Of a DNA stretch of 64,000 nucleotides, positions 1 through 64,000 are shown one piece after another. The translations under genes and the position numbers were made by a program. Every line of letters begins with the position of its first letter. Positions within the stretch are counted from its first letter, which is position 1. The notes under the pieces were generated by a model. That model was given only the letters and a program-made list of their open reading frames with translations. It ran no database searches and had not been told where the DNA came from. The stretch covers positions 224,001-288,000 of the forward strand of contig CAVSJV010000002.1 of assembly GCA_963728405.1 (NCBI GenBank), given 5' to 3'. This stretch comes from Methanomassiliicoccaceae archaeon. Its GTDB lineage: Archaea; Thermoplasmatota; Thermoplasmata; Methanomassiliicoccales; Methanomassiliicoccaceae.

Positions 1-1309
1 GCTTGCCGGTGCGCATCATTTCCTCGAGGACCAGCATTACTTCCTGCGACCTTCCGACGGCGAACACCGGTATGAGCGTCTTGCCGCCGTGGCTAAGGGT
101 CCGTTCGATGATGGTCTTCAGCGCGTTGGCCGCCTCTATCCTGGACGGTTGGATGTCGCGGTAGCCGCCATAGGTGGCTTCCATTACCAACGTCTCTAGC
201 CGTGGGAACTTGTTGACCGTGGCATTGAACAGCCAGGTCCTTTCGAACTTCATGTCCCCGGTGAATGCGATATTGTACAGTCCATCCCCGATGTGGAAAT
301 GGCAGACCGCCGAACCAAGGATATGGCCAGCGTTCTGGAACGTGAGCCGGATGTCTGGGGCAATGTCCGTCGTCTCACCATATTTGAGCGGGATGCAGTG
401 GGCGACGACCTCTCGGACATGGGACGATTCGTAAGGGGCCTTCTTGCCTTCGCCGAATGACACCTTGATGTAATCCAGCTGCATCAGCGACATCAGGTCC
501 CGGGTGGGTGGGGTACAGTAGACGGGGCCGTCGTAACCGTACTTGTATAATGCTGGCAGAAGCGCGCAGTGGTCCAAGTGGGAATGGGTGATGACGACAG
601 CGTCCAGGTTGTCCAGCGGTTGGATCTCTGGGGCGTTGAAATAGGGAGTAGCTCCCTCTCTGTCCGAAGGGTCGACACCGCAGTCGATGAGCACCTTGCT
701 CTCTCTCGTGCTGAGGAGGGTAGCGCTGCGGCCGACCTCCCGGTAGCCGCCCAGAGCGGTCATGCGGACCCACGACTCGCCTTCGATGCGAGGCCTGGCC
801 AGCTTCCTCCCGACCTTCTTCAGGAAGGCTTTCCTCTCGTCGGAGATCTGCCGGAGGTAGTTCCTAATGTCGGATACGGTCTTGGAAGGCAGAGGCGGAG
901 CGCGCACGACCTTGGGCGCCCATCCGACCTCCTTCTTGATCTCATTGAGGATGCTTCCATGCTTACCGATGACCAGCCCGGGGGCGATCGCTTCAATGGT
1001 CACTTCCCCCGTGTCGTCCTCGAAATAGATATCAGTGATCTGCGCTTCCGCAGGAATGATCTCCCGTATGCGCTTCTCGACCTCTTCGGGGTTCGCGAGC
1101 ATGGAGGGGTCCGGCCTGATGGCCACCCTCCGCCGGAGACCTTGGGCCAGCTGCCTCACGATATCATTATTGGAGGCGAACTTCTCCATATCCCTGGTGT
1201 AGATTACCACTACTGGCCCTTCGAACTCGATGGCCGTGATGTTCACATCGGAAGGAGCGATCTTCCGTATCTGTTCCTTTGCATCCTCTAAAATTCTCTC
1301 CGCGCTCAT
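1..1309 (-). CDS. fttA: beta-CASP ribonuclease aCPSF1 / transcription termination factor FttA (KH-KH-MBL); 3' end runs off the window
   Basis: Manual translation from ATG at 1309: MSAERILEDAKEQIRKIAP..EFEGPVVVIYT..PGLVIGKHG..LGGYREVGRS..ITHSHLDH..AGHILGS..FTGD..MEATYGG. Adjacent to psmB, a conserved archaeal arrangement. Not given as a full ORF in the track. Confidence 0.95.
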   Translation of the reverse strand, partial: MSAERILEDAKEQIRKIAPSDVNITAIEFEGPVVVIYTRDMEKFASNNDIVRQLAQGLRRRVAIRPDPSMLANPEEVEKRIREIIPAEAQITDIYFEDDTGEVTIEAIAPGLVIGKHGSILNEIKKEVGWAPKVVRAPPLPSKTVSDIRNYLRQISDERKAFLKKVGRKLARPRIEGESWVRMTALGGYREVGRSATLLSTRESKVLIDCGVDPSDREGATPYFNAPEIQPLDNLDAVVITHSHLDHCALLPALYKYGYDGPVYCTPPTRDLMSLMQLDYIKVSFGEGKKAPYESSHVREVVAHCIPLKYGETTDIAPDIRLTFQNAGHILGSAVCHFHIGDGLYNIAFTGDMKFERTWLFNATVNKFPRLETLVMEATYGGYRDIQPSRIEAANALKTIIERTLSHGGKTLIPVFAVGRSQEVMLVLEEMMRTGK

Positions 1310-1378
1310 GAATAATTCCAGCTTAAATCTTTCAACTTGTCAGTTAGCGTTTAATAATAATGAAATTAGAAAAAAGGT

Positions 1379-2041
1379 TTAGATGTGTTTGGCGAAGCCG
1401 ATCATCAGCTTCATCTTATTGGCCCGGTCCAGGGTCTCTTCGGCGGACAGCTCCGTGAAGCCCTCCTTGTTGATAATTGCGACCGCGTAACCGTCGCCGC
1501 TGGCGGAATCCCGCCTCATAGCGGCGTTAAGCGCCCTGATGGCCAGTCCGACGGCGTCATCCTCGGACATGCCCTTCTTGTAATGGTCCTCAAGGACACC
1601 ATAGGCGAACAATGACCCGGAACCGATGGAAACATACTCATCCCTGATGGACCCGCCTGCCGCATCAAGGGCGAAAACATGGCCGCCGGATGAGTCGTTG
1701 CCTCCCATGATAAGTCCAACATAGTAGTATCCGTACGAGCCGCCTCCGCCCCTCATGATGTTCGAGAGTAAGGTCGCCGCGGAGTTAACTGTCATGGGGA
1801 CACCTTTCTTGAGCTTGTACAACTCGACCTCCGCCTTGATATATCGGGCGAGGAGCTGGGCGTCTCCAACCAGGCCTGCTACGGTAAGGCCCAGATTGTC
1901 ATCTATCTTGAACAGCTTGCGGACGTCCTTGTGGGCGATGATATTCCCCATGGTGGCCCGGTGTTCTGTTGCCATTACGACACCATCTTTGTATACGATG
2001 CCGATGGTGGTAGTTCCCGTCTTTAGTTCATCGTTAGCCAT
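1379..2041 (-). CDS. psmB: Proteasome beta subunit
   Basis: Short propeptide followed by KTG|TTTIG catalytic Thr; GSGS and RDSASGDG motifs. Confidence 0.97.
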
Positions 2042-2330
2042 AGCCCATCAACCCTTAAAATTGGTTAAAAGATGGATTTTGATTTTTCTATTCTCTCGAA
2101 TGAAGGCTGCCATATATATAACTTGTCGTATTGTGGGATGCCTAAATCGTGGAAGACGGAACAGCCAGTTGTCCGAAAACATTTGGAAGAGGGGCAGCTA
2201 AGGAGGCATGTTCAGGGCCGGGTAGGGAATACTCCTATGATTTCGCAAATCGAAATAGATTGATCGTTATCGCAGAGTACTTAACAGCCCTATCCAGTTA
2301 CTCTACCAAAAGTGAAATTTTTGGCAATAG

Positions 2331-2338
2331 TTTTAAAT
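2331..2338 (+). promoter_or_regulatory. TATA box of the candidate ncRNA
   Basis: TTTTAAAT preceded by purine-rich GGCAATAG, about 25 nt upstream of the structured element at 2361. Confidence 0.5.
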
Positions 2339-2360
2339 CAGTCAATGACAGTCCCAATTC

Positions 2361-2472
2361 TGGGACAGGTAGCGATTAAGACCACTCCTGTACACGCACT
2401 ACACTACTCGTGTGCTCCAAAACGGAAATTAGGATGGCTTCGCGCCAGGACTTCCCGTGCCTGCCTGTCTCA
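2361..2472 (+). ncRNA. Candidate structured non-coding RNA of unknown family
   Basis: 5' GGGACAGGTAG pairs with 3' CTGCCTGTCTC (11 bp, two G-U). Inner helices GTACACG/CGTGTGC, TCC/GGA, TCCT/AGGA, TGGC/GCCA. TATA box upstream, T-tract downstream, no credible ORF. Confidence 0.55.
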
Positions 2473-2490
2473 CTTTATTTCCTTTTTTAT
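2473..2490 (+). terminator. Oligo-T archaeal terminator on the + strand
   Basis: CTTTATTTCCTTTTTTAT immediately after the terminal stem; no + strand CDS ends here. Confidence 0.5.
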
Positions 2491-2492
2491 TC

Positions 2493-3020
2493 TTATCCAG
2501 TGGGCTTGATGGTCAGCGATCGATCGACCGTGAAGCCCAGGAAGTAGGATGTTGCTATGCCGCCCAGAATGCCGGTAAGCAGCCGTAGAACATTGTTTGA
2601 CTCATAGCCACCGGCATACTGGATCCCGCCATCGATGAGGATCGGCAAAGCAAGAAGGACCAAAGCGATCCAGGAGAACCGAGGGACTAGGAGGAGCACG
2701 ATGAGCATTCCGGCGACCAGCCCAAGGAATATGCCCACATCCCTGGCGCAGAATGGCATCTGGTTACCGTTCAAGTAAAGGGACCGCTCGCTCAACTGAT
2801 GGCAGTAAGTATCGCCGATGAGGTAAACGGCCGCGGAGAACGGGTTCATCTGATCGATAGCGGCAGAATTATCGATGCTCCCAGCCCGACCGCTCAGGTC
2901 GGTGACACTTCCGGAAGGGAGGGCATAGGGCGCGGCCAGTACAATCGCTAACCAGGCGATGAAGAATATCAGAATAGCTCGCTTGGCCTTGAATGGCTGA
3001 TCCCGCGGCATCCAGTCCAA
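2493..3020 (-). CDS. DUF2085-like membrane protein
   Basis: CHQLSERS...MPFCARD motif with several hydrophobic helices and a PILIDG motif. Confidence 0.85.
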   Translation of the reverse strand: MDWMPRDQPFKAKRAILIFFIAWLAIVLAAPYALPSGSVTDLSGRAGSIDNSAAIDQMNPFSAAVYLIGDTYCHQLSERSLYLNGNQMPFCARDVGIFLGLVAGMLIVLLLVPRFSWIALVLLALPILIDGGIQYAGGYESNNVLRLLTGILGGIATSYFLGFTVDRSLTIKPTG

Positions 3021-3105
3021 TCAAACGCCTCGGTTACATAATCGTTTGCAATCTTCGTCCGGGGACAGGGAAAGGAACATTAACTAAAATCGTCTCACCT
3101 ATTGT

Positions 3106-3528
3106 ATGTCCCCCCTTCCCGATGAGATGCTGGCCCTGAAGAAATTCCATGGTCACCTGGGACCATATGCCGTCCTTGGATATCGGATGGGCCTGATGGC
3201 CCGTCGGCGCTTTCCCGAGAGGATATATGCCATCGTCCACAGCGGAACCAAGCGGCCGCTTTCTTGTCTGGCCGACGGCGTCCAAATGGCCTCCTGTTGC
3301 ACCCTTGGCAAGAACAATATCACGGTGTTGGAGAATGGGGAGGCTAGAGTGGAGTTCTCGGACGGCCGATCTCATTTGGAGGTCTCCGCTCTTCCCGAGG
3401 TCCGGGTCGAGGTGGATGGGAGATGTACCCATGCCAACGAGGAGGAGATGGCCCTGCGCCTCTATCATGCCAGTGAGGACGAGCTCTTCACCATCATAGA
3501 AGGGCGGTCAGTCCCGTTCGGCAAATGA
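3106..3528 (+). CDS. FmdE-family (formylmethanofuran dehydrogenase subunit E-like) protein
   Basis: FHGHLGPYAVLGYRMG and CLADGVQ...CTLGK motifs. Confidence 0.85.
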   Translation: MSPLPDEMLALKKFHGHLGPYAVLGYRMGLMARRRFPERIYAIVHSGTKRPLSCLADGVQMASCCTLGKNNITVLENGEARVEFSDGRSHLEVSALPEVRVEVDGRCTHANEEEMALRLYHASEDELFTIIEGRSVPFGK

Positions 3529-5267
3529 ATGACACGATCACGAACACCAGGAATGCCACTGGGGTCCTGGTCGCGTAACAGTACGCAACTCCCTTCCAGC
3601 TCCTCTCGCCCATAATCAGCACAGTGAAGAAGGACACCAGGAATGAAAGCTCGCCAATGTAGATTCCTGTCACCAGGCTAATGTCAGAGGCCATGCTCCC
3701 AGCCATGGCGGCCTTGGTGCCGATGAGGGCGAACAACGCCCCGGTCACTCCGAGGACGATGGGGGCGAACACCGTTCCCGTGGAGCGCATCATCTCAACT
3801 ACGCCCCGCAGGCGGTCCTCGACCTTTCCCTGACAGGCCCGTAGGTCCGCCAGCATCTGAGCGAGATTAAGGGCGATCTGTCCGGCATAGCGGGGATCGC
3901 GCTTGGCACACTGCACCACAGTGACATAGGCGTTCTCAAGATCAGGTGACGCAGCCCTCAGGCTGCCCTCCGTGACGATGATCTCGTCGAGGCCCTTGCC
4001 CGATAGCCGAGCACGATAGTGGAGGTTCCTGGCCACTCCGGAGAACGAGCTCTCATGGAGGCCGCTGGACACATCCTCCAATGCCTTCTCGAAGGTTGCG
4101 CCCGATATCATCCGGTTCCCGATCTGGAACAAGGCGATTGGTAGCTTCCCGATCCAACGCTGCTCTCTTATTTCGAATTGTTACCTGGTCACGGAGCTTC
4201 CAGGCCAGGTATGCGCAGGGAGTGAGGATGATCGAGCCTGAGAAGGCGAAAGCCTTCAATTCACCAAGGTTCATGAGACCAACGATCGATACGGTCGCGA
4301 TCCAGGCCAGGAAAAAGGTGGGGGAGAATAGCTTGCCCAGGTCATCATTGCCCCGCACCATGCCAAGGGGGTTACGGGAGAGGATGTTCCAAGCATACAC
4401 CAATGCCGCGGCGGGCAGAATTGCTAACAATAGAAATGCCAGATAGGGGAACGGAATGGCTGGTGCCTCCTCCGCGCCCAGGGATGTCCCCAGCGACAGC
4501 AATGGAAGGATGGAGAAAAGCATGATCGGTAGCAAGGTGCCCAGGGAGAAGAGCACCATGGTCGGTAGGGAGAGGGATGCGACATAGGATTCCACCGCGT
4601 CCCGTACTCCTGACAAGGTAACCGAGTTCGCCTTGTCGAGCAAGCGGTCCATGCCTTCCTTGGTTCGTTCGCAGGTCGCCGAGACCACGAGATGGAAGGC
4701 CTGCCGGAGGGAGGCATTGGAACCATCAAAGGAGGACGACAGGTCATCGATGGCCTCGCTGAGAGAGCCTCTGGTCCTGGTGATATTCGACCAAAGCGCT
4801 TCCTTCAGTCTCTGGGATAGGATCCCCTGCCCCCTTTCTGATGCGAAGGCAACCGCCTGTTCCAAGGACGGCCGGACCTGCATGCTCATGGTCATACAGC
4901 CGATGGTCGAAGGCCCCTCTCCAAGCATCCGTCGCTCCTCGGCTAGGGCGAAGGTCTCCGGGGCGTTGAGGTACAGCGACGAGCATATTATGGGGGCAAG
5001 CAGAGAGGGGATCAGGCCATAAATGAAGACCCCTGGACCGAAGACCAGGGCAAGCAGGGCCATCGTGATCAGTGCGCCGATGGCGGTGAAGAGGAACAGG
5101 TTCCAAGCCCCTTTATGGACCGATACCTCCTCGACCTCGTTCCTGACCATCCACCTAGAACCGATCTCGGTCCGCTTGGGTCTCAGGACCCTTTCGAGGC
5201 CGTCAGGGGTCGCAAGTCCGGGCAGTTTCCCGAGAAGGCCTCGGAACAGGCGCTCACTCCAGGACAT
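3494..5267 (-). CDS. Type II secretion F / TadB-TadC-like membrane platform protein (one frameshift near 4135-4140)
   Basis: Track ORFs 4053..5303 and 3494..4132 join with one base removed (..EAT/ALFQIGNR..); PSLEQAVAFA and multi-TM pattern; directly downstream of the secretion ATPase. Confidence 0.75.
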
Positions 5268-7008
5268 GGCCTCCTCTCCCCTGGACATACTGGCGGAAAT
5301 CATCGACCATGGCCGAATAGTCCCTTTCCCCGCTGTCCATCCGATTCCAGAAGAACTCGTTGCATCGGAATACCCAGGGTGGCTCCAGGAACTGGGGGCC
5401 GGAGGCCTTGGCTGCCTTTAGTAGTATCTCCCTCATGTCGGTGCGTGCTTCGATGTTATCCAATGCCTTCCCGATAGGCATGTCCCAGGAGGCAGCGATG
5501 CGGGCCACGATGCTGGAGCCCCCGCTCAGGTCGACGACATGCTCGCCGGTGGCGGGGTCCTGCTTCATCAAATGGTTGAAGGAGACCTCATCCCCGCAGC
5601 GGCCACATTCCGCTGCTTCGATGAGCTTGCGAACCGACCGTGTCGATCCGCCCGGTCGGGACAGCCCCATGGTCAAGACCAGATCGGTGGCCAGGAACGC
5701 CTCTTTGGGTATGCCCATGTCGTGTACCACCCTTTCATAGACGGATCGGGCCGAATCGCCGTGGATGGTACCCATCACCGAAGACCCGGCCCGTCCCGTC
5801 CGCATGCTCTGATAAAGCGTCTGGGCTTCCTTACCGCGCACTTCGCCCAGCACAATGGCCGACTCCCCGAGCCTCAAAGATACTCTCAGGGCCTGGTCGG
5901 CCACCTCTTCGTTGCTCTGGTCCAGTCTGGTCTCCACGAACAACGATTGGACCTTGTAGCCGAGCGCCTGCATCTGGCGGGCCGGCAGCTCCAGAGTGTC
6001 TTCGATAGTCAAGATTCGCTGGGATAGGGGGAACTCGAACATCATGGCCGATAACAAAGAGGATTTCCCCGCTCCGCGGGGGCCGCAGATCAACATGGTG
6101 CTCCGGCCGTCTATCAGGAATGACAACAGGCCGGCGGTTCGGGCGTCGATGGAACCATTGAATGCCAGCTTTAGTAGCGTCCAGGGGGTTCGGGAATGCC
6201 GTCGCAACGCCACCGCCGTGCCTTCTGGCGATAGGGGCGGCCCGATGACTGTGGCTCTTGAATCATAGCCATCCACGTCGGTCTCCATTACTGGGAATGC
6301 CTCGGAGAAAGGCCGTCCGCTGCTCTGCCTCAGACGAGAGGTCAACTTAGAGATCTCCACCTCGGACACAGTGATGTTGGTGATGCACCGGCATACGGCG
6401 TTGGTACCGGCGATGCCGTTGACTGTGACATGGACCGGGTTCTCCGAGGAGGGAGCATCGACATATACGTCCTCGATCCGATCGTCCGATAACAGCACCT
6501 CGAAGAGACCGAGGCCCACGGTGTACCGAGCGACCATCTCGGACAGGCGAGCTATGGTGGCCTCTCGCTCTTCGATCCCCTTCCCCATATCAAGATCGCC
6601 CTCCGAGGTCTTCGACCGTAAAATGCGGGAGGAGCATTCCCGGACATGGGTCCGGAGATCGTCCGAGGACTTCGAGAGCACCGGTGGGGGGAGGAAAGGG
6701 ATCCTTTGGATCACATCCGTCAGGGCAGAGATCCAGGCGTTCGGAAGCCCATACTCCCAGGGTGTGACATGATACTGGAGACCGCCACCGTTCTCATTAG
6801 TAACGATGCTGACCTTGGCGCCGGCAACCTCATAGTCCTCCAGGACCCGGCGGTTAGAGGGCATTGAAAGAGTTGTCCAGCAGCCCGAGAAGGCCGGTCT
6901 CCTCATGACTCTCTCACGAAGCATTTTGGAGATTGCTCGGGAGGTTCCACTTTCTTCTTGAATCGGACGGGCCCGCCCGGCCGGTCGGACCACGACCCTA
7001 GTGCTCAT
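5254..7008 (-). CDS. Type II/IV secretion (CpaF/VirB11-like) ATPase
   Basis: Walker A GPRGAGKS, TIEDTLEL, LGEVRGKEA, GTIHG. Start placed at ATG 7008, overlapping the end of the upstream gene. Confidence 0.92.
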   Translation of the reverse strand: MSTRVVVRPAGRARPIQEESGTSRAISKMLRERVMRRPAFSGCWTTLSMPSNRRVLEDYEVAGAKVSIVTNENGGGLQYHVTPWEYGLPNAWISALTDVIQRIPFLPPPVLSKSSDDLRTHVRECSSRILRSKTSEGDLDMGKGIEEREATIARLSEMVARYTVGLGLFEVLLSDDRIEDVYVDAPSSENPVHVTVNGIAGTNAVCRCITNITVSEVEISKLTSRLRQSSGRPFSEAFPVMETDVDGYDSRATVIGPPLSPEGTAVALRRHSRTPWTLLKLAFNGSIDARTAGLLSFLIDGRSTMLICGPRGAGKSSLLSAMMFEFPLSQRILTIEDTLELPARQMQALGYKVQSLFVETRLDQSNEEVADQALRVSLRLGESAIVLGEVRGKEAQTLYQSMRTGRAGSSVMGTIHGDSARSVYERVVHDMGIPKEAFLATDLVLTMGLSRPGGSTRSVRKLIEAAECGRCGDEVSFNHLMKQDPATGEHVVDLSGGSSIVARIAASWDMPIGKALDNIEARTDMREILLKAAKASGPQFLEPPWVFRCNEFFWNRMDSGERDYSAMVDDFRQYVQGRGGHVLE

Positions 7009-7564
7009 GGTCGGGCACCACCCGGTAGGCGGTCTTGTTGACCAGTTCATCGGCCTGATCTAGGAGGGTTCGGGCATGGTCCAAGTTAGAGCGTAATGCC
7101 CGTACGCATTGCTCGCACGCTCGCCCATGGCTTCCCAGGGGGCTGGGACGGTCGGTGGCGAGCTCGGATGACGCCAGGGGCAGCGCCTCAATGACCCTGC
7201 TGACCGTCGAACGGAGGTTGGATGGGCAGGCGTCGCAGTCGTCGAAGAGTTGTTCGAAGCTCAGCCCGTTGCAGAAACGGATGACCTCGGTCAACCGCTC
7301 CATCACCATTGCGCACTCTCGATCGTAGACGATCTCCCAGTCCCTTGACAGCATGATCTCTCGGACCCCCGACGGGTCCGATGCCATCAGCCGCAGAACC
7401 CCCTTCAGGCAGGTCTGGTCGGCCAGGTCAGGGGTGTTCCGACAGTCCCGGCAATCCACAGTAAGCATACCTCGGTTCTTACGTCCGGCGCAGGCCAACC
7501 TCCCTGGAGCGTTCTTTTCTGCCCTTGCGTCTCTTCCTATGGTCCTGAAAAGGGTGATTCTCAT
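6998..7564 (-). CDS. Cys-rich protein upstream of the secretion ATPase
   Basis: CRDC, CDAC and CEQC motifs; overlaps the ATPase start in operon fashion. Confidence 0.7.
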   Translation of the reverse strand: MRITLFRTIGRDARAEKNAPGRLACAGRKNRGMLTVDCRDCRNTPDLADQTCLKGVLRLMASDPSGVREIMLSRDWEIVYDRECAMVMERLTEVIRFCNGLSFEQLFDDCDACPSNLRSTVSRVIEALPLASSELATDRPSPLGSHGRACEQCVRALRSNLDHARTLLDQADELVNKTAYRVVPDHEH

Positions 7565-7675
7565 GGTCCCGGAGCAAGTAGGGAACGAGGGGTCATTCGC
7601 ATTCTCGCTACAGTCAGGCTACAGCCCCGGTGGCAACTGCCTAATTTTATATCGGGAATGTACCATTGCACGAGC

Positions 7676-9601
7676 ATGGAGGTCCTAGCCCCAGCAGGTT
7701 CCAAGGAGGCGTTCAAGGCTGCCCTAGCAGGAGGGGCCGATGCCATCTACTTGGGCGGAAAGCTTTTCGGGGCCAGAAGGTTCGCCCAGAACTTCTCCGA
7801 TCAGGAGCTCAAGTGCGCCGTCCAGCTGGCTCATGACCGGGGGACCAAGGTCTATGTCACGGTCAACACTCTGATAAGGGACCAAGAGCTGCCCTCGGCC
7901 TACGGGTATCTGGACCTTCTCGACCATATCGGTGTGGACGCGGTCATCGTCCAAGACCGGGGGCTTGCCCGTATGATCAAGGAGAACTTCGGCCTCAAGG
8001 TCCACGCCTCGACCCAGATGGGCATCCATTCTCCGGAAGATGCCCGATGGGCCGAGAACATGGGCATGGAGCGGGTCATACTCTCCCGGGAGCTTAACCT
8101 GGACGAGGTTAAGAGCATCGCAGATTCCACCACGATCGGCATTGAGGTGTTCATACACGGAGCGCTGTGCTATTGCTTTTCTGGCCAGTGCCTGTTCTCA
8201 TCCATACTGGGCGGGCGGTCCGGAAATAGGGGCATGTGCGCGCAGCCCTGCCGAAAACGCTATTCGCTCGGCAAAAAGACCGGTTTCATGCTGTCGACCG
8301 CCGACCTGTTCTCGGTCGATGCTCTCCCCCGCTTGATCGATATCGGAGTCGATGCGGTGAAGATCGAGGGGCGGTTGCGCTCCCCCGTGTATGTTTACCT
8401 GGCATCCAAGATATACAAGAGCGCGGTGGAGCGGGCGGAACGAGGGGATGAGGAGCTGATCACCGATCGGGAGAGGGAACTGCTCTCGGTGGCATTCAAC
8501 CGAGGCTTTTCTCCAGGTTACCTGATGACCAACGATGTAATGCAGATGGCCTACCCAGATTCAAGAGGTCTGCCCTTGGGAAAGGCGGTTTCCCAGGGTC
8601 GTTCGGTGAGGGTAACGGGACTCAATCTCGAAGAGGGCGATGGGATCAAGTTCTATCGAAATGAGGAAAAGATAGGTGGTTTCGAAGTGAAGGGGCCCCG
8701 GAGGGAGGGGGGTGCAACGATCCTCGCTTCTCCGTTCAGGCTGGAGGCGGGCGATTATGCTGCCTATAAGACCAAGGACCGAGAGTTTCCGATGATCGAG
8801 AAGATGGTGTCCTCCTTGCCCTTCCCGAGCTGCAACGTCCACAGGCGTCAGGTCAAGTTCGATCTGCCAGAAGTAAAGAGGTCCTCGGGAAAGGGTGAGC
8901 TCTCTTTCTACGTCTCTTCGGTCCCCGCTTTCAAGGCCGTCCTGCCCTACGCCCATAGGGTCTATATTGATGCCGGGCAGCATGTTGAGGCGGTCAGGGA
9001 CGAGTGTAGGAGCTCCAGTGTGGAGTGCGTCGTCGTCCTTCCCCGGGTCACTCCACTGATACCTCCGGTCCCCGATGGCCCGGTCATGATCAATTCCCCT
9101 GGCCAGGGACTGAAGTGTCATGGACATAGATTGTATGGTTCTTACTTCATGAACTTCTTTAACGCGCTCAATGTCCCTGAACTCCACCAATATACCATGT
9201 CGGTAGAGCTGTCTAGAGAGGACATCGCCGAACTGACCAGGCACTACCTGGGCCGGCTTGAGGTCATGGTGTTCGGGCGCATTGAGCTAATGGTCACCAG
9301 AGACCCCTCTCTTCCAGATGGAACGTTGATCGATGAGAGGGGAAAAAGATTCCCGATCGCACGGGACCAGGGCGGATATGCTCATATCCTGAATTCCTCC
9401 GACCTCTTCCTGCTCGACTTCATGGATGAGATGGATGGGTGGGGCATTGACTCGTATGGCATCGATCTACGGAATCGGCCCCCAGACCTTTGCTTGATCG
9501 TAGCCCAGGCCTTTTCTAACCGAGACCTGCGGGCCAAGGATAGGATCAAGCGTCGGGTAGGCTCGATCACCGCCGGCCACTATCTCCGAGGTGTGCTCTA
9601 G
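7676..9601 (+). CDS. Peptidase U32 family protein (RlhA/TrhP-like Fe-S hydroxylation protein)
   Basis: MEVLAPAGS, GADAIYLG, HASTQ, HGALCYCFSGQC...RGMCAQPCR, KIEGR. Confidence 0.92.
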   Translation: MEVLAPAGSKEAFKAALAGGADAIYLGGKLFGARRFAQNFSDQELKCAVQLAHDRGTKVYVTVNTLIRDQELPSAYGYLDLLDHIGVDAVIVQDRGLARMIKENFGLKVHASTQMGIHSPEDARWAENMGMERVILSRELNLDEVKSIADSTTIGIEVFIHGALCYCFSGQCLFSSILGGRSGNRGMCAQPCRKRYSLGKKTGFMLSTADLFSVDALPRLIDIGVDAVKIEGRLRSPVYVYLASKIYKSAVERAERGDEELITDRERELLSVAFNRGFSPGYLMTNDVMQMAYPDSRGLPLGKAVSQGRSVRVTGLNLEEGDGIKFYRNEEKIGGFEVKGPRREGGATILASPFRLEAGDYAAYKTKDREFPMIEKMVSSLPFPSCNVHRRQVKFDLPEVKRSSGKGELSFYVSSVPAFKAVLPYAHRVYIDAGQHVEAVRDECRSSSVECVVVLPRVTPLIPPVPDGPVMINSPGQGLKCHGHRLYGSYFMNFFNALNVPELHQYTMSVELSREDIAELTRHYLGRLEVMVFGRIELMVTRDPSLPDGTLIDERGKRFPIARDQGGYAHILNSSDLFLLDFMDEMDGWGIDSYGIDLRNRPPDLCLIVAQAFSNRDLRAKDRIKRRVGSITAGHYLRGVL

Positions 9602-9652
9602 TGTGCTACTTGTAGTCCCATCTCAGATGAGGGGGGGCCCCTATCGAGCGGC

Positions 9653-10159
9653 ATGGAAAGGCAGACGGTCGTTTCCCGGTCAATTGGTGTATCGAGCTCA
9701 AAGGTGACCAACAGGCCGCGAACGGCCTTACTTAGGGGGGGCAGAGGCATTGGGGGCTTCTATGAGGCCATCATGGCCATGATGGTCGTGACAGCCGGGG
9801 TCGTCCTTCTGACCGCTTCCTTCGCCGTTCTGACCATGGATCGCGGTCAGGACGATCAGGGAACGGAAAGAAAGTGCGAGGAGGTCATGGGCAAGATGCT
9901 GAACGATCCAACGCTCATGATATCGGACCGACTGATGGACGATCGCTCCCTCTACCGCCTTGACCACGGATCGATGATGTCGAACTGGACCGGGGGTGGG
10001 AAGGTCATGTTGACCTTCCCGGACGGCAATTGTACAGTTCTTTACGACAGCAGTGGGGAGGTTGGCCAAGAGCGCGCCTGCCGCAGCGAACCGGTTAACA
10101 TATATCACAATCAAGGGGAGATTCGGGCCGCCCTTCTTACAGTGTGGGTGTGGCCATGA
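9653..10159 (+). CDS. Pilin-like protein (class III signal peptide-like N-terminus)
   Basis: RG(IGG)FYEAIMAMMVVTAGVVLL: basic residue and Gly followed by a hydrophobic helix with an early acidic residue. Start uncertain. Confidence 0.55.
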   Translation: MERQTVVSRSIGVSSSKVTNRPRTALLRGGRGIGGFYEAIMAMMVVTAGVVLLTASFAVLTMDRGQDDQGTERKCEEVMGKMLNDPTLMISDRLMDDRSLYRLDHGSMMSNWTGGGKVMLTFPDGNCTVLYDSSGEVGQERACRSEPVNIYHNQGEIRAALLTVWVWP

Positions 10160-10602
10160 TGGGGAAGAGAGATGGTATTGCCGCGTTGTTCGACGCCCTT
10201 ATATTCCTGGCCATTGCTTCTCTCGTCTCGGTCGCCCTGTTCTCAGCCTTCAATGCCGAGGATCGGGAGCCGTGCGGGGACGAGCGGTCGAGGGTTGAGG
10301 CCGCGCATCAGGTCCTCCTCCGCTCCACTATAGAGGATAATGAGGGCAATGCCCTTTCCTTGGAAGAGCTTTTCAAACTATCTGGTCCGGAGGGATGGGT
10401 GAATAAAGAAAGGATCGAAAAGATACTGGACCTCCTGCTCCCAGGCCTGGGATGGAAGTGGACGGTGCTGTCTGGAGAGAACATGATCGATTACGGTTCA
10501 GCCCCTGTCCCCGGACCGGGGGAGCCGTTGTTCTGCTCGCTGGTGCGCGCCCCTATTAATGGTGAGGAAATGGTGTTCCGTCTAGAGGCCTGGAGCACCT
10601 AG
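10156..10602 (+). CDS. Pilin-like protein
   Basis: KRDG|IAALFDALIFLAIASLVSVALF; ATGA overlap with the previous gene. Confidence 0.6.
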   Translation: MMGKRDGIAALFDALIFLAIASLVSVALFSAFNAEDREPCGDERSRVEAAHQVLLRSTIEDNEGNALSLEELFKLSGPEGWVNKERIEKILDLLLPGLGWKWTVLSGENMIDYGSAPVPGPGEPLFCSLVRAPINGEEMVFRLEAWST

Positions 10603-10958
10603 TCCTTGAGATGTATCTTTCTTTCCTCGATGATCCGCCGTGCCTCTTTGTTGGTGCGCCCCAGGTCGATGAACGCAAGGACAAAGGAGGCGATGATCAC
10701 TCCAAAAAGCAGGACCAGGAACAGCTCGTCATTGATTCCCGACATGAAACTGGCAAAAACGGCGCTGAAGTCTCGATGGGCGATATAGAGCACCAGCATG
10801 ATGCCGGCCACGATGTCCAAGGCATACATGGCCATGCCGAAGGGGGACCGGGGGACGACGATGGTGATGGCCTCGTCCTGGCAACCCTCGCAACGATCAT
10901 TCATCATAAACGTACGAGGGCTAAGCCGGTCGCATTTCGGGCAGTACTTATACCTCAT
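10599..10958 (-). CDS. Zn-ribbon membrane protein
   Basis: MRYKYCPKC...CEGC followed by two TM helices; starts 5 nt after the apgM stop. Confidence 0.7.
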   Translation of the reverse strand: MRYKYCPKCDRLSPRTFMMNDRCEGCQDEAITIVVPRSPFGMAMYALDIVAGIMLVLYIAHRDFSAVFASFMSGINDELFLVLLFGVIIASFVLAFIDLGRTNKEARRIIEERKIHLKD

Positions 10959-10962
10959 GGCC

Positions 10963-12195
10963 TTAGGCCCCGAACTTCTCCGAGCGATCCGCTTTGTCGA
11001 CCAGGATAGGCAGCAGGTCCTTGCCTCTGATCCTTCCAATGGCTCCGAGACCGCAGGAAACCTCATCGTAGGACCTGGTTCCGTCCTTGATAGTACTTTC
11101 CGAGCAGATGCATAACGGGACAGGGTCACCGGAATGGTCCATCCTCTCCACCGGGGTGCAGTGATCGGCGGCGAAGGCTACTACACTGCCCTCCGGCAGC
11201 CCCTCCCGCAACACTTTGGCCATGCCATCTAGGCGTTCGATGACCTCTATCTTCTTCTGAGGGTCGCCGTCATGCGAGGCGATGTCCGAGGCTTTGATGT
11301 TCATCAGGACGAAGTCCCTCCGCTCCAGCTCCCTCAGGGCAGTATGGGCCTTCGACACCATGTCGGTGTCCATGCCTCCTGTGGCTCCCGGCACATCAAC
11401 TATTTCCAGCCCGCACACTCGGCAGATGCCCTTGATGAGCGAAACGCCGGCCACGCACGAGGCGGACATGCCATAGCGCTTCTCGAAAGGTTCGATGCTG
11501 GGGAAAAGACCCGCCCCCCGCGGCAACAGAATGTTTGCCGGTAGCTTTCCCTCGTTCTTCCTGCGTACGTTGACCGGATGAGGGTTCAGGATCTCATACG
11601 ACCGCTTGACGAACGCGTTCACCACTTCGGCCGTCTTTTTGGCCTGGGGCACCATAGCTTCTGACATGTGCACCCGGGCGGCTTCGTGAGGGTCAGCATC
11701 GGTCACATGGGGGTCCAATCCCTCGCCCCGCAGCAGAAGGACAGCCCGGTGCTCGGTAGCGTCCCTGACGATGGCTTCGATACCATTTATCTCCAGGCCG
11801 TCCAGCGCCTTGACCAGCTCGCCGGTGTCTGGCTCCTTGATGCGTCCGGCACGGCGGTCCAGGACGGCCATCTTGTCATCCACGGTGGCGAAGTTGCAAC
11901 GGAATGCGATGTCCCCGCTCCGACCTACCAGCCCGACTCCGGCAGCCTCGAAGGGGCCCCTTCCGGTGTAGACGGAATAGGGATCATATCCCAATAGGGC
12001 CAAATGAGACGTGTCGGACCCCGGTCGGATCCCCGGTCCGATAACGTCCATGCTACCGGTCGATCCGTTCTGGGCGAACCAGTCCAGGTTGGGCTTCTTG
12101 GCCACTTGTAGGGGGGTCCTATATCCAAGCTGCTTGACCGCACGGTCGCCCAGACCATCCATGATAACGATCAGGATCTTCTTGCCGGAATCCAT
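10963..12195 (-). CDS. apgM: 2,3-bisphosphoglycerate-independent phosphoglycerate mutase
   Basis: DGLGD, PGSDTSHL, GRGPFEAAG, DIASHDG, ADHCTP, HSGDPVP. Confidence 0.96.
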   Translation of the reverse strand: MDSGKKILIVIMDGLGDRAVKQLGYRTPLQVAKKPNLDWFAQNGSTGSMDVIGPGIRPGSDTSHLALLGYDPYSVYTGRGPFEAAGVGLVGRSGDIAFRCNFATVDDKMAVLDRRAGRIKEPDTGELVKALDGLEINGIEAIVRDATEHRAVLLLRGEGLDPHVTDADPHEAARVHMSEAMVPQAKKTAEVVNAFVKRSYEILNPHPVNVRRKNEGKLPANILLPRGAGLFPSIEPFEKRYGMSASCVAGVSLIKGICRVCGLEIVDVPGATGGMDTDMVSKAHTALRELERRDFVLMNIKASDIASHDGDPQKKIEVIERLDGMAKVLREGLPEGSVVAFAADHCTPVERMDHSGDPVPLCICSESTIKDGTRSYDEVSCGLGAIGRIRGKDLLPILVDKADRSEKFGA

Positions 12196-12251
12196 CTTAT
12201 CGATCGTGCGTTATGGCTGAACGGTATTAAAAAGTAGTATTGCCGGGGAGT

Positions 12252-12629
12252 TTAGGCCATTGACCGGGACCAGACACCCTCGGGAAGGGAATCATAGAGC
12301 CCCAGCTCGATGTTCACTTCTTCCTGTTTCGGCGCAGCATACTTCACAATGCGGTCGGTGTTCAAGGCCCAGTAGAATACCCGCCAGGTCCTTCCAGAGG
12401 GCAAAATGGCCTCTTCCCAATGGGTTGACAATATCTGCACATCCTGGAGGAAGTAGAACATCCTACGATCATCCTGGTCCAAAGCATTGTCAATTATCTC
12501 GTTCTCAAAACCGAAATAGTTCAGCACACGGAATGAGATGTCAGCAGCGACATCTTCAGTTACCTCCAACTTGTGCTTGATCGCGCGGTCTAATATCTCG
12601 TAAGTAATAATCGGTCTAATACGGCTCAT
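12252..12629 (-). CDS. DUF6015-like winged-helix protein (paralogue 1)
   Basis: FG..E.IDN.L..DDR.MFY.L...WRVFYW; clear similarity to 55705..56100. Confidence 0.7.
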   Translation of the reverse strand: MSRIRPIITYEILDRAIKHKLEVTEDVAADISFRVLNYFGFENEIIDNALDQDDRRMFYFLQDVQILSTHWEEAILPSGRTWRVFYWALNTDRIVKYAAPKQEEVNIELGLYDSLPEGVWSRSMA

Positions 12630-12748
12630 CTATGTTCCCGATTAATATCTGTTTGCACTACTATATGAAGATAGGTATGTGACCCTTCCGAAAGCGCGTC
12701 CTATCTCCGTATCTGGCCAGGCGGCGGAAGGGTGTCGAAGGTAAGTTC

Positions 12749-13802
12749 TCAGATGACGATGTTCCCGTCCTTCAAGATCTGTTTCTCGTCAACCCAGATG
12801 GAAGGATTCTTTACCAGGCAATCCTGATGGATGAGGGCTGGGCCGTCGTTATCATAGTTGAACCCGATGGCAAAATGGCAGGTCTTTCCTACTTTCTCAT
12901 CCTCCAGCATATTGTTGACCATCTTGGCCTTATAGTTAAGGCCGATCCCGAGCTCTCCAATATTGCGAGCGTTGCGCTCCTCATCCTTTAAACCGTTGTC
13001 CCTAGCTCTCTTTTCGCCGCTCTTGATCACGTTCAACAAAGCATCGGCATCAGGGCTGTCAGTGATATCGGAGATGTAGCCGTCCTTGAACTTCACATGG
13101 ACCGGTTCGCGGGGCTGGACGCAGCTGGGAATGAGGTCCAGAGTGCCGTCGTAGACTATGGTTCCCTTGGTCGAGCCGACCACCGGGGAGATATATACCT
13201 CGCCGCAGGGCACATTCCCGCCGGTCCCAGGAGCGCGGAAATCGCCATCATCGGAATGGGCCCGCCGCCCTTCGATGGAAATGGTAACATCAGTACCAGC
13301 CGGGGCGGTGACCCGTACCTCTTTTCCGACGTCAAGGATACTCTTCAGTTTGGCAGCATTGGCCCTCATCTCGGCATAGTCGATAACCACGCAGCGCTCG
13401 AAAGTATCCCTTGTAAGCGACGGTGACCAGAACGATCGCAGCTTCCTTTCCCCCATCAGATAATACTGGATATGATCGTATTTCTTTCCATCATGACCAA
13501 TATAGCCGTTCTTCTGTCCGAATGGGTCCTTGCCGGTCTTGTAGAAAGGAACGGAGATGAAGATGTCAGGGTTCTCTCGGATGGCCGCTAGAACGGTGTG
13601 CTCGGCGAACTGGAGGATGGTCTTCGGTTCCTGGATGAGCATCACCGGTTTACCGCCCAGGGCTTTGGTCTGATCGAAAAGTGCCTTGGAGATATCGAAG
13701 GCATCGCCCTCGAAATTGGTCGCTATCACCACTTCCTCGCCGGGCCTTAACCCCAGCACGCTCCCTCATGGCCACCAAGGCCGCCTCTTCAAGCTTGGAC
13801 AT
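12749..13802 (-). CDS. Aminopeptidase, M29 family (frameshift near 13761)
   Basis: GNVPCGEV, IGELGIG, EDEK, HFAIG, HQD. Removing one base extends the N-terminus to MSKLEEAALVAMRDVLGL. Confidence 0.9.
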
Positions 13803-13962
13803 GATAAGCCCCTAAAACCTATGGTCTGGCACCGGCATAAGGCTATAATAGGCTTGCGTAAAAATCGTAAGTGAGATGCCTAGAACAACGATGTGATTCT
13901 AATGGGGCGTATATGATCACGAAGTGAAAAAGAGGGAAGTAGTTTAGAGATAGAAGTTCTGC

Positions 13963-14139
13963 TTAGAACCTTCTCTCGCTGCGTGCCGGCTTGTGCTTCT
14001 GGTAGCATTCCCTGCAGTAGACCGGCCTTCCCTCAGTCGGCTTGAATGGTACCTGGGTCTCGGCTCCACAGTCGGAGCACTTGGCATTATGCATCTCACG
14101 GGGCTCATCGCGTCTATATCCGCCTCTTCTGTCATTCAT
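13963..14139 (-). CDS. CxxC-x17-CxxC small zinc-finger protein (58 aa)
   Basis: Manual translation MNDRRGGYRRDEPREMHNAKCSDCGAETQVPFKPTEGRPVYCRECYQKHKPARSERRF; too short for the ORF track. Confidence 0.92.
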   Translation of the reverse strand: MNDRRGGYRRDEPREMHNAKCSDCGAETQVPFKPTEGRPVYCRECYQKHKPARSERRF

Positions 14140-14514
14140 ACAGATTACCTATTCTATGTTCCACAAACCTTACGGCTTGTGTATGCCACTCCAATTCATT
14201 TTCGGGTATAAAATATCACCTATCGGACCAATAATAAATGGAAATTATCGTACAATTAAAGGCCGTTCCTGTCGTTTTCAAACCTATATGTGACCACATC
14301 CTTTGTCAGGATATTTGCGTATAATTGCTCACGATCTTCGCCAGAGAGAAAAGATACAGAGTCATTGGAATGGACCTCTCCACCCGTGCACCCTTGTGTC
14401 TCACCACGGTGCGCTCGGCACGTCAAAAAATGAGGATTGAACTTAACATTCTGTCGGGTAAGCAGATGGCATATGGCCAAGGTTTATATGCCATTTTAAG
14501 CATCCATCCTCCCC

Positions 14515-14754
14515 ATGAACAAGAACGTCCTGACCGTCATCGTTGTCATACTTACACCCATCATTATCCTCGGGATCCTGGCAGTGGCCGGGGCTGAGAA
14601 CTTCGAGAAGGCCAAGGAAGCCGCCGGGGACGAGCACAGTGGGGAGAACACAACCGAGACCGCAGCTATGCTAGTCCCAATTCAGACCATCAAGCTCATC
14701 AACGCTCAGACCAATGACCTGTTTGGCTCCATTTGGATGCGGGCCCTGGTCTGA
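14515..14754 (+). CDS. Small membrane-anchored hypothetical protein
   Basis: N-terminal hydrophobic helix, TTTTAA upstream, T-rich tract downstream. Confidence 0.55.
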   Translation: MNKNVLTVIVVILTPIIILGILAVAGAENFEKAKEAAGDEHSGENTTETAAMLVPIQTIKLINAQTNDLFGSIWMRALV

Positions 14755-14846
14755 AACTCTTTATCATTTTCATTCATCTTTATAAGGAAAGGTCGGAGGA
14801 CTGTCGATCACGACGCCAACAATATTGGAAAAAAGTTTGGTCGTGA

Positions 14847-15083
14847 TCAGGCTTTAGGCCGCGAGGCTTTGGGCTCGCTGGTCATGACAATTCTGACCCT
14901 CTTGCCCGGCGGCACATCGATGACGACCTCCTCCTTCATGCTCCGATCTGATACTTCTTTCTCCTTTCGGACGTTCTTGTTCATCTTGAGCATCTTCTCG
15001 CTCGGCTCGTCGAGTAGGACAATGTTAAGCCTTCTCGCCTCTTCCGATGCCGCCAATATTAGTTCTCCCAAGTTAATCACCAA
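14847..15083 (-). CDS. Small hypothetical protein
   Basis: Protein-like composition (EEVVIDVPPGKRVRIVM); T-tract downstream on the - strand. Start uncertain. Confidence 0.5.
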   Translation of the reverse strand: MVINLGELILAASEEARRLNIVLLDEPSEKMLKMNKNVRKEKEVSDRSMKEEVVIDVPPGKRVRIVMTSEPKASRPKA

Positions 15084-15669
15084 CTAGATCTACGGACAGG
15101 ACGCCTGACAATTCTATGTCGGCTTTTCCTAGATCGAACTTGTCCCCCGCCGCCGTAGGTTCGGAGGTACTATCGCAATGCACCCTAACGCGCTCCTAAC
15201 CAAATTGTTTTCTATGCTCCGCTCGATTCCGGGTTGCTTCGTTTTTCGGTTACAGACCTCTAGTTTTGGCCCATTTCATTGTGCATAAGATGGGGTATCG
15301 AAGAATATGTCCGCTTCTGAAATATATTTAACTTTTTGCGAATGGACGATCCATTCGATAGTGAGATTAGTGTTCAAGGGCGCGTTTGCGGCCTAAAAGA
15401 GGCTCATCTTGGCTTCGGAACATCCGATGATACTGTCGACATATCGAGACCGCTCATCTAACGGCCAATAAGACAGCACCAATGCAGCGACGGGTTGTAC
15501 AATTTACAAAGGCCACGGAGCCTTAGTATCCAGTTGTCGGTATCATCGAGACCAACATTGCCAGGAAAACTGCGTCCTCGAGCCCTTCCTGAAGAGATGA
15601 AATCAGAGACAGATATATCGGCAGTAGAAATCTCAAATAATTTAACAGAGTTCAGAGTTATGTGCCCAC

Positions 15670-16407
15670 ATGGCCATGGGACAGGTGGGCAGCTGGGAGG
15701 GTCTGAGATCGAGAGTGCAAGCTCCCTGCCCAGGTTGCCCCAGGAACTCGTCTAAGGTGCCTTTGATTTTCAGCCGTCGAGGTCCATCGACCCTAGTAGA
15801 TTTCATCGTGGTCTCTCAAGAACCTGGATATTGGCTTAGGGACCTGACCACCAGCGATGCCGCCGAGCAAAAACTGCAGAAGTTATGCACGGAGCAGAAA
15901 CCGATCGATGATCTGAAGAAGGCTAACCCCCTAACGAAGGTGGTCCAGATATTCGGCAGTTTCGATCCCACGGGAAGCAGAACATACTGGACGCACGCCC
16001 TGAAATGTATTCCGGAAAAGAGCGATCGTGACATCAACAAGGAATGGAGGAAGGCGGCCACTCGGTGCGAGGAACACTTCCTGGACGAGTTGAGATCTTT
16101 GGGTAAGGGGGAACTGAATGTCTTAGCTTTCGGCAAGTTTCCCCTCGAGATGTGTCTTCACATCTTTGAAGGCCAGGACATTGACCAGGACCTCAGTATA
16201 AGTGAGTTCATGCAATCCTCAAAATTACCGATCACCTACAAGTACAAGTTTAGGGACGGGACGACCAAATTTGTAAATCTCTTCGTGTTCACCAATCCGT
16301 CCAGTGAGGTGGTGAAGATCATGAAGAGCGGGGGGAAGTTAACGGTAGAAGAGATCCAAGAGCTGGAGATCAAACGCATTAAGGAGATCTTCGATAAGCG
16401 AAAGTGA
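15670..16407 (+). CDS. Uracil-DNA glycosylase superfamily protein (divergent)
   Basis: CPGC, VVSQEPG (motif A-like), YWTHALKC, downstream Cys, LAFGK, NPS at the motif B position. Confidence 0.65.
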   Translation: MAMGQVGSWEGLRSRVQAPCPGCPRNSSKVPLIFSRRGPSTLVDFIVVSQEPGYWLRDLTTSDAAEQKLQKLCTEQKPIDDLKKANPLTKVVQIFGSFDPTGSRTYWTHALKCIPEKSDRDINKEWRKAATRCEEHFLDELRSLGKGELNVLAFGKFPLEMCLHIFEGQDIDQDLSISEFMQSSKLPITYKYKFRDGTTKFVNLFVFTNPSSEVVKIMKSGGKLTVEEIQELEIKRIKEIFDKRK

Positions 16408-16523
16408 GGTCGGTATGCAGCCGTTGCGAAACAGGGTGGTTTGCGGCTCCGAGGTTCTGATCCAGAAAGAACTGATCGGATTTCCCCGAGAGGTCCTACC
16501 GACGACCATTAGCGGTATGGGGG

Positions 16524-16997
16524 ATATCTGATGTTACCACCACAAGATATGGCATCAATATCAAATTCACATCAGGTGATGACGCAATGAACTGCACGGC
16601 CCACTGCAATCATGCCTCTACGTTGGGCATGAGCGGCATGGGTACAGATTTTGACAAAGGTGTCAGGATTGGGATGAAAACGATGTCGACACCCTATGGT
16701 ATCAAGCAGGTTGAGCATTGACGGGTCACTAATGCCATAGGTGGCATCACCACAGTAATAGGTCCCTACATCGGGGCGAAGAGCCCGGCGTTGTACAAGA
16801 TGGTCACGACTACGGCCGGTGTGGTGGATCTAATCTGCGCTGGCATCTCGACCATGGTTCTGAGTGATACGAACTCGCTGATGCAAAAACGGCAATACCT
16901 GAGCTCCAAAACTCTATTGTCCCTTTCCTACCGAATAGTGATACCATTATGCAGTATAGGGCTGAATAAGGGCCGAATCCGTAGCAGGGATCGATAG
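16524..16997 (+). pseudogene. Decayed gene, probably for a secreted beta-rich protein
   Basis: Protein-like reading (..GMKTMSTPYGIKQVEH*RVT..YIGAKSPALYKM..TMVLSDTN) interrupted by TGA at 16719; no clean start. Confidence 0.35.
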
Positions 16998-17147
16998 TTC
17001 AAGCAATGGGATCGGGCCGCAACGGCATCAATGAATGTGATTCGGCCTGGTCATCTCTGTCCGAATTACTTTCTGCTCTCCTTTCGGCCGTCAACAATTG
17101 TCCATTGTTGTGATATTTTATTAATGAGCCGATGCAACAATATTGAT

Positions 17148-18176
17148 ATGACCTCCAAAGGGCGGTTCCTAGCGGCACTGGAACTTGAGATGCCTGATAG
17201 AGTTCCGACCATGCACATCCAGTTGGGTGGGGCCAATCATCTCCAGGACAGCACCGGAATGGCGATCCGCGAGGCATATTACGACGCAAATAAATTCGCT
17301 CGTTTATGTTTAGCGTCAATGGAATTTGGTTTTGACAATGTCATGGTCGCCTGGGGGGACCTCCTCAACGAAGCGCAGGCCTTCGGGGTCGAGCTCACTT
17401 TTCCTAACGAGAAGGATTATCCGCGGGGGACGCCGATCTCCCCCGACAAGATCGAGGGGCTCGAGGTCATCGACCCTATGGGCGATGACGTATGGGCCAC
17501 ATCATTGAGAGCAGCTAAGATCGTCAATGATAAGGTGGGGAACGAAATGGCGGTGATCGGGCAGGTCAGCGACCCCTTTACCTTGGCCGCCGCGATCCGA
17601 GGGTTCGATGGCCTGCTTATGGACGAGATCATGGAACCTGACCGTACTCATCATCTACTCAGCGTGGTCACCGATTCACTGAAAGAATACGGTAGGCTGC
17701 TCAAGGAATATGCTGGGGTTGAGATCATCTTCATAGAAGATGGAAGCGCCGACGCAGAGCAGAACATGTTCGACCTGGCCAAGGCGTTCGACATTGATTA
17801 TACCAAGCAAATGGCTGAGCTCTATCATCCCATGGGGCTGCGCTCGATCCTGAGCAATTGTGCCAAAGAGCCCTATCTGGATGCTCAGTTTGAAGCTGTC
17901 AAGCCAACCGCGGTCCACACATCGGTCGAATGGAGCGGATATGGTGATGAATTAAGTAAGCTGAGGGGCCGAGCATGCATTGCAGCTGGCCTATTGCCTC
18001 ATTTCATAGCTCGTTCCGATCCCGGAATGATACGCCAAAAAGTAAGCGAGGTGGTCCGTTCGTCGGGAGATGGCAGCGGGCTCATCATCACATCGGCTGG
18101 GGAAATACCCTTCGACGCTCCCCTCAGCAACATCAAGGCGTTGAGCGGTTCAACCGCACTGATCACGCTCCCCTGA
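17148..18176 (+). CDS. Uroporphyrinogen decarboxylase / MtaA-CmuA superfamily protein
   Basis: MTSKGRFLAAL..PDRVP, EAQAFG, DPFTLAAAIRG, EIPFDAPLSNIKAL. Confidence 0.85.
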   Translation: MTSKGRFLAALELEMPDRVPTMHIQLGGANHLQDSTGMAIREAYYDANKFARLCLASMEFGFDNVMVAWGDLLNEAQAFGVELTFPNEKDYPRGTPISPDKIEGLEVIDPMGDDVWATSLRAAKIVNDKVGNEMAVIGQVSDPFTLAAAIRGFDGLLMDEIMEPDRTHHLLSVVTDSLKEYGRLLKEYAGVEIIFIEDGSADAEQNMFDLAKAFDIDYTKQMAELYHPMGLRSILSNCAKEPYLDAQFEAVKPTAVHTSVEWSGYGDELSKLRGRACIAAGLLPHFIARSDPGMIRQKVSEVVRSSGDGSGLIITSAGEIPFDAPLSNIKALSGSTALITLP

Positions 18177-18347
18177 TGGAAATGTAGTAAGTGGGAAATA
18201 TTGAACGCAGAGGCCGGGAGAGACCAGACCTTGGCAGTCCGGTTCTAAGATATTTGGGCGTGGCCTAATATATTCTTCCTGCGACGCGCTCTGTACGATA
18301 CTAGTGAAGTTGGAGTGCATCGGACCAATGGTCCCTGGGCCGATGGC

Positions 18348-18791
18348 TCACATCAGGCCTAGCTGTCTCATCATTCCCACAAGGTCATAGAACAGTTTCT
18401 CCTCCGTGATTTCTCCGTTCCTCCAGTGGGCCACGGTACAGAATTCAATTTTGAACTTCTTGTTCGTTGGTGGGATCATTTTCCGTCAGACCCCTTCAGC
18501 GACCCCTTCATGGTACCAGTGAACTCGGCAACGGAACAAGTGTGGTCGCCCTGGGCGAAAAATATCTTGTAGGGGGTCGTTCACGATGCGATTGTCCGGA
18601 AAGGTGTGGAAAAATTCTTTCGCCCCAGCCTCATGATTCTGGCGCATCCGGGTCGGCTCCGATTGTCCCGGCCACTATGCGGAGACATCATTAGCATGGC
18701 GTTCGTTGAAAGTTGGTCAGTCCTGAGCGTTCTAAGCATCGTCCAGCGTCTTCATCAGTCGCATGTTCTCCTCCACGTTTACCTGCGTCAT
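18348..18791 (-). pseudogene. SnoaL-like ester cyclase pseudogene
   Basis: Reconstructed MTQVNVEENMRLMKTLDDA*NAQD*PTFNERHA..*WPGQ..FPDN..FTGTMKG..IPPTNKKF..EFCTVAHW..EEKLFYDLVGMMRQLGLM; three in-frame stops and two frameshifts. Confidence 0.85.
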
Positions 18792-19031
18792 AATGGAAAA
18801 AGTGAAACGCGTAGTATTTAGCCTATACACGAAAACCTGGCGGCACTCGCCTCCAGTCACACCATGTGGAAAATGCAAGGTGCATGGCGCGGTCGGAACG
18901 CACGGACCACCAACGGGGGAGGGCTCAGTGAGCTATCATATCGGGATCGAGGACTCGTTGGAGCATAATTAGCACTGATCTTGAATGAAATAAAAAAATA
19001 AGAGCGATCTCATCAATCAATGATGCCGGAG

Positions 19032-19370
19032 CTAACGCATTCCTCCTCTTTCAGGTGAGGTGATCTGCTCTATATTCTTCTGTCGAGAATCAGTGTCGGC
19101 GGGGGTTTTATGAAGCGCCCTGTCGCGGTGTTCAAGAGCTTCAAGATCAATGTTTCCCCCGCTGGGAGGTTCGATTCGGACACTTTCCTCGTCCACGGTG
19201 CTTATCATGCCCCCCTGTCGAGGTGCCTTCACAGGATCAAAGCTTTTGCGTGCCTCATCGACATCCGGTGCGGTGCGGCTGAGTGTTTTGTCCCTGAGTC
19301 GTAGCTCTTCATCAGCAAACTTGTTGACATTTGCCGTTTTCTTTTGTCCCTCGTCCATCTTTGTTTTCAC
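19032..19370 (-). CDS. Hydrophilic hypothetical protein
   Basis: 112-aa charged ORF; TTTATAA upstream and T-tract downstream on the - strand. Confidence 0.55.
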   Translation of the reverse strand: MKTKMDEGQKKTANVNKFADEELRLRDKTLSRTAPDVDEARKSFDPVKAPRQGGMISTVDEESVRIEPPSGGNIDLEALEHRDRALHKTPADTDSRQKNIEQITSPERGGMR

Positions 19371-19544
19371 CCCTGTTACCTAATATTGACGTCAGAGTTC
19401 CATATACTTATAAACGTGTGTAAGAAAAACAATGCTGGGCATAGTCTATTACACGTTCCAAAAATGGAGCCATGTCTCCGTTGTAACATCCAAACTTCTG
19501 AAAAAGACAGCGCTAGGGCCCGAAAGATTTGCCAAAGCCTGATA

Positions 19545-19627
19545 TGGCACAGGGGGAGGATCTTGAACCTAGGACCACTAAAGGTGGGATCCCCATGTCC
19601 TCGAAAGAGGAAATGGCCACCCATCGT
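19545..19627 (-). repeat. Degenerate tRNA-Leu 3' half plus hairpin arm (att-like site, copy 2)
   Basis: tggcacagggggaggatcttgaacctaggaccactaaaggtgggatcc aligns to tRNA 22047-22095, then ccatgtcctcgaaagagga..tggcc..ccatc, shared with the copy at 20690. Confidence 0.75.
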
Positions 19628-19767
19628 ACTCCTCTCCGGAGCCTTACGGCGGTCATCTCAAGTATTTGACGGACTCTCGGGCGGTGGTCCCCCCCTCGCT
19701 TGAGAGAGCATGGCCAGGAGAAACATGCTCCTTTACCTGCACCTTGCTTACTTCAATGCTCAGGGGG

Positions 19768-19941
19768 TCATTTGCTCGAGCGACGATTCTCTGCGGCCAA
19801 GCTGAGGGCCAACACTATCCCGATGAAGATCAAGAGAAGATAGATGGGCGAATCATAAAGATAGAACAAGAACCCGCCGACTATCATTACTACTGAAAGA
19901 ATGGTCAGACTAATCGTCCTGACCACGGAGGGATTCACCAC
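19768..19941 (-). CDS. Small two-TM membrane protein (57 aa)
   Basis: Manual translation VVNPSVVRTISLTILSVVMIVGGFLFYLYDSPIYLLLIFIGIVLALSLAAENRRSSK. Confidence 0.55.
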   Translation of the reverse strand: MVNPSVVRTISLTILSVVMIVGGFLFYLYDSPIYLLLIFIGIVLALSLAAENRRSSK

Positions 19942-20189
19942 GGTCTTAAAAATTGAGCTATTGGAGTATATTTCATTCGCTCACCTTTATGTATACCAAA
20001 ACACGAATTTGTCTCTCAAAGTAGTGATTGCCCTATGGGTGAGGGACTGCGAAAATACGCTCACACAAGACTTAGGTCGAAAAATAATACTAAATGTTTA
20101 TGGGGTCGATCTGAGCAGGTGGATCGGTAAATCACTCGGAGGCTCAGTTTCCAGGTGGTTCTTCGATCATCTGTCGCAGTGTCATCATC

Positions 20190-20507
20190 TCAAGCGAAGA
20201 TCACTGCCATTACTGGACCATGGACTTCCTGGTTCATCAGTTGAGGCGGTTCGGTCGCAATGGACTGAAGCTTCTTGGAGACCTTCTGATAGATACCTTT
20301 CTGAGAAGCATTCATTGTATTTTCCGAGTCCCACAAGGCAATGAATGTCGCAGTGTTCGGGTCGTCCATGGACTGGAGAGTGAGCATTCCTCTGAAGCCC
20401 TCCGTCTTCCTAATCTCTTCCATGAAGCCCTCTACGGTCTCAACCGCTTCTGCTCTTTTCCCGGGCTTGAACTTCCATATGGTCATCCTTGCGTGTACCA
20501 TGGCCAT
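20190..20507 (-). CDS. Antibiotic biosynthesis monooxygenase (ABM) / dimeric alpha-beta barrel protein
   Basis: FKPGKRAEA..TEGFRG..DPN...IALWDS pattern. Confidence 0.8.
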   Translation of the reverse strand: MAMVHARMTIWKFKPGKRAEAVETVEGFMEEIRKTEGFRGMLTLQSMDDPNTATFIALWDSENTMNASQKGIYQKVSKKLQSIATEPPQLMNQEVHGPVMAVIFA

Positions 20508-20689
20508 CTCCAGTTGAAAAGATGTAGAATCGATGGATTAAATATCTTTCCTGATGTGACGGCGCCATCGATCCATCGCCTTAATGGCAAACCGGAGAAG
20601 GAAGCGCATCAAAGATAAGAATGATCGATGAGCATCCTCGAATGGAAGTGTCCAGAAAGCTCTGCGGTGTACTAATTTAAAGAACTAGT

Positions 20690-20763
20690 TGGCGCAGGGG
20701 AAGGGATTTGGACCACCAAGAATGGGATCCCATATTCTCAAAAGAGATATCTGGCCCCATCAT
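20690..20763 (-). repeat. Degenerate tRNA-Leu 3' half plus hairpin arm (att-like site, copy 1)
   Basis: tggcgcaggggaagggattt[8-nt deletion]ggaccaccaagaatgggatcc matches tRNA 22047-22095 with 4 substitutions, then catattctcaaaagagatatctggccccatc. Confidence 0.85.
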
Positions 20764-20851
20764 CTGTCTCTTCCGCCGCTCTTTCGCTGAGCTCAATCGT
20801 TTAACGCCGTTCTTGGTCCGGTGAACGCTCCATCCCCTGCCTGCTTCTAAC

Positions 20852-21919
20852 CTACTTGTACCGCAGTATGCCTCCCACCTTAATCGTCGACACGAACATC
20901 CCCCCCAGTTCACTCTCGTCGTTGACGACCAAGACCTCGGTGCGGTAGCTCTCGGCCGTCTCCGAGATTTCCTCGATGTCCTTCAGCTCTAGTGCGTCGC
21001 TGACGATAACCACGTCTACCTGACCCCGTCTCAACAGTTCCGCAGTCTTTTCGAGACCCCATACTGCCAGGCCGTCCCTTCCTAGCTCGGCCCAGAACCG
21101 GTCCAGCACCTCTTTCTCGTGGTGGTACTCACAATTCGCCAGCAAGCCTTTTGCCGCATTCATTGCCTCTCGAAGTCCGTTCTCATCGGTATAACCGACG
21201 TCGACAACCCCGATCACCTTTTTGCGTAGCTCGTGATGAAGGTAATTACCAGCCATGAAGTCATCCTTGGTCATGGCCGGGCCGCCGACGATGATACCCC
21301 TCAGACCCTGATCCAGAAAGGCCTCGGTGCACCGGTCCGATATTCTCTTGAAATACGCGTTAATGGCGTCGTCCCTTAGCCGCTCGAACCTTAGGCTAGA
21401 CATGCCTCCGTGGTGGTGCTTGTTGGGAACCCGCGACTCGATTTGGGTATACGCCTTGATGACGGTTCCGGTGACGTAACCGAGGGTGGCCTCGGCCAGG
21501 TCTAGGACCAGGATGCCGTAAGTATCACGGGTTTCGGTCATCAGATAGAGTGGATCGAGGAAAAACTCGCTGTCGCACCTGTAGACGAAATCGGAGAGCG
21601 GCATAGGCGGCTCTATCACCTGGCGGTGGAGGCGGTCATCGACCTCGCCGAACAGTAGCACTAGGCCGTTGCCCGGAGCGATCTTACCCAGGCTAGTCAA
21701 CTGGGATAGGAGCGATGAGATAGCTGTCTGAATGTTCTTGCCAAGGAGCTGGGACTCGCTCCCCTTGGCCTCCGAGTAGTGGTCCTGGAGATAGACACGG
21801 ACATCGCTGATGGGCTTGCCGGGCGGGATGTACAACGAGATCAGTTGGGCTCTGTCCGCCTTGATGCTCCGGGCATGGTCCAATCGCTTCTTGAACAAGG
21901 GTGCGTTCATCCAATACAC
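20852..21919 (-). CDS. Peptide chain release factor aRF1/eRF1 paralogue (GGM, no NIKS)
   Basis: LISLYIPP, YRCDSEF, SRVPNKHHHGGMSSLRFERLR, GGPAMTK, VGYTDENGLRE, GGILRY. Confidence 0.92.
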   Translation of the reverse strand: MYWMNAPLFKKRLDHARSIKADRAQLISLYIPPGKPISDVRVYLQDHYSEAKGSESQLLGKNIQTAISSLLSQLTSLGKIAPGNGLVLLFGEVDDRLHRQVIEPPMPLSDFVYRCDSEFFLDPLYLMTETRDTYGILVLDLAEATLGYVTGTVIKAYTQIESRVPNKHHHGGMSSLRFERLRDDAINAYFKRISDRCTEAFLDQGLRGIIVGGPAMTKDDFMAGNYLHHELRKKVIGVVDVGYTDENGLREAMNAAKGLLANCEYHHEKEVLDRFWAELGRDGLAVWGLEKTAELLRRGQVDVVIVSDALELKDIEEISETAESYRTEVLVVNDESELGGMFVSTIKVGGILRYK

Positions 21920-22046
21920 CTACAATCGATCAATGGGCATTGAATATGAAACAGTTAACAATATACTCAAGCGTTATTGTTATGCCCCCTAAGCTGGCAA
22001 TACGCCTCTGATAAAGAAATAATCCGTAACGAATGGATACGCATGA

Positions 22047-22133
22047 TGGTGCAGGGGAAGGGATTTGAACCCTTGGACCACTAAGGATAGGATCCTAAGT
22101 CCTACGCCGTTGGCCAAGCTTGGCTACCCCTGC
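22047..22133 (-). tRNA. tRNA-Leu(TAG), CCA encoded
   Basis: GCAGGGGTAGCCAAGCTTGGCCAACGGCGTAGGACTTAGGATCCTATCCTTAGTGGTCCAAGGGTTCAAATCCCTTCCCCTGCACCA: 7-bp acceptor stem, TAGGA/TCCTA anticodon stem, long variable arm, TTCAAAT loop. Confidence 0.97.
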
Positions 22134-22160
22134 TTCTGGCCACCTAACGACTAATTATTC

Positions 22161-22614
22161 TTAATTCTTTTCCTCGATCCGGACGGCCCGTTCCAGCTCC
22201 GACTGCAGATATTTCCTCATCACTTCCATGGCGTTCTCCCTGGACTGGGGATAGGATTTCACCTTGCCGCGTATGGCGATGACGTCCTCACCGTCGGCCA
22301 TCTTGAACTGCCGGAGGAATGCTTCCTGCTTGCCCAACCTTAGGAAGAAGAACGATTCTTCGTCCAACCTACGGTCCAGGGAGTCCAGCAGCTGCGAAAG
22401 GTCCTCCCTGCTCAACGAACGGAACAATGCCTTGATACTCTTGGCATCGGTGACCTTCACCTCCATAACAATGATGGGGTTGCCATGGTAGCCGGTGCTG
22501 CTGCTCTGCTTTATCTCCTCGGCCCCAGAAACGAACTTCAGAGCCTGCTCGACCCGGTTGGGGTCCTCGGTGGCGTGAGCGAACTGTCCGGAAGGCCAGA
22601 TTGGCGATGTCCAT
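22161..22614 (-). CDS. Archaeal RNA-binding protein (DUF54/PF01877-like; frameshift at 22585)
   Basis: Repaired reading FRTFAHATED..GYHGNPI..FFLRLGKQEAF. Confidence 0.85.
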
Positions 22615-22754
22615 GTTCGTTGATATGTCGCAGGGATAATTATGTTTTTCCGCAGGCTAAAATTAATTCCATTAGTTTAAATAATGCTGGCTCAACTTTT
22701 GAGGTTTCTTTGAGGACGGAGAGAAATGGGGAAGCAATACGAGGTCCGGGCAGT

Positions 22755-23306
22755 ATGATCGAGGTTCGATTCCATGGTAGGGGCGGACAGGGCGCTGTGA
22801 TCGCCTCAGAGATATTGGCAAGGGCTGCGGTAAAGGAAGGCATGTACGCTTCGGCCTTCCCGTTCTTCGGGGTCGAGCGCCGTGGAGCCCCGGTCATGGC
22901 GTTCTGTCGTATCGATGACCGACCGATCCGCATACATGCAGGGATCTACGACCCCGACCATGTGGTCATCCTGGACCAGGGGCTGATCAAACTGGTCGAT
23001 GTTCTCCAAGGGCATCGAAAGAACGGATCCATCGTGGTCAACACCGCAAAGACGCTCACCGAGCTTGGGCTGTCCCTCGACCGCCGCCAGGTTCTGGTCG
23101 ATGCCACATCGATCGCGTTGCGCCGAGGATTGGGCAGCGAGACCGCCCCGATCGTCAATACCGCCATTCTGGGGGCGTTCGCCCGGGCCTGCTCCAAGGT
23201 CTCGATCGATGCGATTCTAGAAAGCATCAAGGAGTCGGTGCCAGCAAAGCCCGAACAGAACGTGGCAGCAGCTCAGGACGCCTACCAACAATGGGAGTGG
23301 TTGTGA
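22755..23306 (+). CDS. porC: Pyruvate/2-ketoisovalerate:ferredoxin oxidoreductase gamma subunit
   Basis: MIEVRFHGRGGQGAV, FPFFGVERRGAPV, PIVNTAILGA. Confidence 0.93.
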   Translation: MIEVRFHGRGGQGAVIASEILARAAVKEGMYASAFPFFGVERRGAPVMAFCRIDDRPIRIHAGIYDPDHVVILDQGLIKLVDVLQGHRKNGSIVVNTAKTLTELGLSLDRRQVLVDATSIALRRGLGSETAPIVNTAILGAFARACSKVSIDAILESIKESVPAKPEQNVAAAQDAYQQWEWL

Positions 23307-23582
23307 TGTTCAGGACAGTATCACGACCTGCCTTCCGTTCCGGTGACCTCTCAGAGCACCGAAGACGTTATTACCGGGACGTGGAGGACCATCCGGCCGG
23401 TACTGGATGGGGACAAGTGCATTCGTTGCTACATCTGCTGGAAGTACTGCCCCGACCTGAGCATCAAGGTCGAGGAGGAGGGCGCCTATCCAGAGATCGA
23501 TTACGATCATTGCAAGGGCTGCGGCATCTGTTCGAACGAATGCCCCAAGGGAGCGATCCGAATGGAAAGGGAGCAGCTATGA
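23306..23582 (+). CDS. porD: Oxidoreductase delta subunit (2x[4Fe-4S]; frameshift at 23317)
   Basis: TGTWR..RP, CIRCYICWKYCP, DYDHCKGCGICSNECP. Repaired start MFRTYHDLP overlaps the porC stop. Confidence 0.92.
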
Positions 23583-24760
23583 TCGACATGATGACCGCGA
23601 ACTATGCCGCGGCCTACGCGGCCAAGCTCGCCAGGATTGACGTCGCCGCGGTATATCCCATCACCCCGCAGACATCTATATCAGAAAAACTGGCCGAGAT
23701 GGTGCAAAAAGGGGAACTGGATGCCAAGTACATGCTCATGGAGAGCGAGCATTCCGCGATGTCGGCGCTCATTGGCGCGTCGTACGTCGGCGCCAGGACC
23801 TTCACCGCCACCTCTTCGCAGGGTCTTGCGTTGATGCATGAAATGCTCATGTGGGCGGTGGGAGCGAGGACGCCGATCGTCATGCCGGTGGCCGCAAGGG
23901 CCATCGGGGGGCCTTGGAACATCTGGGGAGAGCATCAGGACGTCATCACCGAGCGGGACACCGGCTGGATGCAAATATTCTGTGAGAATAACCAGGAGGT
24001 CCTGGACACCGTGCTCATGGCCTATCGGGTGGCCGAGGACCGCCGGGTGATGCTGCCGGCGATGGTCATTGAGGATGGGTTCATACTGTCCCATACGGTC
24101 GATAGCGTCGATGTACCATCGCAGGAGGAAGTAGACCGGTACCTACCGCCATTCCGTCCCGAGTACCCCATCGATGTTGAACGACCGATCCGTCATGGAG
24201 GGCTGGTCATGCCAGATTGGTGGACGGAGTTCCGTTATCGTATCTACCTCGACCAGGAGAATGCCCGCACCAAGATATTGGAGGCTGAGAAGGAGTTCCA
24301 GAAGGCCTTCGGCAGGAGCTACGGCGGCATGATGGAATACTACCAGTGCGACGATGCTGCCGTCATCCTGATCGTGGCCGGGTCGGCCGCCGGGACGGCC
24401 AAGGAGGTCGTCGACACGCTGAGGTCCCAGGGCAAGAGGGTCGGAGTGGCCAAGCTACGGGTCTTCCGCCCCTTCCCGACAGAGGAATTGCGTCTGCTGG
24501 CATCGATGTCCCATACTATTGGAGTATTTGATCGGAGCTATACCTTCGGGGACGGCGGTGCCATGTTCAACGAGGTCCGTTCCGCACTGCAGGGGCATGA
24601 GGTGATCATCAAGGATTATGTCGGAGGCCTGGGCGGCAGGGATGTGACAGTGAAGAACATTGAATGGATCTTCGAGGACCTGCTCAAGATATCGAAGGGC
24701 GGTAGGGTTGACCGCCCCATAGAATGGGTCGGGTTGAAGGACGGGACCGGGAGGTGGTAG
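23579..24760 (+). CDS. porA: Oxidoreductase alpha subunit
   Basis: YPITPQT, ESEHSA, TATSSQGLALMHE, FRPFP, GLGGRD. Confidence 0.94.
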   Translation: MIDMMTANYAAAYAAKLARIDVAAVYPITPQTSISEKLAEMVQKGELDAKYMLMESEHSAMSALIGASYVGARTFTATSSQGLALMHEMLMWAVGARTPIVMPVAARAIGGPWNIWGEHQDVITERDTGWMQIFCENNQEVLDTVLMAYRVAEDRRVMLPAMVIEDGFILSHTVDSVDVPSQEEVDRYLPPFRPEYPIDVERPIRHGGLVMPDWWTEFRYRIYLDQENARTKILEAEKEFQKAFGRSYGGMMEYYQCDDAAVILIVAGSAAGTAKEVVDTLRSQGKRVGVAKLRVFRPFPTEELRLLASMSHTIGVFDRSYTFGDGGAMFNEVRSALQGHEVIIKDYVGGLGGRDVTVKNIEWIFEDLLKISKGGRVDRPIEWVGLKDGTGRW

Positions 24761-24761
24761 G

Positions 24762-25679
24762 ATGGACGATGATGCAGCACAGAGGAACTTTAAGTTCACT
24801 ATCCCGAAGGAAGAGCTGATGGCGCCAGGACACAGTGGATGCCCCGGTTGCGGTGAGCCTTTGGCCCTACGCTACCTCCTCAAGGCCCTGGGGCCAAGAA
24901 CGATCGTCAATGTGCCGGCAGGGTGTTGTGCGGTCATACCGGGCGTATGGCCACGCTACTCGCTCAAAGTGCCCTTGGTCGACCATGCCTTCGAGTGCAC
25001 CGCGGCCGTGTCGTCAGGAATCAAGGCCGCGCTGGAGCAGAAAGGCCTTGATGACATCACGGTGGTGGGATGGGCCGGGGACGGGGGGACTGTCGATATC
25101 GGTCTGCAATCCCTGTCCGGGGCGGTCGACCGCCAGACCGATTTTCTCTACGTCATGTACGACAACGAGGCGTACATGAACACTGGTATCCAGTGCAGCG
25201 GCTCAACGCCCTGCGGAGCGTGGACCACCACCACCCCGGGAGGAAAGGGCATCGACCAGCGTCAGGGAAAGAAGCGTATCATGGATATGCTGATCGCCAA
25301 TGGTATCGCCTACGGCGCGACAGTGAACGTGGCCTACCCGGAGAACTTCATCGAGACGGTCCGTCAGGCCAAGGCGATAAAGGGTCCGAAGTTCATTCAT
25401 GCATACTCTCCGTGCCCCTCGGGCTGGAGGATGGACCCCCGACGATCGATCGAGGTCTCTCGCCTGGCCACTCAGACCGGGGTCTTTCCATTATACGAAT
25501 ATCGTGATGGGGTCCACAGATTCACCAAAGAGATTAAGAAGAGGAAGCCGGTTGAAGAATATCTTCGCCTCCAGGGGCGGTTCAGGCATCTGACCCCCGC
25601 TGACGTGGCCGAGGTCCAAAAGCTCATCGACCTTGAGGGTGAGGAGCTGGAGGCCAAGGTGAGGGCGAGTAGAAGGTGA
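24762..25679 (+). CDS. porB: Oxidoreductase beta (TPP-binding) subunit
   Basis: GHSGCPGCG, GDGGTVDIG, DNEAYMNTG, SPCPSGW. Confidence 0.94.
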   Translation: MDDDAAQRNFKFTIPKEELMAPGHSGCPGCGEPLALRYLLKALGPRTIVNVPAGCCAVIPGVWPRYSLKVPLVDHAFECTAAVSSGIKAALEQKGLDDITVVGWAGDGGTVDIGLQSLSGAVDRQTDFLYVMYDNEAYMNTGIQCSGSTPCGAWTTTTPGGKGIDQRQGKKRIMDMLIANGIAYGATVNVAYPENFIETVRQAKAIKGPKFIHAYSPCPSGWRMDPRRSIEVSRLATQTGVFPLYEYRDGVHRFTKEIKKRKPVEEYLRLQGRFRHLTPADVAEVQKLIDLEGEELEAKVRASRR

Positions 25680-25683
25680 CCGG

Positions 25684-27499
25684 TTGGACAAGTTGTTGGC
25701 GGATAGCGGCAGGCTCCTATTACTGGGTAATGAGGCGATCGCAAGAGGTCTGATCGAGGCCGGAGTGGGCCTGGCGGCCACCTATCCGGGGACGCCGTCC
25801 TCGGAAGTGGGCGGTATCCTGGAGGACATAGCCTCTCAGGCCGGCATGTACTTCGAGTACTCCACCAACGAAAAGGTGGCCATGGAAGTGGCCGGTGCCG
25901 CGGCCGCATCGGGCGTTCGCTCCTTTGCCTTTATGAAGCATGTCGGATTGAACGTCGCCAGCGATGCGTTCATGACCTTATCCTACACCGGGGTTCGGGC
26001 CGGCATGGTGATCATGTCCGCCGACGATCCCTCCTGTCACTCGTCCCAGAACGAGCAGGACAATCGGTTCTACGCCAAGCTTGGCCTATTCCCCATGGTG
26101 GAGCCCTCCACCCCTACCGAAGCAAGGGACATGCTAGTGGAGGCCTTCCGGATCTCTGAGCTCCTGGGAACCCCTGTCCTATTCCGAACGACCACCCGTG
26201 TGAACCATGCCCGGGGGGTGGTGGACCTGAACAAGGCGCCCGCTCCGCTGCGAAAGGGCAAGTTCGAAAAGGACCCTCAGCGTTTTGTCACTGTACCCGC
26301 GCATGCCAGGCTGGGCCGTATCGAGCAGCTGAAGCGGATGGAGCGTGCACTGAAACTGTCTGAGGGCTCACCCCTGAACTTCATAGTGGGCAGCTCGCGG
26401 GTGGGGGTGATCACCAGTGGGGTCACCTATACCTATGCAAGGGAGTGGCTCGAGGACTGTGGAGATCCTCAAGCTGGGCTTCACCAATCCAGTGCCTGAA
26501 GAAAAGATCCGCAAGTTCCTCGAGGGCAAACAGCGCGTGGTCGTCCTGGAGGAACTGGAGCCCTACCTGGAGGACGAGGTACGGCGCATCGCCCAGCAGA
26601 GCAATATTGCGGTGGAGATCCTCGGCAAGAGGACCGGGCATCTGCCCCGGGCGTTCGAATACTCTCCGGACCTCATACTCGGCCTGGGCTCGATCCTGAA
26701 GGTAACGCCGGAGAAGGAGCCCTTGCCCGCGGCCACGCTCAAGTTACCGTCCCGACCGCCGGTGCTGTGCGCCGGGTGCCCCCACCGGGCCACATATTAT
26801 GCGGTAAAGAAGGCGGTCGGTAAGGAGGGGGCGATCTACTCCACCGATATCGGCTGCTATACTCTGGGCGTCCAGCAACCTATGCAGTGCGCCGACTTTG
26901 TCCTGTGCATGGGCTCATCGGTCGGAGCGGCCGGGGGATTCTCGGAGGCCACGGAGCAGAAGGTTGTCGCTTTCATCGGCGACTCGACCTTCTTCCATGG
27001 CGGCATTCCCGGGCTGATCAATGCGGCATACAACAAACACAACTATACCCTGGTCATCCTCGACAACCGCACCACCGCCATGACTGGCCATCAGCCCAAC
27101 CCTGGCATCGGCAGGGAGTATGGCGGCGTGGAGTCCCCCGGCCTAAAGATCGAGCCACTGGTCCGCGCCTGCGGCGTGGAGTTCGTCCGTACCGTCGATC
27201 CGTATGACATCAAAGCCGCTGTGCAGGTGATGAAGGAGGCGGTCGATCATGATGGGCTTTCGGTGGTCATCTCCGAGCATGCCTGCCCGCTTTTGAAGAA
27301 GAAGGAAGGAAAGCTGGCCCCCAGCATCTACAAGATCGATCAGAAGAAATGCGTTCGCTGCTATACCTGCGTTTCCAAGTTCTCCTGCCCCGCCCTGAGC
27401 AAGGACGAAGGGGTGGTGAGCATCGACCTATCGCTGTGCATCGGATGCGGAGGCTGTGCGCAGGTGTGTCCCAAGCAAGCTATAGAGGTGGTCCAGTGA
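25684..27499 (+). CDS. iorA: Indolepyruvate:ferredoxin oxidoreductase alpha subunit (frameshift at 26458)
   Basis: LGNEAIARG, YPGTPSSE, NEKVA, MKHVGLNVA, SSQNEQD, CAGCPH, DIGCY, GDSTF, C-terminal ferredoxin. Confidence 0.94.
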
Positions 27500-28101
27500 A
27501 GTATAACATTCAATTGGTGGGCGTGGGCGGTCAGGGTGTGCTCCTGGCGTCCACGGTGCTCGGCAATGCCGCGGTGGCGGAAGGTCTTGAGGTGGCGATG
27601 TCCGAGGTGCACGGTATGGCCCAGCGGGGTGGCAGCGTGCTGTGCTCGGTGCGGATGGGCCAGGGCATATTCAGCCCCCTGATACCCAAGGGCGGGGCGG
27701 ACCTTCTGCTCGGTTTCGAACCAGTGGAGACCTGCCGCGCACTGACCACGGTCAACAAGTCAAGCTGCATCGTCACCAATCTGACCCCGATCGTTCCTAT
27801 CACTGTATCGGCGGGACAGGAGACCTACCCGAAGGTCGAGGAGATCCTTGGGGCGTTGAGATCGGTCAGTGAAAATGTCATCGCCATCGACGCCACGGCC
27901 AAGGCGATCGAGGCCGGGCGGGCCATCACCGCCAACTCGGTGCTCATCGGCACTATCTCCGCGGTCAAGGGCTTCCCACTGTCCAAGGAGAGGATGCTCA
28001 ACACCTTGCTCGAGGTAGTGCCGGCTAAGGCCCGGGACATCAACATGAGGGCATTCGAACTGGGTTACCGGGCGGTCACGGGTTCCCCAGTTCCTGATTG
28101 A
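27496..28101 (+). CDS. iorB: Indolepyruvate:ferredoxin oxidoreductase beta subunit
   Basis: GVGGQGV, SEVHGMAQRGGSV, LGFEPVE. Confidence 0.94.
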   Translation: MKYNIQLVGVGGQGVLLASTVLGNAAVAEGLEVAMSEVHGMAQRGGSVLCSVRMGQGIFSPLIPKGGADLLLGFEPVETCRALTTVNKSSCIVTNLTPIVPITVSAGQETYPKVEEILGALRSVSENVIAIDATAKAIEAGRAITANSVLIGTISAVKGFPLSKERMLNTLLEVVPAKARDINMRAFELGYRAVTGSPVPD

Positions 28102-28134
28102 TCGATCCTAAAACCTCTCGGATCGTACATGGGC

Positions 28135-29234
28135 CTAGGCGATCGGAGCTATCAGCTGCTTCCCGTAGCCGATCAGCACCTTACCGTAACCTCGAAGCTC
28201 TTCGTCCAGCTCACCGCTTCCGGTGTCGACGTGCAGCGTTTTGGTCTCCTGCATCTTGAACGGGGTGGCGAGGATGACGATATTGCGGATCCCGATTTTC
28301 TCAATGACCCGGGGCGATATCTGCTGATTCCCTCGCCCGAAGATGAATCCCTGGGCACCGATAGGCGAGACGACGATCCTTGCTTCCTGGTAGACGTTCA
28401 GCGCGAATAGGATGGCCTCCTCGTCCATGTCCTTGCCGATGAGGTGGCCGTCCACCACGAGGTCGACCCCCAGCAGTGTTTTGGCGATCCCGAGCTTCTT
28501 GCCTACCGCCTCGATGGTAGTTCCAGGGCCGAGGACATATAGCATCCCCGGATGCATGTGCTCGACGAAGTAGGTGGCGATCGCCTCCTTATGATCGTCC
28601 TCAGAACCGCCGCCCAGGGCCATCTTGAACGGCTGCATCAACTTCGGCTCCTCCGGAGTTAGCATATAGCCGTACAGGGACGCGCTTATCCTCCCTTGCC
28701 GGACCTCCTCCTCATCGATGTCCATGACCTCGGTGCGTTGCGACGGCAGATCCTCGACCCTACTCGTTTCAGAAGTATGCCAGCGTCGTGGGGCGTGTTA
28801 GCGAAGACCCCTGAATGCATCTTGACCCCGGATGGGATCCCGATGACCGGTACCTGCTCATCGACCGCGTCCATTACGTCGCGGGCAGTACCGTCCCCAC
28901 CGGTGAACAACAGAATATCGATCCCCGCCTCGAGCAGCGCAGCGCAGGCACCTCTAGTGTCCCGATCGGAGGTGTTCTCGGGGGTAGCGTAGACAACTGT
29001 AACCTTATCGGTCCTGGTCCGTAGGACGTCCTCCCCCATCACACCCCCAGCGGTGAAGAACTCGTAGCCCTCCAGGTCGCCGGCGGCTTGGAGGGCCATT
29101 AACGCTCGCCCCTGTGCGATAGGCCGGGCGCCCCGTTTGGCCGCTTCTTCCAGTATGGCGGGTGTGTCCGTCCCCTTCAACCCGACCGCTCCGCCCATGC
29201 CTGAGATGGGATTGATGATCAGCCCAACGCGCAC
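28135..29234 (-). CDS. ATP-NAD/AcoX kinase family protein (frameshift near 28765)
   Basis: NPISGMGGAVGLKGTD, GGDGTARD, GVKMHSGVFA, GPGTT, QGFIFGRGNQQ, spread across two track ORFs. Confidence 0.9.
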
Positions 29235-29328
29235 GGCGATATAATGGATGGGCCGATAATAAAACAGTTGGAAAACTAGGGAAGTGGAGGGGGGCGGGGG
29301 GTCTTGCCTCCGCGCCCTTTCCCTCTTT

Positions 29329-30133
29329 TTATCTGGAAAGCAGTTCGGGGTTCACCGTGGCGGTGAATGACAGGTTTACAGCCTCTGGAACGGTGCTAGC
29401 TGTGATCAGCTCCGCGACCGGCTGGGCCATCTGCTGGGAAATGATCTCGACCGTCGGCCTTGTGCCTGAAGTAGGCCTCGACCTCCTCCCGGATCGGAGA
29501 AACAACCTCTTCAGTGATCTGGTGGGTCATGGAATCGATGATATGATTGATCGATCGTTCCATGATGGCGAAGCTCTCGTTGATTGGAGTATCCCCGGCC
29601 AGCTGGAGCAGGCGGTCGTTTTCGAGGACGATGGTGTTCTCGGCAACGTTCCTAAGTTTCTTGATCCCTTCCTTGGCGGTGTCCTGCCTTCCCCTTTCGT
29701 AGGAGAATGGGTTGATAGCGATAGCGAAGGTTACGGCGTTCATTCCCTTGGCGACCTCGGCCACCACGGGCGCAGCGCCGGTCCCGGTCCCGCCGCCCAT
29801 CCCGGCGACGACGATGACGATGTCACTTCCTCGGAGAACGCTCTCCAGAGCCGATCTGGCCATGTCTGCGCAGTGCTCTCCCACCTCAGGGAAGCCCCCA
29901 GCTCCCTGGCCGTGGGTAACATCCTTGCCGATGAGGATCTTCTTATGCGCATCAATCTTCTCCAGTTTGCTCTCGTCGGTGTTGACCGCTATGGTCTCCA
30001 CCCTCTTGTTGCTCCAGTAGATGCTGTTGACGACGTTGTTACCGGCGCCGCCGCATCCCACCACGGAGATCCTCGGCTCTATGAGACCCTTGCTCAGGGT
30101 GGCCACGATCTGTTCGCTCTTGGTTTGCATCAT
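29329..30133 (-). CDS. ftsZ: Short FtsZ-family GTPase, N-terminal domain only (probable frameshift near 29451)
   Basis: GCGGAGNN, AVNTD, GAGG, GMGGGTGTG, NPFSYE, ENDRL. As given it stops at 29396; repaired it stops at 29329. No C-terminal domain in either case. Confidence 0.85.
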
Positions 30134-30245
30134 CCCCACTTCCCTTACTGCCTGTCCAGCAGGTGAGCTGAACGGTCCTGTTGATACAAAACCGTGCATC
30201 CCATCCCTCTACAGATCATATCCCTTCTAGATCTGCCGAGCCGCC

Positions 30246-30629
30246 CTAATCTGGTAACACCTGCACCGTGGTCTTGATAGCCTCAAGTTTTGCCCGCTTG
30301 ATTGTATCAAGAGTTTCCTCAGTATGGATGTACCTCTTCCTTATGCACTCCACCACCGCGTCCTCGGGGGAATTATACATCCCTGCCCGAACCGAGTCCA
30401 TAATGGTCTCATGCGCCAGCCGGGGGATCTCTACCGTTATCATGTTCTTCTTGACCGGATGCTTCGTGGTCCCGGTCGTGCGATCCCCTTCCAGCTGTTC
30501 GATGAACGTTCGAATGGCCACCCTAGCAAAATTGGAACGGTTTGAGTATTCCGGATGCTTTTCGATAAAAGCATCGAGGAGCTCGAGGTCCTCAGGTTCC
30601 AACCGTAGTGATATCCTTTCTCCGTCCAT
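30246..30629 (-). CDS. Tandem ribbon-helix-helix regulator (CdrS-like by context)
   Basis: ERISLRL..YSNRSNFARVAIR and ITVEIP..GMYNSPEDAV; directly upstream of ftsZ. Confidence 0.8.
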   Translation of the reverse strand: MDGERISLRLEPEDLELLDAFIEKHPEYSNRSNFARVAIRTFIEQLEGDRTTGTTKHPVKKNMITVEIPRLAHETIMDSVRAGMYNSPEDAVVECIRKRYIHTEETLDTIKRAKLEAIKTTVQVLPD

Positions 30630-30666
30630 TCTCAGCTCTCCTGCGATTTCAGGACATATTTAGGAA

Positions 30667-30821
30667 TGTCATACAAAGTATATAAAAATATGTCATCTGT
30701 CATATATTGTCATATCTATTTTGATACTATGGAAAGGCGACTGGCCAGATATAACATTCTAAACTAATAATTGTTGGTCAGATATGGTCCATTTAATTTC
30801 ACTCGACGCGGGGTGTCATAC
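30667..30821 (-). promoter_or_regulatory. RHH-ftsZ promoter with clustered TGTCAT(A) repeats around the TATA box
   Basis: TGTCAT at 30667, 30691, 30698, 30708 and 30814; TTTATATA on the - strand within 30678-30688. Confidence 0.65.
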
Positions 30822-31251
30822 CCGTGCGACGGGGGTGGGACGCCGTGGGCACGGGGTCAGGGATGCAGGATATTGAAGTTAAGGGGGCCTCATGTGGAGC
30901 AAGCGGCCAATCTTTTACCAAATCCCTTATACTCTTCATCAATCAACCAACAAAATCGTAAACCTATTCCTATCCATTTTTATCATTCACTTCGGGACGC
31001 TCAACCGAGGCCGCTCGAATATGACCTTCTGGCCGCAGCTCTCACACTTATTATCGATCTGTATCAGGTCCCGATCGAACCTAACCTTTTGTAGAAGATT
31101 GCAGGATGGGAAAGGAACGGTCTTGCGAACGGATCGGCCGTAATATTCCATGGATCATGGAAGCCTCCCTAGAACATAAGCGGCTGACGGGGAGAGGTGG
31201 CCGGATACCGATATTCAGAGTTAATGAAATGAAAAAAGGAAAAGTATTGGG

Positions 31252-32740
31252 TTAAGGAGTTTGCCGCATCACGGCTTCCTCGTCCTCAGGGCGACCAGCA
31301 GGACGGCCACGATGGCGGAGATCAAAGCGATCGCGCATTCCAGGACGGTGCCATTCATCCTTCACTATGACTGACAGCACCACGGCCAATATTGCAAAAG
31401 CCATACCTAACAGCATAACGCCATTATAGCCTTTCAAGAACACATAGGGATCCAAATCTGCAAAGGGCGTGTTACCAGAACCACTGAAAATCGTGAAGAA
31501 CGCTGCATAGGAGGCCGCGCCTACGGATGCTCCTAGATATGTCGCAACAGCGATGAGCGCGGCTCCGGTCCCTTTCTCCTTATCATCTATCTTCTCCACT
31601 ATGCGACTCGCAGCTGAACCGCAGGAGCCCCAGAGGACTCCCATTAGGACCAGGGCGATTATCAGAGGGATAGCTCCCATCGTCGGATCGATAAGGAACA
31701 GGATGCCACTGGAGATCGTCATTGCCATGCAGGAGATGGTACTGAACAATCTTCGCCCGGAGCGGTCGGACCATCTGCCGATCGGCACACTGATGATCAG
31801 GGTCATGACCGGCGGTATCAACATGTATATCCCGCTTGTGGCAGGATCGAACCCCATGGCCAGAGAAAGATAGAATGGTGTCAGATACCATATTCCTGTC
31901 CCCACAAGGTTGATGATCAGGTACACTAGGAACACCGAATCGAATATCCAAGAGCGAAATACTCTCAGGTTCAGGATGGGATCCTTGCATCTTTTCTCCC
32001 ATAATATGAACAGGATGGTTGAGAGAACGCAGATGAAGATCGCGGCAAAGATCTGAACGCTCTCCAACCCCAGGTGGGAGGAACGTTGTATAGCGAACAC
32101 GCCCGTGATGATGGCTATCATCGACAATGCGGGATCCCGGCATGTCGAAATATGCTCGGATATATCCCTCATCCTTGGGTATGGTTCGAGTCAAGAACAG
32201 AATGCCAGCTATCCCTATTGGTATGTTGATGATGAATATCCAGTGCCAGGAGAGATATTGAGTTAAGATGCCACCGAGGGTGGGTCCCGAAGCATATCCA
32301 ATGGAGGCCCCCACGGCAATTACGCTCATGCCGAGCCCGAGCCTATTTTTAGGAAGGAATCTAACGCACAAGAGGGGAGCGCAGGCGCCCATGACGGCCG
32401 CGCCTATGCCCTGGAAAATCCGGCCGACGATCAGCATCTCGAATGTGGTCGCCAGACCGCAAACCAGGGAGAAGAGAGTAAAGATGGCCAAGCCGACTAT
32501 GAGGAACCTCTTGATAATGCCGCGGTCTGCCAGTCGGCCGAACACCAGGAGCAGGCCTGCCATCATCATGAAATAGGTCAAAGATACCCATGCGGCAGTG
32601 CCGGTATCGATAAAGAACGAGGACGCGATACTAGGCAACGCGATGTTCACTATCGAGGCGTCCATCCCATCCATGGTTGTTAGGAAGATAATAGCGATCA
32701 GCAGGAGCGCCCGTCCTCTGCCATCCATAATGGTCGCCAT
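31252..32740 (-). CDS. MFS transporter, DHA2-like (frameshift near 32132)
   Basis: MDASIVNIALP, GRLADR, GRIFQG, GPTLGG, WHWIFIINIPIG; second half in a shifted frame. Confidence 0.9.
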
Positions 32741-32837
32741 CTTTTCAGGAACACGAGTACGCTATGAAAAAGCCTTGGTTTCTCTTATGTTTTCAATGTC
32801 CCATCTGAAGGCTAGGCCATGGTGCCGGAGCAAACAC

Positions 32838-32912
32838 ACGCTCGACCGCTTGGCCTTGGCCGGCGCCACGGTCTACCGCACCGACCTTGACGGGGCGATG
32901 ATCATCACGCCC
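32838..32912 (+). pseudogene. C-terminal fragment of a ComEC/Rec2-type MBL-fold gene
   Basis: TLDRLALAGATVYRTDLDGAMIIT resembles the YRTD..G.I C-terminal motif; no upstream body. Confidence 0.55.
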
Positions 32913-32943
32913 AAGAAAGTAGGATCCTTAATCATCTCTTTTC

Positions 32944-33348
32944 TTACCCTGCTGGGTCGTCGAGATCTACCCTCCGCAAATGCATTATCATTTTGACTGG
33001 ACCCATTCTCATCATTTCAGTAACAGTCTTACCAAGGAGTATTGCAGCATCCTCCCAATTCTTCTTCTTGCCGAGCCATCGGTTATAGCCAGCAGCAAAT
33101 ATGATTAGAAAGCCTACAATCACCAATGAACCCTGAAGGTACATTTCGAGTTTCCAACGATATTCATCACTCGTTATTGGCGAAGAATTATAGCCACTAT
33201 GGCTGTCATAAATAGCAAACGCCATTAAAATTATAATAAAGATGAAAGCCGAATATCTTTGGGCGAGAGCTGTCACTCTGGCTTTAAATATATAATGCCA
33301 ACTTATTATGTTAATATTCTTAAATCCGGCCTTAATATCTGTTCCCAA
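32944..33348 (-). CDS. AT-rich hypothetical membrane protein
   Basis: Two hydrophobic helices; start uncertain. Confidence 0.45.
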   Translation of the reverse strand: MGTDIKAGFKNINIISWHYIFKARVTALAQRYSAFIFIIILMAFAIYDSHSGYNSSPITSDEYRWKLEMYLQGSLVIVGFLIIFAAGYNRWLGKKKNWEDAAILLGKTVTEMMRMGPVKMIMHLRRVDLDDPAG

Positions 33349-33382
33349 TATAGCAACAAAGGCAATGTACGAGGGTCTCTAG

Positions 33383-34270
33383 ATGGATCAGGACGCTTTG
33401 GAAAACATAATGAAAGCTGGAGCCGTGACGCGGGAGGCTCGTCAGCTTGGGGCAAGCATGATCGCCGAAGGTGTAAGCCTGCACAGCGTGGCCGAGGAGA
33501 CAGAGGCCTACATCCGTAAGAAGGGGGCGAAGCCTGCATTCCCGGTCAACATTGGTATCAACCAGATCGCTGCTCACTTTACTCCAGCCTCGAATGACCC
33601 ATCGACCTTCCATCGAGGAGACTTGGTGAAACTGGATGTGGGGGCGCATGTGAACGGCTACATGGGCGACACTGCGGTAACCGTCGAGGTGGGCACGAGG
33701 AACTGGGCCAGCTTGATCGATGCGCCGACCAAAGCACTCATGATGGCGATCGAGATGATCAGCGAGAGGGTTCCCGTCAGCGCCATCGGGAGCACGATCG
33801 AGAGAGGCATAAGGAGCAACGGTTTCGTGCCGATTCGCAACCTTGCTGGCCATGAGATAAAACAGAATGATCTGCATTCAGGCCTGTCAATCTCAAATTA
33901 CGACGATGGCAACGATACAAAGGTTACAAAGTGTATGCTCCTGGCCATCGAACCATTCGCCACAAATGGTGCAGGAGAGGTCGACAATGCCAAACCAGGT
34001 AACATCTACATACTCCAAAGGGATCGCGAGATCAGGGATGCTGGAGCAAACCGCCTCTTCGGCATGATCAAAGAGGAATTCGGGAGCCTAGCCTTCTGCG
34101 AGAGGTGGTGCACGGCCCTCGATCCCAAAGCTCCTGTTCACCTGAGGACCCTAGTAAGATATGGGGCGCTATATTCATATCCAATCCTAACGGAAGTGAG
34201 GGGCGGGATGGTCTCCCAGACAGAACACACTTTACTCATAAACGGATCCAAGGCACAGGTGACGACTTAG
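33383..34270 (+). CDS. map: Methionine aminopeptidase type II
   Basis: AFPVNI..AAHFT, KLDVGAHVNGYMGDTA, NLAGH, AIEPFAT, QTEHT. Confidence 0.96.
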   Translation: MDQDALENIMKAGAVTREARQLGASMIAEGVSLHSVAEETEAYIRKKGAKPAFPVNIGINQIAAHFTPASNDPSTFHRGDLVKLDVGAHVNGYMGDTAVTVEVGTRNWASLIDAPTKALMMAIEMISERVPVSAIGSTIERGIRSNGFVPIRNLAGHEIKQNDLHSGLSISNYDDGNDTKVTKCMLLAIEPFATNGAGEVDNAKPGNIYILQRDREIRDAGANRLFGMIKEEFGSLAFCERWCTALDPKAPVHLRTLVRYGALYSYPILTEVRGGMVSQTEHTLLINGSKAQVTT

Positions 34271-34361
34271 AGTGCGAGCATCTGTCCCTGTCTGATGCAA
34301 GGATGGCTCAATTGTCACAAATCTGCATCCTTGAATAATTGCTTCCCATTCCACTGCCCTC

Positions 34362-34676
34362 CTGCGGTGGCATACTAAGCTGACGCAGTTAGGCGAGAGC
34401 GGGATCAATCCCTTTAGCTGACAGAAGTTCGCCGGACATAGCAACATCCAGACCACAATGGGCTATATCCATGCGTCCGAGTCGGTCATGGCGGCGGAGG
34501 TCCTCGCCAAGCCAATGTTAGTGATTGAGGGTGTGCCAAAGAAAACGGCAGCTCTTGACGTGGACTCCATGCGGGTCGGTCTAACCATGCGCTTAGCCAA
34601 GGGCGAGATAAGCGAAGCGACGTTCAACCGAGCCATGACAATGTTCGAGCCAAACCCTCTAGAAAGGTTGCGATGA
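34362..34676 (+). pseudogene. Tyrosine recombinase/integrase C-terminal remnant
   Basis: LRWHTKLTQLGESGINPFS*QKFAGHSNIQTTMGYIH (box II GH..TT..Y) with TGA at 34419; SHOCT-like tail RLAKGEISE. Confidence 0.8.
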
Positions 34677-34793
34677 CCAACGTGCCAAAATCTTTTAACC
34701 TCGGAACACTGGCTAAAGCTATCCGAATAAAGACGGGTATAAAACATCATATTTATACCCTTAGAGTATTTCCTGGCCAGGAAAGGTTTAACG

Positions 34794-37674
34794 ATGTCGA
34801 GCTGGACCGCAGAAATCGAGGCCAAGTGGCAACAGCGCTGGTACGAGGCGGGGTTAAATGAGGCGAACCGGGACGGTCGCCCCAAGTTCATGATCATATT
34901 CGCTTACCCTGGTTTGACCGGTTACTTGCATGTCGGTCACATGCGCGGCTACACCTATGTCGATGCCATCGCTCGGTACAAGCGGATGTCTGGCTACAAT
35001 GTCATGTTCCCCGTGGGGACGCACGCCACCGGCAACGGGGCCATCTCTCTGGCTAAAAGGATCAAGAACCAGGACAAGAGGACGCTTGATTACTTGGTCG
35101 CTAACGGATGCCCGATGGAGCAGCTCAAGACCCTCACCGAGCCGCAGGACGTGGTCAACTTCTTCAACAAGGTCTATGTGAACCAATACTGGAAGCGCTT
35201 CGGCTTCCTAGCCGACTGGCGCCGGTTCACCTCTACCACCAATCCAGATTACAGCAAATTCATTCAGTGGCAGTTCCGCAAGCTCCATGACGCTGGCCTG
35301 CTCATACAGAAGCCTTACTTTGCTCCCGCTTGTGTCGAATGCGGTCCGGTGGCGGTGGATGCTTCGGAAACGGACCTCTCCAAGGGCGGCAGTGCGGAAA
35401 CGAGCGAGTATACACTTCTCAAGTTCAAATGCGGCGATCTCTACCTGGTGGCAGCGACCCTCAGGCCCGAGACGGTTTATGGGCAGACCAACTTCTGGGT
35501 GAACCCAGATGTCGAGTATGTCAAGGTCCGCCGGAGCGGCGAGACCTGGGTCATCAGCCGCCCCTCGTATGACAAGATGAGATACCAGAAGGATGATCTG
35601 GATATACAAGGCACCATCCCCGGAGCAGAGCTCATCGGCAGGATGTGTGTGGCCCCGGTCATAAACCGGCAGATCCCGGTGTTGCCCGCGACGTTCTGCA
35701 AGCCCGAGGTCGGGACTGGGCTGGTCACCAGCGTCCCGTCCGACGCTCCTGATGACTGGATGGCCCTCAAACTTCTGCAATCGGACGATGCTGCCCTGGC
35801 CAGGTATGGTCTGGATCCAGCCATGGTCCGCAATATCGCCCCCATCGCCATCATCGACACCAAGGGCTACGGGCCGATGCCTGCCGTGGAGCTGGTGGAC
35901 AGGATGGGAATAACTCAGGCCGGTGATCCCCGGCTGGACGAGGCCAAGAAGGCGATCTACAAGGATGGTTTTCACACTGGCCGGATGAACGCCAACTGCG
36001 GCGAGTTCGCCGGAATGAAGGTCGAAGAGGCGAAGGACCTCATCAAGCAGATGATGCTCAAGAGCGGCGAGGCCGAGCTGTTCTATGACCTCTCCGAAGA
36101 AGTGGTCTGCCGGTGCGGTAAGCCTGTGGTCATCAAGAAGGTACCTGACCAGTGGTTCATCGATTATGCCAACGCCACGCTGACAGAAAAGAGCAAGCAC
36201 CATGCCAGGAGCATGCACATCCTGCCTCAGGACTATTATGTGAACGTCCAAGGTGTGCTGGACTGGTTCAGGGAGCGAGCCTGCGTGCGCCAGGGTAACT
36301 GGCTGGGAACCCGATTCCCATATGATCCGAAGTGGATCATCGAGGCCATCTCCGATTCGACCCTTTACCCGGTCTATTACATCGTCTCTTCCTACTTCAA
36401 CTCTGGACAGCTGAAGCTCGAGTCCCTGAATGAGGAGTTCTTCGATTATGTGTTCCTGGGCAAGGGGGATGTATCTAATGTGGCCGCAGCCACGGGCGTA
36501 AGTTCTGAGCTGCTCGTCCAGATCAAGGACGACGTCTATTACTGGTACCCGCTTGACATCAACCTGGGTGGCAAGGAACATATGACCGTGCACTTCCCAG
36601 CCTTCCTGATGAACCACATGGCCATACTGCCCGAGCAGCTGTGGCCTAGGGGTATCTTCGTCAACTGGTACGTCACCGGCAAACTAGGCAAGATCTCCAA
36701 GTCCAAGGGCGGCGCGGAGCCGATCCCCGATGCGGCCGAACGCTTCGGGGTCGACGCCCTTCGATTATACTATGCTCACATCGCTGCCCCCTTCGCCGAC
36801 GTGGAGTGGGACGAGGGAGCTATCGAGAACTACACCTCGCGCATCGAACGCGTGCTGCGGACGATGGAGGATCTCAAGACCTTGCAAGGGTCCGAAATGC
36901 AGAATGTCGATGACTGGCTACTGTCGCGCCTAGCCAACCGCGCGGCGGCCATCCAGAGGTCCATGGGAGAGTTCGACCTGCGCCGCATGGCCAATGAAGC
37001 CTACTTCGAAACACTCAGTGATGTCCGCTGGTACATCCGCCGGGGCGGCTATAACGCCGCCACCGCGGCCAAGGTCCTGCGCACATGGGTACGGCTGATG
37101 GCCCCAATAACTCCACATGTGGCTGAAGAGATGTGGGCCGGCATGGGGGAGAAAGGTTTCGTCTCCATTGCTCCTTATCCGCTGGCCGAGGAGCTGCCCT
37201 ACAATCCGGAGGCCGAGGCGGCCGAGAACTATCTCGAGGAAGCGATGACCGATATCAATGAGATCCTAAAGGTCACTGGCATCACTCCCCGTAGGATATT
37301 CATCTACACCACACCGCAGTGGAAGAAGGACTGTCCTGGCCCTTGGTCTGGGCCTCATGAGCGAAAAGCAACTGAGCATCCCTGGCCTGACCAAGGCGGT
37401 CATGGCCCGGGACGACCTGAAGCGCCGTGGCAAGGACTCCGCGGACTTCGCACGCAAGATGGCCGAGGACCTGATGAAACGGTCCGAGACCGAACTGCTC
37501 AAGCTGGCTATGGACATCGATGAGAATGCCTACCTGAAAGACGCCGCGGTCTTCTTGGCCAAGGAACTCGGTTGCGAGATCGAGATACACTCGGCGGACG
37601 ATGCGACCGCGCCCGATCCTCAGAAGAAGGCCCGCGCCGCCCAGCCCCATCGCCCGGCCATTTTCGTTGAATAA
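34794..37674 (+). CDS. leuS: Leucine--tRNA ligase (frameshift at 37332)
   Basis: YP..TGYLHVGH, ATLRPET, GTGLVTSVPSDAPDD, KISKSKG, C-terminal PHRPAIFVE. Confidence 0.97.
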
Positions 37675-37893
37675 ACCCTTTCCGATTCTTCCTTTCTTCG
37701 CCCATGGCTCTCTCTCTGCGATATGGAACGATCTTTGAACTATCGACACAGTCTGGTATGGCCACGCCCATGTCGAGACGACAGTCGCGGAATGGATTCT
37801 CTATCCCGCAAAGGTTATCCCTTCAGCCCTATTTTCCCATCGGCCAATTTGGGCGATCCTCATTATCTTACACGGGCTTAGGAGAAAACAATC

Positions 37894-40815
37894 ATGTTCG
37901 CAGGTATCGCTGACTTTGTGGCCCGACGCCATAAGCTGATAATCGTCGCTTGGATCGTCGCGCTCCTAGTGGCGCTCCCCCTGGCGTCCCTGGTCGGTAA
38001 TGTCATTCAATATGAGGAGACCGAGAACTCCCCCCAGAGTCTCGAGTCCGCTGGAGCGAACAACTACATAACCGAGCAGTTCGGCAATACTTCGGAACAA
38101 CCATCGACACTTATCGTCCTGACCTCATCCAATATCCTTAGTGACGAGGTGAAGCAGGCGGTCTCGAGGATCGAGAACAAACTCAAAGATGCCTCGGGCG
38201 ACACTATACATATGGTCACGGTCAGGACCATCTATGGTGCGGCCGATATCTACACCCTGAACGTGCTGATCGGCCTGAACAGTGCCTATACGGAAGCGAA
38301 TCTCACTGCCTATGTGATCTATGGCCTGCCTCAGGAATATCGTACCCTGTGGCAGGAGGTAAATCAGAGCACCCATGCCTCCTTCGCCGACGTCAGCGCC
38401 TCTTCCAAACAGGTCTTCGAGGTGGATCTCGATGCCATGATGGGCAACGTGTCCGGTGAGCAGAAGGGGCTCGTCCATGCGTACTTCAACGCCACCTTTG
38501 CCTGGTGGTCTGCACAGGGATCCGAGCCGGACCAGGCTGACTTCGAGGCCGGCGTCACTAGCGTCGCCCTGGCCTTCGGTCAGAACATCACTGATCCGAC
38601 CACCAGGTCCATGTTCATGGGCCTTCGCCAGAACCTAGGCTTCAGCCAGTTTAACGATCCTACTCTCCGGAAGGAGGCGATCTCGGCTTACATCGCCTCC
38701 ATACCCTCGGTCGCCCAGTCGCTCGCCCCCCAGCCCTGGGTGGTCACTGCGGCAGGGGACCTGGGCACCAGTTATGCCACTTCTAAGGTCATGGCCTTGT
38801 CCAAGCAGATAGTGGCCAACTCGACCTTGGACGATTTCCCGATCAAGATCCCGGCGGATATCGTTGGTATGCTGGTATCACCTAACAACTCGACAATGCT
38901 GATCGCCCTGACCTACGACTCGGTCCCGAACAACACCGCTCCGGGCAAGGAGGATGTCAAAGAGGTGCGGGACATCGTGATGGCGGCCATCAGCGGCACG
39001 GGCATCAAGGCCTTTGTCACTGGCTCGGACCCCATCGGCGTCGATCTTCAGGATGCGACCTATAGAGATATGGAGATCATCGAGCCGATCACCATCATCT
39101 TGGTACTGGTCCTCATCGGCCTTTTCTTCCGTTCCTTTGTAGCCTCGTCCATCCCTCCGATCTCGATCGGAGTGGCCTTGGGCATCAGCTATGCTCTGGT
39201 CTACTTGATCGGCACTTACGTGCTGTCCATCCACTATTCGGTGCTGACGCTGCTCCTTACATCAATGATGGGTGCAGGGTGCGACTACTGTATCTTCATA
39301 CTGTCCCGATATCGTGAGGAGCGGCAAAACGGTCGGGGAAAGGAGGAGGCGATCAGGCAGGCGGTGACCTGGGCGGGGGAGAGCATCGCTACCTCTGGCG
39401 CCACGGTCATCATCGGCTTCGGGGTTCTTTCCATCGGCCGCTTCTCTATGATGCAGTCCATGGGCGTGGCACTGGCGCTAGGCGTCACCATCGCCCTCCT
39501 GGTAGCCTTGACCTTGCTGCCCTCGCTGTTGATGCTCCTGGGCGATCGCATGTTCTGGCCGACCAAGCTGGACCGTCCTGTGAAGGTCAGGACCAAGCCC
39601 GGATATTTCACTCGAAGCGCCATGTTCGCCATCAAGCACGCCAAGGTGATCGTGGTGGTCGCAGTGGTCATTTCCATACCGACCACCTACCTGGTCTACA
39701 CAATGCAGACCAGCTATGACTTCATCGGCGCCATGTCGGAGTCCGAGAGCAAGAACGGCATCACTGCCCTTCAAGATGGTTTCGGAGGCGGGAAGGTCAA
39801 TCCGACCCAAATCGCCCTGCAGATGAGCATACCAGCAGTATCTGGAGATACTTTCGATAACTCGGCGCTTCGTTCGATCGAGAACGCCTCGACGGAGATC
39901 GCCGGGCTGCACAACGTTAAGCAGGTCATCAGTCCGACCCGTCCCAATGGTGTGCTTATCGACTACACCAATGCGACGGCCCAGGCCCAATACCGCTCGA
40001 CCATGTTGCAGATGATCGGCCAGGATGGTAAGGCCGTGCTCATGACCGTCATATTCCAGGCCGAACCATTCGACAAGGATTCTATCGCTAGCATCCAGGT
40101 CCTACGGAATGTGGCTGTGGAGATACAGAACGATCCCAATATCGTAAAGATGTATGTGGGCGGATCGACCGCAACTATGTTCGACATCGCCAACTTGGTC
40201 CAGAGCGATTTCGGGAACATGGAGTACCTAGCCATCATTGGCATCTATATCGTCCTGATGGTCGTGCTAGGTTCGGTCATCAGCCCTCTCAAGTCGATAC
40301 TGACCATCTTGTTGAGCATCTCTTGGACGCTGGCGGCAACGCTCATTCTCTTCCAAGTGGTCCTTGGCCAGCATGTACTATATTTGGTGCCAATGATCCT
40401 CCTCGTGGTCTGTCTGGGTCTCGGTATGGACTACGATATCTTGCTTATTACACGTATTCGGGAGGAGGCCACCAACGGCATGGACAATCATGATTCCATT
40501 GTCCATGCTGTTGAGAAGACCGGGGGGATCATCACGGCTTGTGGCATAATCATGGCCGCGGCGTTCGGGTCGATGATGCTCTCCAATGGCTACCTTCTCA
40601 AGGAGTTCGGCTTCGCGTTAATGTTCGCCATCCTCCTGGATGCCACCGTTGTAAGGATATACCTCGTCCCGGCCATCATGTCCCTACTGGGCAAATGGAA
40701 CTGGTGGGCCCCCGGCCCCTTGCAGCGGATCAATGCCAAGAGCAACGATGGGCGGTCCAAGGAACTGAAGCACGCTGAGGAGCCCCCCCTCCTTGGGGAG
40801 CTCGAGGACTCCTAG
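37894..40815 (+). CDS. MMPL/RND family transporter
   Basis: Two repeats with GAGCDYCIFILSRYREE and GLGMDYDILLITRIREE; WNWWAP. Confidence 0.93.
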   Translation: MFAGIADFVARRHKLIIVAWIVALLVALPLASLVGNVIQYEETENSPQSLESAGANNYITEQFGNTSEQPSTLIVLTSSNILSDEVKQAVSRIENKLKDASGDTIHMVTVRTIYGAADIYTLNVLIGLNSAYTEANLTAYVIYGLPQEYRTLWQEVNQSTHASFADVSASSKQVFEVDLDAMMGNVSGEQKGLVHAYFNATFAWWSAQGSEPDQADFEAGVTSVALAFGQNITDPTTRSMFMGLRQNLGFSQFNDPTLRKEAISAYIASIPSVAQSLAPQPWVVTAAGDLGTSYATSKVMALSKQIVANSTLDDFPIKIPADIVGMLVSPNNSTMLIALTYDSVPNNTAPGKEDVKEVRDIVMAAISGTGIKAFVTGSDPIGVDLQDATYRDMEIIEPITIILVLVLIGLFFRSFVASSIPPISIGVALGISYALVYLIGTYVLSIHYSVLTLLLTSMMGAGCDYCIFILSRYREERQNGRGKEEAIRQAVTWAGESIATSGATVIIGFGVLSIGRFSMMQSMGVALALGVTIALLVALTLLPSLLMLLGDRMFWPTKLDRPVKVRTKPGYFTRSAMFAIKHAKVIVVVAVVISIPTTYLVYTMQTSYDFIGAMSESESKNGITALQDGFGGGKVNPTQIALQMSIPAVSGDTFDNSALRSIENASTEIAGLHNVKQVISPTRPNGVLIDYTNATAQAQYRSTMLQMIGQDGKAVLMTVIFQAEPFDKDSIASIQVLRNVAVEIQNDPNIVKMYVGGSTATMFDIANLVQSDFGNMEYLAIIGIYIVLMVVLGSVISPLKSILTILLSISWTLAATLILFQVVLGQHVLYLVPMILLVVCLGLGMDYDILLITRIREEATNGMDNHDSIVHAVEKTGGIITACGIIMAAAFGSMMLSNGYLLKEFGFALMFAILLDATVVRIYLVPAIMSLLGKWNWWAPGPLQRINAKSNDGRSKELKHAEEPPLLGELEDS

Positions 40816-40841
40816 GCCCCCAACCCCTTTCGTCCCTCCTT

Positions 40842-41384
40842 TCACTCCCAACGTCTGAAAAGATCGTGCTCCTGGCCCACCTGGTCAAGGATCTTGCCGA
40901 CCACGAAGTCTACCATATCGTCCAGTCCTTTTGGCTCCTGGTAGAATGCCGGGGAGGCCGGGAGGATGATGGCCCCAGCCCGCGCCAATCGTAGCTCGTT
41001 CTCCAGCATGATCTCGCTGAGTGGCGTCTCTCTTGGAACAAGTATCAGTTTTCGGTGTTCCTTCATAGTGACCGAGGCCGCTCTGGTGATGAGGCTGTCG
41101 GAAAGACCGGCCGCCAGCTTGGACATCGTCGATTGGGAGCAGGGACAGATAATCATAGCATCGACCTTATGCGTTCCGGAGGCGGGAGGGGCGAAGAGAT
41201 CGTCGTCCTCGTATACCTCATCGGTCATGTCGTCCATGTCCTCGTAGCCTAGGTCGGTCTCCTGTTCCAGGACCTTCTTGCCCATCTCGGAGACTATGAG
41301 CTCCTTCTCTCCCTCCAGTTCCTCAATGAGCCGAATCCCATAGCGGATCCCGGAGCAACCAGTGATAGCCACGATATATCGCAT
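40842..41384 (-). CDS. ubiX: Flavin prenyltransferase
   Basis: AITGCSG, PASG, CPCS..T, RAASV..KE, VPRETP, PASPAFY. Confidence 0.94.
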   Translation of the reverse strand: MRYIVAITGCSGIRYGIRLIEELEGEKELIVSEMGKKVLEQETDLGYEDMDDMTDEVYEDDDLFAPPASGTHKVDAMIICPCSQSTMSKLAAGLSDSLITRAASVTMKEHRKLILVPRETPLSEIMLENELRLARAGAIILPASPAFYQEPKGLDDMVDFVVGKILDQVGQEHDLFRRWE

Positions 41385-41660
41385 GACCAAGAAAACGGCC
41401 AGCGATTATTTGAAACGACTGTACGGTTTTCCCGCTTCTGTCATATGGAATACTTTATAATGGATGCGGCATCTTGGGGCTTCCGAGGTCGTTGATGTCG
41501 GCCTCGGTGTGGAGAATCGTTCCAGCAAGCTGTTCTTCCCGCCCTGCCGGCGCTTTCCAGTGGTGTGGTCCTCTGGAAACGCTTTTATATGACTTCCATA
41601 TTAATGCCGTAGGCATTATCCTTACTTGGATAGTATTAATGTCATTTCGAGGTAGTTCAG

Positions 41661-42086
41661 ATGGTCACAGTATATGATGTCCCGCCGGAGAAGCTTATCG
41701 CTAAGGCCGCGGCCCAATTGAAGCAGATCGACACGATCAAAGTCCCGGAGTGGGCAGAGTTCGCGAAGACCGGAAGGCACACTGAGAAGGCCCCCGTCCA
41801 GGAAGACTGGTGGTTCACTCGGTCCGCATCTGTTCTTAGAAAGGTATACCTGATGGGCCCCATCGGTACCTCCCGGCTCGCCGCCGAGTATGGTGGCTTC
41901 GCCGACCGTGGTTCCAAGCCCAACCGAGCCGTGAAGGGCTCTCGGGCCATTGCCCGTCGGTGTCTCATTCAACTGGAACAGTCCGGTCTAATTGCCAAGC
42001 ATAAGAGAGATGGAAGAGTCATTACTCCTAAGGGTCAGGCCATGCTCGACAAGGTCGCCAAGGAAGTATATGACGAGTCCCATTAA
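41661..42086 (+). CDS. rps19e: 30S ribosomal protein S19e
   Basis: TVYDVP, PEWAEFAKTG, DWWFTRSASVLRK. Confidence 0.97.
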   Translation: MVTVYDVPPEKLIAKAAAQLKQIDTIKVPEWAEFAKTGRHTEKAPVQEDWWFTRSASVLRKVYLMGPIGTSRLAAEYGGFADRGSKPNRAVKGSRAIARRCLIQLEQSGLIAKHKRDGRVITPKGQAMLDKVAKEVYDESH

Positions 42087-42106
42087 TTTCCTAATGGAGT
42101 GGTATA

Positions 42107-42448
42107 ATGCAGGACGCCGAGCTCGAAGAACTTCGCCGCCGGAGAATGGCCCAGATGCAGCAATCGCAAGAGAGTCAGTTGCAGCAGCAGGCCATGGCGG
42201 CCGAGCGGCAGAAGCAGATGGAGGCTGAGCGTCAGTCGGTCATGCGGCAGATATTGACCCCGGAAGCCCGGGAGAGATTGGCTAAGGTCAGGATGGCATA
42301 TCCCGACGTGGCCGCTGCCGTGGAGGAGCAGCTAATTCGGTTGCTGCAGATGGGCCGCATCCAGGACCAGATTGATGAACCTACTTTGGTAGCGATCCTC
42401 AGGAAGGTCTCGCCTCAGAAGAGAGATATCAAGATCGAAAGGGTGTAA
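42107..42448 (+). CDS. PDCD5-family DNA-binding protein
   Basis: [19 protein letters not shown]; conserved position after rps19e. Confidence 0.93.
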
Positions 42449-42452
42449 TCTT

Positions 42453-42608
42453 ATGGCCAGGAACAAGCCGACAGCAATGAAGGCCCGCCTGATGAGGGCG
42501 GAAAAGTCTAACCGCAGGGTACCTGCTTGGGTCATGATAAGGACCAACAGGGCCGTTCTCCGGCACCCCAAGCGGCGCAACTGGAGACACAGCAAGCTTA
42601 AGGAGTGA
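42453..42608 (+). CDS. rpl39e: 50S ribosomal protein L39e
   Basis: Manual translation [51 protein letters not shown]. Confidence 0.96.
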
Positions 42609-42613
42609 TCCAG

Positions 42614-42886
42614 ATGGATGAGAAATTAATGAACATCACGCTTAGAAAGACTAAGATGGCCCCCCGCACCAAGCGGGCTAAGAGGGCGATCAACGAGATC
42701 CGTGCCCATGTGGTCCGCCACATGAAGACCACGGAGGACAACATCTGGATAGACCACCGCCTCAACGAGGCCATTTGGGTCAACGGGATCCAGAACCCGC
42801 CTCTGCGCATCAAGGTCAAGGCGGTCAAGTTCGAGGATGGGTTGGTAGAGGTATCTCTACCTGAGGACTCCACCGTGGAAGAGTAA
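42614..42886 (+). CDS. rpl31e: 50S ribosomal protein L31e
   Basis: PRTKRAKRAI..RHMK..LNEAIW..GIQNPP. Confidence 0.96.
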   Translation: MDEKLMNITLRKTKMAPRTKRAKRAINEIRAHVVRHMKTTEDNIWIDHRLNEAIWVNGIQNPPLRIKVKAVKFEDGLVEVSLPEDSTVEE

Positions 42887-42899
42887 ACACGGTGCTCAA

Positions 42900-43556
42900 A
42901 TGATGAAGCTCTCAAACTACAATGGGAATCCTTTCATCGGAGTTTACTGCGTAGCAAACGAGAGCCTTTCCCTGGTCCCCCCGGATGCACCTAAGAATCT
43001 AATTAGAGATATCGAGGAAGGCATGGATGTCAAGGTCCTGATAGCGACACTTGACTCCTGCAATATCCTGGGGACGTTAACGGCCATGAACTCATATGGT
43101 GCTATTACTACCAGTATGGCCCAACTGTCCGAGATCCGCCCCATCAAGAAGGAATTGCCGATAAAGCGCATCAAGGATAAGCTGAACGCCTGCGGTAATA
43201 ATATCCTGGTGAATGACAATGCCGCCCTGGTCAACCCGGACCTGGGAGCCACCGCGGTCAAGGAGATCGAGGAAATATTGCAGGTCGAAGTGGTCCAGGG
43301 CATGATCGCCGGCCACAAGACCGTTGGCTCCGTCTGCGTCGCCACCAACAAGGGAGTCCTTTGCCACCCGTCGACCTCCAAGGCCGAACTGGATATGCTT
43401 CGTGCTCTTTTCAAGGTACCCGCGGCCATCGGAACTCTGAACTACGGTGCGCCCGTGCTCGGAGCTTCAATGATCGCCAACTCCAAAGGTGCCGCGGTCG
43501 GGTATCGTTCCACGCCTATCGAGCTCGGACGCGTCGAGGACGCTCTCGGTTTCTGA
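42900..43556 (+). CDS. eif6: Translation initiation factor 6
   Basis: GNPFIGVY, GNNILVND, TVGS, GTLNYG, ELGRVEDAL. Confidence 0.96.
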   Translation: MMKLSNYNGNPFIGVYCVANESLSLVPPDAPKNLIRDIEEGMDVKVLIATLDSCNILGTLTAMNSYGAITTSMAQLSEIRPIKKELPIKRIKDKLNACGNNILVNDNAALVNPDLGATAVKEIEEILQVEVVQGMIAGHKTVGSVCVATNKGVLCHPSTSKAELDMLRALFKVPAAIGTLNYGAPVLGASMIANSKGAAVGYRSTPIELGRVEDALGF

Positions 43557-43761
43557 GCATTGGTGAATGGGCGCTTTGCCCGATCCTTTTCCTCATTCAT
43601 TTTTCCTTCAAAGGAGTTTATTCTCATCTTGCTGAAATATCATGGGCCTTGCTATCAATGAGGGCTCATTAAACGAGGGGCAGATTGGATATGAGTTCTA
43701 GCTGCGATCGGCAGAATCAACCAAACTCTGATCAAAGTATTTCTGCTTCGTTGATGAAGCA

Positions 43762-44397
43762 CTATGGCGAGAAGACCCAGTATTCGGTGGTCGGAGGCAA
43801 GTCCTCTTTCATGAAGTCGATCTCGTTCCCCACCCGCAATACGGATTCTTCGGGCAAACCCTCCAAGAACGGGTCCACTGTTTGAATGGAGATGGAAAGT
43901 CCGCCCCAGCGGAAGTGCATGGGGACCGCGATCTTGGGTTTGAGCTTGGACACGAGGGCTCTGGCCTCCTTGCCATCGATGGTAAAGACGCCGCCCACCG
44001 GTACGAATAGGATGTCGATCGGTCCGATCGCCCTTATCTGCTCCTCGGTGAGCACATGACCAAGGTCCCCGCAGTGGCAGAACTTTACTCCATCTATCTC
44101 GAAACGATAGATGATGTTGCGGCCACGCTTGGCTCCACCTTCCTGGTCATGGTAGGTCTGGATCCCGGTTATCTTGATACCTCTGAGGCTCTTTTCGCCT
44201 GAGTCACGCATCACTGCTGGCTCGCCTTTGACGATCCGGACACAATTATGATCAAAGTGGTCGTGGGTGATCAGTACGACATCGGCTTTGACCATGGGGG
44301 GTTTGATCCCGATTGACTTTCCATCATGGGGGTCCATCACAATAGTGATGCTGTCTCTGACCTCAAAACAAGAATGGCCGTGCCAGATCAACTTCAT
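43762..44397 (-). CDS. MBL-fold metallo-hydrolase
   Basis: WHGHSCF, THDHFDH, HCGDLGH, PMH. Confidence 0.92.
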   Translation of the reverse strand: MKLIWHGHSCFEVRDSITIVMDPHDGKSIGIKPPMVKADVVLITHDHFDHNCVRIVKGEPAVMRDSGEKSLRGIKITGIQTYHDQEGGAKRGRNIIYRFEIDGVKFCHCGDLGHVLTEEQIRAIGPIDILFVPVGGVFTIDGKEARALVSKLKPKIAVPMHFRWGGLSISIQTVDPFLEGLPEESVLRVGNEIDFMKEDLPPTTEYWVFSP

Positions 44398-44401
44398 GCC
44401 T

Positions 44402-45205
44402 TCACTCCCTCGACGAGGTCTCCTTGAACTTGACCCCGCAGGAAGGGCATTTATTATCCTGTTCGGTCACGACCTCATGACAGACGGGGCAGAGGACCAA
44501 CTCTTCTTCTTCGCTCCCCCCCTTTTTCAACAGGGGGAGGAGCCTCATGACCGCGAACGCGATCAGTGCGGAGGCCACAATGGCGATCCCCCATCCCAAT
44601 TCGCGCCCAAGGGTTTGTGACGTCGTCATGTACAGGTCGACCACATAAAGGGATAGCCCCGTCCCTATCAGGGACATGAATGTGATCATTGGCATGTCGA
44701 AGGCCTTATGGTGGGTGCTGATCCCCACATGTGGAGTTTCATCGACCTTCGCTGGGGTCAATGGCTCCGAACTGGAATTGATAGTTAGAGACACTACAGC
44801 TTCCGCAATATCGCTCTCTTGATAGAGGGCCGGTTCAGTCTCGGTCTCGGCACAGGTCTCTGCGGTAGTCTGAGCAACCACGTCGCCCTGGTCCTCGAGA
44901 GTCAGGTGGTCTGAAACTTCCAGCTGCTTTTCTGGTTTCCTCTCTTTGGGAGGAACATCGGCTGGCTTCTTCATGGTCAGCTCGATCTTTGACCTGGTGG
45001 ACCTGTCGATACTGGTGACCTCCACCTCCCGGCCGATCTTCTCTAGGTCATTGACCTTGCCCATCCAGTCATCGGATGCTGCCTTGAAGTCCCAACCGCA
45101 GAAATCGCATTGGTATGCTCCTCGCCGGTTGCGTAGTCCGCACCGGGGGCACTCCTTCAGACCCGAAGACTTCTCCATTTCCCTGCCTTCGCGATGCATT
45201 GCCAT
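44402..45205 (-). CDS. Membrane protein with N- and C-terminal Zn ribbons
   Basis: CPRC..CDFC, acidic linker, two TM helices, CPVC..CPSC. Confidence 0.75.
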   Translation of the reverse strand: MAMHREGREMEKSSGLKECPRCGLRNRRGAYQCDFCGWDFKAASDDWMGKVNDLEKIGREVEVTSIDRSTRSKIELTMKKPADVPPKERKPEKQLEVSDHLTLEDQGDVVAQTTAETCAETETEPALYQESDIAEAVVSLTINSSSEPLTPAKVDETPHVGISTHHKAFDMPMITFMSLIGTGLSLYVVDLYMTTSQTLGRELGWGIAIVASALIAFAVMRLLPLLKKGGSEEEELVLCPVCHEVVTEQDNKCPSCGVKFKETSSRE

Positions 45206-45513
45206 TCATTATTATAATCGTTTTGCCAGCAAAATTCAGTTTTAAAAGCAAGGATGTCGACCACAAAGCTTTCCCAGAACGTCCATCGAAACCAATCCAG
45301 TTTATCCGATCGTCGCTCCTGAACTGATATCACATACTTTAACGAACTGTCGGGGACCGATGGTCAGGATGTTGGGACGCCCTGGTCTGATTGGTCAGAA
45401 CGCTTGACCGCTATGCGGCCGATTCAAAGGACGATCTGGTGAAAATGGCTCGCCCGGCATAAGGATCCGATACTGGAAAAATTCATTATGAATGAATCGG
45501 ATAGGCAACTGGA

Positions 45514-46662
45514 ATGAAGACTCTTATTCTCTGCGTTGACCGGGACGACGATTTTGGGGCCAAGGCTGGCTTGAACAGCCCGTTCATCGGCAGAGAAGAG
45601 AACCTCAATGCAGCCATGGCCTTGGGCCTCAGAGATGCCGAGGACTCCGACATCAATACTCTACTGGCCTCGGTGAGCATATTCGATGAGATGGTCAAGA
45701 AAGGCATGAACGTGGAGATAGCGACCATCTGCGGGGACGTCGATGTCGGATACGAGAGCGATCTGGTGCTCGCGACCCAGCTGGAGACGGTACTTGAGGT
45801 TGTCCGCCCGGACCGTGTGGTGCTGGTCTCCGATGGCGCTGAGGATGAATACATCTACCCAGTGGTCTCGTCCCGCGTCAAGGTCGATTCGGTTCGCAAG
45901 GTCTTCGTCAAGCAGGCTCCCACAGTGGAAGGCGCCTATTACGTCCTCATCAAGATGCTCCATGATGACAAGATCCGGAAGAGGATCCTGGTCCCCATAG
46001 GGCTTGCCTTCTTTGTCTTTGGCGTCTTTGCCCTCCTGGACCCGCTCGTCCAACTCTATCAGAGAATGGTCGATGTGTCGTTCACCAGCATGGGTCTGGC
46101 CATGATCTGGATCGTCGTTGGTCTGTATTTGATCCAATTTGCTTACAAGGTTGGCGACCGTCTGCGGCAGTGGTCCTTGGACACTCGCCGAGCGGTACGG
46201 TCTGGGAGTACTCTCATTCCGTTCGCGGTACTAGCATCGTTACTGTTCCTATTAGGATTGCTATATGGGATCGATGCGGCCACGGTGAACCCTGACAACG
46301 ACCTGCTGCTCAAGTCCCTCCTGTTCATGAGCGGTACCTTGTGGATGTGGGTGTTCGCCTACTTCACTTATGAGGTGGGCATGTTCATCAATCATTACTT
46401 TTCGAAGGGCAGGTTGTCATACACCTTCGTAGTGGCCTCGGTTACCGTGTTCGCCATAGGGTTTATCCTACAGGGGGCGTTGGATGCAACCCAGACCTTC
46501 TTCGGCTATCAGGCCTACGATCAAGTGGTCATCGTCCTGGAGATAGTATCGGGATTCCTACTGGCTGTGTTCGGAGGGCTGCTGAACACCTCCCTCCGGG
46601 CGTTGGACGGCGAGAGCCGCAAGGATGTGGAGAATCTCGAATCGACCGAAACGCTCGAGTAG
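45514..46662 (+). CDS. DUF373 family membrane protein
   Basis: LCVDRDDD, EDSDIN, VSDGAEDE, VFVKQ, followed by TM helices. Confidence 0.9.
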   Translation: MKTLILCVDRDDDFGAKAGLNSPFIGREENLNAAMALGLRDAEDSDINTLLASVSIFDEMVKKGMNVEIATICGDVDVGYESDLVLATQLETVLEVVRPDRVVLVSDGAEDEYIYPVVSSRVKVDSVRKVFVKQAPTVEGAYYVLIKMLHDDKIRKRILVPIGLAFFVFGVFALLDPLVQLYQRMVDVSFTSMGLAMIWIVVGLYLIQFAYKVGDRLRQWSLDTRRAVRSGSTLIPFAVLASLLFLLGLLYGIDAATVNPDNDLLLKSLLFMSGTLWMWVFAYFTYEVGMFINHYFSKGRLSYTFVVASVTVFAIGFILQGALDATQTFFGYQAYDQVVIVLEIVSGFLLAVFGGLLNTSLRALDGESRKDVENLESTETLE

Positions 46663-46670
46663 GTGGTCCA

Positions 46671-47343
46671 TTGGACTATTCTGAATGGGAACCCATCTAT
46701 CGGCGCATCGTGAAGGAGTTCGGTTTCTCGATGGAGGCGGATGAACGATCGGCCCGGACGCTAGCTCGTATCTGCAGAAACAAGGACAGTGTGCCCCCCG
46801 GAATGCTTACGACGGAAGGTGGGGGAGGATGTAACCGTCCTCGGTAACGGCCCAAACCTGGAGCAGGAACTTAGACAGCAGGCTCCCGCAGGGACGGTGA
46901 TCACGGCGGATGGGGCAACCTCCACTTTGATGCACACCCTGGGCAGGGTCCCCGACATCATCGTGACCGACCTGGACGGGGACGCGGTCGATCAGATCGC
47001 GGCCAACGCCCAGGGGGCCATCGTCGTGGTCTTGGCCCATGGCGACAACGAGGAACTCGTCCGAAGGTACGCCCCATGGTTCACTGGCCCAGTCACCCCG
47101 ACCACCCAGGGCCGGCCTTTCGACGGGGTCTATAACTTCGGAGGCTTCACCGACGGGGACAGGGCGGTAATGCTGGCGAGGCATATGGGGGCCATTCGGA
47201 TACACCTGCGTGGTTTCGATCTGGAAAATCCCAGGCCCAAAGCGGGGAAGGATCCGGCGGTCAAACTGAGGAAGCTGCAGATCGCCCGTGACCTGATCTG
47301 GGGCTTGAACCCGCCCGGAGTTGAGATAACGGCCTTTAACTGA
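46671..47343 (+). CDS. mptE: 6-hydroxymethyl-7,8-dihydropterin pyrophosphokinase (frameshift at 46788)
   Basis: EWEPIY..I..EFGF, ADGA, VTDLDG, AHGDN, NFGGFTDGDRAV. Confidence 0.9.
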
Positions 47344-47874
47344 GCCTTCTCTCCTGCTCGGAACCGTCAATGGCACCACAATGAGGGTAAGAGCGATCGA
47401 TCCTACGGATGCATCTATTCTTCTCAAAATGGAAGAAGATCATCCTAGCTAGATACGCAAAAGAGTATTGTCAGACCGATTGCAGATTTTCTCGTGGCCT
47501 ACCGAAGGGTCGTTTGTATGCAGAACGATATCAGGCGAATGAACTGTGGACAAACGTATCGGAAGAGCACAGGGGCCATAGTATCATGCCCCTTTTTCGT
47601 TGAGAAGAGAGCTTCAAACGGAAGTCCTCCTTGGCACATCAATTACCTAACTATTTGAGTGTGAAAAGAACAGTTACGAAATATCTCAATCAGTGTGATG
47701 ATCGAGGTCTTGTATATATTGTATTACAGGTGTATATTATTATATCATTTTGAATGATGTGGCATCTTTCAAACAATTATATTTTATTACTTAATAAAAC
47801 AAATCATATTATATCTTTACTTCGTTCATCCAGTATTCTCTCGCAGGGTCATATTAGGAAAGGAGGCAATTGAC

Positions 47875-50287
47875 ATGGAAGGAGCAAACAATCGCTCCCT
47901 TCCTGAGGAATCCGGCTCCAAGCGACCGTCCACAAAGATCTTTGCAATTGCACTAGTTGCAATTCTGATTATGGCGGCCTTCGCCGGAGTAGTATTTCTC
48001 ATGGGAGTGGGTGCAGGAAAGACAACCGCCACCGCAACTGCGGACAAGGTGATCGCGACCGTGGGTGAAACTGTGAATTTCACCGCAGCCACCAGTACCT
48101 CAGCTGGAAAGATCACCAACTACGCTTGGAATTTTGGTGATGGCACCATCGAAGAAAAGACCATTGCCTCTGCAAGCCATGAATATGCGAATGCTGGGAT
48201 GTACACCATCATTCTCACCATAATGGATGATAAAGGCAACAGCGCTACGAACTGGGGTTCATTGCTAACCATCGAGGTGTCATTGCCAGAGGCAATTGAG
48301 CCCACCAATGGGTCCTCACCAATTCCCCTGGCAGTAGCCTCGAGCACAGCGCTAAAGGCCACCAACAGCACTATCATCCTGAATGCCAATGCTTCCCTTG
48401 CCTGGGATGTGATCGACGGTGATCCGTTCATCGATGTCGGCAATGTTATGTCCTTTTCCTGGCACTTTGGCGACGGGTCCGCTGATGTAACCGGCGATCC
48501 CTCCGTTGCTGGGGCTGTCACTCATACCTACGCCGGTGATGGATCGGTCATCGTCTCGTACGTGGCCGTGACCAGTATCCACGATGTGTCTGCGAAATAC
48601 TACATAACCGTCGTTGTGTACCCGGCCAACTATGATCCATCGGCCGCCGTCAAGCACCCGGACACCTTCGTCCTGGCAACCGTCGGTCAACCCCAATGCA
48701 TCGACCCAGCTGTTGATTATGAGAGTGCCGGCGGAGAGATACTGAACAATGTCTACGAGACCCTGGTCTGGTATAATGCGAATAGCTCCAGCGAGCTGAA
48801 GCCCATGCTTGCCACCGAGGTTCCCACCGTTGAGAACGGGGGCATCTCCGAGGATAAGCTGAACTACACCTTCCATATCCGTCAGAACTGTCAAGTTCCA
48901 CGATGGAGACCTGATGACCGCCGAGGACGTCCGATACTCTATCGAAAGGGTCCTAAGAATAAACGACCCCAATGGTCCGGCATGGATCCTGCAGCAGGTC
49001 CTTATCCCCAACTTCGTCATGGGTGAATGGACCCCCGAAGGAAACCAATCTCAGATCGATAACGCCATGACCGTTAACGGCAATGATGTTACCTTCCATC
49101 TGGTCACTCCCTATGCTGGATTCCTGTACTTGATGGCATATACTGTCGGGTCCATCGTTGAGAAGTCCTATGTCGAGGCTCATGGCGGCATCGTGAACGA
49201 CCAGCAGAACGAATGGATGAACCGGCATGAGATGGGCACCGGCCCTTTCAAGTTCGTTGAGTGGGTCCCCTCGCAGTACATGAGGATGGACCGTTTCGAC
49301 CAATACTGGCAGGGTCCGGCAGCTCTGAAGCATGTCATCATCCGCGAGGTCAATGATATCGGTTCCAGGGAGATGCAGCTTTTCTCCGGCGACGCGGACT
49401 GTGCGGCCATTGATACCACTCATAAGCAGGATGTCATCGGCAAGACCGGACTGCGCATCGTTGAAGGCCTTCCAACCTTTACAATAGGGTTTATCGGCCT
49501 GAACCAGTTCATAAATGATGGTGTGCACAACATCGATATAGGTGACGTGCCAGCGACCTTCTTCTCGGACGTCCATGTCCGGAAGGCGTTCGTTGCATCG
49601 TGGAACTATGAGTCGTATATTCACAATGCGATATTCGACTCGGCTGTCCACCCCAACGGAATGATCCCCAACGGCATGTTTGGTTACAACTCGACCGTTC
49701 CAGAACAACAATATGATCTGGCCGTGGCCGAGAGCGAACTTAAGCTCGCTCTGGACACCAGGACCCCGGACCCGGATGATACCTATTGGGACAATGGGTT
49801 CACCCTGAACATATACATCTATAATGGGGATAAGAACGGGCAGCTGATCTGCGAGATGTTGAAATATTCGCTAGAATCTCTGAACCCGAAGATCTCCATC
49901 AACTTTGACGGCCTTGAGTGGGGCTCGCTCATGCTCCCGGCCCTTTTCAATGGCGAGTTGCCCATGATGGAACTCACCTGGCAGATGGACTATCCCGACC
50001 CAGATGACTTCGCCATCCCGCTTGCATCCGTCGGCGGGAGCTATTCTAGTCTGTTCGGCCTTAGTAACGCGACCCTGTCTCAGCTGATCAGGGACGCCGC
50101 TCAGGAGACCGACCTCACCCTCCGCGCCGAGATGTACTATGATATCTCGATGTCGATGTACGAGAACGCGTACTACATATGGGTGGAACAGCCGACGACC
50201 TTCCATGTGGAGAGGGACTGGGTCCAGGGTTACTATTACAACCCGACCTATTCTGGCCTCTACTATTATGCGTTGTCGAAGGGCTAG
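47875..50287 (+). CDS. Peptide/nickel ABC substrate-binding protein with two PKD domains (frameshift at 48889)
   Basis: N-terminal TM, WNFGDG and WHFGDG, DPAVDYE..NVYETL, repaired RQNVKFHDG, GTGPF, DYPDPDDF. Confidence 0.92.
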
Positions 50288-50445
50288 ATCAGTTCAAACC
50301 TCTTCTCCGCTTTTTCATATTTACTACTATCTTGATTTATAAAAACGACTCACGCCACTGTAGATTAATATGAAACGACTTTATTCATAAGATAGGCTAT
50401 TTATAGCGACATTAAGTTTAGCCAGACGGTGACTGGATCTTGAGG

Positions 50446-51468
50446 ATGCGCACCTACATCATCCGAAGACTTCTACTCATCATCCCCGTCCTGGTCGGTA
50501 TTTCGATCATCATCTTCTTTCTGACCCAGATCGGGGGAGAACCTGCATCGGCCTACCTCACAGAGCACATGTCGAAGGCCCAGGTCGATGCCGTTTACGA
50601 AAAATACCATTTCAACGACCCCGTCGAAACCCAATATTTCTACTGGTTGGACGGGGTGTTGCACGGAGATTGGGGCGTTTCCAGGACTCAGGGCAGTATG
50701 CCGGTCACTGACGCAATAGCCATCCTATTCCCGGCGACCTTCGAATTGGCCATATTCTCCATGATCATCGCCGTTGTTATTGGCCTCTACTTTGGCACCG
50801 TATCGGCGGTCAAAAGGGATACGTTGATCGATCACTCTACCAGAATGATCGCCCTTACGGCCGTTTCCATGCCCATCTTCGTGTTCAGTTTGATCTTGTT
50901 GTTCATATTCTATGCCCAGCTAGGCTGGTTACCGTTCGGCGGTCGCTATGATGCGATCTTATTCATGGAATATTCCGATGCCTGGCATCAGTACACCGGA
51001 TTTTTTTTGATCGATTCCGTTCTTAACGGTAATTACGTCATGTTCATCGATGGGCTGAAACATATCATCCTCCCCGCGGTTGCCCTAGGGCTCTCCTCCT
51101 TTGCCCTTTTTACAAGGATGATGAGGTCCAGCATGCTCGAGGTCCTTGGTCTTGATTATATCAGGAGCGCACGGGCCAAGGGACTCCCGGAGAAGGTGGT
51201 CATCAACAAGCACGCCCGAAGGAATGCTCTGATACCCACGACGACCGTGGCAGGAATGGCCTTTGGCAGCCTCTTAGGGGGGGCGGTCATCACCGAGACG
51301 ATCTTTCAATGGCCCGGTCTGGGCCGGTGGTCCACCATGGCTATCACCGTGAACGACTCGGCATCGATAATGGGTTTCGTTCTCCTGGTGGCGATCATCT
51401 TCATGGTCGCCAACCTGGTCGTGGATATCCTTTACGCCTATCTTGATCCGCGGGTCAAGCTGGGGTGA
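50446..51468 (+). CDS. dppB: Peptide ABC permease (DppB/OppB)
   Basis: YIIRRL, GDWG.S, PATFEL, DYIRSARAKGL, ETIFQWPGLG. Confidence 0.93.
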   Translation: MRTYIIRRLLLIIPVLVGISIIIFFLTQIGGEPASAYLTEHMSKAQVDAVYEKYHFNDPVETQYFYWLDGVLHGDWGVSRTQGSMPVTDAIAILFPATFELAIFSMIIAVVIGLYFGTVSAVKRDTLIDHSTRMIALTAVSMPIFVFSLILLFIFYAQLGWLPFGGRYDAILFMEYSDAWHQYTGFFLIDSVLNGNYVMFIDGLKHIILPAVALGLSSFALFTRMMRSSMLEVLGLDYIRSARAKGLPEKVVINKHARRNALIPTTTVAGMAFGSLLGGAVITETIFQWPGLGRWSTMAITVNDSASIMGFVLLVAIIFMVANLVVDILYAYLDPRVKLG

Positions 51469-51472
51469 ACAA

Positions 51473-52507
51473 GTGGACAAGGTCAAGAAGGTCGAGAATA
51501 GCACCATCCCAATGGGATCGGCAGGGCAAACGTCCCGGTCGCGTTCGTCCAAATCCATCGCACGGACCAGGAGGTCCCTGTCGCCCCACATCCGAGAGTT
51601 CAGGTATGATCTGAGGCTGTTCCGCAAGAGCAAGCTGGCTACGGTCGGCCTTACCCTGATCATCATCATCATGGGGATCGCGGTCCTAGCGCCTATTTTG
51701 GCCCCCACATTACCAAACCATGATCCGGGGGTTGTGCCAAAGGATTTTGCCTCGCCAAAACCACCGGGCGCTACCGGATCGATCGACAATAGGGCCTACA
51801 ATTTCCCATTGGGCAGCGGCAGCGGTGGAGAGGACATCTACTACGGTGTCATCTGGGGGGCCAGGACCTCCATTTACACGGCCGTTACTATCGTCGCTAT
51901 CTCGATGCTTATAGGCATTGTCCTGGGAGCTATCGCCGGCTATCGTGGGGGGGTCATCGATGAGGTGTTGATGAGGGTGACCGACGTCTTCCTCTCCCTT
52001 CCGGCACTCATTCTGGCCATGGCCGTCGTATCGGTGCTCTCGCGTACGCTGGACAATATCATATTGGCCCTTATCATCACCTGGTGGCCCGCATACGCAC
52101 GGCTGGTAAGGGGGCAGGTCCTCTCGATCAGGGAGAGCACCTATGTTGAAGCGGCAAGGGCCGTCGGGGCAAAGACGAACCGCATCCTATTCAGACACAT
52201 TGTCCCGAATTCCTTATCCCCCCTGATGGTCCAGGCCACCATGGACATGGGTGTGGTAGTGTTGGTCACCGCAGGTCTAAGTTTCATTGGCTTCTCCCAA
52301 CCCGGCACCGCCGAGTGGGGAAGGCTCGTTTTCGAAGGCCAGCAGAACATGTTCTCACAATATGCATACCCGTATCCAGGAGGAGAGCTTTACAACCCCT
52401 GGTGGATGTGGGTCTTCCCGAGCATGTTCATCTTCATCTTCGTCATGGGGTTCAATCTCTTGGGAGATGGCCTGAGGGACATGCTCGATCCAAGGCTCAG
52501 GAGGTAG
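51473..52507 (+). CDS. dppC: Peptide ABC permease (DppC/OppC)
   Basis: WGARTS, YVEAARAVGA, RHIVPN, FNLLGDGLRD. Confidence 0.93.
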   Translation: MDKVKKVENSTIPMGSAGQTSRSRSSKSIARTRRSLSPHIREFRYDLRLFRKSKLATVGLTLIIIIMGIAVLAPILAPTLPNHDPGVVPKDFASPKPPGATGSIDNRAYNFPLGSGSGGEDIYYGVIWGARTSIYTAVTIVAISMLIGIVLGAIAGYRGGVIDEVLMRVTDVFLSLPALILAMAVVSVLSRTLDNIILALIITWWPAYARLVRGQVLSIRESTYVEAARAVGAKTNRILFRHIVPNSLSPLMVQATMDMGVVVLVTAGLSFIGFSQPGTAEWGRLVFEGQQNMFSQYAYPYPGGELYNPWWMWVFPSMFIFIFVMGFNLLGDGLRDMLDPRLRR

Positions 52508-52511
52508 GAAG

Positions 52512-53943
52512 ATGGAAACCGAAGGCATCATACTGGAGATCGAGAACCTTCACACCAACTTCTATACCTATGCTGGTGTGGTAAAGGCCCTGGATGGCCT
52601 AAACCTCTCCATACGGAAGGGGGAGACATTTGGGCTGGTCGGGGAGACAGGCTGCGGTAAGAGCGTCACCGCTAACTGCGTCCTCCGGCTCATCCCCTCG
52701 CCGCCAGGCCGGATCGAGTCCGGCCACATTTACTTCTCCATCCCTGAGGGAGAGCGAAAGAAGATCAAAGAGCTCGATGCCAAACTCAGCGAGATGGAAG
52801 GTCGAAAGGTCGGCGAGGACGATTCAGAATACATGGCCACAAAGCAGGATTGGGCCAAATTGATCCGAGAATGGGACCTCTTGGCCAAGGACATGGCCTA
52901 CATGCGGAATATACGTGGAAATCAAATATCCATGATCTTCCAGGAGCCTATGAGCGCTCTGAACCCGGTATTTACTGCCGGCGATCAGATCTCCGAGGTC
53001 ATGCTCGTCCACGAGCGCAGGCAACTTGCCCAGAATCGTGCTAATGAGGATCGATGAACAGATCGCCACTATCAAGGGCCACAAGCATGTGTATGTCCAC
53101 ATGGTCGGAGGCGCAGCGCCTGGCGAGTTCCGGTGCTCGTCCTGCGCCACGATAGTCCCAATGGGCTCGACGGAGTGCTCGTACTGTGGTGGCAGTTTTG
53201 ATCATAGGCCACTTCGCCCCCTGTCCCTGGTCAAGCTGACCTACCTTCGCCAGTTCTATGTGCGGATGCAAAAGGACCCTGAGGATATCCTCCTTAGGAT
53301 CTCATCAAGGATCCCCATTCTACGGCGTTACGAGAAGCTCATAACGCAGGAGGCCTTGGACAAGGCCGAGGAAATGCTCAGGCTGGTACGCATCCCAGAT
53401 CCGGGAAACGTTCTCAGATCCTACCCTTATGAGCTCTCGGGAGGTATGCAGCAGAGGGTGACCATCGCTATGGCCTTGGCTAATCGACCTCGCCTCCTGA
53501 TCGCCGACGAACCCACCACTGCCCTGGACGTCACCATCCAGGCCCAGATCCTGAAGTTGATGACGGACCTCCAGGAACAGACCGGTACCTCTATTCTGCT
53601 GATCACTCACAATCTAGGGGTAGTGGCGGAGACCTGCCACCGTGTTGGCGTCATGTATGCAGGAGTCATGGCCGAGATCGGGTCGGTGACTGATGTGTTC
53701 AAAGAACCCCTGCATCCCTATACTCAGGGTCTGATGAAATCCATACCCACGCTGTCGGCCAGGGTAGAACGTCTGGAGGTCATCGAGGGCAGCGTTCCCA
53801 ATCTCATCAGGCCCCCATCCGGCTGCCGTTTCAACCCGAGATGTCCCTATGCCATGGACATTTGCAGAGCGGAGAAGCCACCTATTGTCGAGTTCAAGGC
53901 CGGTCATAATGTGTCCTGCCATCTTTACAAGGGGGCCAACTGA
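52512..53943 (+). CDS. dppD: Peptide ABC ATPase (DppD) with insertions (frameshift near 53030-53036)
   Basis: GETGCGKS, IFQEP, LSGGMQQR, DEPTTALD, GCRFNPRC. Confidence 0.92.
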
Positions 53944-53944
53944 G

Positions 53945-55045
53945 ATGGGCTCGGACATATTGATCGAGGCCAGGGGTCTTAAGAAATACTTCCCTGTCCG
54001 GGGAGGTCTGCTCCATAAGAAGGTGTCAAGCGTAAAGGCCATAGATGATATCGATCTCTACATCCGAAAGGGCGAGACCGTGGGACTGGTGGGGGAGTCC
54101 GGCTGCGGTAAGACCACCACCGGCCGATGCATGCTACATCTTACCAGGCCAACCGGCGGACACATCTATTACAAAATGCCCTCGAAGGAGCGAGACCGGC
54201 TGATCAACCTGGAGAACGAATGGATGGGGATCGAGGGCGGCCTCGGCAAGGTGTCTGAGGCCGACCGAATCGCTGTGGAGATGGAGGAGATCAACGACAA
54301 GTACTCCCTCGAAGCGAAGGATGCCGAATCCCTCCGTCAGATAAGGCGGAACATGCAGATCGTCTTCCAAGACCCTTTTTCATCGTTGAACCCCCGAATG
54401 CTGGTCAAGGACATTGTCGGCGAGCCGCTGCTGGTCCATGGCATCGCCAAGGGAGATGATCGGGAGGCCCGAGTTGTCAACCTTATGGAAGCGGTCGGTC
54501 TGGATTCCGAACATCTCTATAGGTTCCCTCACGAGTTCTCGGGTGGGCAGAGGCAAAGGATCGGGGTGGCCCGGGCCTTGGCGCTAAATCCGGAGCTGGT
54601 CGTACTGGATGAGCCGACGTCGGCCCTGGATGTATCCGTCCAGGCTCAGATCCTCAACATGCTCAATGACCTTCAGGAAAAGTTAGATCTTACCTTCCTG
54701 TTCATCTCTCATGATCTAAGTACCATACGATACATGTGCGACCGGGTGAACGTCATGTATCTGGGCAAGATCGTCGAGTCGGCCCCTAAGAATGAGCTGT
54801 TCGAGCACCCCCTGCATCCGTACACTGAAGCGCTGCTATCGGTGGTCCCCATTCCGGACCCGGCCCATAAGCGCGAGAAGATCACCCTGGCCGGAGAGGT
54901 CCCGTCATCGTTGGATCCGCCGACCGGTTGTCGGTTCCATACGAGGTGCAGGTACCGCGACACCATCTGCGAGAGGGAGGAACCAAAGCTCATCAGCGTG
55001 GGCGGGGAACACCTTGTGGCCTGTCACCTTCGCGGGAAAAGGTGA
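53945..55045 (+). CDS. dppF: Peptide ABC ATPase (DppF)
   Basis: [37 protein letters not shown]. Confidence 0.94.
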
Positions 55046-55048
55046 GAT

Positions 55049-55396
55049 ATGGCTGAGAAACCGAAGATCAGGATCGACCGGGAGGCCAGGGGGGAGGAGC
55101 CGACCTATTATGCTCAAGAGGACCTGCCGGAGAAATACCAGGACCTATCATGGCGGCTTTGGTTCACCAGGGTCTATGCCAGGACCTTCTTTGTCATCAT
55201 CTGCCTGTGGACCGATTCGATGATCTGGTTGAACATCCGGTTCGACCTTCACCAGCCTTGGGAGCTGGCCACATTGATCGCTATCGCGGCAGTGATCCCC
55301 GAATACTATTTGTTCAGGCGGCTTTGGGGAAGAAGAAAGCTACGAGCAAGTAATGGTGCCGATCTTCCTAATTGCGGGAAGGGCCAACCCCAATAG
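55049..55396 (+). CDS. Small two-TM protein at the end of the ABC operon
   Basis: Starts 4 nt after dppF; two hydrophobic segments. Confidence 0.65.
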   Translation: MAEKPKIRIDREARGEEPTYYAQEDLPEKYQDLSWRLWFTRVYARTFFVIICLWTDSMIWLNIRFDLHQPWELATLIAIAAVIPEYYLFRRLWGRRKLRASNGADLPNCGKGQPQ

Positions 55397-55704
55397 GGCC
55401 ATGCCCGCCCTTAATATGGCTGGCATCCTGTACTGGGATGTGTGTTTGCTCCCCATCGAGGACTGATGGTCCTGGGGGCACCATCCGTTCGATGACAGGG
55501 CGTGGCCGTCCTAGCCTACCTCGGTCGAATTTTACATTTACATCACAATAAGGGGCCGGAACGGACCTGTTGGAAACCGGAAGGACGAGGAATCACGGTA
55601 CCTTTTTGTAGTCATACGATGATTATCTGTTTCTAAAATTATATACTTTGGCGAGTATGATAATCTGGAAAGTATTATAAGGGCCGGCTTACAATTGTAA
55701 TTGT

Positions 55705-56100
55705 ATGTCGGTGGTTAGTATGGAGGAGCTTGTCTTAGCGTTGAAGAATACGCTGGGCAAGAAGGGAATGCAGGAAAGCGACATCGAGCGCTTGGCCGAG
55801 TACATAATGAGCTTCTTCGGTTATACCGATTCGGTCATCGACAACCGGCTCACCTCGGAGGACCGGGACGTTTTCTACATGCTAGAGGAGGAAGGTTTTG
55901 TCACCACGACCGAGGAAGAGGTGCATCTTAAGAAGGGCAAGATGTGGCGCATCCATTATTGGATCCTAAAGAAGGACCAGATCTTCAGACTGGCAGCGAT
56001 ACCCGAAGAGAAGCACCAGGAGATGGACGAAATGACATCTATCTACGAGAACATATCCAAGGATGTCTGGGCCCGGGAACCTCCTGGCCAGTCGCATTGA
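55705..56100 (+). CDS. DUF6015-like winged-helix protein (paralogue 2)
   Basis: FFGYTDSVIDNRLTSEDRDVFYMLEEEG..WRIHYW. Confidence 0.75.
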   Translation: MSVVSMEELVLALKNTLGKKGMQESDIERLAEYIMSFFGYTDSVIDNRLTSEDRDVFYMLEEEGFVTTTEEEVHLKKGKMWRIHYWILKKDQIFRLAAIPEEKHQEMDEMTSIYENISKDVWAREPPGQSH

Positions 56101-56238
56101 TATCTCTTCTACTGATCTTTCGAACTACCCCGCCGTCCGGGCGGGGCTCTATGTTTCTATCACTCCGCTTGCTCGGGGTACTTTCTGCTCGCAAAAAGGT
56201 TAATAGTGCTATATCATTAGAGCGTCCAGAGGGACTAG

Positions 56239-57807
56239 ATGGATGGACTTCTTATCGCCCTAGTGATATTGGTCGTATACCTGGTTTTGGTATTCATTCT
56301 GAAGACCAAGGGCATTCTCGAAAAGTACAACATGACTACCTGGGGTCCGTTCATCATGTGGCGGACCAAGCGGGGAAGGGACCTTATCGATAAGCTGGCC
56401 AAGCCCACGCGGTTCTGGAAGTTCTACGCCGCTTTAGGAAAGGGCGTCGTCATCGTGACCATGATCTTCATCATGGCCCTCCTGATCTGGGAAGCGTTCC
56501 TCGTACCCAGCATACCGGCGTCAAGCGCGCCGTCACCGGAGATGCTGATCGGTCTTCCGGGCATCAACCCGGTCATCCCGCTCTGGTATGGTATCCTCGG
56601 TCTGGTGGTCGCGGTGTTCATCCACGAGTTCGCCCACGGCATCCTGACCCGGGTAGGGGACATGAAGGTCAAGGCCATGGGGATCGTCTTCCTGGTCGTT
56701 CCCATGGGTGCTTTCGTCGAGCCGGACGAAGAGGCGCTAGGTAAGGTCGAAAAGAAGAAGCGCACATCGGTCTACGCGGTCGGTCCCGCTACCAACATCA
56801 TATTCGCTCTCATCTGCGCGTTCCTGTTCTCGATGGTAGTGGTATCGTCAGCTCAGGTGGCCCACGACGGACCGGTGGTCCTGAGCGTCGCCGGCTCCTC
56901 TCCTGCCTCGGTGGCGGGCATGCAGATCGGGGACCAGATCGTGGAGGCCAATGGAGTCGCGGTAGCCTCGGACGGTTTCAACACGATATCCGCACCGAAC
57001 CCCGGCACCAACACCACGTTAGTGTATTACCGTTCAGGCAATAGTATGGGGGCCTCGATGGTCTCGGGCATGTACATCATCTCTACCACCGAGGGAGAAC
57101 CGGCCAGGAACGCGGGCATCCAGTCTGGCATGATACTCGCTTCGCTGGACGAACATATCATCCGCAACTACGCGGAGTTCCGTTCCGTGCTGGAAAACGT
57201 GACGCCCGGAGCGACTATGCCTATTTCCGTACTCGCCCTGAACACGACCTCCGGCCAATATGAGAACGTCTCCTCCATACAGAGCATTTCCACACTCAAG
57301 AGGGGGACGGACTCCAGTCCCATCGCCTATCTCGGTGTGGTCATCACATACAGCGGTCTGGGCGTGGCCGACCCCGAGGTCCTGCTAAGCGCTATGGCCA
57401 ACCCATACGCTGATGTCAGTGGTCCCGGCGACTTCGTCACCGGAACGCTGCGTTACATCGCGCTTCCGTTCCTCGGACTTCAGCCTCTTAGCGGCCCGTT
57501 GACCGGTATCCTGGTGCCGGGCGGAATATTCGCCGGGATGTCAGCCGATACGTTCTGGATCATCGCCAACAGCCTATATTGGATATTCTGGATCAATCTG
57601 ATGGTGGGTATGACCAACGCGCTTCCAGCCGTACCGCTCGACGGAGGCTTCCTGTTCAAGGACTGGCTGGACTCCATCGTCGGGAAGGTCAAGCAGGGCG
57701 CCGACCAGAAGCAGAGGGAGCGATACGTCAACGGCATAACATGGGGCTTCGCCCTACTGGTGCTATTCCTGATCATGTGGCAGATAATCGGACCACGGGT
57801 CCTCTGA
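56239..57807 (+). CDS. Site-2 protease (M50) with PDZ-like domains
   Basis: HEFAH, GAFVEPD, GPATN, two SPA/EPA..AG repeats, NALPAVPLDGG. Confidence 0.94.
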   Translation: MDGLLIALVILVVYLVLVFILKTKGILEKYNMTTWGPFIMWRTKRGRDLIDKLAKPTRFWKFYAALGKGVVIVTMIFIMALLIWEAFLVPSIPASSAPSPEMLIGLPGINPVIPLWYGILGLVVAVFIHEFAHGILTRVGDMKVKAMGIVFLVVPMGAFVEPDEEALGKVEKKKRTSVYAVGPATNIIFALICAFLFSMVVVSSAQVAHDGPVVLSVAGSSPASVAGMQIGDQIVEANGVAVASDGFNTISAPNPGTNTTLVYYRSGNSMGASMVSGMYIISTTEGEPARNAGIQSGMILASLDEHIIRNYAEFRSVLENVTPGATMPISVLALNTTSGQYENVSSIQSISTLKRGTDSSPIAYLGVVITYSGLGVADPEVLLSAMANPYADVSGPGDFVTGTLRYIALPFLGLQPLSGPLTGILVPGGIFAGMSADTFWIIANSLYWIFWINLMVGMTNALPAVPLDGGFLFKDWLDSIVGKVKQGADQKQRERYVNGITWGFALLVLFLIMWQIIGPRVL

Positions 57808-58041
57808 TCAGGACCGCACCGCGATCAGCAGCCCCCGGTACTCATTGCACCGGGGGCACAGATCGTAATCTAGAGCGCGGAAGTTGGAGGTGACCTCGTA
57901 CACCGACCCGCAGTCCGCGCACTTCTTGAACGCCACCATGGCGGGGGTGAACCGATCGCACTGATCCACCCTCGTACCTTTGTTATAGACGCACAGCTCG
58001 GCTGAGCAGTTGTCGCACAGGCTTCGCCGACTGACCTTCAT
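57808..58041 (-). CDS. Small Cys-rich protein
   Basis: CDNC..C..C and CADC..CPRC in about 77 aa; start could be 58074. Confidence 0.65.
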   Translation of the reverse strand: MKVSRRSLCDNCSAELCVYNKGTRVDQCDRFTPAMVAFKKCADCGSVYEVTSNFRALDYDLCPRCNEYRGLLIAVRS

Positions 58042-58848
58042 CCAAAGGTGTTCTCCCACCTTTACTCGCCCCATCCTGATCGCCTCGTGTGATAACGATT
58101 GTCAATGTGGTGGTCCACTATAAAATGGTTAGACCGAACTGTTTCGGGTCTGAAAGGGCAACATGGGGCCAGAGGCGTGGCCGAGGTGGTCGGTAAGGCG
58201 GGGAATCTGGTGAAATGGTCAGACCTCTTAGGATGGTGATCTTCCACAATATCCGATCAACACCCTGTTCAACCAAGACTGCCTGACGCTCGAAGTACGG
58301 TCCGGGTGGGCCGACACTGCTAGGGGATAGGACCCATACATGGGTCCCAATAACGAAGCAGCAGCTAACAAAGCCATGTCGATCTACGAACGGCATGAAC
58401 CGTTCCAGTGACTGGCCGATGTGGCCGTTATCAACGCTTCGGAAAGGATTGTGCTCGACATGTCGCACTTAATCTTGCCTATATGCATAAGATAATGATA
58501 GATAATCACGATATTCGATCGAGGTCGGCCGATGTGGAGAAACTGATCAAGGAGGTCAACGTGAAATTTACTTTCAAGGTTGAGTTCAAAGGAACATCCT
58601 GAGAATGAGGTCATGTCTTATTTCAGAAGGCAGGAGAACTGGCCGACCACCTTCAGGAAAAAAGGAAGACGCTGTAATGGGCCCGTATTTTACCTATCAT
58701 CTCGTAGGCACTTTCCTGTCCTCCTGGCCCAGAGCCCTCTGATAGTGGTTCCAGCTCGCATCCGGCCTTACCTTGGCAATGCTCATGGGTCGTGAATAGG
58801 CCAATCCTTGACCAAGTTAACGGAGGAAGATGGCCGGAAAGTGATGCA

Positions 58849-61446
58849 TTACTTTGAAGGGATGCTGAAGTAGAAAGTGCTCCCCTTCCCTGGCTCGGAC
58901 TCGAACCAGACGCGCCCGCCATACCGCTCGACGATCTTCTTCACCATGGCCAGGCCGATGCCTGCCCCCTCGTACTCAGTCTGCGCATGGAGCCGGGAGA
59001 ACATCTGGAACAGGTGGTCTTTATACTGCGGGTCGATGCCGATGCCGTTGTCTCTGACCGAGAATAGCCACCCCCCCTCTCGCCCTTCGGCGGAGATGTG
59101 GGACCCGAGGAGTGTCAGGCGCGTGGAATTTTATGGCGTTCGCCACTAGGTTCTGGAGAAGCTGCACCATCTGGGAGTCGTTGGCCACAACGGTCGGCAG
59201 GGAATCGTTGGAGACGACCGCCCTGGACTCCGAAATTGAAGCGGCGAGGTTCTGCCTCACCTGGTCGAGTACCACATTCATGTCAACGGGCTCGAGGCTC
59301 TCGTTCCCCTGATCTATCTTCGATAACTCCAGCAGGTCGTCGATCAACTTGGCCATACGCCTACTACTGCACACCACCTGGTCGATGAAACCGCTCGCCC
59401 TCTCGTCTAAGATCTTCCCTTTGTATCTGGACTGCAACAATTGCAGGAACGACGATATTGTTGTTAGAGGGGCCTTGAGGTCGTGACTTGCTAATGTAGG
59501 CGAAATGCTGTAGTTCGGTGTTGGAGCTCTTCAAATCATTTTCCAGCATTTTCAGTCTGCTGAAGTCAGTGAAGACGACTAGACTACCAGTTACCTTCCC
59601 ATCAAGATTTATTATGGGCAAGGCAGAGGCAAGCACTATCGCCCGTCCTCCATCCGCTCTCTGTACCTCTAGTTCTTCATTGCTTAGGGCCTCGCCCCTC
59701 AGCAAGGCCCGAGCTACCGGCATCTCTTCTGCCGGCAAGGGGATGTTGGAACCGGGACGATACACACGAAAGAGGGTGAGATCGGAGAGGCTTCTGGATT
59801 GGGCAGAATTTCCCAAATAATCGTGCATGATCCTGTTTCTGATGATAATCTGGCCACTAGCGTCCGCCACGGAGACACCCACCGGCAGGGTGTCGAGTAT
59901 CGTTTGAAGCCGGGAGCGCTCCTCCTCCACCACCCTCTCCACAGTCTTCCGCCCAGTGATGTCCTGGGTAATGCCCGACGCCGCCCTAACCCGGCCGTCC
60001 GGGCCCCAGGTGACACTATCGGTCATGGCATGCAAGTAGCGGATAGACCCGTTCGGCAGAACGATCCGGTAGTCGATGCCTCCCAGCCGCCCTTCCCGTT
60101 GCACCGACACGACGTATTCCTTGTACCTCTGCAGGTCATCCGGATGAATGAACGACCAGATCTGGTCCAGAATGGTTCCAGATTGGGGCTCGAGACCGTA
60201 GATTCGATAGGTTTCATCAGACGCCTCGAACTGCCCGGTCTGGAAGTCGAGGGACCAGCTCCCTAGATGGGCGATCTCCTGGGACCTGGCCAGCACAGTT
60301 ATATTCTTGTTCAACGCCTCTTCAATCCGCTTCCGCTCGGTTATGTCCAAAAGGGAGGAGAGCATGACATCTTCCCCACCAATCGTTAGTATCTGAGCCG
60401 AATATAAGGCGGTCCAAACCTCGCCGTTCTTCCTCCTAAGCTGTAATTCCCTATTATTGATAGATCTGTTCTTCTCTAATTCGAGCACCACATCTTCCCG
60501 ATCATGGCCTGTCATCCATATCTGTAGTTCAGAGGTGTTGCGGCCGATGACCTCGTCCCGGGTATATCCCAGAATCTTCAACCCAGTGTCGTTGGCCTCG
60601 ATGATCCTGCCATCGCTCAAACGGGTGATAAAGGTCGATGCGGCCGAGCCGTGGAACGCTTTGGCGAACTTCTCCTCGTTCTCCCTTAGCGCTTCCTCCG
60701 CCCGCTTTAGCGTGGTGATGTCGTACAATTGGACACAAATGTTCGGTTTTCCATTTAGGACGATGGGGAACGCGGAGGTCTCGGCATAGATCTGCGTACC
60801 ATCCTTCTTGATGCCGATGAATTCGATCCTACCCTTGGCTTCCATCTGTAACCAACCTAGGATCGCATCGCGGGTTTCGGCACTCATCATAAAGTCAAAC
60901 CCATTCCTTCCAATGATCTCCTCCGGCTCGTAACCGAACATATGGGCGAACTGGGGGTTACAGTCGATGATGATCCCCCCCATCATGGAACATTATGCCC
61001 TCCGTTGAAGCCTCCGCCAGAGCCCGGAACCGGTTCTCGCTCTCTTGCAGCTGTTTCTTGGTGCGAAAGGTCTCCGCCGCCCTTCTGATCATGTTGGCCA
61101 GCTCGGCATACTGGGCCTCAGGGTCGCTCCCTTTTTGGAGGTAAAAGCACGCCCCCAGGTTGAGGGCATCCACCGCGACGTCCTCCCTTCCTTTCCCGGT
61201 GAACAGTATGAACGGCACCTCGCTTCTCCGTTCATTGAGCTCCTTGAGCAATTCAAGGCCGTTCATGGAGTGCATCTGGTAGTCCGATACCACCACATCG
61301 TATTCGCTCGCTTCGATCTTAGAGAGCGCCTCGTGGGCCGAACCCGCCACCTCTACGGACATGTCCTCATTGTCCCCTAGGCAGATCCTGGTCAAGTTAA
61401 GATGGGCTGGTTCATCGTCGACCGCCAGAACTTTGATCTTCTCCAT
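58849..61446 (-). CDS. Hybrid sensor histidine kinase REC-(PAS)n-HisKA-HATPase (three frameshifts near 60980, 59494, 59100)
   Basis: VDDE..SDYQM..FTGKG; PAS repeats; repaired [41 protein letters not shown], stop at 58849. Confidence 0.9.
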
Positions 61447-61774
61447 TGATATCAATTCCCCTGTGAGTCCTATTTATTTTTAGCTTTAATAAACACCCTG
61501 TCATTGATGGTTTTAGTTGTTATCTCTTTCATGAATGGCCAGTACTACTTTTCATTAGAGCTGATGGTAAAAACACTATTCTGCGTCGATGCGACACGAC
61601 TTACGAGATGATAAAAATGGGTTGGACTCGGCTTGGATCAATTATCGCTTGAGCTAGATAATGAAAAACGAGGGTCCGATTTATCAAACCTCCCGACCTG
61701 GCCAGTGCAGGGTGTACGGGGCTAAAAGGGATTTTCTTTGGCAAGCCTCTGGCCTTACTTGGGATATGAATGCT

Positions 61775-62899
61775 TTATTTTGGAACGGCGTCAATATTGG
61801 CGCAGATGAGATTTTGGCATTCATCTATCAATTCAAGAACGGCATCCCATAGCACTCCTGCAATAACCACAACTGTCGCAGCCACAGGAACAATCTGATT
61901 CCAGAGTAGAACTATTAACTCTCTAATCCCACGGAACATATCCATCATCATTACCTTGATAATTTTAAGGAAATCAGACAAGGAATCCATAACCTTTCTC
62001 AGAGTTACGATAAGGGGGTTTTGTACATTATCTTTCAATGCAATGGCGATAATTGAAACCACACCTGCTAACGCCAAAAATCTTTTCAGATATAGTGGCA
62101 ATTTCTCGTAGGCCTCAACGACCGATGTCGTGATTTTGCTCAGGAATTTTTTCAAGGATACGAAGACATCAGATAACATATCGTAAAGCAGAGCAATCAG
62201 ATATTCGACCTTTTTTATTACCGGAATTCCAGCTAGCGATAGGATGTATAGGGACAAAACTCCTCCTTCTGCTACTAAGACAATGTTGGCGTAATCCCGA
62301 ATATCCCATCTTTTAACAATTTTTTGACCCTCATAGACCTCATGGCCTCTGCTGATTATTGCCTTTGAATTGGATGTTATTGTCACTGCGAGAAATGGGA
62401 CATCATTCGGGTCGATATTTCCAATTGCATCTGCTGCCGTTTTCAAAGAACTGGCAGTCGGATCGGACATTGTTCTTACAAGCGACAAAAGATAGTTGGC
62501 ATGGCTCAGCGCTTTTTGCTTGTCCGCTCCTTTTGGTAAGTCCTTTTCTATTGCCTCCATCACCTCATTTCGTGTGTTCGTATGGGCGACCAGGTCTACA
62601 TACGGACAGGAAAATATCCTAGGGGTTGTAGACGGCCTATCCTTTGCAACTCTGAACGCATCAGCAATAATGATGTTTGAATCGACGCCAAATACAAATC
62701 GAAAAGAGAAATCAAATCCGCTAATGCCCACCCATTCAAGGATCTCATCTCGGACCTTGCTATGTAATTCGGGTGGAAAATCCTTTGATATTCTCTTTAT
62801 TTGTGCCCTGCCCTCTCCCCTTAATGCGCTAAAAACCTCACGATTTTCTTCAAGATAATCGGTAAGCAATAACCTAGTCGTCTCGTCCCCATCAATCAT
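61775..62899 (-). CDS. PIN-domain protein with hydrophobic C-terminal helices (AT-rich)
   Basis: VDSNIII, NEV, DPNDVPFLA, IISRG, followed by long hydrophobic/amphipathic segments. Confidence 0.7.
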   Translation of the reverse strand: MIDGDETTRLLLTDYLEENREVFSALRGEGRAQIKRISKDFPPELHSKVRDEILEWVGISGFDFSFRFVFGVDSNIIIADAFRVAKDRPSTTPRIFSCPYVDLVAHTNTRNEVMEAIEKDLPKGADKQKALSHANYLLSLVRTMSDPTASSLKTAADAIGNIDPNDVPFLAVTITSNSKAIISRGHEVYEGQKIVKRWDIRDYANIVLVAEGGVLSLYILSLAGIPVIKKVEYLIALLYDMLSDVFVSLKKFLSKITTSVVEAYEKLPLYLKRFLALAGVVSIIAIALKDNVQNPLIVTLRKVMDSLSDFLKIIKVMMMDMFRGIRELIVLLWNQIVPVAATVVVIAGVLWDAVLELIDECQNLICANIDAVPK

Positions 62900-63000
62900 T
62901 TGAACGCGGATATGGTCCTATGATATTAATCATTTGAAGTGGTTTTTTAGAATATGCTCTAATTTATATTATTTCAAAAGCATACATCCCTGGGGATCAA

Positions 63001-63429
63001 TTGGAGGATCAATCTCAAATTCCACAACCTGCACCGGCCACACCGGGGAAGAAGCTTAGCAGGAATCAGATGTTGGTAATCGCAATTGTAGTGATCATCG
63101 CCGTGGTCGTGATCCTGGCCGTTGTTTTATCAACGGCAGCCGCAATGAGAAGTGACCAGGTAAAGATAATTGTCTCCTATCCGGGTGACTGGTCGGGGAC
63201 CTATTCTGATGGAAGTAGCTTACACAGTTGGAGCGGATGGGGAGAGGACTCGGTAATTGTCACCCGATCTTCGGCCACCGCAACCATCTACGCGATGGCG
63301 ATGTCTACCGAATTTGGCTCTAGCGGAACTATGACATTGAAGATAATCGGACCGGACGGTCACACACTTAAAGAGGCCAGCGGATCCTCCGCATTCAATT
63401 TAGTAATGGTGTCTTGGACCCCCAGCTAA
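63001..63429 (+). CDS. Membrane-anchored extracellular protein
   Basis: KK...TM helix followed by a Ser/Gly-rich beta-like domain. Confidence 0.7.
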   Translation: MEDQSQIPQPAPATPGKKLSRNQMLVIAIVVIIAVVVILAVVLSTAAAMRSDQVKIIVSYPGDWSGTYSDGSSLHSWSGWGEDSVIVTRSSATATIYAMAMSTEFGSSGTMTLKIIGPDGHTLKEASGSSAFNLVMVSWTPS

Positions 63430-63857
63430 GGCCTTAGAAACCCACCCTTAGCCGGAACGCGATAGGAATAAGAGGCCGGGGTCCAAGGACCAATGTCCCC
63501 CTTAAGCTCATCCTTTGGAACTTCAAAAGGGTAGAAGTCCAGGCATATGGCCTTGAACTCTAATTCATTTATCTTGATTCGCCGCTCTCGTTCCATCAGT
63601 TTTGATTTCATGCACTCGCGACTCTGGGCAGGGCGTATAGGTATCATTTTTCATCCCTATCTAATGCCCCAAAAAGTTGTGAGGGGCCGAATTTGAACCA
63701 CCTGAGTAATGGTACCTTTTTTCAGTAAGTTACTGAACGTCGAATGGCTTAGAAATTATTTCTTACCGCTCATTCATTCATAGATAAGTGCACTAAGGTT
63801 AATATTTTATATATGGATAACAATAAAGAAAAAAAGAGAAGAGAAAAGGTTTTGAGT

Positions 63858-64000
63858 CTAGCTGATGGTGTTCCGCAACCGGTCCTTCAGCTCGCCCGTC
63901 TTCCCCTTGTTCCAACCCTTGGTCTTGGAGAAGAAGCCCGTGACGCGGGTGATGCCCTCGATGTCCGAGGAGCCGCAATAGGCGCATGTCTCTCTTAGGC
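63858..64000 (-). CDS. nrdD: Anaerobic ribonucleoside-triphosphate reductase, C-terminus (partial)
   Basis: Manual translation LRETCAYCGSSDIEGITRVTGFFSKTKGWNKGKTGELKDRLRNTIS* (glycyl-radical loop). Confidence 0.9.
   Translation of the reverse strand, partial: LRETCAYCGSSDIEGITRVTGFFSKTKGWNKGKTGELKDRLRNTIS

Follow-up and report, generated by a model that had tools for sequence, protein, structure and literature searches.

Genomic islands are well known to grow at tRNA genes by serial integration, and the units added at such sites are normally whole elements of many kilobases, each with an integrase of its own. The anticodon stem-loop is the classic crossover site of tyrosine integrases, as was reportedly set out by Williams in 2002, and in Crenarchaeota the capture of genes by partitioned integrases of the SSV type, which leaves int(N) and int(C) fragments behind at the edges, is said to have been described by She et al. 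in 2001. Integrons, which consist of IntI, attI and attC cassettes, stack mostly one-gene cassettes without a recombinase of their own, the newest nearest to the site; each cassette ends in an attC site, an imperfect palindrome whose fold is conserved, and the cassettes are mostly co-oriented and promoterless. Pavlovic in 2004 and Bellanger in 2011 reportedly treated CIMEs and the accretion of elements in tandem at att sites in streptococci.

According to the part of one account drawn upon here, CIMEs are flanked by att sites, lack integration genes, form tandem rows at the target gene's 3' end in streptococci, can be moved by the integrase of a neighbouring element via the outer att sites and arise in bacteria by the decay of ICEs or IMEs (PMC5704250). 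In the sections of Hackl et al. (10.1101/2020.12.28.424599) used here, the tycheposon islands of Prochlorococcus adjoin tRNA genes, newcomers push older elements inward, partial tRNAs lie between the elements, and remnants as well as extra partial tRNAs are scattered; what defines a tycheposon is a tyrosine recombinase of its own together with other mobility genes, and fragmented integrases occur among the remnants. For archaea, the relevant passages give integrated elements of 2.6-98 kb (median 17 kb) that carry an integrase in Thaumarchaeota (PMC6563490), and elements of about 9-23 kb with an integrase, as well as attR fragments, in Thermococcaceae (PMC9897764).

In the present study a window of 64,000 nucleotides from a methanogenic Methanomassiliicoccaceae archaeon was analyzed, in which an island of 9.4 kb (12630-22046) stands out by a GC content of 0.51 versus 0.57-0.59 in the flanks. 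It is bounded by a conserved chromosomal gene of 125 aa (12252-12629, minus strand) on one side and by the conserved gene of a PF01877 RNA-binding protein (22161-22466, minus strand), followed by POR genes, on the other; in the outgroup L024, which is without the island, the flank gene and the tRNA are separated by about 120 bp. The array at the tRNA end is an unusually fine-grained form of the known tRNA-anchored island: the grain is the single gene, a recombinase trace is absent, units are gained whole and their orders differ. The units delimited by the first two displaced tRNA halves, c1 and c2, are the youngest end of a layered structure. By locus comparison, an old resident, the 245-aa gene F1 (15670-16407, plus strand), occurs at the tRNA-Leu(TAG) locus in seven genomes of the genus at differing positions, and the deeper, older layers (12630-15669), low in GC and containing an M29-peptidase-like gene (12749-13759) and small ORFs, are common to more distant relatives.

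The target is tRNA-Leu(TAG) at 22047-22133 on the minus strand, intact and attL-like (Rfam tRNA 54.4 bits), which is the sole tRNA called by ARAGORN in the whole window and the single match in an Rfam scan of 18500-22300. The original prediction of two displaced copies of its 3' half was borne out by a profile of Leu-tRNA 3' halves, which matched both on the strand of the tRNA: the attR-like c1 at 20690-20738 (minus strand; nhmmer E 2.7e-10) and c2 at 19545-19598 (minus strand; E 6.4e-12). As had been read from the letters, the match to the tRNA ends at the anticodon loop, both copies diverging after GGATCC. Over 49 positions c1 departs from the tRNA by 4 mismatches and one 8-nt deletion (8 gap columns) and c2 by 7 mismatches and 3 gap columns, so that the farther copy is, as predicted, the more substituted one. 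A third decayed copy, c3 (18878-18929, minus strand; 15 mismatches and 6 gaps), bears an ancestral T-arm signature (GAACGCACGGACCAC); its local score is 125 against an ancestral-type half versus 89 against the current tRNA, and 125 is reached by 4 of 20000 random genome windows. By nhmmer alone c3 is weak (E 0.35-0.57); it is probably the original chromosomal 3' half. Farther out, c4 (16573-16623, minus strand) is a probable relic of a tRNA half with a score of 94 (random mean 54.5, sd 10.2). It lies about 165 nt past the stop of F1, a geometry like that of a stronger relic in G016 (score 121), of one in G017 (80) and of G020, in which F1 directly adjoins the tRNA itself. Decay of the half copies downstream of tRNA-Leu(TAG) thus increases with distance.

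The present 3' half of this tRNA belongs to a 'GAAGGG...CCCTT' T-arm type, the ancestral type being 'GTGCG...CGCAC'. Orthologous tRNAs have a common 5' half and two T-arm types, and in G017 the tRNA is of the new type and its displaced copy still of the ancestral one. The 3' half of tRNA-Leu(TAG) has been replaced.

Split and intron-bearing tRNAs are known in archaea, and in both c1 and c2 a TGGG...CCCA pairing connects the arm beside the half with the former anticodon-stem strand around an insert of about 30 nt, as functional pieces might show. That the copies are 3' halves of split tRNAs, members of an intron-bearing tRNA pseudogene family or products of chance is nevertheless extremely improbable. 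T-arm damage in both copies contradicts a split-tRNA or intron reading, c1 being 8 nt short in the T arm and unable to serve as a tRNA half, and the T stem of c2 being mismatched with its pairing lost; Rfam and ARAGORN call the real tRNA only, no 5' half partner was seen, and chance is excluded by the profile E-values of 1e-10 to 1e-12.

Beyond the halves, the predicted inverted repeats were both found in place, TCTC-AAAA-GAGA at 20736-20747 and TCCTC-GAAA-GAGGA at 19598-19611, with the distal (A) arms of unit 1 (20739-20851) and unit 2 (19599-19710), which are homologous to each other. An arm of about 35 nt common to both copies had been proposed; the similarity stood and the length did not, since blastn aligned c1 and c2 with 64% identity over about 160 nt, comprising the half and about 105 nt of non-tRNA arm. 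Against shuffled controls, this arm similarity was not significant under strict scoring (+2/-3; reached by 206 of 2000 shuffles) and was so under a divergence-tolerant scoring suited to about 65% identity, which 0-5 of 1000 dinucleotide shuffles and 0-3 of 1500 genome windows reached. The hairpin of c2 is stable (z -3.5, 0 of 200 shuffles), that of c1 has a z of -0.7, and among the arms tested c2 alone folds significantly; a general hairpin beside the halves was not found in 24 arms (mean z -0.42 versus -0.37 in controls). Apart from the c1/c2 pair, no sequence common to the A arms was detected, and as these arms have neither a common sequence nor a common fold, one recombinase reading a common arm is unsupported. 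The tRNA junction points vary between units (GGATCC; ...CCTAAGT; ...CTAAGGA), which suggests several element types. A profile of the c1/c2 arms, built on a poor mafft global alignment of 46% identity, returned self matches only from the fetched loci and the own genome, the exact 31-nt junction of c1 had 0 matches in metagenome contigs, and a degenerate B-arm motif had 0 matches in genome contigs and 0 in viral contigs.

Units 1 and 2 measure 1357 and 1145 bp, in agreement with the estimates of about 1.36 and 1.15 kb. Unit 1 carries an aRF1 paralogue of 355 aa (20852-21919, minus strand; TIGR03676 326.8 bits), which covers profile positions 5-315 of 403 and in the alignment has GGM in place of GGQ, has lost NIKS and is without the zinc-ribbon insert. 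The cargo of unit 2, about 55% of which is non-coding, comprises an ABM-domain protein of 105 aa (20190-20507, minus strand; PF03992 E 7.1e-9), whose homologues recur near tRNA-Leu genes of relatives, and a small hydrophobic ORF of 57 aa from the ORF list (TM gene; 19768-19941, minus strand) with weak family matches. Unit 3 holds a 112-aa ORF (19032-19370, minus strand) with no family match and only weak relatives, within the family, and unit 4 a URO-D/MtaA-like methyltransferase homologue (17031-18176, plus strand; PF01208), which scores under the TIGR01463 cut-off and is common to the closest relative only (78% identity to L016). A comparison of the unit DNA with 24 family genomes gave part of the aRF1-paralogue gene in G002 (71%), two weak matches and nothing else; the paralogue itself is present in G000 and G002 only among the 24. 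The claim that all cargo genes and the next two downstream share the orientation of the tRNA is right for the genes of the small units in the window (4/4: aRF1 paralogue, ABM, TM gene and 112-aa ORF) and wrong for the gene at 17031-18176 on the opposite strand. Cargo orientation in relatives is mixed, unit genes in G017, G020 and G016 lying on the other strand.

When the locus was aligned across relatives, as had been proposed as a check, whole att-to-att units were found to be gained exactly at the tRNA. At the same tRNA in sister genomes of this Methanomassiliicoccaceae genus, 6 of 12 loci contain 13 half-bounded units with a spacing of 0.67-3.3 kb (median 1.15 kb), counts that represent non-independent events, as the compared genomes are mostly MAGs and mutually related. 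G020 equals the arrangement of G015 plus a one-gene unit of 0.93 kb between duplicated halves; past one junction of F10 and a half that G017, G020 and G021 have in common, each of the three has a different unit; unit 2 of G023 (979 bp between halves) corresponds to a 937-bp homology block sited elsewhere in G016; and F1, F10 and F14 stand in conflicting orders across genomes. In a tblastn search of the 12 loci with five Leu-type integrases (E<0.05), an integrase or integrase relic was absent from 12 of the 13 units, and integrase-less units include three young ones with halves that match the tRNA at roughly 90% identity or above (unit 1 of G023, 0.70 kb; of G020, 0.98 kb; of G017, 1.31 kb).

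Growth from the tRNA side, displacement of older elements and partial tRNAs between elements are thus features common to this locus and the tycheposon islands in the sections cited above, whereas the units here are mostly about 1 kb in size, are with one exception in 13 without integrase or relic, and occur in an archaeal host whose relatives have integrases of the Xer-like kind. No recombinase or replication gene was found in the window units, whereas a tycheposon would have its own tyrosine recombinase of the tycheposon clade as well as replication or packaging modules. With archaeal tRNA-site elements, as far as the passages mentioned describe them (PMC6563490, PMC9897764), the locus shares site re-use by tyrosine recombinases, arrays and a partial tRNA as attR, but the units of the window array range over 0.6-2.3 kb and are without an integrase.

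The statement that the array has no integrase held: a PF00589 match is lacking in the units, and tblastn with five Leu-type integrases gave nothing at E<4 in the window between 18.8 and 22.1 kb. F1 and the 390-aa protein F14 were rejected as hidden recombinases, since neither is supported by Pfam, NCBIfam or PHROG. The integrases detected in this MAG, which is 93.75% complete, are distant or fragmentary, and a cognate one was not among them; the array is therefore probably static now, and mobilisation in trans is for the same reason a step that we infer. A circular intermediate and the identity of the enzyme belong to the inferred part as well.

Xer-like integrases adjoin tRNA-Leu genes in G019, G020, G021 and G023 (PF00589 E 1e-26 to 1e-41; NF040815 140-183 bits) and are intact when integrated. 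In G021, at the same tRNA, such an integrase is the sole content of a 1.07-kb unit between the tRNA and the first half. Large integrase-bearing elements in relatives, which the original prediction had counted against itself, were encountered in part, three of them occupying Leu-type tRNA sites (13.6 kb in G019, 6.2 kb in G023:C21 and 3.4 kb in G023:C3); in each of them the integrase sits at the very end that faces the tRNA. Gene capture of the SSV type resembles the present case in foreign genes fixed by tRNA genes, tRNA-derived repeats and the lack of a working integrase, and differs from it in that the integrases of the relatives here are intact when integrated. Partitioned capture found no support, the ORFs across c1 and c2 (20677-20913 and 19376-19624) having no Pfam match and no integrase similarity.

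The preferred reading, to which we give an even chance, is insertion of the small units by a tyrosine integrase whose gene lies outside them. Site-specific insertions into the tRNA-Leu(TAG) 3' half, one after another, would have built up the island, each incoming circle mimicking this half and bringing its own arms on both sides; recombination in or near the anticodon loop would provide the tRNA with a new 3' half and push the old one (now c1, c2, c3 and probably c4) outward together with earlier inserts. The inserts may already have been small on arrival, with one to few genes in 0.6-2.3 kb and no integrase, and the recombinase would most likely be an Xer-like tyrosine integrase encoded outside the unit. 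A cargo unit may plausibly have been excised jointly with an adjacent unit made up of an integrase alone, via the outer att sites, the integrase unit being lost later.

The same integrase-bearing elements could instead be the forerunners of the array. Serial insertions of several kilobases with an integrase would then have been followed by deletions of the integrase and most genes, which in each element spared attL/attR and a cargo gene or two, or, in a variant, the integrase would have deleted its own side of the element via a secondary site as a smaller circle. Such erosion is a serious possibility, albeit one we doubt. Lying between attL/attR-like copies and without integration and transfer genes, the window units resemble CIMEs in these two features, although no relics were found here, the units are far smaller and a conjugation context is missing, as compared with the portion of the account cited. 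An ABM gene in the 3.4-kb element shares 38-40% identity with its counterpart in unit 2, arms common to c1 and c2 are expected of two elements of the same family, and the large non-coding share of unit 2 is possible debris. Decay to att-flanked, integrase-less elements with subsequent accretion is, moreover, the route documented for CIMEs in streptococci in that portion (PMC5704250), and degenerate elements and scattered partial tRNAs are known from tycheposon islands in the sections used (10.1101/2020.12.28.424599). Erosion is, however, at odds with the missing integrase relics, which extend to the young units of about 90% identity, and, beyond ABM, no coding similarity was found between 16408-22046 of the window and nine Leu-tRNA loci of relatives, five of them with an integrase.

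A further point against independent erosion, from which it would not be expected, is that the one-gene architecture and the B arm of the aRF1-paralogue unit occur at another tRNA in another lineage. In the metagenome contig L179 the unit recurs beside tRNA-Ser(GCT), in the order tRNA, 133 nt, gene, about 145 nt and a candidate half (6 of 500 shuffles). Unit 1 has a proximal (B) arm of about 48 nt directly past the 3' end of the tRNA (21999-22046, minus strand), which is homologous to the stretch past this tRNA-Ser(GCT), with a score that 2 of 500 shuffles reach; this arm is also present in L178, is absent at aRF1-paralogue loci without a tRNA and has no similarity to seven other B arms. In metagenome contigs closer relatives of the paralogue were not found (best identity 57%), nor was a donor lineage. 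As matches, c3, c4 and the half of L179 are weak.

A dedicated recombinase might also be dispensed with, the halves of about 50 nt and the tRNA serving as homology for general recombination; once relatives have exchanged DNA, unequal exchange between arrays would then add, remove and reorder units. Congeners do differ in module order, the unit boundaries are halves, and the array-bearing G000, G017 and G016 are without a close homologue of a Leu-type integrase. We consider this unlikely, however, for neither the first half copy nor a new 3' half of the other T-arm type could be created in this manner, the breaks fall at or next to the anticodon stem-loop, the classic crossover site of tyrosine integrases, and the older halves are too decayed for efficient recombination.

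Insertion by an integrase encoded elsewhere had been predicted as mobilisation of cassettes in trans, in an integron-like manner, with heavily eroded tandem elements of one family as the alternative. Unit-level gains, missing integrases, permuted order and the recurrence at tRNA-Ser favour mobilisation in trans, and the integron analogy did not survive on structural grounds. Alike are the stacking of small units, most of them with a single gene, at a fixed site with the newest nearest, the evidence of re-ordering, the relationship of the tyrosine recombinase to Xer and cassettes without a recombinase. Unlike an integron, the locus has neither an intI next to its array in this genome nor a conserved hairpin of the attC kind; orientation is mixed in relatives, and a copy of the 3' half of the target tRNA, a duplication of the attR type, serves as the recurring site. 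Since no hairpin rule like that of attC was found, the array is not an integron.

A tRNA-anchored counterpart of the integron in Methanomassiliicoccaceae can be put forward as a tentative and rather unlikely extension. In it, a small Xer-like integrase, itself a unit of about 1 kb, would use a class II tRNA (Leu, Ser) as fixed docking site, at which one-gene units would be inserted, excised and re-ordered with a 3'-half mimic and short arms as sole signal. Single-gene cassettes would then carry genes such as the aRF1 paralogue lacking GGQ from one lineage to another. If units truly move without an enzyme of their own, this genus would possess a cassette-style gene-collection site on a tRNA gene, which would bear on the acquisition of accessory genes by archaea with small genomes; an integrase of the G021 type and the half-plus-arm site form a testable pair of enzyme and substrate. 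From a listing of the Methanomassiliicoccales literature on integrases and tRNA no description of such arrays was apparent, and the main text of a comparative genomics study of this order (PMC4153887) names genomic islands once, the terms 'release factor', 'termination factor' and 'integrase' being absent from it. The newest cargo at this site, a conserved paralogue of aRF1, has no catalytic GGQ and occurs in an order that uses pyrrolysine; the canonical aRF1 is encoded elsewhere in the genome (C7:90777-91895).

The MAG sampled (2.73 Mb, 18 contigs, GC about 0.58), of which the window represents C2:224001-288000, was placed in the Methanomassiliicoccaceae by its flanking genes, the nearest loci belonging to 'uncultured Methanomassiliicoccaceae' and Methanomassiliicoccus MAGs. 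The sole tRNA of the window, tRNA-Leu(TAG) with an encoded CCA (22047-22133, minus strand), adjoins an island (12630-22046) of low GC, 0.51 compared with 0.57-0.59 on either side. Between the 125-aa flank gene and the tRNA lie about 120 bp in L024, the locus of the most distant relative, as opposed to 9.4 kb in the window. An M29-like peptidase in a layer far from the tRNA is common to G019, G020 and L021, i.e., more distant relatives, and nearer layers have fewer sharers: the 245-aa gene is confined to the genus, the URO-D-like gene is shared with the closest relative only, and units 1-3, the stretches between successive half copies nearest to the tRNA, are private to this genome among the relatives compared, a set mostly of mutually related MAGs. 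Insertions made one after another at tRNA-Leu(TAG) left attR-type scars, and the array consists of these.

The original prediction of two degenerate 3'-half copies downstream of this tRNA was borne out by matches to a Leu-tRNA 3'-half profile for c1 (20690-20738, E 2.7e-10) and c2 (19545-19598, E 6.4e-12), both on the tRNA's strand, and was extended by c3 (18878-18929) and a probable relic, c4 (16573-16623), after the 245-aa gene. As had been proposed, the tRNA likeness of c1 and c2 ends within the anticodon loop, after GGATCC, and more distant copies are more substituted, with four mismatches and one deletion in c1, seven and three gap columns in c2, and 15 and six in c3. Since the T arm of c1 is 8 nt short and the T stem of c2 is mismatched, neither is a working tRNA half. 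The score of c3 was 125 against the ancestral T-arm type, a value attained by just four of 20000 random genome windows, and 89 against the present tRNA. Orthologous tRNA-Leu(TAG) genes have a common 5' half and two compensated T-arm types; in G017 (locus L018) the types differ between the tRNA and its displaced copy, and in the window the ancestral signature is present in c3. Integration with crossover near the anticodon loop gives a tRNA a new 3' half, and two T-arm types between tRNA and displaced copies are the expected outcome. More generally, tRNA genes often serve as targets of integration, the partial tRNA copies being attR sites, according to the part of the source consulted (PMC9897764).

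The claimed likeness between the arms of c1 and c2 did not stand out under strict scoring (206/2000 shuffles), but did so under scoring for about 65% identity, where it was matched by 0-5 of 1000 shuffles (z about 6) and by 0-3 of 1500 genome windows; a blastn alignment with 64% identity spanned the half and about 105 nt of arm. The hairpin thought to be shared by both copies is stable at c2 (z -3.5), but not at c1. Among A arms (the non-tRNA stretches beyond the break) other than those of c1 and c2, neither a common sequence nor a common fold was found, and the tRNA junction points vary from unit to unit.

Half copies (E<=0.5) were present at tRNA-Leu(TAG) in six of 12 loci (this genome, G000, together with G023, G017, G020, G021 and G016) and were not detected at this threshold in G015, G019, G022 (2.6 kb of sequence only), L021, L022 and L024. 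They delimit 13 units with a spacing of 0.67-3.3 kb (median 1.15 kb), in which gene orientation is mixed in the relatives. A single unit, 1.07 kb long and located in G021, has a 304-aa tyrosine integrase as its sole content; the other 12 showed no integrase similarity at E<0.05, with one marginal match (E 0.054) within a URO-D-like ORF. No unit of the window has an integrase; tblastn of five Leu-type integrases over 18.8-22.1 kb gave E>4 only. A close homologue of these was not found in this MAG, whose integrases are distant relatives or fragments, including a fragment at window 34371-34508. This fragment (plus strand) comprises roughly 46 aa of a tyrosine integrase C-terminus with one in-frame TGA, shares 39-40% identity with the relatives' Leu-type integrases and lies in a second low-GC stretch (30400-35000, GC 0.45-0.54) with no tRNA nearby.

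Integrases of the relatives are Xer-like (NF040815, 140-183 bits, under the cut-off of 220) and are situated directly downstream of, and co-directional with, tRNA-Leu(CAG) in G019 and G023 and tRNA-Leu(GAG) in G020; another, in G023:C3, adjoins a decayed Leu-tRNA-like sequence within a half-copy array without an intact tRNA. The latter locus (L145, 2133-7368) displays four Leu-half-like copies and an intact integrase (6304-7215), and its innermost half copy runs on into the decayed full-length tRNA-like sequence. Where half copies delimit integrase-bearing units at Leu-type sites, these measure 13.6, 6.2 and 3.4 kb, and the one in G023:C3 contains an ABM gene. The units of the window may be remnants of larger elements, an explanation we consider possible but the less likely one; that they were already small and devoid of an integrase when they arrived is a proposition to which we give an even chance.

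The distribution of units and modules speaks for units moving as blocks, as does the recurrence of the unit 1 paralogue at another tRNA, described below. G020 represents the G015 layout (F14-F25-tRNA, F denoting gene modules of these islands) with one more single-gene unit, F1, lying between the tRNA and a duplicate of its 3' half. G017, G020 and G021 have the same F10-half junction but each a different unit after it, the F10/F14 order in G017 is the reverse of that in G015 and G020, and F1, outermost in most genomes, adjoins the tRNA in G020. Module proteins are 67-88% identical, the typical orthologue level in the genus. Unit 2 of G023 (979 bp) corresponds to a 937-bp homology block located elsewhere in G016, whose ends are 6 and 38 nt off the halves. 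In three genomes of the genus (L017 7418-8590, L018 4302-5474, L147 609-1781; 82-88% identity between genomes) a conserved 390-aa protein recurs as a module of the island at tRNA-Leu(TAG), and it had no match in Pfam, NCBIfam or PHROG.

Unit 1 carries an aRF1 paralogue (20852-21919, minus strand; TIGR03676, 327 bits) with GGM for the catalytic GGQ, a lost NIKS motif and no zinc-ribbon insert, traits conserved in all four assessable paralogues, three further sequences, truncated by the ORF extraction, being left out of this count. Paralogues with these traits from other Methanomassiliicoccales are 52-62% identical; within the family the gene occurs in two of 24 genomes, this one, whose canonical aRF1 is on C7, and G002 (62% identity). 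An inactive second aRF1 is known from pyrrolysine-using Methanosarcina. In the metagenome contig L179 (1170-2645) a paralogue (57% identity) begins 133 nt after tRNA-Ser(GCT), compared with 127 nt after tRNA-Leu in the window, and the B arm, a stretch of roughly 48 nt directly behind the tRNA (window 21999-22046), is homologous between the two (score attained by 2/500 shuffles). A candidate tRNA-Ser half lies about 145 nt past the L179 gene (6/500 shuffles as good), and in contig L178 (about 2480-3703), which also has the paralogue, the same B arm stands directly behind a decayed 3' end of tRNA-Ser. Seven other B arms compared had no homology to that of unit 1, and it was absent from aRF1-paralogue loci without a tRNA.

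Unit 2, about half of it non-coding, encodes an ABM protein and has a hydrophobic ORF of 57 aa; the cargo of unit 3 is a 112-aa ORF and that of unit 4 a URO-D/MtaA-like gene. ABM-domain genes akin to that of unit 2 were seen in five places, each at most about 5 kb away from a tRNA-Leu gene or a copy of a Leu half (own genome C2:155711-156007; G023:C41:9057-9341; G023:C3:72571-72840; G020:C1:482807-483082; G022:C7:96611-96871), and unit 1 at tRNA-Leu(TAG) of the closest relative likewise has an ABM gene, but a different one.

Known systems resemble the array in part. Tycheposon islands, as far as the portion consulted describes them, share the outward-pushing growth, partial tRNAs and remnants, but their elements carry integrases, unlike these units (10.1101/2020.12.28.424599). 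CIMEs likewise lack an integrase, are flanked by att sites and, once accreted, are moved in cis, but are presented in the sections consulted as decay products (PMC5704250). Archaeal integrated elements described to date are 2.6-98 kb in size and integrase-bearing, following the excerpt used (PMC6563490). With integrons the array has the logic in common, but not the parts. The literature searched, including a term search of PMC4153887, yielded no account of arrays like this one in Methanomassiliicoccales.

Other tRNA genes were noticed in passing. At C17:154437-155371 of the own genome, a 42-nt 3'-half copy lies 0.85 kb downstream of tRNA-Leu(CAG) and encloses a single opposite-strand gene; a similar 0.75-kb unit occurs at tRNA-Leu(CAG) of G017. 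Partial 3' copies of other tRNAs in the own genome have larger spacing: 11.5 kb for tRNA-Ser(GCT) and 9.3 kb, with an integrase fragment, for tRNA-Ala(GGC), both on C7, and 5.7 kb for tRNA-Ile and 3.3 and 15.7 kb for tRNA-Ala(CGC), both on C13. In G002:C24 (L150) two full-length tRNA-Leu(TAG) genes (2097-2183 and 11308-11394) are inverted, 9 kb apart.

What the first reader, a model, noticed from the sequence alone, without database searches (positions are those of the whole stretch)
20852..21919. aRF1 paralogue with GGQ changed to GGM and no NIKS loop: candidate non-catalytic ribosome factor
Seen: an intact three-domain eRF1/aRF1 homologue. The catalytic loop reads KHHHGGMS (GGA GGC ATG at 21401-21409, at least two substitutions from a Gln codon, so not a single read error). 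The NIKS position reads AKGSES and the GT motif is absent, while YxCxxxF is kept. The C-domain lacks the mini-domain insert. Established: GGQ catalyses peptidyl-tRNA hydrolysis and NIKS reads stop codons. Balon is an aeRF1-related hibernation factor without these motifs, and Pelota has a different N-domain. Inference: an A-site binder for hibernation, stalling, anti-viral translation arrest or stop-codon modulation. The last would matter if the host decodes UAG as pyrrolysine, as Methanomassiliicoccales do.
Basis: partly seen in the sequence, partly recalled or inferred. Interest (0 to 1): 0.78.

Follow-up and report, generated by a model that had tools for sequence, protein, structure and literature searches.

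The report
Release-factor paralogue with GGM loop
Besides its normal translation release factor, this archaeon keeps a conserved second copy in which the catalytic glutamine is methionine and the stop-codon-reading loops are lost; in most relatives the gene is itself interrupted by a conserved UAG stop codon, which suggests an unstudied regulator of translation termination.

Summary
Window 20852-21919 (minus strand) encodes an intact three-domain aRF1 homologue. It reads KHHHGGMS instead of GGQ and GSES instead of NIKS. It has no GT(S) motif and no C-domain mini-domain, but YRCDSEF is kept.

It is not a one-off. All 37 related protein clusters and all 17 DNA loci keep GGM in an invariant loop. 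dN/dS is about 0.17-0.22. The clade is monophyletic and nested among short GGQ/NIKS forms. It was found in 10 of 201 sampled Methanomassiliicoccales genomes.

A canonical GGQ/NIKS aRF1 and Pelota exist elsewhere in the genome. Both are frame-split in this indel-rich assembly.

The Pyl idea fails for this host: PylS, PylD, MttB, MtmB and MtbB were not found.

New here: 12 of 17 loci carry an in-frame TAG at the codon that is Tyr (TAT) in the window. Its context is fixed (GAA TAG CTC CAR). Four of the five TAG-bearing genome copies lie in genomes without Pyl genes. The 41 codons upstream are under purifying selection.

Best reading: an aRF1-derived A-site factor with altered or lost hydrolysis. 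In most relatives its dose is gated by UAG read-through. Whether GGM still catalyses release is unproven.

The parts
20852..21919 (-). CDS of the aRF1 paralogue. It is 355 aa from GTG at 21919; the probable start is the ATG at 21910 (352 aa); the stop codon is at 20852-20854.
21530..21910 (-). N domain with the eRF1_1-type fold, strongly diverged. The stop-codon readers NIKS, GT(S) and the Glu equivalent to human E55 are replaced.
   Evidence: Pfam eRF1_1 scores 21.4 bits, below the 23.8 cut-off. Alignment. Foldseek matches the eRF1 N-domain 2llx with TMt 0.77.
21791..21793 (-). Tyr codon TAT (Y43 of the 355-aa ORF). This codon is an in-frame TAG in 12 of 17 orthologous loci.
21752..21763 (-). 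GSES, standing at the NIKS position.
21563..21583 (-). YRCDSEF, the retained YxCxxxF motif.
21134..21529 (-). M domain (eRF1_2) with the invariant loop NKHHHGGMSSLRFERLRDD.
21401..21409 (-). GGA GGC ATG, i.e. GGM in place of GGQ.
20855..21133 (-). C domain (eRF1_3) without the Cys-rich mini-domain. It ends in GGILRYK.

Best explanation
The gene encodes a functional, diverged aRF1 paralogue, called the 'GGM clade' here. It keeps the tRNA-shaped three-domain body of aRF1, the C-terminal GILRY-type end and a loop that reaches the peptidyl-transferase centre. It has replaced the catalytic Gln by Met and has lost the NIKS, GT(S) and E55 stop-codon readers.

I infer that it docks in the ribosomal A site, probably brought by aEF1alpha-GTP as aRF1 and Pelota are, without reading stop codons in the canonical way. 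I infer that it puts the GGM loop into the peptidyl-transferase centre, where it releases the peptide poorly or not at all. On this reading it competes with aRF1 and holds or modulates terminating or stalled ribosomes rather than finishing proteins.

In most orthologues full-length synthesis needs read-through of a conserved UAG at codon 42. That keeps the dose low and couples it inversely to UAG termination efficiency. The window's copy has TAT there, so it would be made unconditionally.

Shown here: the motifs, the fold, conservation, purifying selection, clade structure, the conserved TAG, and the absence of Pyl genes. Inferred: ribosome binding, weak or absent hydrolysis, and the regulatory loop.
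For: Motifs and architecture.

Conservation of the loop: it is invariant in 37 of 37 clade protein clusters and in 17 of 17 loci, although overall identity falls to about 50%.

Purifying selection: dN/dS is 0.12-0.15 in the M domain and 0.17-0.22 overall. It is 0.46-0.48 in the segment that holds the former NIKS loop. The canonical aRF1 of the same genomes scores 0.03-0.08 within genus g22.

Phylogeny: the GGM clade is monophyletic (SH-aLRT 99). It is nested with support 97 in a 19-row clade with six short forms that keep GGQ (NIKS seen in the three that keep the N-terminal part). It is apart from the order's canonical aRF1.

Other factors in the genome: canonical aRF1 (514.5 bits), Pelota and aEF1alpha are all present.

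In-frame TAG: it sits at one codon in 12 of 17 loci with the fixed context GAA TAG CTC CAR GG. The 41 codons before it show pN/pS 0.18 over five independent pairs (29.7 synonymous against 18.3 non-synonymous differences; binomial p 4e-9). The rest of the gene shows 0.19.

Pyl status of the TAG copies: of the five genome copies with TAG, four lie in genomes where neither PylS nor PylD was found. One of these is a one-contig genome that is 99% complete.

Complex prediction with the host's aEF1alpha: weak support. The score is 0.59 and the best of 3 controls is 0.00. That mark was reached by 58 of 80 solved complexes and 2 of 110 mismatched pairs. At 0.60 or under it was reached by only 7 of those 80, and by both mismatches that passed. 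The runs agree in at least 63% of contacts and the partner's pLDDT is at least 82. A like complex (aRF1 with aEF1alpha, 3vmf) is solved, so this pass may only reflect likeness.

Literature passages: Gln-less relatives such as Dom34 and most baeRF-1 families show a poorly conserved catalytic loop of variable length. The invariant loop seen here is the opposite.
Against: No biochemical or expression data exist; no RNA holder was listed.

Met in place of Gln need not abolish hydrolysis. Both glycines and the flanking arginines are kept. [quoted passage not shown] I also recall, from no call, that bacterial RF Gln mutants keep much activity.

Full-length protein from the TAG-bearing genes has not been observed. 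A product started downstream of the TAG cannot be excluded.

No dedicated suppressor tRNA was found in one TAG-bearing genome, but that tRNA inventory was incomplete.

The aEF1alpha result is only weak support.

There is no conserved gene neighbourhood to hint at a pathway.
Confidence: 0.4

Rival explanations
1. It is a hydrolysis-competent, codon-independent rescue or release factor. GGM would still position the reaction through the backbone and the two glycines. The degenerate N domain would let it act on stalled or non-stop ribosomes, a job like that of ArfB/ICT1 or Vms1 but built on an aRF1 scaffold.
For: The GG and the whole loop are invariant and the downstream Arg residues are kept. The NIKS, GT and E55 readers are lost and that segment evolves faster, with dN/dS 0.46. 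A reference title says a Gln mutant of eRF1 is not fully inactive.
Against: Gln is otherwise the hallmark used to call active members of the superfamily (passages). Pelota is already present for rescue. Gating a beneficial rescue factor behind a stop codon is harder to rationalise.
Confidence: 0.25
2. It is a ribosome hibernation or parking factor. It would occupy the A site of idle ribosomes under starvation, as Balon does in bacteria.
For: It is an aeRF1-fold A-site protein without the catalytic Gln. Balon chains appear among the Foldseek hits, at lower rank (ranks 22-24, E 2.6e-16 to 4.5e-18). An aRF1 chain is present in a solved crenarchaeal ribosome entry, 8hku.
Against: The Balon HMM scores 48.2 bits against a cut-off of 320. 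No hibernation-factor neighbour is present and there is no conserved neighbourhood at all. The strictly conserved loop aimed at the peptidyl-transferase centre suggests engagement with peptidyl-tRNA rather than with empty ribosomes.
Confidence: 0.15
3. It is a pyrrolysine-linked UAG modulator that blocks aRF1 at UAG so that Pyl-tRNA can decode it.
For: The clade is confined to Methanomassiliicoccales, an order with many Pyl users: PylS was found in 115 of 201 sampled genomes. The gene itself often carries a UAG.
Against: The host lacks PylS, PylD, MttB, MtmB and MtbB. Only 4 of 10 paralogue-bearing genomes have PylS, and 4 of the 5 TAG-bearing genome copies lie in genomes without PylS and PylD. 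The paralogue was found in 0 of 114 sampled genomes of family f7, where 88 of 114 have PylS.
Confidence: 0.05
4. It is an ordinary release factor with a tolerated substitution, or a decaying duplicate on its way to being a pseudogene.
For: TIGR03676 is passed above its cut-off. dN/dS is about three times that of the canonical copy. Many copies have an in-frame stop.
Against: Three of the four stop-codon-reading elements are gone. Purifying selection holds across the whole gene, including upstream of the TAG. The TAG lies at one fixed codon, not scattered, and the ORFs are otherwise intact in 17 of 17 loci.
Confidence: 0.1

Closest known systems
Canonical aRF1/eRF1 (class-1 release factor; TIGR03676; PDB 4af1, 3agk, 3vmf)
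   Same: The three domains are shared. The M-domain loop has two glycines and downstream arginines. YxCxxxF is present in the window's copy. The C-terminal end is GILRY-like. This is the best sequence and fold match.
   Different: It has GGM instead of GGQ. NIKS, GT(S) and the E55-equivalent are replaced. It lacks the Cys-rich C mini-domain, which 3agk-type short aRF1s also lack. It evolves 1.4-4 times faster in dN in 20 of 21 genome pairs, and 13 times faster in one. It occurs as a second copy.
Second aRF1 homologue of Methanosarcina (aRF1-2)
   Same: It is a second aRF1 copy in an archaeon. It was reported to have no release activity in vitro, and its function was left open (passages).
   Different: Its sequence relation to the GGM clade was not tested here because no sequence was at hand. 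The original paper is not held, so I do not know its motif state. It comes from a different order.
Pelota/Dom34
   Same: It is an aRF1 paralogue that enters the A site without reading stop codons and without peptide release. In archaea it is delivered by aEF1alpha.
   Different: Pelota has an Sm-like N domain and lacks the whole GGQ loop (passages). Here the N domain is eRF1-type and the loop is intact and invariant. The TIGR00111 score is 64.4 against a cut-off of 177.65. The host has its own Pelota.
Balon / Rv2629-family hibernation factor and baeRF-1 families
   Same: It is an aeRF1-fold A-site protein without the catalytic Gln.
   Different: Those families are bacterial. The HMM scores 48.2 against a cut-off of 320. 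In most Gln-less baeRF-1 families the loop is poorly conserved and of variable length, unlike here.
Bacterial prfB (RF2) autoregulation through an in-frame stop codon (recalled, from no call)
   Same: A release-factor-family gene whose own synthesis depends on failure to terminate at an internal stop codon.
   Different: RF2 uses a +1 frameshift at UGA, and the product recognises that codon. Here the event would be in-frame read-through of UAG. Whether the product acts on UAG is unknown.
Engineered eRF1(AAQ) (PDB 5lzv, 3jag)
   Same: It is a release factor that binds and accommodates but does not hydrolyse. Such chains are among the fold hits.
   Different: AAQ changes the glycines, whereas here the glycines are kept and the Gln is changed. 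One is natural and the other engineered.

Membership tests
aRF1/eRF1 class-1 release factor | Three-domain eRF1_1/2/3 architecture and family HMM above its cut-off | tested here: met
   TIGR03676 scores 326.8 bits against a cut-off of 234.7. Pfam eRF1_2 scores 126.8 and eRF1_3 47.1. eRF1_1 scores 21.4, just under its 23.8 cut-off. The fold is confirmed.
aRF1/eRF1 class-1 release factor | GGQ catalytic tripeptide | tested here: not met
   GGM is at 21401-21409. It is invariant in 37 of 37 clusters and 17 of 17 loci.
aRF1/eRF1 class-1 release factor | NIKS loop, GT(S) loop and E55-equivalent for stop-codon reading | tested here: not met
   The sequence has GSES for NIKS, DRAQ for GRGT, and His for the Glu. 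This segment has dN/dS 0.46.
aRF1/eRF1 class-1 release factor | YxCxxxF motif | tested here: met
   YRCDSEF is present in the window's copy. The motif is lost in some clade members, e.g. LKVGNEF and YKRDREF.
aRF1/eRF1 class-1 release factor | Stop-codon-dependent peptidyl-tRNA hydrolysis | not testable with these tools
   This needs an in vitro release assay.
Pelota/Dom34 | Sm-like N domain, no GGQ loop, family HMM above its cut-off | tested here: not met
   TIGR00111 scores 64.4 against 177.65. The N domain matches the eRF1 N-domain 2llx with TMt 0.77. The loop is present.
Balon / Rv2629 ribosome hibernation factor | Family HMM above its cut-off; bacterial; association with hibernation factors | tested here: not met
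   NF052289 scores 48.2 against 320. PDB 8v9k_z matches only at E 0.0097. No HPF-like neighbour is present.
baeRF family 10 / acVLRF1 | Best-scoring Pfam family on the M domain | tested here: not met
   These families score 42.7 and 39.8 bits against 126.8 for eRF1_2 on the same stretch. NF041024 scores 18.6 against 125.
Methanosarcina aRF1-2 type second release factor | Orthology with the Methanosarcina second copy | not tested
The primary paper is not held.

The most novel reading that the evidence does not exclude
Archaea have a natural 'anti-release factor'. It would be an aRF1 mimic whose Gln-to-Met loop enters the peptidyl-transferase centre without normal hydrolysis. Its own mRNA carries a conserved leaky UAG (GAA-UAG-CUC-CAR). 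The protein would therefore be made only when termination at UAG fails. That would form a termination-efficiency sensor and feedback loop comparable in logic to RF2 autoregulation, but by programmed in-frame read-through in organisms without pyrrolysine. The scattered GGW, GGF, GGA and GGE aRF1 homologues seen in other archaea would be further, independent inventions of the same trick.
Probability: 0.25. Interest if true: 0.88.

Novelty: new variant of a known kind. Interest (0 to 1): 0.72.

Why it matters
Class-1 release factors are treated as defined by GGQ, and annotation pipelines name this protein 'peptide chain release factor aRF-1' (names listed).

A conserved, selected GGM version without stop-codon readers would be a new functional type within the aRF1 family. 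It would stand beside Pelota and the unexplained second aRF1 of Methanosarcina.

The fixed in-frame UAG in Pyl-less archaea would be a candidate case of programmed stop-codon read-through in Archaea. It sits in a gene of the termination machinery itself.

Both points are directly testable with release assays, read-through reporters and mass spectrometry.

In my six searches I found no paper describing a GGM aRF1 or an aRF1 gene with an in-frame amber codon. One survey of aRF1 copy number (PMC12626013, passages read) rests on a supplementary table that I could not open.

Tried and rejected
1. Stop-codon usage as a test of Pyl use. The share of TAG among long ORFs was 24% in G000, 20% in G065 and 22% in the PylS-positive G057. 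It equalled the all-frame trinucleotide background. The homology-filtered version gave 30%, 21.5% and 33% and is confounded by conserved antisense ORFs. I rejected this as evidence either way.

2. An RNA structure after the TAG. Single-sequence MFE folds of -30..+120 in 15 copies showed no shared hairpin by eye. No alignment fold was run, so this is not excluded.

3. A suppressor tRNA. Among 41 RF00005 matches in G065 no true CUA anticodon was found. One aragorn 'tRNA-Pyl' call was a wrap-around artefact over tRNA-Thr(CGT). Several expected tRNAs were not resolved, and the order's tRNAPyl is atypical (passages), so this negative is weak.

4. Genome-wide TAG recoding in G065. In 152 conserved HSPs (54,680 aligned residues), in-frame stops were 7 TAG, 6 TAA and 6 TGA, so there is no TAG excess.

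5. Conserved neighbours. None was shared among 15 loci. The PF01877 and ABM neighbours are specific to the window.

6. Hosts of the short GGQ sister forms. These were not found in 401 sampled genomes of the phylum at E <= 1e-95. The tool notes that an empty answer without a known positive genome shows nothing. Cluster look-up gave no organism names. The Atlas gave only leads: Nanobdellota, Thermoproteota and Nitrososphaerota clusters.

7. Expression. No RNA holder was listed. All 15 runs held small shares (0.05-0.07).

8. Papers not held: PMC60236, PMC2175178 and PMC2857517. Statements on Gln mutants therefore rest on a reference title and on recall.

A second request sent in the same turn returned an error. 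I did not try it again.

10. Supplementary files were not opened. Table S9 of PMC12626013, on aRF1 copy numbers, may list these genomes.
Full report
**Observation.** The ORF lies on the minus strand at 20852..21919 and is 355 aa from GTG. An ATG at 21910 gives 352 aa and matches the start of relatives. The coding strand at 21409..21401 reads GGA GGC ATG. The protein reads NKHHHGGMSSLRFERLR.

Aligned with the host's canonical aRF1 and others, NIKS is GSES and GRGT is DRAQ. The Glu equivalent to human E55 is His. YRCDSEF is kept, and the roughly 40-residue Cys-rich insert of the C domain is missing.

Pfam gives eRF1_2 at 126.8 bits and eRF1_3 at 47.1 bits. The N domain reaches only 21.4 bits against a cut-off of 23.8. 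NCBIfam's aRF1 equivalog scores 326.8 bits (cut-off 234.7). Pelota (64.4 against 177.65) and the Balon family (48.2 against 320) fail.

The best solved relatives by sequence are aRF1 4af1 (E 8.5e-63) and 3agk (E 2.3e-48). An AlphaFold2 model has mean pLDDT 85.6 and pTM 0.66, and is lowest at the GGM loop. Its best fold matches are 4af1, 3agk and 3vmf_B. The N domain matches the eRF1 N domain (2llx, TMt 0.77).

**The rest of the genome.** The assembly (2.73 Mb, 18 contigs, 93.75% complete) has a canonical aRF1 on another contig at 514.5 bits. It carries NIKS, GGQ and YRCDSEF.

In the assembly that gene is split by one extra G. It reads GTC TGAC GTG where a congener reads GTC TAC GTG. I read this as an assembly error rather than biology, for three reasons:
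- 22 of 118 orthologue-like genes are split between frames in this assembly (88 are single full-length matches).
- Pelota is split in the same way.
- Contigs of three public runs, all from relatives 88-95% alike, leave out exactly that letter (one contig each; the fourth run had no cover there).

A strain-specific mutation cannot be excluded. Pelota and an intact aEF1alpha (727.9 bits) are present.

**A family, not an accident.** Of the 120 best homologous clusters listed (722 had E <= 1e-10), 37 carry HGGMSS. The next relatives are four short forms with GGQ; the three with the N-terminal part keep NIKS. After these come canonical proteins of about 400 aa.

Among 201 sampled genomes of the order, the paralogue was found in 10:
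- family f1: 2 of 24, counting the host;
- family f3: 8 of 47;
- family f7: 0 of 114;
- the other four families: 0 of 16.

A pattern scan of 185,579 species genomes for the clade's loop found 8 loci. Six have record titles naming Methanomassiliicoccales or Methanomassiliicoccaceae MAGs, one is titled Methanobacteriota archaeon, and one is an untitled metagenome chromosome. A metagenome scan added 7 loci. The eight loci encode the same proteins as eight of those. This leaves 17 distinct loci, two of which encode identical proteins.

In a tree of 133 aRF1-like proteins the GGM clade is monophyletic (SH-aLRT 99). It is nested with support 97 among six short GGQ forms. It lies away from the order's canonical aRF1, so it is not a recent duplicate of it. 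Within the clade the branching follows the canonical copies of the same genomes. This fits vertical descent with many losses. No gene neighbour is shared among 15 loci.

**Selection.** Mean pN/pS and median dN/dS among nine TAG-bearing copies:

| Segment | Mean pN/pS | Median dN/dS |
|---|---|---|
| M domain | 0.15 | 0.12 |
| Rest of the N domain | 0.19 | 0.15 |
| Segment with the former NIKS loop | 0.48 | 0.46 |
| C domain | 0.30 | 0.26 |
| Whole gene | 0.22 | 0.17 |

Over all 14 full-length copies the median is 0.18. Canonical aRF1 of the same genomes has 0.03-0.08 within genus g22. The paralogue's dN is 1.4-4 times higher in 20 of 21 pairs and 13 times higher in one. The gene is therefore constrained, though less than aRF1. 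The codon-reading loop is the most relaxed part, and the loop aimed at the peptidyl-transferase centre is the most constrained.

**The in-frame TAG.** Many clade proteins were called without their N-terminal part: 27 of 37 clusters. The DNA explains this. In 12 of 17 loci the codon that is TAT (Tyr) in the window at 21791-21793 is TAG. The other four read TAT, TAC, TTG and GAG. Canonical aRF1 has Tyr at that position.

The context is GAA TAG CTC CAR GG in all 12. The Leu codon after the TAG is one of only 2 of 10 invariant-Leu columns with a single codon in all 11 non-identical copies. CTC makes up 22% of Leu codons in these genes.

On the clade tree the TAG needs at least 3 changes of state. 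It spans the deepest split of a 15-row subclade. Across that split, synonymous sites before the TAG are nearly saturated, with 21-25.5 differences on 27-28 sites.

Over five independent pairs of TAG-bearing copies, the 41 codons before the TAG have pN/pS 0.18 (binomial p 4e-9 against neutrality). The rest of the gene has 0.19. The upstream part is therefore selected as protein. This points to a full-length product by read-through, not to a dead gene.

**Not pyrrolysine.** The host has no PylS (best 36.4 bits against a cut-off of 178.15). It has no PylD (best 22.4 bits against 150.05). It has no MttB, MtmB or MtbB. By contrast, 9 of its 10 sampled congeners have PylS. With 93.75% completeness, five coherent absences make loss likelier than a gap, but a gap is not excluded.

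Of the five genome copies with TAG, four lie in genomes where neither PylS nor PylD was found. One of these is a single contig that is 99% complete. The fifth genome has both. Of the five copies without TAG, three lie in PylS-positive genomes.

In the closed genome I found no tRNA with a CUA anticodon, which is a weak negative. There is no excess of in-frame TAG in conserved genes. The simplest reading is leaky termination at a favourable context. Near-cognate decoding by tRNA-Tyr would restore the ancestral residue. That last point is an inference from what is known of eukaryotic UAG read-through, which I recall and did not test.

**Mechanism.** Shown: the protein has an aRF1 body, an invariant GGM loop and the arginines behind it. 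It has a GILRY-like C terminus and a degenerate codon-reading surface.

Passages of Burroughs and Aravind note that Gln-less members such as Dom34 and most baeRF-1 families have poorly conserved loops of variable length. Here the loop is frozen. This argues that it still goes into the peptidyl-transferase centre.

A complex prediction with the host's aEF1alpha gave weak support: 0.59 against 0.00 for the best of three controls. The full counts are in the For line. A like complex is solved, so the pass may only show likeness.

I favour, at about 0.4, an A-site competitor of aRF1 that does not release, or releases poorly. A leaky stop codon would then make sense in two ways. It would keep a potentially dominant-negative protein scarce. 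It would also raise its level when UAG termination is weak.

The rivals are:
- a hydrolysis-competent, codon-independent rescue factor (0.25);
- a hibernation-type parking factor (0.15);
- an ordinary or decaying release factor (0.1);
- a Pyl-linked modulator (0.05).

Whether Met abolishes hydrolysis is the crux and cannot be settled here.

**Comparison with what is known.** By HMM score it would be filed as aRF1, and sources do name it so. But it fails two defining features, GGQ and NIKS. It is not Pelota, Balon or a baeRF or VLRF1 family member by their models.

The nearest precedent in function is the second aRF1 of Methanosarcina, reported as inactive with its role left open (passages). 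Its sequence relation was not tested. A recent survey found two aRF1 copies in 4.3% of archaeal genomes and no link with Pyl (passages). Its supplementary table could not be read.

My six literature searches turned up no description of a GGM aRF1 or of an amber codon inside an aRF1 gene.

**Verdict.** This is a real, conserved and so far undescribed variant of the aRF1 family. The Pyl link is not supported, and 'non-catalytic' remains unproven. The conserved in-frame UAG raises the interest.

Noticed in passing
own genome, contig C7 around 90774 (L001:1498); not in the window: The canonical aRF1 gene is split by one extra G. This creates GTC TGA C where a congener has GTC TAC. The assembly has many such splits (22 of 118 orthologue-like genes, and Pelota too). 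Contigs of relatives in three runs lack the letter. It is probably an assembly indel, though the resulting 'codon-UGA-C' resembles a frameshift site.
   Followed up: partly
proteins P0125, P0144, P0154, P0167, P0207 (GGW); P0218, P0228, P0231 (GGF); P0132, P0136 (GGA); P0264 (GGE); P0261 (GGM): Among the 150 best 50%-identity representatives, 13 have a residue other than Gln in the GGQ tripeptide: 5 W, 3 F, 2 A, 2 M and 1 E. One of the two M is this clade. The other 12 are scattered over the aRF1 tree, and ten of them keep NIKS or NIKL and YxCxxxF. P0125 and P0218 are full three-domain eRF1 proteins by Pfam. Whether they are second copies in their genomes is unknown.
   Followed up: partly
proteins P0159 and P0163, and about 30 other long hits: Many aRF1 homologues of 500-970 aa match the query in two pieces that break at the GG(Q)|S position. 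P0159 and P0163 carry Intein_splicing, LAGLIDADG and HTH domains between the halves of eRF1_2. These are inteins inserted in the catalytic loop.
   Followed up: partly
whole genome G000: PylS, PylD, MttB, MtmB and MtbB were not found in the host, although 9 of 10 sampled congeners have PylS. This looks like a member of a mostly Pyl-using genus that lacks the methylamine/Pyl system.
   Followed up: partly
window 22161-22466 (-) and 20190-20507 (-): The gene just upstream on the same strand matches PF01877 'RNA binding' at 53.3 bits, covering only profile positions 51-119 of 120. The gene downstream is an ABM-domain protein at 36.2 bits. Neither neighbour recurs at orthologous loci.
   Followed up: yes
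window 22485-25679 (+) and 17031-18176 (+): A four-gene 2-oxoacid:ferredoxin oxidoreductase cluster (POR gamma, a 2x[4Fe-4S] delta, POR_N alpha, TPP beta) starts divergently next to the locus. A URO-D family, MtaA-like methyltransferase lies about 2.7 kb downstream of the paralogue's stop codon.
   Followed up: no
protein P0001: The closest relative of the window's protein is 92% identical and sits on a 128-kb contig. It was called without its first 73 or so residues. Its N-terminal part is presumably interrupted too, but its DNA could not be fetched.
   Followed up: no
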